Origin: a virus | Taxonomy: Duplodnaviria > Caudoviricetes | DNA length: 49,705 bases | Reading direction: 5' to 3' (one strand) | IMG/VR virus record: IMGVR_UViG_3300032225_000860 | Coordinates: 1 to 49,705 of that record | In this document: positions 1 through 49,705 of the stretch, in pieces | Layout of the letters: each line of letters begins with the position of its first letter | Numbering within the stretch: the first letter of the stretch is position 1 | Position numbers and translations under genes: made by a program | The notes under the pieces: model-generated | Databases searched by the model: none | What the model was told of the DNA's origin: nothing | What the model saw: only the letters and a program-made list of their open reading frames with translations

Positions 1-567
1 AGAAGCCAAGGCGGCCTCTTGCTCAGAATGTGGATCATCAATAATGAGCAGATCAGCTCCCTTACCAGTAACAGTACCGCCAACACCGATAGCAAAATAC
101 TCCCCATTACCAGAAGTACTCCAACGCCCAGCAGCCTTACTATCAGATCTGAGAGCGACATTGGGGAAAATTTTGGCATAAGTCTCTCCGTCTACAAGGT
201 TACGTACTTTCCGGCCAAAACCTACCGCAAGTTCAGCCGTGTTAGAACATTGAATAATTTTCTTATTAGGGTATTTACCTAAGAACCAAGCCGGCAGTAA
301 ATAGCTGGCAAACTCGGATTTGGTGTGACGCGGCGGCATATTAATAATCAGGCGTTTAGATTTACCATTGGCAATATCTTCAAACTTCTTAGCCATTAAC
401 GCATGATGCCGGCCGGATATAAAACCGGGCCACATAGTCTTTACAAAGGTCATAAAATGACTCTGACCCTTTTCCCGTAGGATAGCGTCTTGATATTGCT
501 GAGCCATAGTCATGAGGTTTTCCCTATCGCCCGGCGGTAATGCCAATATCAGTTCTTCTAAATTCAT
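1..567 (-). CDS. terL: Terminase large subunit, N-terminal ATPase part (runs off the left edge; not in the ORF track)
   Basis: Hand translation from ATG at 567: MNLEELILALPPGDRE...RLIINMPPRHTKSEF (Walker A variant)...GVGGTVTGKGADLLIIDDPHSEQ (Walker B). ATGA overlap with the upstream ORF stop. Confidence 0.95.
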   Translation of the reverse strand, partial: MNLEELILALPPGDRENLMTMAQQYQDAILREKGQSHFMTFVKTMWPGFISGRHHALMAKKFEDIANGKSKRLIINMPPRHTKSEFASYLLPAWFLGKYPNKKIIQCSNTAELAVGFGRKVRNLVDGETYAKIFPNVALRSDSKAAGRWSTSGNGEYFAIGVGGTVTGKGADLLIIDDPHSEQEAALAS

Positions 568-788
568 TCTATATCCCGCACCCTAAGATAGGAGGGACGT
601 ACTGACCGGGCTTTGTGTGGAACCTTCTTACACATACCCAGTTCTACTAACAGGCGAATCTTACGGGCGGTATTCCCCCGGCTCTTTTCTCCGGTAATTC
701 TCATGATGTCATCTATGGACGGACCAAAGCCAAACTTCTTCCACCACTCATCTATGATGACAAAGATTTCTTTTTGCGCTGGGGTCAT
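564..788 (-). CDS. LexA-like winged-helix DNA-binding protein (no peptidase domain)
   Basis: MTPAQKEIFVII...FGFGPSIDDIMRITGEKSRGNTARKIRLLVELG...ARSVR matches the LexA N-terminal domain pattern. Confidence 0.8.
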   Translation of the reverse strand: MTPAQKEIFVIIDEWWKKFGFGPSIDDIMRITGEKSRGNTARKIRLLVELGMCKKVPHKARSVRPSYLRVRDIE

Positions 789-1339
789 TTTTTAAAGCTT
801 CTTTCATGTATTTTTTTACATCTTTTGGCATAAGTTCTCCGTACTTCAAATATATTTTCCATTCATTTTCTTTACAGTATTGCTCAAGAGCAATGTTAGT
901 TCTATTAATATCTTTTATGTATTTTTTATATTGTTCAGGTGTCATTTGAACCCCCAGAACCATTGTTTGGTCCGTTTTGAATACCGTACCCTAAATTTAA
1001 ATTTACCCATTTTGATAATAAATCCAGCACTATGTTTGTCACTAGGTGGATATACGTTTATCCCATTAAGGCAATCATAACCTTCTATTTTCCACCAGAA
1101 GAAATTCCACCGATAGTACCAACGGTAGGTATGCACAACAAATTTTCCTCTTTTATCAAACATTATTTACCGCAGTCCTCTTTATCCTTTAGGCGCCGGA
1201 AAAGCTCCTCCGCATGAATCTGCGATGAAGCCTCCAGACCACGGATTTGTTTAAGGGTTAAGTCGCGCTCTAGAATTAAATTTGCCAATAAGGTTATGGT
1301 TTTTTTTATGTCGCGGTCAATGGCGTGGATTTTTCTCAA
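748..1339 (-). CDS. Three small hypothetical proteins between terS and the LexA-like gene (~748-945, 942-1163, 1163-1339)
   Basis: Abutting or overlapping ORFs. The third probably starts at TTG 1339 after GGGGAG rather than at 1402. Confidence 0.55.
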
Positions 1340-1343
1340 AATA

Positions 1344-2210
1344 TTACTCCCCCTTGTTTTGCTCAGGATTTGATAAGGGGGGTGTTTCACGTGAAACATC
1401 ATCTATCTCACATTGTGAAATATTACCCCCCTCCCCCTTGTGATTGGAATTTAGAGGTGGGTGAGTGTCTGGAATACTATGCATAGGGCTGGTACTAGAA
1501 AAAATAGAATTTTGGTGTAGTGGGGTAGTGGGGTCTGGCATCTGGCCAACGTCCAAGGCCTCCCCAGCCTGTTCCGGATCATCCTCTAGTGTATCCGGCT
1601 CGGTGTCTGGTGCTGCTAGCTCTGCCATTAACTCGGATGCTGTAACGTCTACGGCCTCTGCATCCTCTGCACCTTGAGACGATAGCGCCAGCCGAATACT
1701 GGCCAGTAACTTATCACGCACTGCACCGGAATCCGATACAGTGACCACCTCGCGCCGCTCAGTAAATAGAGCTACCTCCGTCATTTTGCCCAGTAGCTCG
1801 GCCGCCTTGATCTGCTGTGCCGGCGGCGTGTCTGGATTGATCGCGTGCTCCGTTAGTTTGTGGATGGCCAGAGCTCGTAAAGCGGCTGGGGTATTATGCT
1901 GAGCAGCCTCTAGCGCCAACTTAAACGCGTCAATCTGGGCTTGTATTGCCCCGTGTTTTGTTAGCTCTTGCCCTCTCTTGCTGGCCGTCTCTGGTTTAGC
2001 CTTAGATTTACGACCATTAGGGCGGGATTGTCTAAAGCTCTCCGCCTTAGTCTTACCTAGTGCCATCTGGTACGCAAAGGCGCGCTGGGACGCTGTTAGT
2101 TTAGTTTGGCCGCTACTGGCCGCGCCCAGAATAATAGTATCTATAGGCACGCTCTCCAGACCCTCTTTGATCTGCTTGCGGGATAACTTAGGCGGCTTAG
2201 ATGGCATCAT
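1344..2210 (-). CDS. terS: Probable terminase small subunit
   Basis: N-terminal HTH-like LTASQRAFAYQMALGKTKAESFRQS, then a helical oligomerisation-like segment (IKAAELLGKM) and a disordered acidic tail. Lies upstream of terL on the same strand. Confidence 0.7.
   Translation of the reverse strand: MMPSKPPKLSRKQIKEGLESVPIDTIILGAASSGQTKLTASQRAFAYQMALGKTKAESFRQSRPNGRKSKAKPETASKRGQELTKHGAIQAQIDAFKLALEAAQHNTPAALRALAIHKLTEHAINPDTPPAQQIKAAELLGKMTEVALFTERREVVTVSDSGAVRDKLLASIRLALSSQGAEDAEAVDVTASELMAELAAPDTEPDTLEDDPEQAGEALDVGQMPDPTTPLHQNSIFSSTSPMHSIPDTHPPLNSNHKGEGGNISQCEIDDVSRETPPLSNPEQNKGE
1383..1398. promoter_or_regulatory. parS: parS site (perfect consensus palindrome TGTTTCACGTGAAACA)
   Basis: 16/16 match to the widely conserved bacterial chromosomal parS consensus. 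Confidence 0.8.
1405..1421. promoter_or_regulatory. Candidate operator, copy 1 (ATCTCACATTGTGAAAT)
   Basis: Near-palindrome. Related copies at 2233-2249, 2354-2370 and 13623-13639. Confidence 0.5.
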
Positions 2211-2471
2211 TTATAGGGTATAAAAAAAGAATATCTCATATTGTGGAATTGTAGCATTAACTACTACCTGTAGTGTAGTGTCTCTTCCTTATCTACTATC
2301 TATAGTATCCCTTGCACTGATCCGCTCCGCTGGCCTTGGCCGCGCTCTAATTTTTCTCATATTGTGAAATAAAAAGGGGTTGACAGTGTAGACAAGCCCA
2401 GAGGCTGGCCGTTAGTATCTCATTAGGTGACTCAATTGTGAGCCATCTAGTGATTAACTTACGGAGGTTTT
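2211..2471. promoter_or_regulatory. Divergent control region between terS and the early operon, with two operator-like repeats
   Basis: Non-coding. Contains ATCTCATATTGTGGAAT (2233-2249), TTCTCATATTGTGAAAT (2354-2370), TTGACA at 2380-2385, a hairpin at 2424-2449 and a GGAGG RBS before 2472. No canonically spaced -10 found for the TTGACA. Confidence 0.6.
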
Positions 2472-4461
2472 ATGTACTTAGAAAAAACAATTAACGGCTA
2501 CGAGATAAGCCTAGACACGGACACGGACGGCGCAGGCGATAACAGCCCAGAGCGCATTACCGGATGCTGGATTAATAAGGGTGAGCTCTCCGGTAGTCTG
2601 GAGCTATTACGCCAGCAAGGCGGCCTAGAAAATGATAATGGGGACGTTGTACCTATGCCGGATGCGCTGATAGAAAAAATAGAGGGCTGGGCGCTGGCCA
2701 ATGGCTATTGAGTGATCCCTGCAAGCCCCTACGCGCTGGGGGTTTGCGGATTGTCACTTGATAATCAATTACTTTTTTTGGAGGTTTTATGCAATATATC
2801 AAGACTAGATATCTACCATCTACTAATAACTACGGCTCACGGATTAAGGCCACGGCCAGTAATGGCCAGATGCTTACTATTCCTTATGACTACGAATTAA
2901 ACGAAGAGCCGCTACACGCTAAAGCCGCGCTGACGCTGGCCGCGCGTCTGGGATGGTCTGCAGAGTATGCCGCCGGCGCTGGGGATGATGGTTATGTATT
3001 CGTTCCGGTTACTTCGGCCAATACCTACAGTCTGGAGGCCGCTTTATGATTGCAATTTTGCATAAACCTAGCGGTATTCTGTGCGAGCTAGAGCGCGATA
3101 AAACCGGCGCGCTGGTCTGCTTTATGGTTTTTAAAACAATGGCCGCGGCGCTCGCTTGTATGGCTGATAGGGTTTATTTTCCAGACGGCGCGGAAGATTT
3201 TGAGGCCGTTACATTACCGGCCGGTGTTCGCGCGCCATTTTTATTTGGAGAGGCGGCCTGATGCTCTGCTTACACTTTACGGCCGCCGAGTACGCCAAGG
3301 AAAATAAGATATCAGTATCCACGGCACGCGTGCGCCTCCAGCGGCTGGAATGGTCTGGAGAGGTGGATAGTCATATTACCTACGAAGATAACCCTAAAGC
3401 GCATTCACGGATTAATTACGGCAACATGCCGCCGGTGAGAGTGCGTTATTACTACTTTAAGGAAGATAAAAAATGATATTAGACCAGCCAGAGCAGATAG
3501 AGCATTTTCGTTTTTTAACCCTACGCCAAGGCCTTAAGCTAGAGATTAAGGGTTTAAGAATGAGCCGCGGCGTTAGTGCCTACGCCATCATTAAGCGCGA
3601 GCTAGGCCTTAAGGGCTCGCGTATATCGGTGTTTAATCAATTATCAGAGATGCTGGGCAAACCGGCTTATGAGTGACACCTCTAAGCCCTCTGCGGAGGG
3701 TTTAGGGATTATCACTTGATAGTCATTAACTTAGGGGGGTGTTATGAGATCAGTATCTGCAATTGCATATGACATTAAAAGAGCTTGGCCGAAGGTCAAC
3801 TACGCGGCCGCGCCGTATCTGGACGCTATGACACGGCTACAGTCCGCCAGTGATCCGTATTATCAGGATAGCGGCCGGAGCATTATTAATTACTTTTTAG
3901 CTAACGCGGCCGGCTTTAGAGGGGATGCCGCTAAGGCCTTAAAGGCCGAGCTAAAAGATCTAGTAAAAGGGGCTTAATTATGAGTACATGGTACGAAGAT
4001 CTAAAAAAATCAGATCCGGCGCTAGCCGCGGATTATGCTATTACCGGCCAGCAACCGGCTTGGGCGCTTAAAAACATGGTTAAGGCCTTATCGCTTATGC
4101 CAATACTTAATACGCCGGAGCAGACCGCCAGACTAACGGCCGCGCGTAGAATTTTACGGAGGATTAAATAATGGAAAATATTTGGACGTCTGGATGTGGC
4201 CGGCTGGAGCTAAACCTAAACGCGGATCAGGCCGCGCGCGGATATCATTCCGGCCAATGCGATGCCGATATCGCAGAGCTAAAACAAGTGCCAGAGATTA
4301 AGGCGCAATTATTGGCGCTGGATATCGGTCTGGTGCGTGAGTGCTTACGCGAGTACGGCGCGTGGGATAGCGCCGAGCTATCAAACCATAGCGATAACCT
4401 AGACCGGCTATTGTGGATAGCGTGCGCGGATATCGTAGATAGAGAGGTGGAAAATGACTAA
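2472..4461 (+). CDS. Early-region cluster of small hypothetical proteins (2472-2711, 2789-3049, 3046-3261, 3261-3476, 3473-3676, 3744-3977, 3980-4171, 4171-4461)
   Basis: Tightly packed co-directional ORFs with strong RBSs and overlapping stop/start codons. 3261-3476 looks HTH-like. Confidence 0.8.
2710..2767 (+). promoter_or_regulatory. Repeated structured intergenic element, copy 1 (RNase III site-like)
   Basis: GAGTGA/TCACTT lower stem, internal loop, GCAAGCCCC/GGGGTTTGC upper stem. Confidence 0.65.
3671..3724 (+). promoter_or_regulatory. Repeated structured intergenic element, copy 2 (RNase III site-like)
   Basis: GAGTGA/TCACTT lower stem, CTAAGCCCTC/GAGGGTTTAG upper stem. Confidence 0.65.
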
Positions 4462-5224
4462 GCCAAGCGGATACATAATTTACAGGGGGGCGAGCCAGCT
4501 AGACGGCGCGCCTATTGTGGTGGTGGCCATTACTGATAGCACTAACGTAAAAACCGGCAATATGGTGCAAACCTATATTTTGGTGGATAACGGCCGCTCA
4601 CCGGTGGATAACGCGCGCGAGCTGTTAGATGCCAGTATCTGCGGAGATTGTAACCATCGGCGCGGTCTGGGCGGTGTCTGCTACGTTAACCTAGGCCAAG
4701 GGGCGCGAGCGGTGGCCGCCGCTATCGTAAAGGGTAATTATCCGGCCGATATACTGGCCGCGCAGCAGGCGGCTGCTGGCCGTATGATTAGGCTGGGGAC
4801 TTACGGCGATCCGGCCGCCGTGCCGGCTAACGTCTGGAATACTCTACTGGCCAAGGCCGCCGGTCATACCGGCTACTCTCACCAGTGGAAGAGCGGCAAG
4901 GCTGGCGCGGATATTATGGCGCTCTGCATGGCGTCCGCAGATAGTGAGGCCGATAGAGTGCTCGCTAAATCTAAGGGGTATCGTACCTTTAGGATTAGGC
5001 TAGACACGCAACCGGTGCGGTCTGGTGAGTTTATTTGCCCAGCGTCTAAAGAGGCCGGCCATAAAAAATCTTGCGGACAGTGCGGCGCGTGTGATGGCGG
5101 TTTAAATACTCGGCGCGCTGATCCGGTAATCGTAGTCCACGGCTCACTCGCTGGCCGCTTTATTAAATCAAAATCAATATATGAGAGGTTTTTAAATGTC
5201 AAAGTCACTAAACAAAATTCTTGA
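4454..5224 (+). CDS. Cys-rich phage protein, probable Fe-S/Zn-binding enzyme
   Basis: Motifs KTGNMVQTYIL, CGDCx9CY, RLGTYGDP, HTGYSHQW, CPAx7SCGQCGAC. Confidence 0.6.
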   Translation: MTKPSGYIIYRGASQLDGAPIVVVAITDSTNVKTGNMVQTYILVDNGRSPVDNARELLDASICGDCNHRRGLGGVCYVNLGQGARAVAAAIVKGNYPADILAAQQAAAGRMIRLGTYGDPAAVPANVWNTLLAKAAGHTGYSHQWKSGKAGADIMALCMASADSEADRVLAKSKGYRTFRIRLDTQPVRSGEFICPASKEAGHKKSCGQCGACDGGLNTRRADPVIVVHGSLAGRFIKSKSIYERFLNVKVTKQNS

Positions 5225-7969
5225 TAGCTCACCCTTGGCCTATATGATGGTAATAGAGGCCATAAGCCAATTATCTGCGGAGGTGGCCGCGTCTAAGGTG
5301 GAAGATTACCCGCCGCGCGGTTTTGTAGAGCCTATGGCGTGGATTGAGACGGCGCAGAAAATCCAGCACATATTAAATAAGTGATAACTCTAAGCCTCTG
5401 GAGGGGGGCTTAGGGATTGTCATTTTTGGCGGTCATTAACTTAAGGGGAGCATATGAAGGTTATAGATAAGCATACCGGCAGAGAATTAAGCCATGCAGA
5501 GATTTTGGAGGAGGTTAATAGAGATCGCTCGGATGAGTGGAGCAATTACAACGGCCTAGATTTAAAAGAGACTCCAGCAGAGGTGCTGGAATGGATTGAT
5601 CCGCAATACTTTGACATTATTTTATAGGGGGATATATGCAATTTTATTTTAATAGTAAGCCAGTACCTAAAGGTCTGGCGCGTATCATTTTTATAGATGC
5701 AAACCCAACTATGGATCAGGCGGATGCAGAGGCGATTTTTAAGGGGGCGCAGACGTCCGGAGGTAGTAAGTTTAGGGCGCACCTACGCGATTATGGTTTG
5801 GAGGTGGTGCTATGAAGGAATTAAAAGAGATTATTTTGAATGTACTCGTGGCGGTGGCCAGCATGGCCGCGGTTTATTTTTTAATTGTTTTTGGTTTATC
5901 AATCTAGGGGGGCTTATGTTTTATGTATATCGCAATACTAAAGAGGATAGCGGAGTGATCGCTCAATTTGAGGATAAGGATCAGGCGCTGGAGATGATGG
6001 AGCGCTTGGCCACGCGTGAATTTCGCGAGAATGTTATCGGTTACGCGGTGCGTGATTATCAATTAAAAACATACGCGGAGATGGAGATATGAGAGATCTT
6101 ACCGATTTAGAAAAACTGCGGATGGTGAAGGATATCCTTGGCCGTATTGAATGTATTCGGCTGGATGTAGGGCTTAAATTAGAGGTGGCTGGGGATTTTG
6201 TAGATGAGGCAATTAATTTTATGGAGGAAGAGCATGAGAAAGAAAACCATTAATTCTCTAATGCCAATTGATAAGGCGGCAATTGGGTCTGATTTGAGGT
6301 CATTGATTGAATACTATACGGAGTTAACAGTAGAAGAGCATATGACCGGAAAGATCAATAAAGAGGCCGATCAGACTTGGAACAAAATACTAGTTTTGAT
6401 CCATAAATTAGTGGAGGAAAAAGATGCGTAACATAGTCCTATTTGGCAATATTGAATTTGGAGAATTTTTAAAGGATGGTGGCCGCGATCATTTTTCGTG
6501 TGCAATCGTCCATGAAATTCAATGCCAGCTGATGATGGAGGAAGAGGAGGCTGATGATTTTATGGTCAAGCATTCGTATGATGGCTATTTAATTCCAGCA
6601 TTATTTAAGGGTGAAGTTTATTTTTCGGGGAAAAATGATGGAAAAATGCTCAATTTGTAGTTGTAATTTTTCGCTGGACGAAGAGGGCGGTATCTCTGGT
6701 GAGTTTGGGGTTTTGCCTGTGGACTTTTGTCCTACTTGCTTTAGCTCAATGATGGATATGGCCGATAAGCTTGGCGGCGATGATATGACGTTAGAGTGGG
6801 GTAACAGTAGGGTGGCCACTAAGTATATGTATGAGCGCATCCATGACATTTTGGACGAGGTTGATGGTGATATATATAACAAGTTGTCCAAACTGCTTGA
6901 TGAGCTGGCGCATAATTATGAAGTTGATACTGGAGAGAAGATAGGAGAGAGTGATGAGTAAATTAAAAGAGTACGAAAAGATCGTAATGCTTACAGATGA
7001 GCTGGATGATGGCTCAATTGTGGTCAATTTTGACGTTACAGACGAATATAACTGCACAACTAGAACCGGTGGTTACGTTAAGGCAACGCAAGACAATGAC
7101 GATAAATGTTTTTATGTAACTATCTGTGATGAGCAAGGCAATCTCTTATCTGAGACAGTTGTGCCATTTGTTTTTATGAATCATGAGGATGACGAAGATG
7201 AAAGTTAAAAAAATTAACAGCAAAATGGTGGAGCATTGGATTGGCAGCGATCATCAAAACACCGCTGAATATCTTCGGCTATTGACAGAGATAATTAACG
7301 GCGAGTATACGGTTGATGAATTTAGGGACGATGTATTAGATTTATGGGGAGAAGATGATGAAAGTAATGATTGAGGTAAATATTCCGGTCAACGGCACAA
7401 AGGCCGAGGCTGAGATGGCTGTTAAGCGGTATTTTGATCCTGATTGGATGGCAGAGTGGTGGTGCGTTGATGATGTCATTGAGCAGGCTTGCGAAGACAT
7501 TAGTACAGAAGAGGCACGCTGGGTGCTGCAAATGATGGAAAAACGCCACGATTGTAACCATGGCCATACTTGGGATTCTATGGATCATTGGATTGATCAT
7601 GTTATTGGACAGAGGGGTAAAAAATGAAGCGCTTTAAACTTTACGATAGCAAAAAAGACTATTTAGGTGAATTTGATACTTTTGTAGAGGCTTGGCAAGA
7701 GGGTACGGATTACAAGGCCACTACCGGCAACACCTACTTTATTCAAGATACTGGCCGGCATTATGCACAAGTGATAGAAAAACTCAGAGGAGAAGAAAAT
7801 GCTAAGACAATATGATGTTACGTTCCACCTACGCCGCACAGTAACCATTACTGTAGACTGCCACAATGAAGATGACGCCGAGGATTTTGCTTATGATGAT
7901 CTAAAGCTACAGGAAGATGAGGAGGTTATTGAGGTTGAGGTAACCGCTGGCGATCCTAGCGGTGAATAG
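5196..7969 (+). CDS. Second early cluster of small, mostly acidic hypothetical proteins (5196-5384, 5454-5627, 5636-5815, 5812-5907 membrane peptide, 5916-6092, 6089-6253, 6234-6431, 6424-6660, ~6635-6961 Zn-finger-like, 6951-7208, ~7198-7374, 7355-7627, 7624-7815, 7799-7969)
   Basis: Continuous overlapping ORF chain with G-rich RBSs. Several ORFs under 60 aa were translated by hand. The tracked 5697-6092 ORF most likely starts at 5916. Confidence 0.7.
5379..5434 (+). promoter_or_regulatory. Repeated structured intergenic element, copy 3 (RNase III site-like)
   Basis: AAGTGA/TCATTT lower stem, CTAAGCCTCT/GGGGGCTTAG upper stem. Confidence 0.6.
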
Positions 7970-8780
7970 TATAATTGGGCATCAATACTTTTTTAAGGCT
8001 TTGGCTGGCGGTAAAGATGCCCACTCTCATATGATAATCGTTGAAATCCTCCCCAGTTGTTCCGCTGAGCCAGTACGGATGGCCTGTTTCAATCGCAACG
8101 GATTCACCGATATGACTGGGGTCATTGTCAGCAACAATGATCCCCTTCCCGACTGTCCGCGCTACTTCCTTGAGATTTCCTGCGCTGAAGCAGATGTAGA
8201 TACAATATCTCAGGTTGCTGCTTTTCATAGCGAGGCGAATGGAATTCCCCGTGGCAAACCCCTCGCAGAAGATGGGAATCCCTTTTGCGTCCATGGTAAA
8301 ACTTGCGCCCTTAGTCGTTTGTCCATACAGGAATTTTTTATCCCCTTGCTCATTGATGAGCTGGCATCCAATCAGTCTTTCTCCGATCCGCATCGGTATA
8401 ACTAACTTACGTTCTCCGTTGTCGTTCCATACCGGCCACTTCTCTTCCGGAAAACCTTTTCTCTCCATATACGGATGGGTTTCCATTTGTGTCTGGTGCA
8501 TAATCCAGCCGGCTTTGGCAGCTGCTTTGTCCGCCAGCTCTTTGCGCTGATTGTTACTTTCTTTTATGCGCGTTATATGAATCGGATTAGGGCTTTCTGA
8601 TTTCCAAACGGCCGGTTTCTCCATGGTTGCCCAGTTTTGTACCGCGCCCCTATTCCCGTCAAAAATATATGAACCGTTTTTCTTATGTGGATGATCGGTT
8701 GTTGGGACTCTAACCCATTTATCGTACATCAGCGAATTGATAATCAGGCCATGAGCTTTAGCAAAATCTTGGAAGTGCAT
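7956..8780 (-). CDS. Toprim-domain primase-like protein
   Basis: HPYMERKG, LVIPM...CQLI...GDKKFL, CEGFATG, IIVADND, DFND motifs. Start at ATG 8780 follows AAGGA. Confidence 0.88.
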   Translation of the reverse strand: MHFQDFAKAHGLIINSLMYDKWVRVPTTDHPHKKNGSYIFDGNRGAVQNWATMEKPAVWKSESPNPIHITRIKESNNQRKELADKAAAKAGWIMHQTQMETHPYMERKGFPEEKWPVWNDNGERKLVIPMRIGERLIGCQLINEQGDKKFLYGQTTKGASFTMDAKGIPIFCEGFATGNSIRLAMKSSNLRYCIYICFSAGNLKEVARTVGKGIIVADNDPSHIGESVAIETGHPYWLSGTTGEDFNDYHMRVGIFTASQSLKKVLMPNYTIHR

Positions 8781-8781
8781 A

Positions 8782-8946
8782 CTAATCCTTGAAAAACAAT
8801 TTAATGTCAATGTTACGGCGCTCTAGCTCTCTCTTAATCTTTTTTATGGCTTGCTTTTCAATTTGATTGACTGTAACCCTATGCATTCCCAGCTTTAGGG
8901 CTACTTCTTGCTGTGTCATGTTGATCAGGCTTTTATCAATTTGCAT
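8782..8946 (-). CDS. Stand-alone sigma70 region-4-like HTH protein (54 aa; not in the ORF track)
   Basis: MTQQEVALKLGMHRVTVNQIEKQAIKKIK resembles the sigma region 4.2 consensus. Confidence 0.7.
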   Translation of the reverse strand: MQIDKSLINMTQQEVALKLGMHRVTVNQIEKQAIKKIKRELERRNIDIKLFFKD

Positions 8947-9440
8947 CATTCATTCCTCATAAATTTTAATAAACTGGTTTTACAAATGTAAAACTCTTGT
9001 GTCATATCCTCGTATCGCTTATCTTTATATGTCTTTACAAACCATTGTGCGTGGGTATCTCCTTTCAAGGTGGCAATATGGGTCTTGTCTTTGCTTAAAT
9101 AGATATACAAGTAAGGCTTAGGCTCTGCGTTATCAAAACTATGCCGCGCGCAAACCATAAAATGCTCTCCAAACCTCCAATCCTCCGCGCAAGTAAATTG
9201 TGCGCCTAAATGCTTAACTTCTACCCGCTTTTCATCTTGACCGCGTATATCGCAGATGTATATATCACCTTCGTCTACAAAATTCATGCGCTCTTTGTAA
9301 CTGGGCGTCACCTTGGTAGGGGGAATGGTTACCACTTTCCCCAGAGAGGATAGCCACTGCGCCATCTCCCACACCGCTTGCTGGCTGGCGTTTAAATGCG
9401 TTACGAGCCTTCGGCAGTCGTTTTCTTTTGGGCTATCCAT
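8946..9440 (-). CDS. Putative PD-(D/E)xK nuclease-fold protein
   Basis: DEGDIYI...RVEVKH motif. Confidence 0.5.
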   Translation of the reverse strand: MDSPKENDCRRLVTHLNASQQAVWEMAQWLSSLGKVVTIPPTKVTPSYKERMNFVDEGDIYICDIRGQDEKRVEVKHLGAQFTCAEDWRFGEHFMVCARHSFDNAEPKPYLYIYLSKDKTHIATLKGDTHAQWFVKTYKDKRYEDMTQEFYICKTSLLKFMRNE

Positions 9441-9595
9441 TTTCTACATTTCTTTTGCACGTTAATTGGGTCTGCGGTACTTACTTCGCTGCATTGATAG
9501 ACTATCGGCCTTAATGCGTGCTGCACGGCCATATCTACGCCATTAAAGAAAGCAATCATAAATAAAGTAAAGAATACAAATTTAAAAAATATCAT
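9401..9595 (-). CDS. Small membrane-anchored hypothetical protein
   Basis: Hydrophobic N-terminus and two Cys. Overlaps both neighbours. Confidence 0.55.
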   Translation of the reverse strand: MIFFKFVFFTLFMIAFFNGVDMAVQHALRPIVYQCSEVSTADPINVQKKCRKWIAQKKTTAEGS

Positions 9596-11076
9596 GCTGC
9601 CAACTTCTCTTTCCTATTAGACCATGCAATATTGCGAGACTTTATCCAGCCCATGGTAGACAGTGATGGTGGACGAGTCTTATCTTCTAACCCTCTTGGC
9701 CAGACTTTAAACTTTTCTTTGTATTTGTGGCTAGCCCAGTATTCGTTATAGCCACGTTCTTTGGCCACATACAGTAACTCAGAGTAAAATAGTTGCTTGT
9801 CATCCTTCTTAACCTTCACTGTTTCTATGGCTAACTCTTCCATGGTGCCGGCGACTGCAGCAATCTCGTTACGCCTCTGGCGAATATGACCACAAGACGG
9901 GCAGCAATCAGTGTTCTTTGGTAATAAGAAAGAGCACGCTGGGCATTTAGATTCTTTCTTTAGCCGCTCGGTAGGCTCTTTTTTGGCCTTCTCTCCATCG
10001 TTGTCTAATACTTGTACGCCGTTTTGAAACACCTCTTCCCAGTCATCTCTGAACCGCAAGAAATTACCAGAATGATCTAGCCACAGAGCAAAATACTTAC
10101 TAGGATGGGGGCGCATGACTCTCCCCAGCTGCTGGATGTGGGAAGAAAGTGACTTGGAAAAAGGTCTAGCGGAAACTCCAATGGCGACATCAGGAACATC
10201 AAAACCCCTAGTAAGAATATCGGTAGCAATAAGGCCATGTATCTGTGTATCCGGCCGCGAAAAATCTGCAATAGCTTGTCGTTTATATTCACTATCGTCC
10301 TTATAAGAAATTGATACAAAATTGTATCCGTGCTCGGCAAACTGTTTTACTAAGTCTGCGCCGTGAGCTACGCCTGCACAAAACACAATCGTCTTCTTAG
10401 GCATACCAAAAACTTCGTGGGTCTTCTTAATCCACTCTTGAACTATATCGCCGGTTAACTTCATACCGCGCTCTGTTACCGCGTCTTGTGACCACTCGCC
10501 AGCAACCTTCTTAACGCCAGTCATGTCAATCTCTTTGGCAATAAATACTTTAAGAGGTGTTAACCACTTATCGTTTACCAGCGACTCTGTTGTTGATCCA
10601 CAGACTACGTTGGTATAAAGACTGGCCAGACCCTTGGTAAAGGGTGTCGCGGTCAATCCAATTACTTTAATGTGTGGATTATTTCTAATAAACTCTGAGG
10701 TCTGCTTGCGTGCTATGTGGCATTCATCCACAATCAATAGATCCATCTGCGGGAAGTCTTTCATCTTCTCCAAAGTCTGCGCAGAGCAAACTTGCAGCCG
10801 GTGCGTTCTATTGTGCTTGTAGTGCTTGGCCTGCAACACTCCGTGCGGAATGTTGTACTTATCTAATCTGTCGCTAGTCTGGTCAACCAAGATAATACGG
10901 TCTAAAACCATGGCCGCTTTTTTGTACTTCTCATTGGTTGCCTTCATCAAGGCAATGGCTACTTCAGTCTTGCCAAATCCTGTCGGTGCGTATAGTAACT
11001 GTGATCTGTGTCCATCCCTAAATCCCTCTCTCAACTTCTCAATAACGTGCTGCTGGTGTTCGCGCAAAACTAACAT
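9592..11076 (-). CDS. Superfamily 2 DNA helicase (RadD/UvsW-like) with C-terminal zinc finger
   Basis: APTGFGKT, DECH, GLTATP, GFDVPD, QQLGRVMR and CPAC...CPSC motifs. Confidence 0.95.
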   Translation of the reverse strand: MLVLREHQQHVIEKLREGFRDGHRSQLLYAPTGFGKTEVAIALMKATNEKYKKAAMVLDRIILVDQTSDRLDKYNIPHGVLQAKHYKHNRTHRLQVCSAQTLEKMKDFPQMDLLIVDECHIARKQTSEFIRNNPHIKVIGLTATPFTKGLASLYTNVVCGSTTESLVNDKWLTPLKVFIAKEIDMTGVKKVAGEWSQDAVTERGMKLTGDIVQEWIKKTHEVFGMPKKTIVFCAGVAHGADLVKQFAEHGYNFVSISYKDDSEYKRQAIADFSRPDTQIHGLIATDILTRGFDVPDVAIGVSARPFSKSLSSHIQQLGRVMRPHPSKYFALWLDHSGNFLRFRDDWEEVFQNGVQVLDNDGEKAKKEPTERLKKESKCPACSFLLPKNTDCCPSCGHIRQRRNEIAAVAGTMEELAIETVKVKKDDKQLFYSELLYVAKERGYNEYWASHKYKEKFKVWPRGLEDKTRPPSLSTMGWIKSRNIAWSNRKEKLAA

Positions 11077-11114
11077 ACTTCTCCTTTAACTGCCAGAATC
11101 CCTCTGGCGTGGGC

Positions 11115-11396
11115 TCAAAGTTTTTTTAACTTTTTAGCAAATGAATTTAATGATGCAGTCAATTCGGCATTGCGGTTCTGAAACATATCCCGACTATACC
11201 GCAACGATTTGTTATCAATCTTTAAAAGTTCGTTCTCTTTTCGTAATGCTTTTAATTCCTCCTGTATCCAATCTCTTTCTATATCGCTAGCATCCCAAAG
11301 CTGCGCTGCAATGATCTCCATCAGACCTTTATTTTCCTCGGAAAGCTGATTTATTACATCAGTAAGTTCCCTAATGCGGTCGTTTTCATCAATCAT
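11115..11396 (-). CDS. Coiled-coil hypothetical protein, first gene of the helicase/primase operon
   Basis: Heptad-rich ORF with AGGA RBS. Confidence 0.7.
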   Translation of the reverse strand: MIDENDRIRELTDVINQLSEENKGLMEIIAAQLWDASDIERDWIQEELKALRKENELLKIDNKSLRYSRDMFQNRNAELTASLNSFAKKLKKL

Positions 11397-11420
11397 TTTT
11401 ATCCTAGCAGTGGATCTAAA

Positions 11421-11449
11421 ACTATACAGAAAAATATTTGGTATTACAA
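11421..11449 (-). promoter_or_regulatory. Putative sigma70 promoter for the helicase operon
   Basis: TTGTAA-N17-TATAGT on the minus strand. Confidence 0.55.
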
Positions 11450-11530
11450 GCTAACTTAGAAGAAATAGTTATTACTTTTAATAAAAATATGGTTTAATTG
11501 CTTGAATTTGCTTAACAAAAGGGGAAAGCG

Positions 11531-12493
11531 ATGCAGGGACTTTTTTTAACGGACGATGAATTTATCACATCGTGGAAAACAATTGGAAGTCCTACGGGAT
11601 TTGCACATAAACATGGTATGGATGTAAGGTCGGTATATAACCGGCGCAGATCCATTGAAAGCCGCCTAGGCATTAAATTGCCTACAGTAGATGACAAGCG
11701 CTATTCTCCGCTACGAAGGCTAGAGCAAGTAGTTGGCAACGCAAGGCGCGGTAGAGATATGGAAAAAGGTAGGGTGGTGGTGTTCTCCGATGCCCACTTC
11801 TGGCCAGATGATTACACTACCGCGTATAAAGCCCTGTTAATGATTATCAAAGAATTCCGCCCACAAGTCGTAGTGGCAAATGGAGATATCTTTGACGGCT
11901 CTCAGAATAGCCGGCATCCGAGAATAGGCTGGACACATAGCCCTACAGTCAAAGAAGAGCTAGAGGCCTGCCAAGAATTTATGGCCAATATTGAAAAGGC
12001 ATCCATTGGCGCCGAACTGGTCTGGACTATGGGTAACCATGATGCCCGCTTTGAGACTTTCCTAGCAGCTCAAGTTCCCCAGTATGAGGGCGTATCAGGG
12101 TTTACCCTCAAAGACCATTTTCCTATGTGGAAACCATGTTGGTCTTACTGGGTGAATCAGGACACCTGTATTAAACACCGCTGGAAGGGTGGATTTGGAG
12201 CCGGACGGGCAAATGCCCTTAACGCCGGCGTAAACATGATTACAGGCCATACGCACAATTTGGCCGTCCAGCCCATCACCGATTACAACGGAACGCGCTA
12301 TGGCGTCCAAACAGGCACTTTATCAAATCCTGATGGCGAACAATACGTACATTACACGGAAGACGGATGTAAGGACTGGCGCGCCGGATTCGCCCTGCTG
12401 TCTTTTGAACGTGGTAGACTAATGCTTCCAGAGCTAATTCAGGTATGCGGCGAAGATGAGTTTGAATTTCGCGGCTGCATAAACTATGTATGA
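11531..12493 (+). CDS. Calcineurin-like metallophosphoesterase with N-terminal HTH-like extension
   Basis: SDAH, GDIFD, GNHD, KHR and GHTH motifs in canonical order. Confidence 0.9.
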   Translation: MQGLFLTDDEFITSWKTIGSPTGFAHKHGMDVRSVYNRRRSIESRLGIKLPTVDDKRYSPLRRLEQVVGNARRGRDMEKGRVVVFSDAHFWPDDYTTAYKALLMIIKEFRPQVVVANGDIFDGSQNSRHPRIGWTHSPTVKEELEACQEFMANIEKASIGAELVWTMGNHDARFETFLAAQVPQYEGVSGFTLKDHFPMWKPCWSYWVNQDTCIKHRWKGGFGAGRANALNAGVNMITGHTHNLAVQPITDYNGTRYGVQTGTLSNPDGEQYVHYTEDGCKDWRAGFALLSFERGRLMLPELIQVCGEDEFEFRGCINYV

Positions 12494-12837
12494 AACTTTC
12501 CCCCTCAATCCTGCGTAATCTATACAGTGCAATCTACTGTATGAAGCCATTCCAGCGGTGGCCAATGCCGCTGCCGGAGCAGATTAAGTTTGTGGTGGAC
12601 TCAGACCCAGAGACAATGGGTACCTATCTATATGATGACGGCGAGCAGTATGAGCACGTTATTACTATTTCAAATAAGAAGTGTGGCCATCTGTCAACAG
12701 TGATCCGCGTCCTAATCCATGAATGCGTCCATATGAGCCGTTGGAAGACGCCAAAATGGAGCCATCATGATGCTGAATTCCGCCGGCGCACCAAAGTTAT
12801 ATCAGACGAACTAGGCTTTGATCCCCTAGAATTGTAA
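12490..12837 (+). CDS. SprT-like zincin metalloprotease domain protein
   Basis: VLIHECVH...HHDAEF (HExxH plus a distal H followed by xxxF). Confidence 0.75.
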   Translation: MKLSPSILRNLYSAIYCMKPFQRWPMPLPEQIKFVVDSDPETMGTYLYDDGEQYEHVITISNKKCGHLSTVIRVLIHECVHMSRWKTPKWSHHDAEFRRRTKVISDELGFDPLEL

Positions 12838-12906
12838 ACTTTGAGAAACATTTTTTAAAGTTTGATGCGTAAATTGATGCATATGTGCATCAAAAATAGC
12901 ATAGAA

Positions 12907-12931
12907 AAAAGGTTGCAAAAAGCAACCTTTT
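12907..12931. terminator. Hairpin between convergent genes, probably a bidirectional terminator
   Basis: AAAAGGTTGC-AAAAA-GCAACCTTTT. Confidence 0.6.
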
Positions 12932-12951
12932 GACACCTTTTGACACCTTTT
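12925..12951. repeat. Short tandem repeat (ACCTTTTGAC)x2.7
   Basis: Read directly from the sequence. Confidence 0.8.
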
Positions 12952-13087
12952 ACTTCTTCTTGCTATACAAGTCTTTCCAAGTATCCATTACGCAGTTGTA
13001 CCAGAACTCATAAGACTCTCTGGACTGCTTGGCTACAATTTCAAACTTCTCTAATGCATCTTTATATTGCTTTTCAAAATCAAACAT
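12950..13087 (-). CDS. 45-aa amphipathic helical protein, possibly phasin-like (not in the ORF track)
   Basis: MFDFEKQYKDALEKFEIVAKQSRESYEFWYNCVMDTWKDLYSKKK. GAAAGGG RBS, own extended -10, upstream TTGCA-N-TGCAA palindrome. Confidence 0.6.
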   Translation of the reverse strand: MFDFEKQYKDALEKFEIVAKQSRESYEFWYNCVMDTWKDLYSKKK

Positions 13088-13142
13088 ATCTGCCCTTTCA
13101 TTAATTGTTGCAGTGCAATAATTCTATCACAAAATTTTAGAT

Positions 13143-13446
13143 ATAGTTCCCCCAAGGGTGACAGCCCCCACATCTGGAATGCTGTTACCTGACCCAGTGT
13201 ATACAGTGTGTATACGCCCAGTCCTACCGGAGTTAATGGTCATTCGTTGGAAGACTTGTCTCACCCATGTATCTTCCCACTTGTGTAGTCGCCATTTAAC
13301 GCTACGAGGCACGCAATCAGGTGTAAACCGGCCTATGTATTATCCACGCAGCCCATGTAGGCTCTTAGTGACGTCTGGAGTACGGCTGTTGGATGTATAG
13401 GGCAAACAAATTAATTGTTACCGTTTCCCAAATTTAAATCCTAGCA
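13143..13446 (-). ncRNA. Candidate large structured non-coding RNA (unassigned)
   Basis: Many nested helices with G-U pairs favouring the minus strand, a possible pseudoknot, an upstream TTGCAC-N17-TATCCT promoter (13480-13452), and no convincing ORF. Confidence 0.55.
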
Positions 13447-13483
13447 AAATCAGGATACACCAAAATAAAAAAAGGTGCAACAG

Positions 13484-13522
13484 AAAAGAGAGAACCCTCA
13501 GAGGGTGAGCTCTGAGGGTTCT
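13484..13522 (-). terminator. Rho-independent terminator
   Basis: Perfect 13-bp stem AGAACCCTCAGAG/CTCTGAGGGTTCT followed by CTCTTTTC on the minus strand. Confidence 0.8.
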
Positions 13523-13613
13523 GGGCGCGGGGAGCGCTGAGGAGGAGGTGAAACCTACCTTGATAATCTGCTAGGATTTACGCAAGGGAATAAAGCTAAG
13601 GCGGGGCTTAACT
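13484..13613 (-). ncRNA. Candidate ~130-nt small RNA
   Basis: Bounded by a near-consensus promoter and a 13-bp intrinsic terminator. No ORF. C-rich anti-SD-like segment. Confidence 0.65.
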
Positions 13614-13619
13614 GTTCGC

Positions 13620-13649
13620 AGTATACCACAATGTGAAAATTGATGTCAA
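13620..13649 (-). promoter_or_regulatory. Strong sigma70-type promoter with an operator-like site in the spacer
   Basis: TTGACA-N18-TATACT with TGn extension. TTTTCACATTGTGGTAT overlaps the spacer and -10. Confidence 0.75.
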
Positions 13650-13653
13650 TAGC

Positions 13654-13950
13654 CTATTTATGTACGTCTAACCTACCGGTTTCAAATAGCCAGCCTATGG
13701 TTTTACGATGGGCTTCCTCCCAAAGATCTCTACGATCGTCTCTGGAGAGATTTTTTCCTTGGTCAAGCTCCATATGGCACTTATAACAAAGAGCTGCTAT
13801 ACGGTAATCATGGGCTTTAATAGACCGGCCTTTGCCGTCCCGTAGCTGATTAGAATGAGCCGCGACTATGGTTCCGTTTTCAATCTCGCAATGCTGGCAC
13901 GGGCTCTGGCGGACAATCTCTAGGAGTTTTTTATTCCGGTAGATCAACAA
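13654..13950 (-). CDS. DUF1364/YbcO-like His-Me finger protein
   Basis: CQHC...VAAHSN...GKGRSIKAHD...LCYKCH. Confidence 0.75.
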   Translation of the reverse strand: MLIYRNKKLLEIVRQSPCQHCEIENGTIVAAHSNQLRDGKGRSIKAHDYRIAALCYKCHMELDQGKNLSRDDRRDLWEEAHRKTIGWLFETGRLDVHK

Positions 13951-15660
13951 CGGCCATCCAGATCTTCGTCATCCAAAAGATCTTCATAGGCCTTTTTATA
14001 AACATCTCTTTCATGATTAGCGCGGTCTAATGCTTTTTCCAAGGCCTCTATGTAGGCCAGATGGTCATTTATATTAAAGTCTTCAATGACGAGTTTCATG
14101 CTTTAACTCCAATTCTATTATTCTGTCGGCCATCCATTTAATTTTATCGGTTAATTCTGTGATATCTTTTTGATATCTCAAAATCATTTGGCCGGTTTCT
14201 TGAATTGCTTGCCCAAAGTCTACGGCTAAATCTTGCATAGCATTTCCGTTTTCATGGGATTCCTCAAAAGGGTTCTGGCCAAGGGCGTACAACTCTTCGG
14301 CAAGCTCTATTAAGCGGTTCATTGTCTGGTGTGCTTCCTGTCCATAATCTTAATCAGCTCCTCAACCTCTTCTTCATCAAGAGGCCGAGAATTCTCTTCA
14401 AATGAATCATCTTCAACCGACCGGATCACTTCTTCAACTAAGGCATCAAGTTCTTCTTGATCCATATCAAGGTCATCAAAACATCCGGGGGCAAAGATAA
14501 TTTTTTTAGGCATTTTTCAAAGGTCTTATGAAAGAATTAAGTCTAGACGCCATTATAGGATAGTCGTAAAAATTTCTTTCATCAAGAAGACTTGGAATAT
14601 CGTTGAAAAATACTTCCCCATCTTCGTTTTTATGAGCTGTGGTAATAAATGACATTGGCTCTGTCATATGCAACTCATACAGAACCTCATCAATTCTTTT
14701 GACTGTTTCCTTTAGCGTTGCGTCTTTTTTCCCCTTGTTGCTTGCTGCTACTAGTTTTTGTCTTCCTTGCTGGCTTAACATTTTCACTCTCCTTGAAATA
14801 CGATTCTGAAGATTCAATTGAACGCTTCAGTACTGCTAAAAAACCTTCCCCGATAAAAAAATCTTTAGACTCTGAATCCATTTCCAACCACACTATGGCG
14901 GATCCGTCTTCCATCTCTTTCATTTTTTCAACTTTGATTTGCATTATTTTCCCTAAACTTAAGAACGGGTTTATCCAAAGCCTCTAAAGCCCACTTCATA
15001 TAATTGCGGATATCTTCCTTGGTTTCACCGGACATTGTGGCCGGCGTATAACCTAAAGGCTTTCCCATAGTGTCGTAAAACACTTCACATATCTCAACAA
15101 ATTCCTCTCCATCGGGTTCTGATAAGTCTACCAGCCTTAAATTCCATGTCATTTAACTATTCCTTATAAATTTAACCAATGAACCAAACTCTAAAATACC
15201 CCAGATTGCCCACCACCACCAATCGGCATCTGCGTGGTACAAAAAGAAAGCAGTAAGCAATCCTAACATTTTATTCTCCTATGTGGTGAGCTTTTTCAAT
15301 GGCTCTAGCAAATTCATAACGGTCTGCGTGTTGCTTGCTAATTTCCATAATCTCAAATGGATCCAGCGGTTTTTCTTGAACCTGACCAATAATATTTCTT
15401 ACTTGTTTGTATTGATCTGAAACCATGCTAGTGAGTATGCGCAGCTGCTCATCCTCTGGAAATACGCCGGCTTTAATTCTATCGTCAGTTGTAAAAGTTG
15501 TCATCATTTTCTCCTATTTAGTTGCCATCATATAAAGACCCACATTACCAAGAGCATAACCAGCGTAGCAAATAGCCATGCCAACGTTACCCTTGAAATA
15601 CTGTTCTCCGGATATATACGCATAAATTGCTCCAGTAAGAATAATTAACCAGCTGCTCAT
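13944..15660 (-). CDS. Cluster of small hypothetical proteins (13944-14099, 14083-14322, 14319-14513, 14506-~14730, 14690-14944, 14928-15152, 15271-15507, 15514-15660 membrane peptide)
   Basis: Overlapping co-directional chain with RBSs. Confidence 0.65.
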
Positions 15661-15863
15661 TTGCCTACCCGTTTTTGAATTTCTCTATCTAAATACCATC
15701 TGGCCTTACGTAGATCTTCAATGGCATCGCCTTTTAGGTCAGCACGCCAAATGTACTTAACAGCATTGCCAAGGCAAAAACCCATGTGCTCGGTGATCTG
15801 GATACACTCAATGCCAGACGGATGAGCTGTGTAATGCTTTGGATGGTTCACTGGATCATTCAT
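15657..15863 (-). CDS. DUF3310 family protein (T7 gp1.7/SaV-like)
   Basis: DPVNHPKHY...GIECI...GFCLGNAVKYIWRA...EDLRKARWYL. Confidence 0.9.
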   Translation of the reverse strand: MNDPVNHPKHYTAHPSGIECIQITEHMGFCLGNAVKYIWRADLKGDAIEDLRKARWYLDREIQKRVGK

Positions 15864-16015
15864 TTCTCTTGTGCCTTTTTATTATCCTTAAAAAAAATTT
15901 TGTCAAACTTTTTAATGTCATCCATAACTTGTTTATTGGTTTTACCTGATTTGAGAGCAATCCATCTAATGTTTTTCTTTAATTCTTGTTTTATGTTCAT
16001 TTCTCTTGTGCCTTT
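15859..16015 (-). repeat. 20-bp direct repeat AAAGGCACAAGAGAAATGAA (15859-15878, 15996-16015) flanking a 46-aa AT-rich ORF (15860-16000)
   Basis: Read directly. Both upstream ORFs end in KAQEK*. Confidence 0.85.
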
Positions 16016-16621
16016 CTTAGTATTGCTCTAGCAAAATCAACTATTGGTATGTTGTCAGTTCTTTCAAAAGCGTTCCATACCTCAATGATTTCCTCATCTG
16101 TTAGGGTATTGGTTAAATCTTTTATTGGTATATGCCTTTGAAGATCAGATAAATCATCTTGTAATTGCCGTAGCATGGGAATAGTTTGTTCTTTAACCAG
16201 TCTTGCAATTTCACTAATGCTTTTGGCATTTTGCAGTTCATCAGATAATTCGTATGCATTCATTTGTTGGCCTCATACTTACGGGAGCTTTTCTTTTCCT
16301 GACAGCTTAAGCATAGCCAGCGGCGAATCTTTTCCCCAACCATTTCGCCGCCAACCGTAGACTTCATGGTCTGGCAGCTGGTACAAAACTTTTTGGAGTC
16401 CTCTAACAAATCTAGATTTACTAAACCAGCAAATGGTATGGGTTCAATCATTTTGCTTTTCTCCGCTTGATGGCCGGCAAGCCAATTTCCGGGTCTGGTG
16501 TACGTGCTTCAACTAATAAATCGGCTATTTCCCATATTGCTTTTGGATTTATTTCGCCTTTCATAGCAAAGCCAACGGTTAACATAAATGCAAAGCAGTC
16601 TCTTAGGTCTTGATCATTCAT
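15997..16621 (-). CDS. Three small hypothetical proteins (15997-16263; 16260-16451 CxxC zinc ribbon; 16448-16621)
   Basis: ATGA-overlapped chain. Confidence 0.65.
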
Positions 16622-16896
16622 TTGTGCAGTCCCTCAATTTGCTCTGTCAATATAGAACCTAGGTCTTTGCCCTTGACAGCAATCATCTGTGCTTCACTAC
16701 AGTCGTAGACCACCTGAGCTGCATCTTTGACCGCCTTGTTATATCCACTGGTAAATGCATCATTACCATCAATGATCATATCTATAGCATCCCGAATTAA
16801 TGCGGATGCCTTTCTTGTTTTGGCCAGATCTTTTAATTTCAAAAACTGGTTTTCCGGAAGATAAACGGAATATGGTATTAGTCTTTTTTGTTCCAT
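16618..16896 (-). CDS. Probable ribbon-helix-helix DNA-binding protein
   Basis: YSVYLPENQFLKLKDLAKTRKASALIRDAIDM pattern. Confidence 0.6.
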   Translation of the reverse strand: MEQKRLIPYSVYLPENQFLKLKDLAKTRKASALIRDAIDMIIDGNDAFTSGYNKAVKDAAQVVYDCSEAQMIAVKGKDLGSILTEQIEGLHK

Positions 16897-17303
16897 TGAT
16901 TAAATTCCTGTATGACTTTATCTAAAAGTTTTTGAGCCGCCTCATTGGTTTTAAGATCAGACCGAGACGGAATGTTTAAGTACTCTCTTAACCATTCTGT
17001 AGCCTCGGCTTCACTCTCTTGCATGATTTGGTTATCATCAAATAAAAACTTCCAGAATAAAGAGTTCTTGCAAAGCATTCCTGCGGCACGAACATACTTG
17101 TCGTGTTCTTTTCTTTCTAGCGGCTGCTCATTGTCACCAATGCGAACCATCACAACCATGTAACGCGACCCAACGAAATCCCGAAGGAGATCCTCCGGAA
17201 TGTCGTCAGGGTGCATAGAAAGCGTTAGAACATAACCAGTCTTGTCCTGTTTAAGAGCTACTTTGCAGCCTTCAAACTGAATGCTATTCAAGATTACTCC
17301 CAA
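16878..17303 (-). CDS. Hypothetical phage protein
   Basis: Intact ORF in the recombination operon. The true start may be a few codons downstream. Confidence 0.7.
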   Translation of the reverse strand: MGVILNSIQFEGCKVALKQDKTGYVLTLSMHPDDIPEDLLRDFVGSRYMVVMVRIGDNEQPLERKEHDKYVRAAGMLCKNSLFWKFLFDDNQIMQESEAEATEWLREYLNIPSRSDLKTNEAAQKLLDKVIQEFNQWNKKD

Positions 17304-17560
17304 GGGTTACTGTTAGTTGCGCCTGCTGGTTTCTCATAAGGCTCAGACGCGGCCAAAGATAGAAACTTCAAGCCATCTTTAGATTCTTTTTTCCACGCGC
17401 CCAAAGAGATTTTGACGGTAGCGCCTTTAGATTTATCCATCATCTGAATGAGGAATGTCTTATCTAAATGCACATCGCCGCGCATATCTGGGTACTTATC
17501 GGTCTTCTTCTCGTTGTTTGGAAACAAAGCACCGGTGTTTGGTTTAACTTCAAAAGCCAT
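17294..17560 (-). CDS. Small OB-fold-like (DUF736-like) putative ssDNA-binding protein
   Basis: GALFPN...PDMRG...LGAWKK...FLSL with an aromatic/acidic C-terminus (NPWE). Close to the ERF gene. Confidence 0.6.
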   Translation of the reverse strand: MAFEVKPNTGALFPNNEKKTDKYPDMRGDVHLDKTFLIQMMDKSKGATVKISLGAWKKESKDGLKFLSLAASEPYEKPAGATNSNPWE

Positions 17561-17564
17561 AGTA

Positions 17565-17747
17565 TTACTCCTTATCAGGGTTTAAAAAATTAATAATATC
17601 CATTGGGTGAACTATTTCACCATTTCTGTCTCCATGTTGTGATAAATGCTCTCTGCATTCTTCGCAATGTATTCCATCTTCTGAATAAACGGTACCCCTG
17701 ATGGCCTTTTTAATTCCCATAGCCTCAAGTTTTTCCCAATTAAACAT
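17565..17747 (-). CDS. Small hypothetical protein (CxxC)
   Basis: ORF with GGAG RBS. Confidence 0.55.
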   Translation of the reverse strand: MFNWEKLEAMGIKKAIRGTVYSEDGIHCEECREHLSQHGDRNGEIVHPMDIINFLNPDKE

Positions 17748-17750
17748 AAA

Positions 17751-18431
17751 TTAACTCTCCTTAAATGAATTTTTAACTTCGGTAAATTTCGCCATCATCT
17801 CTTTAAAAAAGATAGCGTCTTCTGCTTTGACTGTATCAAATAGAACCTTGTTCTTTTTAAATATCGCCATCACATCTTCTTCGTTGGCACACAGATCAAG
17901 CAACATATATGATGAAGTCTTGATCAGTTGTAGCCAATCGGATACATCGCCCTCTGGTGCAGCTGGGGCTACAATCTGCCACTCACCTTTATGGCCAGCA
18001 ATAGGTGCCTTGATCGGGACAACCTTTGCTGGCTCAGGCTTTTTTACTGGCTCATCCTTTCCCATTACCGCGTCCAAAGCATCATGCTCAACAATCTCAA
18101 AAGCATTTGTCCATAGATAGCGGCGCAAGTAAGTCTGCACAGCACCCAGATTCTGAACGTCATGGCAGCCCTTTAATGCAGCTGATGACATAGGTGATGA
18201 AAACGTAATAAACCCATCACCTTCAGTTTCATGAATTGTTAGGTATGCGTCAGCAGCGGTAAACGATACCATCCCGCATAGGCCTACCTGCTGGCAAATA
18301 CCTTGAATCGCAGGCAAAAAATCCCCTAATTCAAAATACTCATAACCGGCAAACTTATTCTTTCCCGATTTCTTTAACTGCGTTGATTGCAGCTTCATTC
18401 TTGCGTCTTGTAATTTCTTGTACACACTCAT
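17751..18431 (-). CDS. erf: ERF-family single-strand annealing protein
   Basis: KKSGKNKFAGYEYFELGDFLP...QNLGAVQTYLRRY...D signature. Confidence 0.88.
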   Translation of the reverse strand: MSVYKKLQDARMKLQSTQLKKSGKNKFAGYEYFELGDFLPAIQGICQQVGLCGMVSFTAADAYLTIHETEGDGFITFSSPMSSAALKGCHDVQNLGAVQTYLRRYLWTNAFEIVEHDALDAVMGKDEPVKKPEPAKVVPIKAPIAGHKGEWQIVAPAAPEGDVSDWLQLIKTSSYMLLDLCANEEDVMAIFKKNKVLFDTVKAEDAIFFKEMMAKFTEVKNSFKES

Positions 18432-18582
18432 CTTCTACTCCTCTATAAAGTTCATTTAATTCCCCGATTGCATCTTGAATACAGTCCAACTTTGTTTTAT
18501 TTGGGATCCTAGAGAATCCTTCATAAAAAACAATCTGGGCTCCTTCAATCTGCGGTTCATACCAAAACTCAAACAGTTTCAT
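18355..18582 (-). CDS. Hypothetical protein
   Basis: Fills the gap between the exonuclease and erf. Likely start MKLFEF. Confidence 0.55.
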   Translation of the reverse strand: MKLFEFWYEPQIEGAQIVFYEGFSRIPNKTKLDCIQDAIGELNELYRGVEDECVQEITRRKNEAAINAVKEIGKE

Positions 18583-19441
18583 TGTATTTTCTCCACTGTT
18601 CACACCAATTGCTTACTGGGCAATACGACATACACCGAGTACGCTCGCCCGGACGATACTCAATTTCATACTCTTTACCAAGATCTTTGATGGCCTCTTC
18701 TGCTTTATCCTGTGCGTCATATAAAGACTTAGCACGGATATTGCCTTTCTTCTTAATCGCCCATACAGCCGGCTTTTCCCACATATCTTCAGGTGTGCAG
18801 TCTGGCAACTCACCTGATGTTTCCATATCAAAGTCGCAAGCGCTGTGCATGGCAATCCGTTTAGAGATATATGCCTCACGCTCGGCCATTGGCCAGACTT
18901 TAATTGGCAACTCTTTAATTGGAGACTCTGGATAACCTTCCTTGTTGCCTGCATCGCGGCGGCTCCAATCGCGGATGATGGCCACGATACCAAGATCAAC
19001 TATTGGCGCTCTCTTAACTTTCTCTACCAGCCATGCGTAGATATTGAGCTGCAACTCCCATTCATACTTTTGTTTCATCACCGCCCACACGGAGGTGGTT
19101 TTGTAGTCGCGGATACAAATACCTTCTGGATGCACAATTTGCAAATCAATCGCACCAGAGATATGCCAGCCATCTAGCTCAGCATGGAGGCGCTCTTCTA
19201 CTAAATGGTTCTCATCTTTGCCGTGCTCCAAGATATTATGTAGAGCGCTACCAAATAAAGAAAAAACCATGTCAGAAGCATCTTGTTCAATTTGATCATC
19301 AAACTTTCTCCTCAGTGCTACTACTTTAGGGCTGTCCAATAATTGAGTTGCAGACAGATGAGCCTTACCTTTGGTATAGGTAGGACGGTCTAAGACATTG
19401 ATAAATGTCTGTGGAATATTAAATTTGTTGGTAATTTTCAT
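18569..19441 (-). CDS. PD-(D/E)xK exonuclease (Cas4/RecB-like), probable partner of ERF
   Basis: LSATQL, GSALH, VEER, SGAID, DYKT, QLNIY and C-terminal RCxxYCPVxxxCxQ. Confidence 0.88.
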   Translation of the reverse strand: MKITNKFNIPQTFINVLDRPTYTKGKAHLSATQLLDSPKVVALRRKFDDQIEQDASDMVFSLFGSALHNILEHGKDENHLVEERLHAELDGWHISGAIDLQIVHPEGICIRDYKTTSVWAVMKQKYEWELQLNIYAWLVEKVKRAPIVDLGIVAIIRDWSRRDAGNKEGYPESPIKELPIKVWPMAEREAYISKRIAMHSACDFDMETSGELPDCTPEDMWEKPAVWAIKKKGNIRAKSLYDAQDKAEEAIKDLGKEYEIEYRPGERTRCMSYCPVSNWCEQWRKYNETV

Positions 19442-19662
19442 GAGAACAATAACGTCCAAAAAGTAATTAATAAAAATGCAGCCATACCGACCATAATGGC
19501 CAGCCGTTCTTGGCGCACCTGCCGAGCGTATTCTGGGGTCGCTAATAAAGCCTCTTGAATAAAAATCATGTCTGGATCATCAATCGGTGCAACCTTGCCG
19601 TATTCCCCATAACGGCAGCCAATCTTGATTCCAGTGCTAGTTGTATATGGAACTGTTTTCAT
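19438..19662 (-). CDS. Hypothetical protein with C-terminal TM helix, first gene of the leftward operon
   Basis: AGGAGGAGG RBS before ATG 19662. Confidence 0.7.
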   Translation of the reverse strand: MKTVPYTTSTGIKIGCRYGEYGKVAPIDDPDMIFIQEALLATPEYARQVRQERLAIMVGMAAFLLITFWTLLFS

Positions 19663-19741
19663 ATATCCTCCTCCTGTGTGTAAGCATATCACAAGTCATT
19701 AGGTTGTACCCACTATTAGTCACCTACCGAGATAAATATTT

Positions 19742-20086
19742 ATGAATGTTGTTTTTTTGCCATGGCCACCCAAAGAGTTATCTCCCAATGCATCTATTCA
19801 TTGGGCTAAGAAAGCCAAGTTTAAGAAGGCCTACAGGCATGATTGCTGGGCATTGGCCTTAGAAGTGGGTTTAAAAGCCCCACAAGGCCCTGAAAAGATC
19901 CGGTTGAAGATAACCTTCTATCCGCCGGATAAACGCCATAGAGACGCTGATAATATGGTCGCGGCCATTAAGTCTGGATTGGATGGTTTAGCGGATGCAC
20001 TAAGGGTAAACGATAGGTTATTTTTACCTACCTTTATATTCTCTGATGAACCCAAGGGATATGTTGAGGTTATAATAAACCCGTAG
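19742..20086 (+). CDS. rusA: RusA-like Holliday junction resolvase
   Basis: LPWPP..LSPN...FYPPDKRHRDADN...KSGLDGLADAL.VND motif. Confidence 0.85.
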   Translation: MNVVFLPWPPKELSPNASIHWAKKAKFKKAYRHDCWALALEVGLKAPQGPEKIRLKITFYPPDKRHRDADNMVAAIKSGLDGLADALRVNDRLFLPTFIFSDEPKGYVEVIINP

Positions 20087-20106
20087 TACCTTCACGAAAA
20101 GGTTTG

Positions 20107-20135
20107 GGGGTGGCCTAAAAAACCACCCCTTTTTT
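20107..20135 (+). terminator. Rho-independent terminator after rusA
   Basis: GGGGTGG/CCACCCC stem followed by T6. Confidence 0.7.
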
Positions 20136-23100
20136 ATAAGCCGGCTTCTTTGCGGATCTGGATTACATCTCCCAAGATTTCATTCTTAGTTCTTTGAAGC
20201 TCTTGGACTTCCTTACGGCGATCATCTTTAGAGAAATTAGGATCTCTTACTTCGCTGACTCTACGGATTTCTTTGTTGATTTCTTTGAGCGCGGATTCAA
20301 TGCCGGTGACATACTCATAAGCAGCAATCTCTTTCTCATGCTTAGTGAAATAAGCATCAGCTTCTTTATCTTTCTCACGCTCAATTAACTTCATGAAAGT
20401 CTTGTGCTTAGGTTCAACTTCAGACTTAAGGTCATAGAACAGGGATTCTGGGCCGCGGCCTACGTCCCTATCCATCAGTCCACCCCATAACGGATTGTCT
20501 TTTTGCTCCGCGGTTGGACGATCACCAGAGAGCATATTAGAACCCCACATGACTACAGCGCCATTGGTTCCAAAGATGCCTCTGACAAGGTGGTCCATTT
20601 GAATTGGGTTTAATACACCGCCAGCAACTGCGCTAAGAACCTTGCCTAACTCAGAAGTGGAGGCATTGTACTGTTCTGCCGCGTCCAAACCTTCTAATCC
20701 TTTTGGAGTAATTGCACCGCCGGTAAAGAAGTTGCGGTTAAGGCCGATCTCTACAGCGGGTTTGATACCAGTAGGAATAGGGTTAGGGCCAAGCAATGAG
20801 TCTAATGCAGCTTCAGCTAAAGCTTTGCGTAGTCTGGTGCCGTCTACTTCGTTCTTGGTACCTTTTTTGATGACGTAGTTGGTAATCAATTCTGGCATTG
20901 CTTTGAAAAAGTACGCCGCGGAAGTATTCATTGGCAATAGGATGTTGTCATCCACGCCAATATACTTGGTTAAATTTTTAGGAATAACGAAGTTACGGGC
21001 TTTCTTTTGATCATCCATCTTCTCGTAATCATCGTTACCGCCCATAATCCATGTGTAAAGAGTTGTCCACATGGTTAACATTGCAGCTACTTTGAGCATG
21101 GAACCAAATGCAGCTGCGCGGTTCTTGCCTTTTAAACCACCGCCGGCCAGAGCTTCAGCCAGTACATCTAACTGCTGGGCATAGGCGTTCATGAATGATA
21201 CGGAACGGGTAATAGCAACAACCATCTTAGCGTTACCGTGTTTCTTAAAGTCAATGATGTTATTGGATCTTATTAGCGCCAAAGTCTCATCACCGGTTTC
21301 AGCCAGCACGCGCTTGTAGGTTGCAATACGCTGAGCCATATCAGAAGCATCGCCAATCTTATCTAAGATATTGGTAAATTGATCTAACTTGTTTTGCTCT
21401 ATTAAACCAATCTGTTGCTTGTATTGCTGCTCTGGTGAGCGAGTATAAGATTGAAATCCACCGATACCGTAGGCCTTAAGATGGCGGACGATTGGATCTT
21501 CTGAATTGAGAGCATTTAAGAATGATTTAAATGTATCCGCGTAAAGGATGGCAGAGTTCTTAGCACCTAAACCGGAAACCATGGCCGCGGTTGGAGCATC
21601 CATAAACAGCTGGCGTAATTGGAACTGAGGCCAAGTAGTAATACCACGGCGCAACAGGTTAGCCATGACCGCAAATATCTCAACTGCCGGCATATTGATG
21701 TTTTCCATACCAATAATGGCCTCAGCAATTAACGGATCTGGAATGTTAACAATCACTCTTCTGCCGTTGACTATGATATTTAAGCGCACGCCGTTATCAT
21801 CTCTACCTTCTTCTCTGTAAAGTTTTAACTTGCCTTTCTTTTTACCTTCGGTGTAACGTTCTGCGTACCGCGCGGCAATCATATTGGCAGCATGGTTACG
21901 CATAGAGTTACGGCCAAGAATGGCAGTGTTATGCAGCATATTGTCTAGGATGTCATCAATCTCACCTAAGTCCTCTTGATACAATTGGATAGCCTCGTTA
22001 AATTGATCAAGATCAATCTCGCCATCAATGTATTCTCTAGCTGCCTTATTGACAGCTGCGTTGCGTTTAAAAACTTTTTCTTTGGCTACGTTAGTTAGGC
22101 TCTTGGTTGATCCACGGATAGGTGCGCTGTGGACGTCTTCCATCTCATCTTGGATGCGCTGCCATGGAACGTAGTCTTCAATCTCACGTAAAGACTTAGC
22201 GCGCTTATCGCTAATAATGCCAGAGAACTCCATGTTGTCAAGGTTATTTTTATTGACCGCTTGCCAGTTATCCATCATATTTCTAAGCTCTGGATTGTCA
22301 TCCTCCAGCGCGGAATAGATGTCAATGGACTCATCACTTAACTTGACCTTGCTTCTGGCAACAACAATGTTATAGAAGTCATTCTTGGCCTTTTCTACTT
22401 CATCCAAAGCGTCATAATACGCATCGGTTCCAAACTCTAATTTCTCGGCTTTCTCTTTAGCCTTCTCTACAATACCTTCTTGCTTTTGGAAAGCGTCCAG
22501 AATACTTCTAGAGCGCTTAGCCTCAAAGTAATCTTGAATCATGTTATTGGCCTCTTGGGCGCCAACGCGCTCAATCAAGTCGTGTTTGGCCAGCATCACA
22601 TTGGCAAGGGATTCTTTAGCATCTTCGGCGCGGAACATTTGTGATTCAGTATCAAATATCAACTTACCGCGCATAATGACCTGAGACATAATCTCGCCGG
22701 AGTGTAAAGCGTTGGTTAACGCTACAGTAGCAATTGCCTTTTCTTGGCCGTCTTTGACCTTGCCGTTAAATTTCTTAACCTCGGCAACTTCTAATCCGCG
22801 GCCATACCAGACACCCTTAATACGTGCGTAAGTTATCGCGCGGTCTAATTTGCTGGTCATCTTATTGACAGCCAGCATTGGGCTTTCTTTTACTGCTTTA
22901 GCTGCTTCTCTAGCCGCGGCATAAGATCCCAGCAGCATATCCTTGACAGACTTAGAAGTCTTAAGTTTAAAGTCTTCACGGCCATCAGCTTCACGCTGGG
23001 CTAAATATGCTTCTCTAAAAGACTCTAGTTCGTCTTCATCTTCTGGCGAAACTGACTCAGGCTGTCGCTTTTTTCCAATAGCTTGATAGCTTGGTCTAAG

Positions 23101-26100
23101 CTCGCTAGGTATTCCGGATTCTCCCCGTCCCTGCTTCCGTTGTCCAGAAACGTCTTCAGAAGTATCTTCGCCTCTTGCTTGGTTGCTGCTATCTTTGAAA
23201 CGCTGTCCAATAGCCCTGTTAGATTCATTTGATCCCTCTTTATTTAGGAAGTCAATAATATCCTTGTTTTCTTTGACGGTCAAGATAAAGTCTTTTTTGA
23301 GCTGATTGATGTCAAAAGAAGTAGATGACTCCAGTTTAATTAAAATGCGCTGCATTTCCGCCGGGAAATCAGCTCCGTGGTTACGAACTTTGTGGTGTGC
23401 CAACTCATGAATCATGGTTCCAAACATACCCAAGGCGGCTTCCTCTGGGGTATCAATGTATTCTGGGAACGCTGGGTTAATATACATCCCTTTAAATGGC
23501 AGAACAATACTAACACCACGATATTCTTTGTCAAAAGAAACGCCAATAGCCTCTTTAGCCAGATCTTTGTAATCAATTCCACGTTTATCTGCTGGCATAT
23601 TTTTTGACACTGCATCGCGCAAAGCCATAAAAACATCGCCAATATCAAACATAAAGCTATCAAAACGATCACCAAATTTATCCCTAGCCAATTTAGTAAT
23701 TGGGGTAAACTCTTCTTCTGTTTTTTGTCGTGCTAAATTTTCTTTTCTTGAAATAAGCCTATCTTGTTCTTTCTGAAGCTCTCTTAATTCACCTCTTAAA
23801 ACAACAAGCTTATTCGTATCTTTTTCTTCTTCAATTTTTTCCCGTAAAGCATAACGTGCTTCATAATTATCCTCAAGAAGCTTTGTAACTTCTTTTATTT
23901 CCGAAGCTAATGTATCAGTAGAAATTTCCAAATTGTCATGAATCATGACTTTATTTGGATCAATCTTATCTTGTGGAATTTTTAACGCATCAACATCAAT
24001 GGACGCTTTTTTCAAATCCTCTGGAGTAAGTAATGGAACTTCTTTTCCATTAACTATTAGTCTGCCATCCTTGACCTCAACCTTAGATCCTTCTTTAATT
24101 GTTTCTTTTTGCTCAACTTCTTCAGCTTCTGGAACCAATGATTCTTGGTCTGACTTAATAATGTCTTTGCCAGATCTACTAAGATACTGGACTGTCCCAA
24201 AGTTTTGAACTGTAGTGTTATAGTCTTTTAAACGATAGTGCAGCACTAAGTAATTTTTAATTAACTTAAGGTCTGATTCTGCTTCTTTGGTAAATCCTTG
24301 GCGATTTAATTGGAAAGGGTAACCTTCTTCATCAGGTTTAACTTTAGATACAATATCCAAATAGAAACGATGAGGTATGTTATCACTATACATATTCATA
24401 GGATCTATTTTTAACTTTTCTCCAAATTGCCATAAACCATTAGACAAAATTTTCATGTTTTCGCCGTACTTACTTGCTTGGCCATTGGAAACATAAATAC
24501 GAGCTGTACCCCAATCAAATTTAGCATCTACAAAAGTAGTATATTCATTAGCGTCAAACTTGTTTCCCATTCCATAGATTGAGCTACCATTAAAAGTAAC
24601 TTCAATGTTGGCAAACAATGGACTATCTTGTAAAACTTCAAAAGCATATTCATTGTCTGCGAAACTAACTTCTTTCATTTCACCAGTAGATTGATCTTTA
24701 AATTCTTTAGGGACGGTTACTCGTACAAAAGTGCCATGCCCTTTAGGAAACATATTGGCCCAATCTGGCATTTCTTCTTTTGTCTGAATGTTAATATCGG
24801 GAGCTTGAGATGGATCCTCCAATGATGCCATTAACTGATCGCCCTTTGCATACATAGAGCTAATCTTGTCATCTTTCATTGTGATAACTTCTACATCTTC
24901 ATTGCCAAACAGGAATAACATTTTTGCAATACCAAATCCACCTGATCCAAACTCTGTATCTTTTTTGGTTCCAGCAATAGTCAAGAATACATTAGCTAAA
25001 GTGTCTGGAGACATACCGCTGCCGTCATCAGTCATGGCTACGGTGCGTTGATCTTTATCAACTACAATATCTATCTTTCCGGAATCTGTTTTCTTTTGCT
25101 CAAGCATTGTTTTGATTGCATCAAAAGAATTTTGTAACATCTCTTTAACCGAAACATTGGTGATGTCGCTCATACTTCCATAAAGCTGTGGTCCTAAAAG
25201 TTTAGCAATCCGGGCTACGTTTGCCCCCGGCTTAGACTTAATAGTTTCATACATTGGCTCTTCGCCGCCAGACTCTTTTTGCTCCGCAATGTAGCGGTCA
25301 AGAGCTTTACGCTGAGTAGGATTAAGCGGAACCTTGGTAATATCTAGTCCGGTTAAGTTAGCAATAGCTACAGCTAAATCAGGTTCATTTTCGTTTAAGA
25401 AATTCTTAACCGCGGATTCGGCTTTAAATCCAACAGCAGCAGACTCCCAATCTCTACGAGGTGTACCGGCCTGCTTAGGCTTAATAGCACTAGCAAGTTT
25501 TTTCTTAAAGTCTTCCAAGCGCTCTTTGTTATTCATTACCTTAAAGGAACCATCACCCTCTAATTTAATGGTGACATAACGCTCTGCCTCTGGAACTTTG
25601 GCATCGTTGTATTTTTTTTGGGTTGCAAACTTAGTGCGCTTGATGGCTTGATCTACTTGATTTTCAGCAGCCTTTTTCATCTTGCCATAGTCAACATTTT
25701 CACCAGCCTTGGCTACTGCTTTTTCAATACCTTCAACAGTAACTGGTTTTTCTTCTTTGCTTTCAACGCCAGATGGTTTAGTAATTTCCGATGTTAATCC
25801 ACGGCCTTGTTGACGCAAAATTGTTGAGTAATTAATTGTCGTTCTTGAATCATTGGCAGGATTGTATACACCAAAAGCTTTTTCACCAGCACCTGTAATT
25901 GTGTATGGAGTATTTTTGCTTGTATATTCAATATCTTGATTGAATGTAACAGTATCACCAATATTGGCTTGTAAAACATCTTGAAGTTTTTGTTTGTAAG
26001 ATTCTAACTTTTCTTTTTTACTTGGAGCTTTTGGCTTTTGTTCTGTTCTTATTTCTATAGGTTTGGGTGCTTCTTCCTTAGCGGCTTCTCTTTGTTTGGC

Positions 26101-28971
26101 CTGACGCTCTTTATTGGCCTCAACCTTTTCTTCTTTAGGTTTAACTCTTTTACTTACAGCTTGCAATCTTGCTTCAAATTGATTATGTTCTTTTTGAAGT
26201 TTGTCCCAAAGATCGTATTTGCCATCTCTTAGATAATCATATCTTTTGGTAAAAAAATCTACATAATGATCGTATGCTTTTTCTGCATACTCTCTGCTTA
26301 TATTACGAGTTTTTTGAAAATCTTTAATTGTAGCTTCTTTGTCTTTTAATTGAGCTAAAGCACGAGCTTTCTGTTTATCAAAAGAATCAGGAGCGCTTTC
26401 ATAAGCACGTTTGTTTTGCTCTACTGTTTTTGCATCGTAAGCAGGGAATACTGAGCCAGCTTTGTTGATAGATAAAAATCCATTTTTTTCAGCAACAGCC
26501 AACAAACTTTGTTGATCTTTGCTTTTAAAGGCTTCCATTTTGACTGGATAATCAGTTTCATCTTTTTGCAGTTTTTTTACAGCTTCTTGAATATCTTTTA
26601 ATGAGAACCTGTCATCATCAGTACGAATGTTTTTGGCAAACTCATCTTGTTCTTTTTGAGCTGGCGATAGTTTCTGCTCTTCTTCAACTTTTTTACCAAG
26701 CAATTTATCTGCATTAGCAAAATCTTTTTCTAAAGCCTTTAAACTGCTTGCCATTTTTTCTGGATTAGCATACCGATTTTTATTAGCAATATGTTCAGCA
26801 TCTTTTACATAACGGAATGTAGATCCAGCAATTCCACTAAGTAAATCTCTAAGATCACGCATCTCGCCAAATGAGGAGCTACCTAAAATATCGGATACTT
26901 TGTATCCTTTGCTGTTTACTTTGTCAGCAATAGCTTGCAAATAACCATTAGACTTTGCTACCAAGTCTTGAACTTCGGCAGGAGCTTTTGGTAAAAATTC
27001 CTTAAATCGTTTTACTTCTGCTTTATTTCCAGAACGTATATAGTTGTCAAGGCTATACTTATCTTTAGGCATTTCTTCTGCCACGCCAGCCTTTTGCTGC
27101 GCTTCTAATAATTTACCTTTGTAGTAGTCTAATTTTTTGGAATCGGTATATCCACCGGAATTGGCTATACTTCTACGTAATCCATTAGAACTAACGGTAT
27201 CCCCTATTTTTTCTAACTCATCAGCTAATGCTAATGCTTCCTTTTCAATAGCTGGATTATTTGGCAGTTTTTTGTATAAAGGTTTTTTGTACTCTTTATT
27301 GTTATACAACTCATCTACGCGCGTTTGAATTTCTTTTTGGCGTGCTTCTAAAGCAGGATCTGCAACCTCACCACGGTTGGCCGCGTCCAATTGCTTAGCT
27401 GTGATTTCTTTGTATTCTTGCTTTAAGTTGTCAAACTCTGTACGAAACTCTGGCTTTAATCTATCCAAAGCAGCTTGTGCTGGAGTCTTGCGCTTTAACG
27501 GGCCTTCTTCTGGTGGGGCTTCTGGTGGCTTTGGAGGAGTTGTTTCTGTAGGCGCTGGAGGAGTTACGCCACTAGCAACTAGCTCATTTATTTCTTTAGT
27601 GATCTGTCCTTGACGTTTGTTTAACTCACCAAATTCACTTGGTTTAGCGGTCTTATATTTATCATCAATTAATTTAAACTCTGTTTCTAAAGCATTGAGG
27701 CGGTCAATTCTTTCTTTGTCTTGCTCTTCAATGTCTTGGTCTTCAAGCGCTTTAAATTTACCAAGATCTTGTGGGCCGGCTGGTGGGGTTCCTGTAGGAG
27801 GAGTGCCTGCAGGAGGAGCGCCCGGAGCCGCACCTTCTGGTGGAATAGGGGGAGCGCCTTCTACAGTAACATTCTTACCACGTTGTAAGACTGTGCCTTC
27901 TTCGGCTTCTGGGCTGTACTTGCGGATCTCTTTGAGGATCTTGTTGGTGGCCATACCAGCGCCGCCCATAACCGCGCCTTGGCCTACAGTAACTAATGCG
28001 GTATCTATTGCACCTTGGAAGAACTGTTCTAGGCTGGCTTGTGGGTTTAATCCAAAGCTCATATCGGTTAAGTATTGAGACAGGTAAGTTAACTCTTCGC
28101 CTGTTAGATCTTTTAGTACAAAGTTGGCTGCAGTTTTTGCCAGCTCTTTTGCAGAAACGCCGGCGCCAATATCTTTAATACCTTTAAACAATGTAGGCAA
28201 GCCAATACGTTCACCCAATACCTCGGCAGCACCAAACAAAGCAGAACGTGCCGTACTTTGGGTTACGTTTAATCCTTCATTACGGCTATCGTCATAGGTC
28301 TGTAGGAATGACTGGCCAAACATTGTGGTGTAGGCGGCCGGCAAACCAGCTGCAAGACCAGTAAATATAGTAGGGACGTTTGACAATACAGACTCACCAA
28401 TATTCTTGGCAATCTTTAATCCGTAGTCTTTTTCAAAAGTCTTTTCTACAGCACCCTGCTCTTTGGCCAGCTGCTTACTGACGCTTTTAACATCATCTTG
28501 ATGCGTGCCACTGAGGTCGGCAATGATTCTGGCGCCACCTAACCATGTTTGTTGCAAAGCGGTAGACGCACCATACCCGGCTGCTTTAACAGTGCGTAGT
28601 GCTTTCTCACCCATCCCCATCTCTGGAGTAATACCAAATCTAGCTGCTTGCCTTTCTTCTTCGGTAGGCATTTTGCTAAAGTCAAACTTAGGCACTTCTG
28701 AAAGGTTTGGCGTACCAACCTCACTAATCATCCGATTGTCCACTGGAGGGGCATTTGCCGGAAGTGTAGTGCCGGATAGTAGGCCGGCTTTGTATTCAGC
28801 AGACTCAGCAGGCTTTTCTACTGGCTTAGATAAATGATTAATAATTTCAGGATAAGTGTATCCAGATTTTACAGCTGCCGGAACGTCAAACTTGCTTTGC
28901 TGGCCTAAAAAGCCGGCAATTTCCGCGTCAGAATACCCAGCTTTTTTTGCGCCTGCAATATCAAAAGCCAT
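20134..28971 (-). CDS. Giant polyvalent internal virion/DNA-ejection-type protein with GHKL ATPase, zincin-like and LPD38-like domains
   Basis: Last gene of the virion operon. N-terminal GYSDAEI repeats, EMLQNSFDA/DDGSGM/GGFGIAK/GTFV motifs, HELAHH..NH...F, and C-terminal NRNFFTGGAITP...YNASTS...NPIQMDHLVRG. Confidence 0.8.
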   Translation of the reverse strand: MAFDIAGAKKAGYSDAEIAGFLGQQSKFDVPAAVKSGYTYPEIINHLSKPVEKPAESAEYKAGLLSGTTLPANAPPVDNRMISEVGTPNLSEVPKFDFSKMPTEEERQAARFGITPEMGMGEKALRTVKAAGYGASTALQQTWLGGARIIADLSGTHQDDVKSVSKQLAKEQGAVEKTFEKDYGLKIAKNIGESVLSNVPTIFTGLAAGLPAAYTTMFGQSFLQTYDDSRNEGLNVTQSTARSALFGAAEVLGERIGLPTLFKGIKDIGAGVSAKELAKTAANFVLKDLTGEELTYLSQYLTDMSFGLNPQASLEQFFQGAIDTALVTVGQGAVMGGAGMATNKILKEIRKYSPEAEEGTVLQRGKNVTVEGAPPIPPEGAAPGAPPAGTPPTGTPPAGPQDLGKFKALEDQDIEEQDKERIDRLNALETEFKLIDDKYKTAKPSEFGELNKRQGQITKEINELVASGVTPPAPTETTPPKPPEAPPEEGPLKRKTPAQAALDRLKPEFRTEFDNLKQEYKEITAKQLDAANRGEVADPALEARQKEIQTRVDELYNNKEYKKPLYKKLPNNPAIEKEALALADELEKIGDTVSSNGLRRSIANSGGYTDSKKLDYYKGKLLEAQQKAGVAEEMPKDKYSLDNYIRSGNKAEVKRFKEFLPKAPAEVQDLVAKSNGYLQAIADKVNSKGYKVSDILGSSSFGEMRDLRDLLSGIAGSTFRYVKDAEHIANKNRYANPEKMASSLKALEKDFANADKLLGKKVEEEQKLSPAQKEQDEFAKNIRTDDDRFSLKDIQEAVKKLQKDETDYPVKMEAFKSKDQQSLLAVAEKNGFLSINKAGSVFPAYDAKTVEQNKRAYESAPDSFDKQKARALAQLKDKEATIKDFQKTRNISREYAEKAYDHYVDFFTKRYDYLRDGKYDLWDKLQKEHNQFEARLQAVSKRVKPKEEKVEANKERQAKQREAAKEEAPKPIEIRTEQKPKAPSKKEKLESYKQKLQDVLQANIGDTVTFNQDIEYTSKNTPYTITGAGEKAFGVYNPANDSRTTINYSTILRQQGRGLTSEITKPSGVESKEEKPVTVEGIEKAVAKAGENVDYGKMKKAAENQVDQAIKRTKFATQKKYNDAKVPEAERYVTIKLEGDGSFKVMNNKERLEDFKKKLASAIKPKQAGTPRRDWESAAVGFKAESAVKNFLNENEPDLAVAIANLTGLDITKVPLNPTQRKALDRYIAEQKESGGEEPMYETIKSKPGANVARIAKLLGPQLYGSMSDITNVSVKEMLQNSFDAIKTMLEQKKTDSGKIDIVVDKDQRTVAMTDDGSGMSPDTLANVFLTIAGTKKDTEFGSGGFGIAKMLFLFGNEDVEVITMKDDKISSMYAKGDQLMASLEDPSQAPDINIQTKEEMPDWANMFPKGHGTFVRVTVPKEFKDQSTGEMKEVSFADNEYAFEVLQDSPLFANIEVTFNGSSIYGMGNKFDANEYTTFVDAKFDWGTARIYVSNGQASKYGENMKILSNGLWQFGEKLKIDPMNMYSDNIPHRFYLDIVSKVKPDEEGYPFQLNRQGFTKEAESDLKLIKNYLVLHYRLKDYNTTVQNFGTVQYLSRSGKDIIKSDQESLVPEAEEVEQKETIKEGSKVEVKDGRLIVNGKEVPLLTPEDLKKASIDVDALKIPQDKIDPNKVMIHDNLEISTDTLASEIKEVTKLLEDNYEARYALREKIEEEKDTNKLVVLRGELRELQKEQDRLISRKENLARQKTEEEFTPITKLARDKFGDRFDSFMFDIGDVFMALRDAVSKNMPADKRGIDYKDLAKEAIGVSFDKEYRGVSIVLPFKGMYINPAFPEYIDTPEEAALGMFGTMIHELAHHKVRNHGADFPAEMQRILIKLESSTSFDINQLKKDFILTVKENKDIIDFLNKEGSNESNRAIGQRFKDSSNQARGEDTSEDVSGQRKQGRGESGIPSELRPSYQAIGKKRQPESVSPEDEDELESFREAYLAQREADGREDFKLKTSKSVKDMLLGSYAAAREAAKAVKESPMLAVNKMTSKLDRAITYARIKGVWYGRGLEVAEVKKFNGKVKDGQEKAIATVALTNALHSGEIMSQVIMRGKLIFDTESQMFRAEDAKESLANVMLAKHDLIERVGAQEANNMIQDYFEAKRSRSILDAFQKQEGIVEKAKEKAEKLEFGTDAYYDALDEVEKAKNDFYNIVVARSKVKLSDESIDIYSALEDDNPELRNMMDNWQAVNKNNLDNMEFSGIISDKRAKSLREIEDYVPWQRIQDEMEDVHSAPIRGSTKSLTNVAKEKVFKRNAAVNKAAREYIDGEIDLDQFNEAIQLYQEDLGEIDDILDNMLHNTAILGRNSMRNHAANMIAARYAERYTEGKKKGKLKLYREEGRDDNGVRLNIIVNGRRVIVNIPDPLIAEAIIGMENINMPAVEIFAVMANLLRRGITTWPQFQLRQLFMDAPTAAMVSGLGAKNSAILYADTFKSFLNALNSEDPIVRHLKAYGIGGFQSYTRSPEQQYKQQIGLIEQNKLDQFTNILDKIGDASDMAQRIATYKRVLAETGDETLALIRSNNIIDFKKHGNAKMVVAITRSVSFMNAYAQQLDVLAEALAGGGLKGKNRAAAFGSMLKVAAMLTMWTTLYTWIMGGNDDYEKMDDQKKARNFVIPKNLTKYIGVDDNILLPMNTSAAYFFKAMPELITNYVIKKGTKNEVDGTRLRKALAEAALDSLLGPNPIPTGIKPAVEIGLNRNFFTGGAITPKGLEGLDAAEQYNASTSELGKVLSAVAGGVLNPIQMDHLVRGIFGTNGAVVMWGSNMLSGDRPTAEQKDNPLWGGLMDRDVGRGPESLFYDLKSEVEPKHKTFMKLIEREKDKEADAYFTKHEKEIAAYEYVTGIESALKEINKEIRRVSEVRDPNFSKDDRRKEVQELQRTKNEILGDVIQIRKEAGL

Positions 28972-28980
28972 ACTTAATCC

Positions 28981-31143
28981 TTATTTTTGAAAGCTAGCTA
29001 ATGGCGGACGATTTGTTGATGCTGTAGTTGTTACTCCAAGACTACTATTTAGTTGATTTGGATCAAATTGAGTCATTTTTAACAATGGCCTTAGTTCTGG
29101 AGATAGGTTCTTCATTGCAAAATTTGCAGCATCAACTTCCATCTGTCCGGGATTGTCTTTATATTTGTTGTACAAAGGTTTACCGGGTTTAGCGTTATCT
29201 TTAATGTGCTGCAAACTCTGAGTCAGTAAAGTATTATAACGCTCTTGAGCCATTCCAGTCAGTTGCATTTCTTTGTAAGCGCTAGTATTTTCACGGCTAG
29301 CACCAGCAGCGGCTAACTGCGCATTTTTCATATCTAAATTAGATTGAATTTTTATCAATTCGCCTGCCTTTTCCATTCTCTCTTTATTGTCTGCTGCAAT
29401 ACCTTTAGAATCCATCTGAGCTAGTTCGCGCTTTAAAGAAAGGATTGCATTGTTTTCTTTTTCAAACGGACCTAGTGCAGCAAGTCCAGAGCGTCCTACA
29501 TTAGATGCTAGCTGGCTAAATGTCCCACCCGGCTGACCAGCAGGAGCATTCATCATATTTAATCCAAAACGAGTTATTGCAGATGGATTAATCATGGATT
29601 TTTGTTCTTCAATACTTTTTCTTAATTCTTCTTTTTCAAGTGCTCTTTGCTTGGTCGCTGGATTTTCCATGCTCATTAATGCAACGCCAGCTTTGCCATA
29701 ATCAACATTACCTTTTTTATCGGTAAATTGTTTAATTACATCTGCCATGGTTGGTGTTTTTTCTTCTGGAACATCTTCCCCTTTGGCAAAAGAAGCAATA
29801 CCACCTTCAGCCATTTGGGTCATGTTTCCTGTTGGCGCGCCAGCTAGACCGGCTCGTTGATTTACATCTTGTGGCATTGGAAGGCCTGCAGATTGCATTG
29901 GCTGCATTAGGCTGGCTACTTGAGGGGCGGCCTGTGGGTTGCTGCGGTTATACGCACGCTCTTGCATTAAGCCTTGGGCGTACATATTATCTATTGGAGT
30001 AGATACTGGGCTCTGTGGTACTTGTTGCAATTGTTGGTCACTGTACATCTTCATTGGAACAGCGCCGCCTGTACCCATCTTAATTACGCCGCCATCAGCT
30101 TTGTTGGCCGCGTTATACATAGCAGCCGCGCCCAAACCTGCGGTTCCAAGACCAGCCAATTGTGAAATCTGGCTAGGAGGAGCTTGATACATCTGAGTAG
30201 AAGATTGCTGCATTGGAAGGCCACGCAACATAGAGTTAAGCATACCCAACTGTAAAAATGGATATTGCTGTGCTGTAGCATAGTTTTGAACACCTTGGTT
30301 GATAATGTTCTGTTGCTGTTGTTGTTCCAAAGCGCCTTGCTGTGCTTGAGTTCCAAGAATTGATTGCTGAGCAGCCAGTTGTTGACCGCCAAGGCCTGCC
30401 AATTGAGCAGCGTTTTGCATAGCCGCTTGGTTGGCCTGTAATCCAAAACCTTGGTTTTGATTGTATTGATTTTGTGCAGCGTTAAATGCTTGGTTATAAC
30501 CTTGACCAATTACTTGGTTCATAGCCATATTTTTATTACGTTGGTTTTCAGCAGCCATCAACGCTTCACGAGAACCACCAAAAGCGCCAGAACGAGTAGC
30601 ATCACTCATTTCCCTTGTGCCAGTAATATCGTATTGACGGCCAATTTCTTGCAACGCTGGGTTTAAAGCACTTTGCAAGTAGGGGTTCATGTAACCACCA
30701 ACTTGACTTTGGAAACCTTGTGGATTTGCGCTTGCGCCTAATCCTAAAGCATTACCAATTCCATAACCTGTAACTTGTTGTGCAGCTCCAAAAGTACCGG
30801 GAGTTTGAAGATTAGCAGCGGCTGACTGAGCCTGTTTTTGTAACGGACTAAAGCCGGCCACATAATCTGCTGGGTTATTACTATAAGGTGTGTACGGGTT
30901 AAAGCCAGTCATATCAGGCGTGTAAATCTGAGCCTGTGCAGCGTTTAGCATATTCTCTACATATGGCTGTGCATATTCAGGAATATTGGTATTTTGTACT
31001 GTAGTTTGAGTTGGCGCTGAAGGAGGAGGCGATCCACCACCACCGCCACCACCATAAATTCGGCCGCCGCCTACTTTATTACGGGTAACGGAATCACCTA
31101 GAGGCTCTCCCAAGGCATATAGTTGACGTTTTGAATAACTCAT
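28981..31143 (-). CDS. Gly/Gln-rich internal virion (pilot/ejection) protein
   Basis: YMNPY...GAFGGSR motif, composition, and position before the giant protein. Confidence 0.7.
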   Translation of the reverse strand: MSYSKRQLYALGEPLGDSVTRNKVGGGRIYGGGGGGGSPPPSAPTQTTVQNTNIPEYAQPYVENMLNAAQAQIYTPDMTGFNPYTPYSNNPADYVAGFSPLQKQAQSAAANLQTPGTFGAAQQVTGYGIGNALGLGASANPQGFQSQVGGYMNPYLQSALNPALQEIGRQYDITGTREMSDATRSGAFGGSREALMAAENQRNKNMAMNQVIGQGYNQAFNAAQNQYNQNQGFGLQANQAAMQNAAQLAGLGGQQLAAQQSILGTQAQQGALEQQQQQNIINQGVQNYATAQQYPFLQLGMLNSMLRGLPMQQSSTQMYQAPPSQISQLAGLGTAGLGAAAMYNAANKADGGVIKMGTGGAVPMKMYSDQQLQQVPQSPVSTPIDNMYAQGLMQERAYNRSNPQAAPQVASLMQPMQSAGLPMPQDVNQRAGLAGAPTGNMTQMAEGGIASFAKGEDVPEEKTPTMADVIKQFTDKKGNVDYGKAGVALMSMENPATKQRALEKEELRKSIEEQKSMINPSAITRFGLNMMNAPAGQPGGTFSQLASNVGRSGLAALGPFEKENNAILSLKRELAQMDSKGIAADNKERMEKAGELIKIQSNLDMKNAQLAAAGASRENTSAYKEMQLTGMAQERYNTLLTQSLQHIKDNAKPGKPLYNKYKDNPGQMEVDAANFAMKNLSPELRPLLKMTQFDPNQLNSSLGVTTTASTNRPPLASFQK

Positions 31144-31151
31144 AATCTTCC

Positions 31152-31598
31152 TTACAACATTTTTGTAAATACTTTGTCTGTCATTTTGTAACCCAAATAC
31201 TCAAATAACTTTGAATTATCTAAATGCACTTTAGTGTGCATTACAATTCTTTGAACTCCACGTTCTTTCAATACCTTTTCAGCATACTGAAACAACCTAA
31301 TTCCTACTCTACCTTTGCGAAAACTCTTGGTCACAAAGTACAAATCTTCTATTGCCGTCATGCAAGACTTATAATGAAGATGAGGGGTTACTATAAAAAT
31401 AATATAACCAATTAACTGCTCATCATTCCTACAAGTAATGCACCGCAGCATTCCTGCCTGCGCCATCCTTTTATAAGCCTCATAATCGGGCTCATAAGGA
31501 AATTCTTTTGTTACACATAACTCTTCATAATGCTCTGGGAAAAGTCTTTCAAATTCGTCTACAAACTTAAAGCCGTCAACATCTTCATAGATAATCAT
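31152..31598 (-). CDS. GNAT-family acetyltransferase in the virion operon
   Basis: LYFVTKSFRKGRVGIRLF...LFEYLGY acetyl-CoA-binding motif. Confidence 0.85.
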   Translation of the reverse strand: MIIYEDVDGFKFVDEFERLFPEHYEELCVTKEFPYEPDYEAYKRMAQAGMLRCITCRNDEQLIGYIIFIVTPHLHYKSCMTAIEDLYFVTKSFRKGRVGIRLFQYAEKVLKERGVQRIVMHTKVHLDNSKLFEYLGYKMTDKVFTKML

Positions 31599-33718
31599 GC
31601 TGGTAAATATTTATATGCTTTTGTGTCTGCTGCAATGTTCTTTGTCTTGGCTCTTTTTGCTTTAATCCGATCCATCATTGCATATAAACGCTTGGCTCCG
31701 GCATCAGTAGATCCGTTACCAAGTTCAGAAACAATACGGGCTGGTATTACAAACTCTCCGGTGGCCAATCTTGCCGGCTGTTTACCGCCAATTGTAGCAG
31801 GGATAGAGTCAGAAACCCCATCACCGGGACCTTTTAATAAATGGCCACCATCAGAATAATCGCCTAAATGTGCCCGTCCACCAGCAGCCATTAGTCCACC
31901 AGCTTTGGCTTCTGTTGGTTGTTCTGCTGCAATGGCTTCTTTTGCTCTTTGCTCTGCAATCATTTGAGCTGGGTCGGTGCTAATTGCTCCCAATACATTT
32001 GACTGTGGAAGTCCTTTGGCCAATTTTACTTTGCTGGAACTAGACAACATTTCTAACAATTTACGGGCGCGGTTATGTGGATCTAGACGAGCTAATTCCG
32101 GCTCATCTGCAGCAATTTCAACTGGATGTTGTCTATCATCTAATGCTTGACGTTTTGTTGCCATCTCTATGCCGTGTTCTACTTCGCCAATACCTTCAAC
32201 CATGCTGCCGTAATCTGGAGATCCTTTATAACTTGCAATACCACCAGAAGCCATACCTTGGGCTGTCAACATAGCGGTTTGTTGTGGAGTGTTTGGTGTT
32301 GTTTGAGGTCCAACAGGAAATCCTGCTTGGCTCATATATGCATCTCTTGCTGATTGAGATGGCATTCCACCAACACCTAAACCTTCAAGTCCTACTCCTC
32401 CTAAACCGCCAAACATTGGGCGCTGATACTGTCCTTGCGGAGGTAACCCACCTTGCTGTGAAAATTGACCGCCTCCCCATGGATTTCCACCAGCAGGAGT
32501 ATAACCGTTTGCGCTTTGTGCTTGATTTTGTCCATTGTTAAAGTTTACAGAACCATGCAAATCTATTTGACCGCCACCATCAAAACGTATAGCACCGCCT
32601 CTTGCCATATGAGTTGTTGGCTCCCCAGTTAACGGATTTGTTTCCGGATCATATCCTGCCAAAGTACTTTGCATACTCATTGGGGTTTGTGGAGAAGACG
32701 AATATTGTGTATGGTCAATTTGACTGCCCGGATACATACCACCAGCAGTAAAGTTTTTATCTTGCATTAAGCCACCAGAAGCGGCGCTTATGGGATTGTA
32801 AGGATTGGCCACATAGTTAGGATAAACAGCCTGATATGGTGGTTTTGGTTGTGCTGGCAACATGGCATTAAAAATTGGCTTGCCATTCTCGTCCCGTGGG
32901 ATTTCTTTCATTCCAAATGGATTTTTTTGCTGGGCTGCGGCCGGTGCAATTGTTGGTTGTTTTGTTAATGAATTCATTAAGAATGGGGCTGCCACACCGG
33001 CTAAAGCCATTTTATTATTCATTAAAGTATTGCCAATCGCTGATCCGCTAGTTATTCCGGCGCCCATATTGGCGGCAGTTGATGCGGCAGGGAGCCCCAT
33101 TCCAGCGTTTGCCATACCAGCAGCTTTAACTATTTCTGCAGCATTAGCATCAGTTAAATTACCAGTCATCTTAGCAATTTGTTCTGTTGTCAAATTAGTC
33201 ATATTACCAATTTGAGATTTTGCAATTTCGGAGGCGGTTTGTTGTGCAGTTTCTTGAGCGGTTAATCTTGTAGCTTCTGCCGCTGCTTGTTGTTTTGCAA
33301 ACTCTTGAGCTGCTTGATTTCCACCTTCTTGAGCCGCAACGTTTGCAGTTGATGCTGCTCCTGCTTCCGCCAATCCGCTAGCTAAATTACCACCAGACCA
33401 AGTGCCTAAACCAGCCATAAGACCTTGGGTAAGGCTTCCCGTAATAGCATAATCAGCTACACCTACACCAGCTGCAATATAAGGCAAAAGCTCAACCTGA
33501 CCCGTACCCACAGCTAAAGCACCTAAAGCCATAGGCAATACAGAGCTTAATATTCCTGCTTCTGGAAGGCCTGTTTTTGGATTAATGGTTAAAGACTTTC
33601 CTTGGCTTTCTGCAAGTTTTTGCATTGCAGCAAGTTCTTTAGAAGTCATGTGGACTAAATGCGTGTCTTCTCCACGGCCTTGCGCGGCTAAATGATGGGC
33701 AGCATGGACTAAACTCAT
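31595..33718 (-). CDS. Internal virion protein with repeated xAxGG motifs
   Basis: GRGEDTHLVHM...TINPKTGLPEA N-terminus and GPGDGVSDSIPA...GEFVIPA C-terminus. Start at ATG 33718 follows AAGGA. Confidence 0.7.
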   Translation of the reverse strand: MSLVHAAHHLAAQGRGEDTHLVHMTSKELAAMQKLAESQGKSLTINPKTGLPEAGILSSVLPMALGALAVGTGQVELLPYIAAGVGVADYAITGSLTQGLMAGLGTWSGGNLASGLAEAGAASTANVAAQEGGNQAAQEFAKQQAAAEATRLTAQETAQQTASEIAKSQIGNMTNLTTEQIAKMTGNLTDANAAEIVKAAGMANAGMGLPAASTAANMGAGITSGSAIGNTLMNNKMALAGVAAPFLMNSLTKQPTIAPAAAQQKNPFGMKEIPRDENGKPIFNAMLPAQPKPPYQAVYPNYVANPYNPISAASGGLMQDKNFTAGGMYPGSQIDHTQYSSSPQTPMSMQSTLAGYDPETNPLTGEPTTHMARGGAIRFDGGGQIDLHGSVNFNNGQNQAQSANGYTPAGGNPWGGGQFSQQGGLPPQGQYQRPMFGGLGGVGLEGLGVGGMPSQSARDAYMSQAGFPVGPQTTPNTPQQTAMLTAQGMASGGIASYKGSPDYGSMVEGIGEVEHGIEMATKRQALDDRQHPVEIAADEPELARLDPHNRARKLLEMLSSSSKVKLAKGLPQSNVLGAISTDPAQMIAEQRAKEAIAAEQPTEAKAGGLMAAGGRAHLGDYSDGGHLLKGPGDGVSDSIPATIGGKQPARLATGEFVIPARIVSELGNGSTDAGAKRLYAMMDRIKAKRAKTKNIAADTKAYKYLPA

Positions 33719-33755
33719 AAAGGTCCTTTTGGGGTATTTGGTGTTGATTTTAACA

Positions 33756-34439
33756 TTAATATAGTGCCGATACAAACTGCATTGTTGCTACTACCGATTG
33801 GGTAGAAGGCTTTGTAGGGGTACCACTGGCGGCATAAAATGGGATTGTTACGTTGGTTCCGTCTGTAGTAGACCAAACTATCTGTAAATAATCCCCAACC
33901 GCCAAAGAAACAAAGTAGTTCCAGCCTTTAATGTCATGGGATGGGTTTCCTGCTGATTTTCTAGGCGACATACCAATAATCCCTGTAGAACCTGCAATAT
34001 CCGCTAAAGTGGCTGTTTTGGCTGTATATTGCCTTAACCAAATAAATACATCTTCTGTGGAATTTGCTAGGTTTTGAAGCTGTACGCTAAATTGTAGGTT
34101 ATACAACCCCGCATAAGTTGGGGTAATGTTTGTTCCGCTAGCTACCGTAAACCCATTAAGAAAGTCGTTTGTATTAAAAGTCAATAGGGTGGCTGTATTA
34201 GTCGCCGCTGTTTGGGTTACGCTAGATGATATGGCAGCATAGGGGAAGTTAATATATGTGCCCCCAGCACCAGTACTTAGTGGGGCCGCAAAGTTATCAA
34301 TCTGGTTAAAGTACAGACGCAGGGCATTTAGTAGCTGGTCTTGATAAGCCTGTGAATACTCAACCGGACCAATAGGTAGGTTAGGCGCTTTTGGTGGGCG
34401 CAGTGGTATTGTTTTTTGTACAGTGGTAGAAATCGCCAT
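33756..34439 (-). CDS. Tail-associated structural protein
   Basis: Directly follows the nozzle-like gene. Beta-rich C1q/TNF-like C-terminus (GLYNLQFSVQL). Confidence 0.55.
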   Translation of the reverse strand: MAISTTVQKTIPLRPPKAPNLPIGPVEYSQAYQDQLLNALRLYFNQIDNFAAPLSTGAGGTYINFPYAAISSSVTQTAATNTATLLTFNTNDFLNGFTVASGTNITPTYAGLYNLQFSVQLQNLANSTEDVFIWLRQYTAKTATLADIAGSTGIIGMSPRKSAGNPSHDIKGWNYFVSLAVGDYLQIVWSTTDGTNVTIPFYAASGTPTKPSTQSVVATMQFVSALY

Positions 34440-37063
34440 TATCTACGTCCGTCCGGTCTAATATCCATACGAGGGCTACCTAGCTGCCAAGCAACACCTA
34501 GCGTATTAGACTCAATCCTAAACGCCATCTGACGACCACGAAGTCTTGTGTAAACTTGACCAGTAAATTGCTGAATGTTGTAAGTGCCTTTAATAGAATA
34601 ATTATCGTTACTTTGTACTGTGGGATTATCTGCAACACCGTATGGAGTACCAGAGTTCTGACGTGGTTTAATTGTCATTGTTACAGACGGCTGATTAATA
34701 GTAGAACCGTTAAAGTTAACGTCAGGGAGAATACGCCATACAAATCCAAAATTGTGTCCATCACCAATATCAAAGTCAGAAGATTGAACATAAGAATCAA
34801 TAGCCCTAGCAGTCAAGCCCGAAACATCATCCACACCATTCTCGTGGTACAACAACTGCCCTGTGCCGCCAGTAATAGACATACTAGTAGAAGATACAGT
34901 TTGGTTTACGTTTAACTCGTATGTACCAGTACCGCCTGTACCAGTTATGTAGTTTGTAATTTGAGTACCTGAAGCAATCCCAGACCCAAGAATAGTAGTA
35001 TCTAAAGTAATAGTGCCAGAAGTAATATTGGTAACGGTTAGCGTAGTGCCAGAAATAGAACCAATAAATGTTGCGCTTGGGGTGTAGCTTGCCGCTACTG
35101 GATATTGTTGGATTCCAGTCTGCAACCAAGCCGTACGAGATAACGTACCATAATACCAAACACGGTCTAGATAGTTATAAATGATGTATTTGTCTACGGC
35201 TGTGCTTTGACTTGAGTTGCTAACGTAATACCACCAGACTTCGTTATACCCTTCATTAGCGCCTGCAAACACCTGATATGCTTGATTCTGATTAATATCA
35301 TCAAAAATGTATTGACGTAATGAGCATGGCAATGTCTCAACCCTACCAGAATATTGGTAGAACTTCTCTGTACCCATCCAGTAAGTTACGTTATTAACAG
35401 TAACCATAGAGTTAGGTGAAATAATAGAAATGTTGTCCATCAACACTTGGAAGCCCCAAACATACGGAGCGCCTAAATACTGCATAGAATATAAGCAAGA
35501 GTCAGTCCATACTAGAATCTCTTGGCGTGTTGCACGAGCGCCCATAATATAAGAGCCGTTAGTTAATGCAAACTCACCTGATTGGTTTGTAACATCCGGA
35601 ACCCATTGGTACTCATTATTTTGATCTGACCAGCGTACCAACATTGGATTAAAGGTGGTGTTTGGGGTTCCAGAAGTATATGGATTAGCCCCCATAGCAA
35701 TAACAAACCGCTGAATAGCCGAAGAAACTACTTGGTAAGTTGCCGTTGGAACATATGATGAAGACGCTAAGGTAGATAAAAGTTGCGCCCTTGTAGTTAC
35801 TCCAGAAGAGGCTAACCAATAATATATAGCCCCGCCACGAGGAGCAATCAACAAGTTTTGACCGTAGTTGTCGTTAGACCATAAGCGTAATTGCGAGCCA
35901 ATACCCACAGTAGCAGCAGAACCCCAAGGACGTATGCCGTATTGAGGGTACACGATAACATTAGAGCCGCCACCAACACCACCATAAGGGGCAGCAGCAG
36001 CAATAGTAATTGTGTAAGTATTAGCATCCACATAAGTAATTTGAAAGGTGCTGTTTAAAAGCGTAGCTGGTACAGGGGTTACAGTACTATGTCCAGAAAG
36101 ACCATAAGTTCCTGTACGCAATCCATAAGTACCCGTAGAAAAACCATAAACAGTTGGTACGGCTGTCACATCTATAGCACCGGCAAAAGACACCCAAACA
36201 ATAGAAGCCGTTCCAGAACCAGTACCCGCTCCAGTTGCAGTAAATATTGTCCCAACCGTATTAGCAGAAGCGCCAATAGAAGTAAAGCTAGTGGACCCTA
36301 CAGAAACAATTTTGTATTGTTGACCAACAGTAAAAGCGCCAGCAGTAGTTAAATATCCATGAGCATTTTGAGTTACCGTAACTGTAGTACTTCCCCCAGA
36401 AACAGTAAAGGGGTTTGTGCCTAATGCAACGGTGATTGTTGGCGACCATGCGCCTGCGCCCCAGCCGTTACTTGTAGTGTATACGTCATTACCTATTGGG
36501 TATTCATACTGGATTGTTACCGTGCCACCACCTGTAGCATTAGAAGAAGCGTTGCTATTAGCAGTAATTTGAAACTGTATAGTACTGAGAACTTTAGTAA
36601 CTACGTACTCACCGGAAATAGTTAAACCGCCAACAGTTGCAGTGCTAGTTAAAATTACATAATCCCCAATGTTTGGAGAAATTCCGCTAACTGTGTCTGT
36701 TACGGTTACGGTTGAAGAGCCGCTTTGCGTAGATAATGGGCTAGCACCTAAAGTAGTTGTTGTGCTGCTACTACTGTTTAAAAGCAACGGGGTAACATCA
36801 TTATATGTACCGCCTTTGGCAATATAATATTTAACGCTCGTTCCAACACCCATATAGTTGTTGCTAGACAAGTCAACCCAGTTCCATAAGGAACGGCAAA
36901 CGCCTAAAAATGTGGTGCTAGCAAACCGAATCCAACCGCCAAGTTTTTCAGGAAACCCAGAACGAAAACGAATTTTATCCCCGTCATACCAACCACCCTC
37001 GTTTGAGTAATCAGTACCTTCACGGTTTAAACCGGGGCGAAATTGTATTTTCTGTAATGGCAT
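34439..37063 (-). CDS. Podovirus tail nozzle/stabilisation protein (P22 gp10 / T7 gp12 analogue)
   Basis: Size, Trp-rich beta-propeller-like repeats (VRWSDQ, EVWWYY) and position. Confidence 0.65.
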   Translation of the reverse strand: MPLQKIQFRPGLNREGTDYSNEGGWYDGDKIRFRSGFPEKLGGWIRFASTTFLGVCRSLWNWVDLSSNNYMGVGTSVKYYIAKGGTYNDVTPLLLNSSSSTTTTLGASPLSTQSGSSTVTVTDTVSGISPNIGDYVILTSTATVGGLTISGEYVVTKVLSTIQFQITANSNASSNATGGGTVTIQYEYPIGNDVYTTSNGWGAGAWSPTITVALGTNPFTVSGGSTTVTVTQNAHGYLTTAGAFTVGQQYKIVSVGSTSFTSIGASANTVGTIFTATGAGTGSGTASIVWVSFAGAIDVTAVPTVYGFSTGTYGLRTGTYGLSGHSTVTPVPATLLNSTFQITYVDANTYTITIAAAAPYGGVGGGSNVIVYPQYGIRPWGSAATVGIGSQLRLWSNDNYGQNLLIAPRGGAIYYWLASSGVTTRAQLLSTLASSSYVPTATYQVVSSAIQRFVIAMGANPYTSGTPNTTFNPMLVRWSDQNNEYQWVPDVTNQSGEFALTNGSYIMGARATRQEILVWTDSCLYSMQYLGAPYVWGFQVLMDNISIISPNSMVTVNNVTYWMGTEKFYQYSGRVETLPCSLRQYIFDDINQNQAYQVFAGANEGYNEVWWYYVSNSSQSTAVDKYIIYNYLDRVWYYGTLSRTAWLQTGIQQYPVAASYTPSATFIGSISGTTLTVTNITSGTITLDTTILGSGIASGTQITNYITGTGGTGTYELNVNQTVSSTSMSITGGTGQLLYHENGVDDVSGLTARAIDSYVQSSDFDIGDGHNFGFVWRILPDVNFNGSTINQPSVTMTIKPRQNSGTPYGVADNPTVQSNDNYSIKGTYNIQQFTGQVYTRLRGRQMAFRIESNTLGVAWQLGSPRMDIRPDGRR

Positions 37064-37066
37064 GGT

Positions 37067-37657
37067 TTACCCTAGTGCTTGCGCTGCTTTGGTTGTTTTA
37101 GCAATTCTATCATCTAGCCCTAAAGTTCCACCATTGATTCGCTTAGTGATTTGACCATGTTCTTGTTGGTCGGCTAACTCATTTAAGCCATGTTTGTTCC
37201 AAAACCAAGCCGCAGATAACACTGCATATTTAGGCTCAATTAAAAGACTAGGCTGTCCGACTAAATCCGCGCCGATAGCATTTCCACAACGCTCATAGTT
37301 TTCACGACCGGTTAACTGGATTAAACCCCTACCATGGAAGTTCCAGCCATCATTTTCTTGGTTGTTACCAAGGCGGCCAGCGTATACCTTATTGGCTAGG
37401 GCTTGCGGGTTATGGGCAAATTTATCGGCAGTTTGTAAATCTGGAAAACGGCTAGGCCAAACCTTCATTAGAGTTTCTGGTTTGTAGTTAAGGTTTTCCT
37501 CAAGAGTCTTAAAATTACCAGATTCATGAGCGCACTGACCAATAAACGCTGCTTGACGCTTTGGTGTGTTGATGTCATATTTATCAAAGGCAGCCTGCAG
37601 TGGCTCCTCCCATTTTGGGTCAATACCTAATGTTTGTAGTGCGTTACTCAGACTCAT
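37067..37657 (-). CDS. GH19 family endolysin
   Basis: FIGQCAHESGNF, FHGRGLIQLTGRENY, SAAWFW, TKRINGG. Confidence 0.93.
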   Translation of the reverse strand: MSLSNALQTLGIDPKWEEPLQAAFDKYDINTPKRQAAFIGQCAHESGNFKTLEENLNYKPETLMKVWPSRFPDLQTADKFAHNPQALANKVYAGRLGNNQENDGWNFHGRGLIQLTGRENYERCGNAIGADLVGQPSLLIEPKYAVLSAAWFWNKHGLNELADQQEHGQITKRINGGTLGLDDRIAKTTKAAQALG

Positions 37658-37859
37658 TGTCGCTTCCTATTTTAATTCCTGTAATAAGTCCTATAAACCC
37701 ACCCACAATAGTTTGAAAGGCTGGACCAATAATTTGAAATACTTTGTCTGTATCAAAATTAGGGTCAAGTACGGCGTAACCAAACATTAAAAGCATAGCA
37801 ATAACAATAGCCACCAAAGACCATGCGGCAATAATCATAATATGTTCTTTAGAGTTCAT
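37644..37859 (-). CDS. Two-TM membrane protein (holin/antiholin candidate)
   Basis: Two hydrophobic helices. Adjacent to the endolysin. Confidence 0.55.
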   Translation of the reverse strand: MNSKEHIMIIAAWSLVAIVIAMLLMFGYAVLDPNFDTDKVFQIIGPAFQTIVGGFIGLITGIKIGSDNESE

Positions 37860-38254
37860 TTATCACCTTTTTTAGCCATTATTTTTTCAAGCGTTCTGCC
37901 ACCAAAATAAGCAGACATGATTAACATACCCCATTGCCCAAGAAGTTCTACGTAGGTTTGGGTTACATTTAAACCAAAAGCTGAGGCAGTTGCAAATATA
38001 AAATAACCAGTTAAGATGGCTATAAGCGTCATGGGGCGTATATTTTTGGATAGCCAACTATCAGATGCCAAGTCTGCTTTCCAACGGTCTGATACGTTGT
38101 TTTGCTCATTCATATCGGCTTGCAACTCAGCCAGTTGACCTTCGGCAGCTATTTTTTGTAATTCAATTTGTGCTTGTGCTTTAGCGGCAGGGTCAGGAAT
38201 TACCTTGTCAATAATCTTAAGACCAGCACCAATAATATCGTCTATACCAAACAT
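37856..38254 (-). CDS. GTA-type 3TM holin family protein
   Basis: IIDKVIPDP...SDSWLSKNIRP...YFGGRTLEK. Confidence 0.8.
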   Translation of the reverse strand: MFGIDDIIGAGLKIIDKVIPDPAAKAQAQIELQKIAAEGQLAELQADMNEQNNVSDRWKADLASDSWLSKNIRPMTLIAILTGYFIFATASAFGLNVTQTYVELLGQWGMLIMSAYFGGRTLEKIMAKKGDK

Positions 38255-38256
38255 AT

Positions 38257-38709
38257 CTATCCTTTAATACCCCAAGTAAAATACCAAGCAATTAATGCTG
38301 CAACTGCAAAACAATACATCTGAACCCGTCTTACTTCTTTTATATCATGCTGATATTCTTCGTTGTCTTTACGTTGAAGGTTTTCAATATCTAGTTTAAT
38401 CTTTAATACTGCATCCCATTCTTTAGCGCCGTACTTTTTTACAAACTCAATCTTCAATCTTGCTTCTTCGTCACTTATTTGCTTTTTATGTTTCCATGCT
38501 TCAAGCGCTTTAATTAGCGCCATTTCTTTTTTTACTTCTGCTTCTCGTCTTGCCCGTAATCGCTCTTGGGCTTGTCTTTGTGCTACATCTAATCCGTCTT
38601 TTTGTATTCCTTCAATACTTTTGGACAGCCCTTTACTAGCCTCCCGACTTGCATCTAGGCTTCCGCTAAGAGTCTTTACTCCTTCGGACAAACCAAACGG
38701 ATCTGGCAT
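38257..38709 (-). CDS. Coiled-coil protein with C-terminal TM helix
   Basis: Intact ORF in the lysis region. Confidence 0.65.
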   Translation of the reverse strand: MPDPFGLSEGVKTLSGSLDASREASKGLSKSIEGIQKDGLDVAQRQAQERLRARREAEVKKEMALIKALEAWKHKKQISDEEARLKIEFVKKYGAKEWDAVLKIKLDIENLQRKDNEEYQHDIKEVRRVQMYCFAVAALIAWYFTWGIKG

Positions 38710-38718
38710 GGCACACTT

Positions 38719-38898
38719 TTATTTCACCTTCTTTGTGGCTGGCTTTTTTGCTGCTGGTTTCTTTTTTACGGCTGGCTTTTTAGCAAGTGATTCTTCAAAC
38801 GCTGGAATCTTTGGGTCAAATTTAACTTTGCCAACCTGTACATCAATCTTAGGCATATAACCTAGCTTGTCCATAATCCATGTAAATGTAAAATTCAT
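38719..38898 (-). CDS. 59-aa protein with histone H1-like KKPA repeats (not in the ORF track)
   Basis: ...LAKKPAVKKKPAAKKPATKKVK. Fills the gap between neighbours exactly. Confidence 0.65.
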   Translation of the reverse strand: MNFTFTWIMDKLGYMPKIDVQVGKVKFDPKIPAFEESLAKKPAVKKKPAAKKPATKKVK

Positions 38899-38901
38899 AA
38901 T

Positions 38902-41492
38902 TTACTCGTAAAGAATGTTAATTGAGCCAGCATCAAATGTGTCAGGAGTTGTAGATGTAATACGAACAGTTGTTAAAGCTGAAGCTAAAGCAATATAGCC
39001 TGCATTTGTAGAACCGTTTCCACTTGCATCATTTCTCATAATAATTCCTGATTCAACCCAAGTATTACCAGTAATATTTGTTATTACACAATGACCGCTA
39101 AAATTGCTTGAAGCCGCCATGTTATTGCAGATAACAAAAGAAGAAGAAAATGCAGTTAAGTTTCCAGCGTAAGTAGCAGAACCTACATATCCTGACGAAA
39201 CAATACCGCCTGATGTTCCAAGTTGCATCCATAAATTACTTGCACCATTTGTAGAAACACCATTAAACATTACAGTAATACGTTTTACCCAACTAGGAAT
39301 GCTAGTAAAATCAATACTTGTTCCGCTTGTAGATGCTTGTGCTGTGCTAGTCATTAAAGCAGAATTTCCTACTGCTCCACTAGGAAATGTAACTCCACTT
39401 GTACCGTCAAGAACTAAAGACATAATCTATCCTTAAATAGCCACTAATTCGGCAGTAGTTGTTGCATTAGCAATAGCAGTACGACCAGCAGTTAGACTAG
39501 CTGACCAAGTAGCATCATCAGGTGTATTTTCTAAACCAGCTAATGTGTTTAATTGGCGTTTTTGGGCTTCTTCTACAGCTTTAGTATTGAATTGTGCTAA
39601 TTTAATTGCTTTAGCTTTTTCAAAGTTTACTGTGACTGTAGAACCATTTAATTCCCAAGCATCAAAGAATTGGTTGTCTGCGCCTTGTGGCAATGTGCTG
39701 CCATCAACAATAATTGCACCAGCAGGACAGTCTTTTGCTAATACTTCGTTAATAGGCAATTCGCCAGTAGGTACAGTAACACTTACATTACCGTTAGAAT
39801 TTGTATAAATAATTACTTGTGACATTTGTTTTTCCTTATCTAAATACTGCAAAATCTATACCAGAATCAGAAGTTGTTCCAGAACCGCCTAATGAAGATG
39901 GGTATGTAATTTGAATAGTTGTGCTTGAAGCTGATTTTGCATATATGCTTGCAATTAAGTCATTGTTACCAGAAGTATTGAAAGCAGTACCAACAACTCC
40001 ATAATTTGCATCTGCTAAACTATTTGTAAAAGCAAAAACATAAGTTCCTGTGCTACTTCTAGTAACGCTAGAAATATTGTAAGCGTATCTTAAAGTTGGG
40101 GCAGCACCAGCAGAGTAAGCATAACTTCCCCAAGCCTTTGCACTACCATAAATAGCATTATCCATTGCTGTGCTATTACCAGCACCGTCTTGTAGAGTAT
40201 CTGCGACTATTGTTCCTGCCATGATTTATCCTTATGAGCCTAATATTGCAATATAAATGCCAATATTATTAAGTAGAGATGTACCCCTTGATAATCCTGT
40301 TTCAAATCTACATTGTGTTGTTGTCATTGATGTTGGACCAGTATCATATTGACCGCCTACAGTTAAAACAAATCCTGATTCACCAGTATTGTAAGAAACA
40401 AGCATCCCTGTTGGAACATAATTAGCATTTGGCATTGCAGTAGTAAAAGTAACTGTATAAGTACCAGTTGATACATAAGTTACTGAACTAACATTAAACG
40501 AGTTTTTTATAGTTGCGGTACTTCCTGTATAACCATCAAAATTTACCCAAGCCTTTGCTACACCTAAATAAGCATTATTAGTGCTAAATAAGCCTGTATC
40601 TGTATTAATTGTGTTTGCTACGATTGTGCCAGCCATAATTTATCCTTAAACGATTACCCAGCGTGAGCTAGTAGGTATTGTAACGACTACGCCGGTATTG
40701 ATTGTTATTGGGCCAGCCGACATTGCATTTTTACTTGTACTAATTGTGTAGTTGCTGCTAATGGTTTGACCGTTTTCATACATTGTTCCACCAGCCACAA
40801 GACCGCCAGCAGGGGCAGTAGAAGTCCAAGTAGTACCGTTAGAGGTTAACAAATTACCTGATGTTCCGGGAGCTACAACTTGCAACGCAGAAGTGCCATT
40901 ACCCAAAAGAACATTATTAGCTGTTAATGTAGCCGCCCCCGTACCTCCGTTAGCTACTGGAAGAGTGCCTGTTACGCCTGTAGTCAGTGGTAAACCAGTA
41001 GCGTTTGTAAGTGTGCCTGATGCTGGAGTTCCAAGAATTGGTGTTACTAAAGTTGGGCTAGTACCTAAGACGTTTGCTCCAGAACCTGTTGAAGTAGTTA
41101 CGCCTGTACCGCCAGAAGTAACCGCCAGTGCATTGGTTAAAGAAACTACCTGAGAAGAACTAATTGAAACAGCATCTACACCACTAGTCTGAAGTTTCAT
41201 TGCTCCAGTAGTGTCTGTCGTTATATTTAACGATGTTGCCGCTGTTGTTCCAGCATTTAAAATTGTAGCCATATTAGGTTCCCGATGTAGAAGCTAAAAG
41301 ATAATAAACCGTGCCGCCGATATTGACAGCAATTTTATTAGTCACAGTGTTAATAACCGATGCAGACACCGCTGTAGAAGCCAAGGCATTACCAGAAACC
41401 GTTGGAAAAGTAATAGTCGGCGTACCCGCAATAGCAGGAGCAGCTAAAGTTAAAGTGCCGCTTGTATCACCAGAAATTGTAAATTGACCCAT
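38902..41492 (-). CDS. Array of small tail fibre/receptor-binding module genes (38902-39423, 39433-39825, 39836-40222, 40232-40636, 40646-41272, 41274-41492)
   Basis: Ser/Thr/Gly-rich beta proteins. Two paralogues begin MAGTIVA..AKAW. 39433-39825 resembles a fibre assembly chaperone. Confidence 0.7.
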
Positions 41493-41501
41493 GATTTATC
41501 C

Positions 41502-42599
41502 TTAAGTCTTGATAATAAAGTTAATACCGAGGTAAGGCGGCAAGTTAGCGTTCGTACCAGAAACACCAGAAGAAGCGTTGGTTGTTGCTACTGTAATTCC
41601 TGTTGTTGCAGTATTGGTATTAGCCGTTTGTGGGGTGCCTAAACCCCGTGCCATTACAGGAACGTTGCTTGTTTGAAGATTGTCATTGCTACCAGTAATT
41701 GAATGCAAGTGCCCCGGATCAGTAACAGTAGAAGTTGCTGTATGGGTATGGCTAACTACAACTGCGTCAGCAGAACCGCCTGTGGCTCCAACGGTTGTTC
41801 CATAAGGCATACGGTTGGTATAGTTCGGCACGTTAAATGTAGTAGATCCGTCACCAACACCAAAAGTTGTGCCGATTACCGCAAAAAGTGCCGCATATGT
41901 TGTTCTACTCACAGCAGCACCGGCACAAAGTAACCAGCCTGTAGGGGCTGTACCAGTACCCCACATAATCAAACCACCAGTAGGGGCGCCGTTAGATAAC
42001 ACAAAAGCCGTTGTAGCTAGTTGAGTTGTATTAGTGCCTGCCGCTGCAGTTGGAGCAGTCATTACCCCAGAAATAGAACCTGTAGTTAGTGATGTTGCTC
42101 CTGTAACCGACAAAGTACCGCCCACAGATAAGTTGCCAGTATCGGTTAGACCAGCTGCTACTAATGTGCCGTTTACTGTAAAGTTACCAGCCGAACCGGT
42201 TTGAGCAGAATATGTGTTTGTGCCGTCACAGTAAACTTGTGCAGTAACCCCGTTAGGAATAGTTACGGCAGTGCCTGAAGACCCGCCAATAGTAATAGCG
42301 TAACCGCCAGAAGTATTATTAGTAATAACGTATAGTTTATTTGCCAATGGGCAGATGATTTGCCGTATAGCTGAGTTTGTTCCAGTTACTACCAAGACTA
42401 CATTTCGTGCCTCATCGGATACCCCGTTGTAGTTTGTTAGCGTATAGTCGGCATTGCTCATTACAATGCTTTGAACACCCGTAATAGCCTGTTCTACCAA
42501 GGTGCCAAGGTTGTTATTGGTCGTAGTACCCCATGTACCGGATTGATCGCCGTTACCAATAAGCTCTAGTTTTAAAGACGGTGAGTAGGTACTTGCCAT
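41502..42599 (-). CDS. Tail fibre protein with tail-collar domain
   Basis: PTGGLIMW...APTGWLLCAGAAVSRTTYAALFAVIGTTFGVGDGSTTFNVP...NLPPYLGINFIIKT. Confidence 0.9.
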   Translation of the reverse strand: MASTYSPSLKLELIGNGDQSGTWGTTTNNNLGTLVEQAITGVQSIVMSNADYTLTNYNGVSDEARNVVLVVTGTNSAIRQIICPLANKLYVITNNTSGGYAITIGGSSGTAVTIPNGVTAQVYCDGTNTYSAQTGSAGNFTVNGTLVAAGLTDTGNLSVGGTLSVTGATSLTTGSISGVMTAPTAAAGTNTTQLATTAFVLSNGAPTGGLIMWGTGTAPTGWLLCAGAAVSRTTYAALFAVIGTTFGVGDGSTTFNVPNYTNRMPYGTTVGATGGSADAVVVSHTHTATSTVTDPGHLHSITGSNDNLQTSNVPVMARGLGTPQTANTNTATTGITVATTNASSGVSGTNANLPPYLGINFIIKT

Positions 42600-42611
42600 T
42601 GTGTATCCTTA

Positions 42612-45600
42612 TTATTGCGTGTTGTCTATATTAGTCCAAACAGGGTTTTGGTCGTCCCCAATGTTTGTCCAAGTGGTTGAATTTGCATTGTTTACGTTAT
42701 TCCAAGTTACCGTCTGTCCATTATTAACAGCCACCCAAGATGCTGAATTTGTATTATTTACCGCACCCCAAGAAACCGTCTGGTCGTCATTAATTTTAAA
42801 CCAACCGCGAGGGAACGGGATGTCCAATAATACCAAATTTTCAGTTATCTGACTAGTAAAAGATGCTATAACAGTAATTGCGTCAGCCGGTACTAGGTTT
42901 TCTGAAATTAAGGCATATTGGGTTCTTAGGGCGGTTTGGATATCTGCCGGTTGGATGTCTTCGGTTATAGCGGAATTAAAGATTTTAATAGCTACGCTGC
43001 TATCTGCAGCCGTTAACGCCTCGGTCAAAGAGCTTACAAAAGAAGCTAAAACAGACTCAACATCGGCTAAATTGGCGTTTTCTGAAATAACTGCCGTAAA
43101 GCTGGCAACCACCGACTCAGATTCCGCAACCCCAATATTCTCTAAAACTATGCTGGCAAAGTTGGCTATTACGGTCTGGGAATCGGCTAGGGTTATGGCC
43201 TCGGATATGTCTCCAAAGGCAGTACGTAAAACAATAGAAGAATCAGCTAAAGTCGCAGATTCAGTAATAGCAGAGGCAAAAGAAGTAACAACCGACTCAA
43301 TGTCCGCTAAAGTAGTATCTTCGGTAATAACTCCGGCAAATGTGGCATTGCCAACAGGGGTGTCTGCTAGAGTTAAAGGCTCTGATATGTTGCTTAAAAA
43401 AGATGCGGTTGTACTAGGGGTGTCGTTTATTGTGTAGTTTTCGGATATAGCACTAGCAAAAGCAGTTACTACAAACTCTAAATCTGCCAATGTTACTGCC
43501 TCAGAAACCGCATAAGCAAAAGTAGCTAAAACATCTTCTGAATCGTTTATCGTGTAGGGTTCAGTTATGTTGCTTAAAAAAGCTGCATTTGATGTAGGCG
43601 TGTCAGCTAGGCTTGAATTTTCTGCTATGTTGTTGGCAAAAGCGGCGGTTGTACTTGGTGTATCGGCTAGGCTTGAGTTTTCTGTAACGGTTTCGGTGTA
43701 GTCAAAGAACCAACCTGTATTATTGCCGTTATTTACAGAACTAATTGCTCGCCATGTTGCACCACCAGTAGCCGTACTGTCTTGAATAGCTAGGTAATAT
43801 GCGTTTACTGTGCCGCTACCTTTAGCAATATTTTTTGCTGTTCCTGTTGTTGTACTATTTAAAGTAACTAAATTTCCTGCTGTTCCGTTTACATTAAAAT
43901 TAGTAACCGTTGTGGTATTCGCAGTTGAAAGTATAGAAATAGTACATGGGCTTACTGTGTTTGTAAGGGTGACAATACTTGTACTAGCTGCCGAGGCACC
44001 AATAATTAATTGCTGTCCAACTCCACTAATAGTTACTTGAGGCCAAGATTGACCAGCACCACCACCGTAAAATTGCGTTGGTCCCGTAGTAGTAAATATT
44101 ATGCTAGACCCAACAATGTTAAATGTTGTGCCGCTTCCAGCCACAAAAAACCCTGATGAAGTTGAGCCTCCGGTGACTGTAATAGTGCTGTTTGTTATTG
44201 TTAATGTTTTTGTGTTTGTTCCAGTTCCGTTAAATACCGCACAAGTAATGTTTTTGCTATTGCTATTAAGCGTTCCAGCGACAAAATTAAATGTTCCGTT
44301 GCTAGTACTGGCAATTAAAGTTAAATCATCGGCAAGAACTAATACTCCTTGCTGTGTAGAAGCAACTCCCCTAGAAACTGGTGCGTCTATAGTAAGTCCG
44401 CCGCTAGTAAATGTCTGTGTTGAGGACGATGAAACGTTGCAAAACGCTATGCCGTAAATATTTGGGGTATAGCTTGCTCCTGTACTAGACGATGGAAAGG
44501 TTAAATTTCCATAAAAATATGCTGGGTTTCCAGAACTTGTTGTAGTAATTGCGCCGGTAAAACCGGTAAAGTCTACGTTGTTGTAAAAACGATTTCCAGA
44601 TACGTTAAATGTATCTGAACCCGCACTAATATTAAAATTAAGTGTATTAGTTTCTGTTGGACTATTTACTTGTGAAGTTATTATTCTTGTACCCACTGAA
44701 CCACTATACGTGCAGTTAATTAACCCCGTTCCAGTAAAAGTAAAAGGGTATAGTGTTGAGCTATTATTACTCCAAACAGTTACGTTGTTTGCAGATACAG
44801 TAATGTTTGCCGTTCCAAATAAAACAGTATGTGGCGCATTAAAAGTAGCGTTATAGTACCCAGCAGTTAAATTTTTATTGTTTAAATCTAGCGTTCCACT
44901 AGCATGGGAAAGCTGCCTTGTTGACCCCATTGTAAAAGCATCTTGTAATTGTATGCTTGTAGCTAAGTTTACAGTACCGGCTGTGGTCTGTGCTGCTGTT
45001 GTACTATTTAAGTACGATACCGTTGTGCTTGATGATGCTGTTACTGTGTAAGTTCCGTTGTACCCTAAAGGTGAAATGCCACTTACTGTAATAGTTTGCC
45101 CAACTACTGGGTAATAGCCTGTAGAAGTAAAAGTTAAAGTTGCTGTTGTTCCATCACCAGTTGCTGCTGTTGTTGTTAAAGCACGACCCATAAATATTGG
45201 ACCGTCAATTAATGTGTTGTTGGTTGTTATTTTTTGTGTTGCCGTAGTTCCAACAAACTGTAATGTATTTCCAGTAGAAGTATATGTTGTTCCTGACGGC
45301 AGTACAAAATCACCGAGCACAAACATACTGGATCCTGTAAATCCAAATGTTCCGCTAAAACCAGTTAAATCTATTGTCTGAAATGCCGCATTAGTTCCGC
45401 TAAAAGTAACTGAACCACTGCCAGCTTTTACATAAATACTAACTGCTTGATTGCTAAGAGTTCCGCCTTGTGTAAATGTTCTATTATTACCTGAACTGGA
45501 ATCTGTGGCATTGATTGTTGGTGTGCCTGTTACACTAAAACCTGTAATTGTGCTAGTAGTCCAAAGAGTTCCAGCTAAAGAACTTAAATTAATATTTCCC

Positions 45601-47543
45601 GTAGTACCAAAAGCAATAACCCTAGTATTAGAATTTGATAAACTAAATGCTCCTGTTGTATAGCTTTTATTGTTTAAGTCTAACGTTCCACTTGTAAGAG
45701 TTGTTGTTCTACCCGCACTGCAAGTTAATGCGTCTTGTAATTGATATGTTTGTGTTCCGCTAAATGTAATTGGGCAATCTAATGATAGCGTTGCAGAGGT
45801 AATGTTTTGCTGAATTAAAGTGGATGCAAAAGTAAGCGTTGATGCGCCGCCACCAATTGTCATGCCACTAGAAAGAGTCAAACTACCATAAAGTGTTCTT
45901 GTATTAATTGGGCAAGTGCCGGTAAAGCCAGTAAAATTTAAGTTTCTAAGGTATATATAAATTGCAACAATATCGGAACCAGCAGATACGTTAAAATCAA
46001 GCGCTGTTGCTTCAGAACCACCAGCTGTATTGCCGCAGGTAATTGTTCTAGTTCCTGTGGAACCACTGTATGTTAAGTTTACTGTTGGGGTTCCTGTGTA
46101 GGTAAAACCCGTGGCAGTTGTCATATTAAAAATAGTTGCGTTGTTGCTTACTATAGTCAAGTTGCCTGTTGTACCAAACAGTATGGAACGAGTATTGCTG
46201 TTTGTTGAACTAAATAGACCTGCGGTAGCTGTTTTGTTGTTTAAATCTAAAGTTCCGCTGCTTAAACCTAATGACCTTGTGGAGCCTAAAGTTAACGCAT
46301 CTACTAGTTGTACTGTTGCGCCAGTTGAAGCAATGGTAACTGGAAAATCTAGTGTTTGTGAGGCGGAAGTAATTGTTTGTGTTCCGCTAGTTGCCGCAAA
46401 GGTTGTTGTATTTGTGCTAGTACTAACAGTCATTCCTGAAACAAGCGTTAAATTTCCATATATGGTTCTTGAACCACTAATTAACTGCCCAGTAAAACCA
46501 GTAAAGTTAATATTTTTAAAAGTTCCACTAAAAGATACTGAATCTGAGCCAGCAGAAATATTATAGTTAAATGAGTTTGTTTCAGTACCACCAGCGGTTG
46601 AGCCAAACGAAGCTGTTCTTGTTACTCCTGATGCGGCATTACCAGTCAAATTTACAGTTGGTGTTCCTGTATAAGTAAAACCCGTAGCAGTAGCCATACT
46701 TACAACGTTGGCTGTTGATGTACAGGTGTTTGTGTAATTTCCTGTAGTTCCAAATAAAATAGAACGAGTGTTAGTACTGCTTGAAGCAAGTTGACCAAAA
46801 TTAGTTAACGTTTTATTATTAAGGTCTAGCGTTCCACCTGTAAGTGTAATATTTCTTATTGTTGCAGTGCCTACTGATAAATTATCTATTAATTGATATG
46901 TAGCAGTTCCACTAAAGGTAATTGGAAAGTCTAGGTTTAATGCAGCAGAAGTGATTGTTTGTGTTCCGCTAGTTGCCGCAAAAGTTGTTGTAGCCGTACC
47001 AGCCGTTAATGACATTCCTGAAACAAGCGTTAAATTTCCATATATTGTTCTTGTATTAGAACCACCGTTAAATGTTCCGCTAAAGCCAGTAAAGTTAAGG
47101 TTTTTAATGCCACTTTGATTACCAAATGCAACGGTATCTGAACCAGCAGAAATATTAAAACTAATTGAGTTTGCTTCAGTAACAATGGTTGGGTTAATTG
47201 ACCTAGTTCCTGTAGAACCTGAATAAGTGCAATTAATTACAGGAGTTCCTGTAACAGAAAAAGTAGTTGCCCCAGTATAAATAGTGGCACTACTGCCAGC
47301 AATCGTAATACTATTTGAGCCAAAAGCTAATGTGCCTGTAAATCCTGTCATTGTTAGGGTTGAACAAGTTGCAACACCAGCACCAATGGTTACAGTTCCA
47401 GCACCTGAATTGGCATCAAAGAATACTGTATCGGAAGTAGTAGGTACGGCAGAACCACCAATACCACCTGATGTAGTAGACCATTTAAGTAGGGCAGTTC
47501 CATCCCATGAAGCTGTTCCGCCTACCCAATATCTGTTTGCCAC
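42612..47543 (-). CDS. Large repetitive Thr/Ser/Gly-rich virion protein (tail spike/adhesin-like beta-solenoid)
   Basis: Roughly 194-aa internal repeats (GTLDLNNK, NFTGFTG, YGNLTL) and C-terminal ~19-aa (I)xExxxLAD repeats. Confidence 0.7.
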   Translation of the reverse strand: MANRYWVGGTASWDGTALLKWSTTSGGIGGSAVPTTSDTVFFDANSGAGTVTIGAGVATCSTLTMTGFTGTLAFGSNSITIAGSSATIYTGATTFSVTGTPVINCTYSGSTGTRSINPTIVTEANSISFNISAGSDTVAFGNQSGIKNLNFTGFSGTFNGGSNTRTIYGNLTLVSGMSLTAGTATTTFAATSGTQTITSAALNLDFPITFSGTATYQLIDNLSVGTATIRNITLTGGTLDLNNKTLTNFGQLASSSTNTRSILFGTTGNYTNTCTSTANVVSMATATGFTYTGTPTVNLTGNAASGVTRTASFGSTAGGTETNSFNYNISAGSDSVSFSGTFKNINFTGFTGQLISGSRTIYGNLTLVSGMTVSTSTNTTTFAATSGTQTITSASQTLDFPVTIASTGATVQLVDALTLGSTRSLGLSSGTLDLNNKTATAGLFSSTNSNTRSILFGTTGNLTIVSNNATIFNMTTATGFTYTGTPTVNLTYSGSTGTRTITCGNTAGGSEATALDFNVSAGSDIVAIYIYLRNLNFTGFTGTCPINTRTLYGSLTLSSGMTIGGGASTLTFASTLIQQNITSATLSLDCPITFSGTQTYQLQDALTCSAGRTTTLTSGTLDLNNKSYTTGAFSLSNSNTRVIAFGTTGNINLSSLAGTLWTTSTITGFSVTGTPTINATDSSSGNNRTFTQGGTLSNQAVSIYVKAGSGSVTFSGTNAAFQTIDLTGFSGTFGFTGSSMFVLGDFVLPSGTTYTSTGNTLQFVGTTATQKITTNNTLIDGPIFMGRALTTTAATGDGTTATLTFTSTGYYPVVGQTITVSGISPLGYNGTYTVTASSSTTVSYLNSTTAAQTTAGTVNLATSIQLQDAFTMGSTRQLSHASGTLDLNNKNLTAGYYNATFNAPHTVLFGTANITVSANNVTVWSNNSSTLYPFTFTGTGLINCTYSGSVGTRIITSQVNSPTETNTLNFNISAGSDTFNVSGNRFYNNVDFTGFTGAITTTSSGNPAYFYGNLTFPSSSTGASYTPNIYGIAFCNVSSSSTQTFTSGGLTIDAPVSRGVASTQQGVLVLADDLTLIASTSNGTFNFVAGTLNSNSKNITCAVFNGTGTNTKTLTITNSTITVTGGSTSSGFFVAGSGTTFNIVGSSIIFTTTGPTQFYGGGAGQSWPQVTISGVGQQLIIGASAASTSIVTLTNTVSPCTISILSTANTTTVTNFNVNGTAGNLVTLNSTTTGTAKNIAKGSGTVNAYYLAIQDSTATGGATWRAISSVNNGNNTGWFFDYTETVTENSSLADTPSTTAAFANNIAENSSLADTPTSNAAFLSNITEPYTINDSEDVLATFAYAVSEAVTLADLEFVVTAFASAISENYTINDTPSTTASFLSNISEPLTLADTPVGNATFAGVITEDTTLADIESVVTSFASAITESATLADSSIVLRTAFGDISEAITLADSQTVIANFASIVLENIGVAESESVVASFTAVISENANLADVESVLASFVSSLTEALTAADSSVAIKIFNSAITEDIQPADIQTALRTQYALISENLVPADAITVIASFTSQITENLVLLDIPFPRGWFKINDDQTVSWGAVNNTNSASWVAVNNGQTVTWNNVNNANSTTWTNIGDDQNPVWTNIDNTQ

Positions 47544-47546
47544 GGT

Positions 47547-47732
47547 TTACACCTGTGGTTCTGGGTCTGGATTGGGATTCTCTACGGGTGTAGTAATAAT
47601 GGTGTACCACTTATCAAAACGAGCTTGTTTCATAGCCTCAAGTTCAGCATCTGTATACGTGTGGTCATCAGGCAGAATTAAAGCATCACTAAACGTGTGA
47701 TTGTTTTGTGTGATTACGAAGTCTATGACCAT
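47547..47732 (-). CDS. Small hypothetical virion-operon protein
   Basis: Abuts both neighbours. Confidence 0.65.
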   Translation of the reverse strand: MVIDFVITQNNHTFSDALILPDDHTYTDAELEAMKQARFDKWYTIITTPVENPNPDPEPQV

Positions 47733-48343
47733 TATGAAGTGGCAGTAGTCGTGTAAGTAACAGCTAAAGAATCGCCACTTGCTACAGTTTTTGAACCGCC
47801 AGTAAAGCTACCAGCAGAATATAAAACGCCCGTAGTTGTATCTTTAGTAGCAGAAGCACCTGAACCGGAGTTAATAAAGCAACCTGCAACAGTTCCAGAA
47901 GAAGTCATTGCAAAAGTTAAAGCTGGAGCAGTCTTAGAAGTTACGTTAGACGGTGTAGTACCTGTGCTTGTAGCGGTTGTCCATACTGGAGCTTGACGAT
48001 TGCCTGTATAGGCTGGAGCATTTGTACCACCAACTTCTGTCCATGCGTGTGAAGCCATAGTGTCAGCTGCTGTGTAAGTTGTTGTTCCGCCAAGTAAGCC
48101 TAAGTAGTTAGCACCAGAAGCAGTACCGCCGTTTGAAGTAGCGCCAAAGTAATAGTTAAATAGGTCTTGTTTGCCTACGGCTGTAACCAAGTTAGGGGCT
48201 ACATCTTCCCATTTAAGGCTGCCGTCTGCACCATAGCATCTAACGGTGTAATAGCCTTCAACGCCAACAGTTTCATCCATACCGGCGCCACGGGTTACAG
48301 TAGCAGTGCTGATATCACCTAATTTTGCTAATTCATTGTTCAT
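47732..48343 (-). CDS. Structural protein (tail-associated)
   Basis: NLVTAVGK...GVLYSAGSF...SGDSLAVTY. Lies in the virion operon. Confidence 0.6.
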   Translation of the reverse strand: MNNELAKLGDISTATVTRGAGMDETVGVEGYYTVRCYGADGSLKWEDVAPNLVTAVGKQDLFNYYFGATSNGGTASGANYLGLLGGTTTYTAADTMASHAWTEVGGTNAPAYTGNRQAPVWTTATSTGTTPSNVTSKTAPALTFAMTSSGTVAGCFINSGSGASATKDTTTGVLYSAGSFTGGSKTVASGDSLAVTYTTTATS

Positions 48344-48352
48344 AATAAGTCC

Positions 48353-48778
48353 TTAATTGGAAAAACGAATAACAGCATTGGTAGCATTATTCGTAGGAAA
48401 CGTAATTGTAAAGCTTGTTGTAGGAGTTTTGTCCGCCCCAAAATCCAGTACTGCCACTGCCGCATTAGTCGTACTATTATAGATTAAAGCCCCTCTAACT
48501 GTAAAGGAAGCTGGGCTCCAAGTTACATTTGCAAACGACAAATAAGCCGTATAGTCATCCGTTTGTGGGGGTATAACAGTTAAAGTCTTACCACCTGCCG
48601 TATAGCCAGTACCCACCACTTCGCCTGTAGTTGTATAAATTAGGGTTGATTGGTTTAAAGTAGCATTGGCGGTGTATAGGGCAATTTTGTAGGTGTAGGG
48701 GGTTCCAACCGCAAAGTTCTCTAAAGCGCTTAAGCAATTCTTTTTAAATACTGTAGTTTGTCCTTGAGCAATTGTCAT
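48353..48778 (-). CDS. Structural protein (tail-associated)
   Basis: KIALY...GYTAGG...RGALIYN...AVLDFG. Lies in the virion operon. Confidence 0.6.
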   Translation of the reverse strand: MTIAQGQTTVFKKNCLSALENFAVGTPYTYKIALYTANATLNQSTLIYTTTGEVVGTGYTAGGKTLTVIPPQTDDYTAYLSFANVTWSPASFTVRGALIYNSTTNAAVAVLDFGADKTPTTSFTITFPTNNATNAVIRFSN

Positions 48779-49701
48779 GGTTTAACTTGTCCAATTCTAT
48801 ACTGCCCATCTCTGTAGGCATCCCCACGCTCAAGACCAGAACCAAGGCGGTTTAGTTGACCCATAGCTTCGTTATATTTATCTTCGTAATACTTAACCAA
48901 ATCCGCTTCACCCTTCATAAAGAGCATAGCTTCCCGCATTGCACCATAAAACAAAACTGGATCATAGTTATCACCAAGCCAGCTAGTACCGGATGTGTTG
49001 TTTACACTAGAAACAGTATATGTAAGTCCAGACCCAGAACCGCCAATATAATAATTAGAACAGCTTAAAACATCTCCAGCAGCATAAAAATTACCGCCGT
49101 TTTCTATAATCATAGATGTAATTGTTTGACCAGAAACTATAATGTTTGCCGTTGCACCAGACCCAGAACCGCCGGTTAACGGTACGTTTTCATATGCTCC
49201 ATTGGTATAAAGAGAGCCAGTATTAGTAACTGAACCTAAAGCAATAACGCCTTGAACAATGGAAACTGGGTAGTAAAAATAGTGCAGTTCTGCGTTGTAA
49301 CTATCATCAGGTGTTGGCCCCATAATAAAAGACAACTCATTAGCATTGCTATATTGAGAACCAAATAATGCGTAATACTTAGGTAAACCGTTATTAGCAG
49401 AGTTAGTATTTGGATACGCTTCTCTAATAAAATTAACGTCTTTGTTTAATAGGTATGTGTAGTTCCCAGATCCATCAATAACTGCTAAAGAATACGTAGC
49501 AAGATAGTCATCAGGGCAAGACAAATACTTATTATTAGCGGTAAGCGTACCCGTCACGTTTTTGCGCAACGCTGGAATTTGGACTGAATTGTAAATACGT
49601 TCTTCGGCTTGTTTTACAAAAACCGGTATATTCGCTACAAATAGCGCTTCAGTATTCTCAGAATAGTCCTGTATTGCCTGATACAGATTTACATAATTCA
49701 T
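48775..49701 (-). CDS. Probable head-tail adaptor (tail tubular protein A-like) with an inserted Gly-rich module
   Basis: IPVFVKQAEERI...PKYYA...GPTPD...ELHYFY...SWLGDNYDPVLFYGA. Confidence 0.6.
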   Translation of the reverse strand: MNYVNLYQAIQDYSENTEALFVANIPVFVKQAEERIYNSVQIPALRKNVTGTLTANNKYLSCPDDYLATYSLAVIDGSGNYTYLLNKDVNFIREAYPNTNSANNGLPKYYALFGSQYSNANELSFIMGPTPDDSYNAELHYFYYPVSIVQGVIALGSVTNTGSLYTNGAYENVPLTGGSGSGATANIIVSGQTITSMIIENGGNFYAAGDVLSCSNYYIGGSGSGLTYTVSSVNNTSGTSWLGDNYDPVLFYGAMREAMLFMKGEADLVKYYEDKYNEAMGQLNRLGSGLERGDAYRDGQYRIGQVKP

Positions 49702-49705
49702 TAGG

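Follow-up and report, generated by a model that had tools for sequence, protein, structure and literature searches.

Does the gene-free stretch at 13143-13446 of this virus DNA encode a structured RNA, and what could such an RNA do there? The question was raised by an initial annotation of a linear virus record of 49.7 kb, whose completeness CheckV puts at 78%. The record is called the window here, that is, the whole stretch of 49,705 nt that was analysed. The window includes small early genes, a replication arm and structural genes, and its homologues come mostly from freshwater data. All the strings that the annotation quoted sit at the coordinates it gave. However, the dense helices that it stressed are at chance level on the single sequence (MFE z = 0.01 for 13143-13446 and -0.01 for 13145-13386 against shuffles). 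This z near 0, together with the ORFs of 61 and 80 codons that overlap the region, would speak for chance structure or for a conserved protein-coding gene.

To judge these possibilities, homologues were needed. Four close genomes were obtained via the neighbouring phosphoesterase gene (4 of 80 loci), and together with the window they share an almost invariant block (~13388-13150) between variable flanks. We name the conserved structured RNA of window 13384-13140 (minus strand) family A. Compensatory changes were visible in contig ends from public runs and were used to derive a search pattern; two early patterns, which were over-specific or matched by chance, were discarded. The first pattern found at least 120 stretches in IMG/VR (~160 estimated), and 117 of the 120 were family A members. 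An independent 3' pattern found at least 120 stretches as well, and its overlap with the first set was large. Positions built into the search patterns are invariant by construction.

Full-length copies were present in 315 of 652 loci (170 distinct sequences), always one copy per locus and never two. In GTDB genomes, there were three matches to the family A pattern, two of them real (L214 and L215); because both are short MAG contigs with phage-like neighbours, no host was assigned to the family. Among phages searched with blastn, MW202674 was the sole find for the RNA element, and a blastn search of plasmids (PLSDB) gave no credible match. In addition, one RNA-seq contig spans 13227-13388 only, which is a weak hint of transcription from contig-level data.

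The fold of family A is given in Table 1. The 5' domain is a double pseudoknot (PK1 and PK2), and the 3' domain consists of P3-P8 with PK3 and PK4. PK3 pairs the P4 loop with the strand before P6, and PK4 pairs the P5 loop with the 3' UCACC.

Table 1. Positions of the RNA, its helices, its flanks and the neighbouring genes in the window
Feature	Position	Strand	Remarks
Family A structured RNA core	13140..13384	-	~245 nt, conserved across homologues
P1, 3-bp hairpin	13372..13384	-	Loop UCCA 13379-13376 forms PK1 with UGGA 13346-13343; covariation
P2 hairpin	13350..13363	-	Loop AUG 13356-13354 forms PK2 with CAU 13337-13335 past an A-rich linker
P3/P3a hairpin	13307..13334	-	CACC(U/C) loop; covariation
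P4 hairpin	13285..13305	-	Loop AAUGG 13296-13292 forms PK3 with CCAUU 13239-13235
P5 hairpin	13246..13280	-	Loop GGGUGA 13266-13261 forms PK4 with UCACCC 13161-13156
P6, 2-bp stem	13226..13233	-	UNCG-like loop; covariation
P7	13191..13223	-	Base GACU/GGUC or CAUU/AAUG conserved; tip length variable
P8, local hairpin	13158..13189	-	Able to sequester the 3' UCACC, alternative to PK4
3' tail	13090..13155	-	G-run, CUAU, A+T-rich stretch; candidate unwinding/priming zone
Promoter-like site	13452..13480	-	Kept in 5/5 close genomes
Upstream leader	13481..13613	-	CCUCCUCCU and terminator-like hairpin 13522-13491
Strong sigma70-type promoter	13620..13649	-	11/12 matches, extended -10
YbcO/DUF968-like HNH-fold gene	13654..13950	-	Upstream slot marker in window layout; orthologue in L001
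Coiled-coil remnant of ParB-like gene	11115..11396	-	93 aa (268-281 aa in other carriers)
Superfamily 2 helicase	9592..11076	-	Orthologue in L002
Toprim primase	7956..8810	-	

The structure was scored on 57 sequences with less than 93% identity. In the named structure, 92.5% of 3163 cells were paired and 33 of 56 pairs showed two-sided change, compared with 33-45% paired in slid controls; the covariation score was 0.47 for the named structure versus 0.05-0.08 when slid. For P2/PK2, for instance, alignment pair 36-54 was GC in 37 and CG in 20 of the 57 sequences. PK3 was found in many differing loop/partner combinations, all complementary. Furthermore, PK3 complementarity was 5.12 nt versus 3.42 nt for shuffled partners, and that of PK4 was 5.97 versus 5.26 nt, with 0 of 1000 shuffles as good in both cases (33 of the 36 top full-length rows, after two truncated rows and one duplicate were dropped; these statistics ignore kinship). 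Both pseudoknots are invariant in the pattern-selected set and covary in distant members reached via protein or leader anchors. Mutual information in 88 sequences ranked Watson-Crick pairs first and pointed to two lone tertiary pairs (13375-13368 and 13230-13219). Family A is a real, conserved fold with four pseudoknots on the minus strand.

Within the P8 region, four or five of the five nt of the 3' UCACC were paired locally in 60 of 88 members. The polarity of PK1 was inverted in L464:3582-3857, which has a longer 5' extension, and in L410:5124-5397. The two CACC(C/U) motifs covary as the same letter, which may reflect kinship. Two other contacts that we tried were unsupported: a kissing loop between P3a and P5, for which 522 of 1000 shuffles did as well, and a pairing of P3a with the 3' G-run (70 of 1000).

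How much of the structure proposed from the single sequence is retained? The helices AGCCU/GGGCU (compensatory change in 4 pairs, 100% paired in 57 sequences), GUAG-CGU/UGGCG-A-CUAC (7 pairs, 100%) and GGAAGAU/GUCUUCC (8 pairs, 89%) are all borne out, and the proposed GGGUGA/UCACCC pseudoknot covaries between subfamilies. UCCA does pair with UGGA, as a pseudoknot from a 3-bp hairpin, but the ACG next to it does not pair within CGUGGA, its partner being the 5' CGU. GUAUACA/UGUAUAC is present in the window but is lineage-specific, being 9-11 nt shorter in three of four close relatives, and ACAGC/GCUGU is likewise a lineage-specific helix. The UGACC/GGUCA helix was wrong: 80 of 88 members lack GACC, the CAUU of this region is a pseudoknot strand, and the partner of GGUC is GACU 13223-13220. 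Helix P3, PK2, PK3 and the two single tertiary pairs had been missed. As for the proposed extent of 13143-13446, the core stands, but conservation begins sharply at 13384-13388 and 13446-13389 is a variable spacer.

The minus strand had been favoured by the annotation, and this agrees with the exchanges to G-U (alignment pair 30-37 was CG in 39 and UG in 18) and with the UNCG-like loops (UUCG 22, UUAG 22, UCAG 9 and UCCG 5 among 88 members). The same features bear on the idea that the fold acts as single-stranded DNA, either as a hairpin origin or as a loading site for a primosome or primase. Covariation cannot separate RNA from single-stranded DNA, a caveat that is also made for plasmid motifs in the main text of PMC5737381, and such DNA would fit the replication context equally. 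However, the UNCG-like loops, the G-U exchanges and the promoters at the 5' end are RNA signatures, and we consider a DNA function very unlikely.

Rfam 15 gave nothing on the core, either at the gathering threshold or at E up to 10. ARAGORN and Rfam found no tRNA or tmRNA on the RNA region, and group I/II introns and catalogued ribozymes had no Rfam match there; gene maps of 102 loci place the RNA between genes. A conserved reading frame is also absent: among 88 members, three have a frame without stops across the core on one strand and one has such a frame on the other, and the core lengths are spread over the three phases (38/19/31). The rarely open frame, these lengths and a covariation far above the controls refute coding and chance structure, to which we assign practically no probability. 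No description of family A was found in the literature searched, which covered PMC5737381 in its main text and the supplement of PMC10690425 in part. The part of the PMC10690425 supplementary files that was covered gave no match, and fragments of family A may be among the 29-151-nt candidates of that study. Judged from sequence comparison, family A is a new ncRNA family, and the claim of an undescribed structured RNA holds through its covariation, the lack of an Rfam match and the lack of a conserved frame.

The surroundings of the RNA are also informative. The promoter of the initial annotation is the promoter-like site of Table 1; it is kept in the close genomes as TTGCAC-N17-TAT(C/T)CT but was not called by a consensus scan, and the promoter at 13649-13620 is stronger. 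Across members, a -10 element lies within 14 nt of the RNA in 8 of 82 and at 130-160 nt in 26, and a terminator-like leader is present in 11 of 82. The leader of the window weakly matches Rfam ar14 (23.7 bits, E 0.036, threshold 58.8); the conserved leader could be an anti-Shine-Dalgarno sRNA or a regulatory leader of the slot. Behind the core, A+T is ~72-73% in 40 nt versus ~63% upstream. A terminator within 100 nt downstream was found in 0 of 88 members, and the shuffled control was also 0 of 88, so this test is weak.

A 45-aa ORF (window 13087-12950, minus) lies directly behind the RNA; it is conserved, also in relatives without the RNA at this place, and its orthologue has no Pfam or PHROG match. 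This gene ends in a ~10-nt direct repeat followed by an inverted repeat and a T-run (window 12950-12920, minus).

In the gene maps of 102 carriers, there are two main layouts. The first is cro - leader - RNA - small genes - short initiator, and the second, to which the window belongs, is YbcO-like - leader - RNA - ParB-like - SF2 helicase - primase. In the window, the 45-aa ORF and two genes on the opposite strand are inserted into the latter layout, and these two genes separate the RNA from the helicase. The linkage with replication genes that the annotation had suspected was seen in 65 of the 73 carriers with at least 2.5 kb downstream, which have such a gene within 4 kb on the same strand: an initiator fragment in 48, and ParB, helicase or primase in 17. 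The other eight have no recognised replication gene within 4 kb, two of them having terminase-like genes instead, and some distant members lie ahead of terminase or sugar-epimerase genes.

Of 62 short initiators, 59 have 106-143 aa. The match to the PHROG 270 profile (383 positions) is confined to positions ~179-287, the C-terminal domain. In a Pseudomonas phage, the same C-terminal domain stands behind an HTH_36 domain in a 279-aa protein. Longer homologues of the fragment were absent at E 1e-10, which is weak evidence, and its predicted structure (pLDDT 89) had no clear fold match (none in Foldseek, best Z 5.7). Furthermore, 32 carrier records, 22 of them at least 90% complete, contained no DUF1376, no HTH_36 over the cut-off, no Pol A and no tyrosine integrase, and the positive controls were detected. 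In the complete GenBank phage MW202674, which carries the RNA, the only trace of an initiator in the 56 annotated features is a fragment of 124 aa; MW202520 has cro and a 244-aa DUF1376 protein and lacks the RNA. In the short initiator at L256:5554-5928, the last 45 residues are modelled as a small helical domain (Z ~4 to SAP/LEM/Rho-N folds, not significant), a candidate RNA-binding part.

Is the slot ever empty, and what replaces the RNA? Three tests were made. When loci were picked by the short initiator, 65 of 80 reached back to cro, and exactly one of four non-coding elements was present in all 65 (A 26, B 25, C 8, D 6), none being empty or double. Element C is the Rfam motif RF02932 (Betaproteobacteria-1). 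It also replaces A in the window-type layout: 80 ParB-anchored loci gave 18 C, 16 A and 46 without a match to A-D, often with ParB away from the slot; L443 and L464 among these 46 later turned out to be distant A members. When metagenome loci were picked by cro alone, 54 of 80 spanned the module. A protein of 236-271 aa, which we regard as the full-length initiator, occurred in 23 loci, all without A or C; 22 of the 23 proteins form one cluster, and DUF1376 was found in four of four tested (DUF1376 counts as initiator by the PHROG annotation of one protein and by position). A or C occurred in 26 loci, none with a full-length initiator (22 with the fragment only, 4 with neither), and five loci had another non-coding stretch and no initiator. 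Thus, 0 of the 54 had both an RNA and a full-length initiator.

In the third test, 75 loci were picked by the leader motif. Among them, 33 match family A models (some in the 5' domain only), 8 match C, and the remaining 34 carry different non-coding stretches, which form five clusters. None of the 31 downstream protein clusters scanned is annotated as an initiator; primase-helicase and ParB/helicase genes are commonest downstream, and terminase and metabolic genes are also present.

These counts have to be read along the phylogeny. In a quick Cro tree (76 columns), the protein group is one clade with one change and 8 distinct rows, and the RNA types interleave with 25 label changes; identical Cro proteins accompany different elements in five sets. 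Because the protein group is a single clade, the contrast of RNA and protein counts as one event. The tree thus suggests that exchange among the RNAs was repeated and that the RNA-protein exchange was one event, not 23.

The slot counts bear on a further explanation, namely that family A is a stand-alone RNA gene (a ribozyme, a protein-binding scaffold or an anti-host RNA) that moves as a cassette and uses the slot only for its early promoter. Dense tertiary covariation as in ribozymes, a modular 5' domain joined to other 3' domains, and the Rfam entry for RF02932, which is interchangeable with A and listed there as an sRNA of unknown function, would agree with this. However, an accessory gene should sometimes be missing or co-occur with another, and empty or double slots were 0 of 65 and 0 of 54 loci. 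In addition, no terminator was found to mark the 3' end, and no conserved partner nuclease or reverse transcriptase adjoins the RNA. We consider a stand-alone gene unlikely.

By analogy with known systems, we think that family A, in the initiator slot of freshwater phages, is probably an RNA-based origin with ColE1-like opening or priming by an R-loop of its transcript. On the sequences compared, it appears to behave as an origin module: in the tested slot it is never missing and never present twice, a protein initiator can stand in its place, no terminator was found behind it, and an A+T-rich flank follows. The comparative context thereby favours the replication origin or primer among the functions listed by the initial annotation, and the ribozyme, the RNP scaffold and folded single-stranded DNA are less likely. 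The transcript would fold during its synthesis. Its 3' part would remain hybridised to the template in an R-loop, and this open bubble would prime synthesis or load a helicase. Host RNase H and Pol I may carry out the priming; helicase loading would fall to the truncated initiator in the 35-kb phages and to the ParB-like/SF2 helicase/primase set in the window-type phages. Speculatively, the choice of the 3' UCACC between the P5 loop and the local P8 might act during transcription as the switch by which the RNA becomes committed to hybrid formation.

In ColE1, a folded transcript forms a persistent hybrid, RNase H trims it, Pol I extends it, and the displaced strand serves for helicase loading (PMC5043065). 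Like RNA II, family A would be a promoter-driven structured transcript without terminator in an initiator-free replicon, and the R-loop and the host Pol I and RNase H are what we propose for it. In keeping with this, 0 of 26 RNA loci had a full-length initiator, though the C-terminal fragment remains in many. Unlike RNA II, however, family A is 245 nt rather than ~550, has four pseudoknots, has no clear RNA I, belongs to tailed phages and is accompanied by the initiator fragment or by a helicase and primase. The family A model had no match in ColE1 (NC_001371), and sequence comparison indicates that family A is not a ColE1 member. The 3' end resembles the ColE1 origin in having CCTATG and an A-run, but this likeness was dropped after a profile scan did not put the origin in its top five. 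An antisense promoter-like pattern across P3 was seen in 30 of 88 members, not in the window and without a chance control; an antisense RNA resembling RNA I could start from it.

PMC3035462 describes priming by a structured transcript for the origins of two plasmid families. The MRB plasmids of Vibrionaceae have an RNA-dependent origin unrelated in sequence to ColE1, of convergent origin (PMC3035462; PMC6380287). Unlike family A, which had no match in PLSDB, they are plasmids with an antisense RNA I. The orphan structured motifs ARRPOF, GEBRO and PAGEV (223-349 nt) resemble family A in being tied to replication regions but are plasmid-borne (PMC5737381); family A matches no Rfam model.

There are several arguments against an origin. 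Cassette exchange between conserved flanks gives mutual exclusion whatever the function, and the RNA-versus-protein contrast is one clade. The GC skew tracks the coding strand and gives no origin signal, and homology to ColE1 is absent. The eight carriers without a nearby replication gene and the members before terminase or sugar-epimerase genes also count against it. Finally, the window itself encodes a primase and a helicase, and between the RNA and the helicase lie two genes on the opposite strand. On the first of these last two points, phage T4, with its own primase and helicase, opens oriF and oriG by R-loops (PMC3016281), and this precedent fits the window layout. The T4 origins share with family A a promoter and an A+T-rich downstream zone; however, their R-loops are described there as needing no specific sequence, whereas the fold and sequence of family A are strongly conserved.

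The members before terminase or other operons would fit better with a cis-acting antiterminator or leader, which would modify RNA polymerase for read-through of the early replication operon. The model is the put element of phage HK022, a promoter-proximal phage RNA that acts in cis at the head of an early operon. Family A is likewise always on the sense strand at an operon head, close behind a promoter or a terminator-like leader, and no terminator was found behind it. However, put is a much smaller two-hairpin element, far below 245 nt with four pseudoknots, and its phages keep the protein initiator; an antiterminator leaves the absence of the full-length initiator and the C-terminal-only remnant unexplained. 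Furthermore, the RNA lies after, not before, the terminator-like hairpin of the leader. An antiterminator is therefore rather improbable.

Starting again from an RNA-based origin, a more far-reaching idea, which we find possible but doubtful, is that an RNA has replaced the half of a lambdoid-type initiator that recognises the origin. The knotted RNA would designate the origin and open it, and the remaining C-terminal domain of 125 aa, or a helicase, would dock on this RNA; at least five unrelated RNA folds, including Betaproteobacteria-1, would be interchangeable in this role. If this takeover is true, it would define a class of RNA-initiated phage replicons that was not found in the literature searched. 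In a widespread freshwater phage group, a protein initiator appears to be exchanged for one or another of several elaborate RNAs. If the origin function holds, family A would be a variant of RNA-primed replication in tailed phages; if it fails, family A is still a well-founded new ncRNA whose slot appears to be obligatory. The orphan Rfam motif Betaproteobacteria-1 gains a testable function, and several more uncatalogued elements are exposed at a predictable position. In addition, the compact four-pseudoknot fold is suited to structure work and could possibly provide small new vector origins.

Betaproteobacteria-1 shares with family A the slot in both layouts, mutual exclusion with A and a chain of hairpins, but there is no cross-match either way between the models and members of the two. 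Its matches here (L334, L384, L387, L404, L011, L013 and L018), all in the initiator slot, are conserved for ~70 nt 3' beyond the 120-nt Rfam model. Families B and D have no Rfam match. Family B is a ~270-nt non-coding element with 20 distinct sequences, interchangeable with A (for example, after cro in L331, L336, L338, L385 and L406), and family D is a ~185-nt element with 5 distinct sequences in the same slot (after cro in L333 and L394). Unclassified non-coding stretches occupy the same slot in L575-L580 and in L460, L469, L497, L505 and L496, and the types at L573-L583 have no initiator fragment at all. Meanwhile, family E (L495, L499, L504, L518, L522, L523, L537, L556 and L559) combines the 5' double pseudoknot of A with another 3' domain that ends in long G-runs, and it lies mostly upstream of a primase-helicase gene.

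Follow-up and report, generated by a model that had tools for sequence, protein, structure and literature searches.

A candidate two-module antisense RNA next to a structured non-coding RNA in a family of tailed phages

The DNA considered here, hereafter called the window, is the whole 49.7 kb stretch (49,705 nucleotides) of the tailed-phage record IMGVR_UViG_3300032225_000860, whose completeness is put at 78% by the collection's own estimate. An early cluster of small genes occupies the plus strand from 2.5 to 8.0 kb, and the gene content otherwise includes a replication operon (ParB-like fragment, helicase, primase), a recombination operon (exonuclease, Erf), RusA, and podovirus-like virion genes. 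The following genes and sites are relevant to the discussion:

1383-1398, plus strand: palindrome that matches the parS consensus perfectly, located within the 3' end of a terminase-small-subunit-like gene
7956-11076, minus strand: helicase, two small genes, HTH gene, and primase (PHROGs and Pfam)
11115-11396, minus strand: first gene of the replication operon, 93 amino acids, corresponding to the C-terminal part of the family's ParB-like protein (tblastn to relatives)
11394-11413, minus strand: ribosome-binding leader of the replication operon, with a 10-nt seed complement at 11410-11401
13654-13950, minus strand: HNH-family gene directly upstream of the sRNA cassette, a syntenic marker
19660-19675, minus strand: ribosome-binding site and start codon of the first recombination-operon gene (exonuclease, with Erf next)

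The palindrome was recognized by what we take to be the parS consensus. In relatives, the full-length form of the first replication protein matches phrog_1033 (ParB-like), and in the window's clade this gene is found without the ParB domain. The same clade carries a metallophosphoesterase and SprT-like gene pair (11531-12837, plus strand) as a reversed insert between the structured RNA described below and the replication operon. The closest isolate helicases are at most 43% identical to that of the window, and the DNA of the window cassette gave no relevant match in collections of named phages and plasmids. No relative that might indicate a host was returned by a cassette pattern scan of 185,579 prokaryote genomes, and a helicase search there gave one 30% match only.

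Two RNAs are predicted in tandem on the minus strand after the HNH gene, with the following features:

13620-13649, minus strand: P1, predicted sigma-70-type promoter of the sRNA, TTGACA-18-TATACT with TG, 11 of 12 consensus matches
13624-13638, minus strand: operator-like repeat overlapping P1, a putative protein site, present over P1 in 5 of 53 cassettes
13484-13613, minus strand: predicted sRNA of ~130 nt, with its +1 placed from the promoter
13594-13613, minus strand: 5' hairpin of the sRNA with a C-rich loop (predicted fold)
13581-13592, minus strand: variable specificity segment, predicted to pair with the adjacent leader at 13429-13421 (duplex -28 kcal/mol with the seed included)
13568-13580, minus strand: seed, whose core CUAGCAG is near-invariant in the family (mean probability unpaired 0.63)
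13540-13551, minus strand: C-rich segment resembling an anti-Shine-Dalgarno sequence, with an exact 9-nt match to 19675-19667
13484-13522, minus strand: intrinsic terminator with a 13-bp hairpin (13522-13491)
13452-13480, minus strand: P2, predicted promoter of the adjacent RNA, TTGCAC-17-TATCCT, scoring under the promoter-scan threshold
13385-13446, minus strand: leader hairpin of the adjacent RNA, whose 5' strand (13446-13421) is the predicted sRNA target and otherwise pairs with the leader's own 3' strand
13143-13384, minus strand: core A, a conserved non-coding structured RNA of ~240 nt (covariation)

A preliminary description of this locus had proposed the promoter with its TGn extension, the ~130-nt transcript, and the 13-bp terminator, all of which were found at these minus-strand positions. 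P1 is the top of 15 promoter-like sites between 10 and 21 kb, the fold of the 130-nt sRNA has z = -5.4 with the terminator counted in, and the terminator tail is modest, with four U residues after CUCU. The sRNA had also been placed under the operator-like site. This repeat does overlap P1 and occurs four times in the window (13624-13638, 1406-1420, 2234-2248, and 2355-2369; none of 100 shuffles reached four), with one copy next to parS, one at either end of the divergent early promoter region, and one covering the sRNA promoter, but its position over P1 is clade-specific, all five cassettes that have it being those of the window's clade. Searches of Rfam with the sRNA and with core A returned no family. 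In two sequencing runs with small word shares, which were chosen with this stretch, contigs of relatives cover core A and not the sRNA, and contigs of this kind cannot show strand, ends, or level, so that they weigh neither for nor against the sRNA and say nothing about habitat.

Three exact complements to the sRNA are present in the window as previously described, comprising 12 nt at 13446-13435 in the adjacent leader, 10 nt at 11410-11401, and 9 nt at 19675-19667. The adjacent match is beyond chance, as none of 2000 shuffles gives 12 nt in the adjacent 40 nt. The distant matches are not beyond chance in the window alone: a match of at least 10 nt in one of 75 start regions arose in 387 of 2000 shuffles, one of at least 9 nt in 1115 of 2000, and 10 plus 9 nt together in 182 of 2000, with some of the start codons set approximately (that of the recombination gene is 3 nt off). 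Two further 12-nt complements (2578, plus strand; 2131, minus strand) match the terminator region and look like chance. Because the distant matches within this genome do not exceed chance, the case rests on comparison across relatives.

Loci for this comparison were gathered by means of the upstream HNH protein and by sequence patterns, and a loose pattern scan returned mostly false matches. Scanning the window and about 346 loci (a count taken from the range of identifiers, many of which overlap) yielded 97 raw and 54 distinct sRNA-leader pairs, or 53 once L230 was rejected, whose duplex reaches -13.1 and in which the family layout is absent. L123 and a second site in L031 were dropped as false positives. 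The layout of the cassette is constant, with P1, the 5' hairpin, the variable segment, the seed CUAGCAG, more hairpins, the terminator, the promoter-like P2, and an RNA starting with (C)UGCUAG. A P1-like site is seen in all 53 cassettes by a loose pattern, and the layout of P2 is the same in 52 of 53, partly by construction of the search. The sRNA family alignment holds 37 of the 53 versions, and across these 37 sequences the terminator stem covaries, with two-sided changes in seven of nine consensus pairs.

The 53 cassettes were chosen for the presence of seed and target, and thus only the variable parts were tested for cognate pairing; since related loci overlap, the cassettes are also not independent. 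When the seed is left out, 34 of the 53 sRNAs pair better with their cognate leader than with any leader from another cluster. Among 24 cluster representatives treated in the same way, cognate pairs average -15.75 kcal/mol versus -7.96 +/- 0.6, and none of 20,000 permutations was as good. A second set of 21 loci anchored on core A, with seeds included, gave -26.2 versus -19.2 (0 of 20,000), the cognate leader being best in 11 of 21; here the sRNA bodies of L367 and L387 had been entered shortened, and both were recomputed separately. The duplex between sRNA and adjacent leader averages -30.9 over the family, and its complementarity runs on for 15-25 nt, with bulges, into lineage-specific sequence. 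In a fixed register, G-U pairs exceed A-C apposition modestly (21 versus 8), and the given strand pairs better in 41 of 53. Compensatory change is therefore found in both locus sets, as expected from the earlier proposal that the sRNA pairs with the adjacent structured RNA.

The pairing is not uniform across the family. The window is itself a weak member, with -8.8 for the variable segment, eight of 50 non-cognate leaders as good, and -28 for the whole duplex. The cognate leader is not the best in 19 of 53 cassettes, and in five of the loci (L059, L258, L269, L298, and L099) it is no better than average. Mismatched sRNA-leader pairs are present in L298, L363, L368, L265, L401, and L387, of which the last five look like mismatched recombinants or chimeric assemblies. 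Given the mismatches in these five loci, cognate pairing may be dispensable.

The claim that the adjacent RNA is structured is upheld by comparative covariation, though its single-sequence fold is ordinary (z = 0.27) and the structure is visible by comparison only. Core A shows two-sided changes in 24 of 44 pairs (26 sequences), and 95% of cells are paired (0 of 500 shuffles; 30-38% in slid controls). Many loop residues are invariant, and no intrinsic terminator was seen in the core. Judging from sequence comparison, core A is probably pseudoknotted. A covariance model of its first 165 positions detects remote homologs in six loci, and the loop pair AAUG/CAUU is replaced by GCGA/UCGC and ACGA/UCGU in seven remote homologs. 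Within the core A alignment this helix is near-invariant, with one sequence misaligned there, so that the support comes from the remote homologs. A leader peptide was rejected, as 15 of 53 leaders are without a start codon and lengths vary. A type I toxin-antitoxin system was rejected as well, given that leader reading frames are absent in those 15 and variable elsewhere and that core A carries indels and stops.

At least four unrelated cores are interchangeable behind one leader. Core A does not match the orphan Rfam motif Betaproteobacteria-1 (RF02932, function unknown), whereas core B of relatives (L014 and L009) does so above the gathering threshold. Three more non-coding cores of 250-350 nt lie just after the leader, namely C (L105, L284, L300, and L317), D (L081, L082, L097, and L107), and E (L031), and none matched Rfam when one locus of each type was scanned. 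Betaproteobacteria-1 RNAs are also found directly after the primase gene of Acidovorax phage AP1 (L356, 11856-11979) and in MW202545 (L361, 9887-10004), where the RNA has its own promoter and a leader resembling those of CI and C4. In the portions of PMC11597636 consulted nothing is said on lysogeny of AP1, and the literature compared, with the supplement of PMC5737381 outside the comparison, held no link between Betaproteobacteria-1 and an antisense-controlled leader.

Cores A and B also occur behind a different leader, both in this family and in unrelated phages, in which a 5' segment is complementary to the loop of a long hairpin ending in a U tract. These CI/C4-like leaders lie upstream of core A in L233, L234, L235, L243, L246, L248, L256, L275, L277, L037, and L372. 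Rfam did not recognize them in the loci scanned, and they are a candidate new antisense family. Because both cores are found behind this leader too, the core is under predicted antisense control in two designs. L275 additionally holds a weak match to the type I hammerhead (9177-9227, minus strand; 30.5 bits, cut-off 34).

The second predicted class of targets consists of distant genes that carry a short ribosome-binding tag. The seed complement UGCUAGGA lies before a start codon in 51 of 53 cassette loci, with 148 sites in 812 kb, compared with 6 sites in 747 kb of 64 HNH loci in which no cassette was detected at that stage, a control set that turned out to contain some divergent cassettes, to which most of the six tag-bearing loci belong. 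Of the 204 copies, 148 are sense-oriented and lie 4-12 nt before a start codon with the Shine-Dalgarno sequence included, and 56 lie elsewhere. TGCT is the top prefix of start-proximal AGGA (128 of 1130, with 30 for the next), and elsewhere it precedes 54 of 4476. In relatives the tag stands at the start of the recombination operon, the ParB-like/helicase/primase operon, and a number of early genes, and in the window it is kept by the helicase-operon leader only. This leader, which the preliminary description had named as a pairing partner, is the best of the 75 window start regions for the seed (-17.4), and its seed complement is kept in all 10 clade and sister-clade loci that reach it.

Changes in the seed can be followed across several lineages, and the compensatory seed and target changes that had been suggested as a check were found at distant tags as well as in the adjacent leader. 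L041 and L053 share the altered seed CUAGCG, and their tags have become CGCUAGGAG at 8 of 8 and 6 of 7 sites; the one remaining site has a U, for which wobble pairing is possible. Under the seed CUAGCA, by contrast, U occupies that tag position in 129 of 139 sites. This change is one evolutionary event, and there are four uncompensated C sites, three of them CGCUAGGA sites without a seed change (L016, L297, and L300) and one in L037. The seeds of L001 and L281 carry two C-to-U substitutions that track the altered adjacent leader. Toward the helicase leader, which has not changed, these positions still form G-U pairs, and additional 3' pairing has arisen that suits mainly this leader (-21.7 and -25.3). 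In L365 and L367, a tag-less adjacent leader is paired by a separate segment of the sRNA (-28.0 and -32.9), and the seed is kept with 10 bp to the helicase leader (-18.9). The recomputed sRNA of L387 does not pair with its adjacent leader. In all five of these last loci the seed is retained or re-extended toward the helicase leader, in agreement with the proposed pairing. The seed sRNA also persists in L275, L037, and L048, where the core has another leader type. In the AUGAGAG clade the seed, adjacent leader, and replication-operon start have all switched, with weak pairing at the operon start (-11 to -13), and L264 is an exception. In L029 a seed-like segment is altered, and the 20 kb considered of its 33.5 kb contain no tags to match.

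These patterns bear on two readings in which the distant tags would not be RNA targets. The adjacent RNA might be the sole true target, with the gene-start tag a preferred strong ribosome-binding or promoter-proximal sequence that was once copied into the adjacent leader. Pairing with the adjacent leader is much the stronger (mean -30.9, versus -17 to -19 for the 10-bp tag duplex), the window has one tag only, and the tag contains AGGAG, an ordinary Shine-Dalgarno core. This explanation nevertheless appears improbable, given that the seed is kept where the adjacent leader is tag-less (L365, L367, L387, L275, L037, and L048) and that in L041 and L053 its change was matched by 14 of 15 distant tags. 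Alternatively, the tag might be a double-stranded DNA operator for a phage protein, so that the copy in the sRNA gene would be an inverted operator and all copies would shift with the specificity of the protein; the preliminary description had itself raised a DNA-binding site as the alternative for TGCTAGGAT. A protein site would covary genome-wide too, the excess of G-U over A-C is modest, and the replication operon holds an HTH gene. The sense orientation of the 148 copies before start codons, the two L001 and L281 changes that are tolerated by G-U pairing and would not be shared by a DNA site, and the extension of complementarity with bulges into lineage-specific sequence all weaken this reading, which is very improbable.

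The C-rich segment fared differently from the seed. It had been put forward as a gene-specific seed for the recombination operon, but the recombination gene ranks only second of 75 start regions, many early genes pair as well, and the exact motif is confined to the window's clade; the accompanying caution that the match may be generic was justified. The tag for the main seed stands at the recombination operon of most relatives, and the window's clade is without it. Sites of the GAGG or GGGG type precede 15 of 19 early versus 1 of 19 late genes in the window, and a preference for early leaders is shared by three C-rich parts of the sRNA (p = 0.0001 to 0.007, post hoc). In the window's clade, C-rich loops that act on G-rich sites may have taken over from the tag, and strong early ribosome-binding sites would equally explain the preference. 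The ar14 sRNAs with C-rich anti-Shine-Dalgarno loops (RF02344) share the segment CCUCCUCC, with a weak match of 23.7 bits versus a 58.8-bit cut-off, but ar14 has repeated C-rich loops, whereas the window sRNA has one motif only, and that one is confined to a clade.

Since the sequence of the sRNA changes in step with the adjacent RNA and with the tags, it likely acts as an RNA repressor. The reading that we favor, with good confidence, is that a two-module antisense sRNA represses tagged mRNAs and the adjacent RNA by base pairing, in place of a protein repressor. We infer transcription, the direction of regulation, the mechanism, the function of the core, and the lifestyle from the sequence patterns. 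The sRNA would be made from P1 and would pair with nascent or free 5' ends. In the first module, the seed CUAGCAG would cover the tag (A)CUGCUAGGAG, which contains the Shine-Dalgarno sequence, and would block translation. In the second, the variable segment would give phage-specific duplexes of up to ~30 bp with the emerging 5' strand, ahead of leader-hairpin folding. If the mechanism resembles that of P4 CI and P1 C4, capture of the 5' strand of the P2 RNA might then stop or destabilize the core through termination or cleavage by a nuclease. The earlier view of one trans-acting sRNA that silences replication, recombination, and the structured RNA is retained for the adjacent RNA and the helicase leader and loses its anti-Shine-Dalgarno seed for recombination.

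The sRNA likely works like P1 C4 and P4 CI without being a member of those families. All are phage antisense RNAs that lie on the strand of the target and near it, and antisense and target covary between phages. In the heteroimmunity of P1 and P7, the specificity of the antisense RNA changes with the target, according to the part of PMC12197685 that was considered, and the part of PMC4825925 that was considered attributes silencing of the P4 replication genes to CI, which pairs with seqA and seqC and causes termination. The CI/C4-like leader that is predicted to control the cores elsewhere resembles this seqA/CI arrangement (PMC4825925, as far as consulted). Several differences limit the analogy that had been drawn with C4 and CI. 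These RNAs are processed from the target transcript, with sites on both sides, whereas the window sRNA has its own predicted promoter and terminator and a second promoter-like site serves the target. The C4-type models of Rfam gave no match in the window at the gathering threshold or at E values up to 10, and none in sets of 13 and 5 related loci. The target of C4 is icd-ant, but here it is an adjacent non-coding RNA with no conserved leader reading frame, and the replication-operon leader is a predicted second target. Unlike C4 and CI, this sRNA family also has a second, invariant seed that matches a tag on up to ~8 distant genes.

The comparison with ColE1 RNA I and RNA II, also made previously, holds as an analogy only. 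ColE1 RNA I and its counterparts in the MRB replicons of Vibrionaceae (pB1067) are short terminated RNAs directed at the 5' portion of a longer non-coding RNA; recognition is cognate, and compatible variants exist (PMC3035462, in the part consulted). Those RNAs are cis-antisense, encoded on the opposite strand and fully complementary to RNA II, whereas here the two RNAs are in tandem on the same strand and form a partial duplex of 12-30 bp. Core A as a homologue of RNA II was rejected, since nhmmer and the covariance model find nothing in ColE1, and the likeness of the 3' ends is weak, with 8 of 662 windows scoring as high.

The lifestyle of these phages can be approached from the genes they lack. 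Tyrosine integrases were found in none of 32 related records (9 of them at least 90% complete), and S24-type (CI-type) repressors and serine recombinases in none of 15 records (11 at least 90% complete). Along with the perfect site at 1383-1398, parS-like sites are present in 8 of 32 relatives, with no matches to a control pattern, and parS is absent from 24 of 32 records, including six of nine near-complete relatives. The parS site noted earlier is present in the window, and the absence of an integrase extends to the relatives. Lack of integrase and repressor, together with parS, would suit dormancy or copy-number control, and a low-copy, non-integrated carrier state is judged to have somewhat less than an even chance of being the outcome. 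A lytic early-gene timer fits nearly as well. The phage might be purely lytic, with an sRNA from a strong host-type promoter that shuts early, recombination, and replication genes as infection proceeds, serving as a timer and possibly for superinfection exclusion, with no dormancy. Absence of an integrase and a CI-type repressor would be expected of a lytic phage too, the tags sit on the early cluster, and the records without parS and the empty scan of 185,579 prokaryote genomes agree with this reading. Against it are the perfect parS here and the parS-like sites of the eight relatives, the ParB-like first gene in the replication operon, and the hypervariable specificity segment, as in immunity and incompatibility RNAs (PMC12197685 and PMC3035462, in the parts consulted), such that a purely lytic timer is plausible at about one chance in three. 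A more far-reaching scheme seems unlikely, in which phages without integrase and CI would persist as plasmids under one sRNA, the seed shutting down all lytic early genes by way of their common tag and so providing cross-immunity, and the hypervariable arm setting copy number and incompatibility through a new class of Rep-independent primer RNAs, with core A and Betaproteobacteria-1 interchangeable.

Explanations for the core itself are similarly divided. A replication primer or origin RNA is the guess that we rank first, although it falls short of an even chance. The missing homology to ColE1 and the lack of any relevant plasmid match for cores A and B count against this guess, as does the occurrence of core A in phages with their own O-like initiators. 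GC skew tracks gene direction, with no origin indicated at the core, and the gene just upstream of core A in L053, initiator-like in appearance, matched no PHROG and was rejected. Processive antiterminators such as put and EAR cause read-through of downstream terminators in cis. If the core were such an element, the sRNA would prevent its synthesis, so that downstream genes would not be reached. In annotated contexts the core is co-directional with downstream genes, lying ahead of terminase genes (L238 and L277), ahead of an initiator gene (L278), or after the primase (Acidovorax phage AP1), and some cores run straight into a gene with no space for a promoter. The window core, however, has a terminator and an inverted cassette behind it, and a separate promoter-like site serves the replication operon. 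In L271, L275, and MW202545 such sites come immediately after the core. These features leave antitermination rather unlikely. Slightly more doubtful is a trans-acting effector (an antirepressor-like sRNA decoy, an anti-defence RNA, or an RNA toxin) in the place that icd-ant occupies behind C4. The predicted promoter, the invariant loop residues, the probable pseudoknot, the interchangeable unrelated cores, and a 5' end predicted to bind the sRNA more strongly than the tags do would all suit an effector, but mismatched sRNA-leader pairs speak against the toxin form and burial of the target strand in the finished leader hairpin against the decoy form.

To our knowledge, each known phage immunity RNA controls one operon. 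Under the two-module reading, a single RNA appears to carry both a seed that serves a whole regulon and a phage-specific arm, in phages that yielded no protein repressor, and the support for this combination is multi-site compensatory evolution. No description of the cassette was found in the literature consulted, which included six supplementary files of PMC10690425, without the four motifs, and did not extend to the PMC5737381 supplement; either could list these RNAs. The orphan motif Betaproteobacteria-1 and the new 240-nt structured RNA can now be placed within a defined, predicted antisense switch, so that small cloned cassettes would allow their function to be tested, and the many natural cognate pairs would supply orthogonal RNA regulators.

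Several minor observations concern the remainder of the window. A 45-aa gene (12950-13087, minus strand) after core A has its own promoter-like site and is kept in the clade; a Pfam search with it gave no family, and a bidirectional terminator-like hairpin lies beside it at 12905-12931. A 2945-aa protein (20134-28971, minus strand) with HATPase and LPD38 domains is a polyvalent-type virion protein. A repeated module, consisting of a GC-rich hairpin, a second small hairpin, and a shared leader, precedes three early genes on the plus strand (2690-2790, 3669-3747, and 5377-5457; repeat families D2, D4, and D8).
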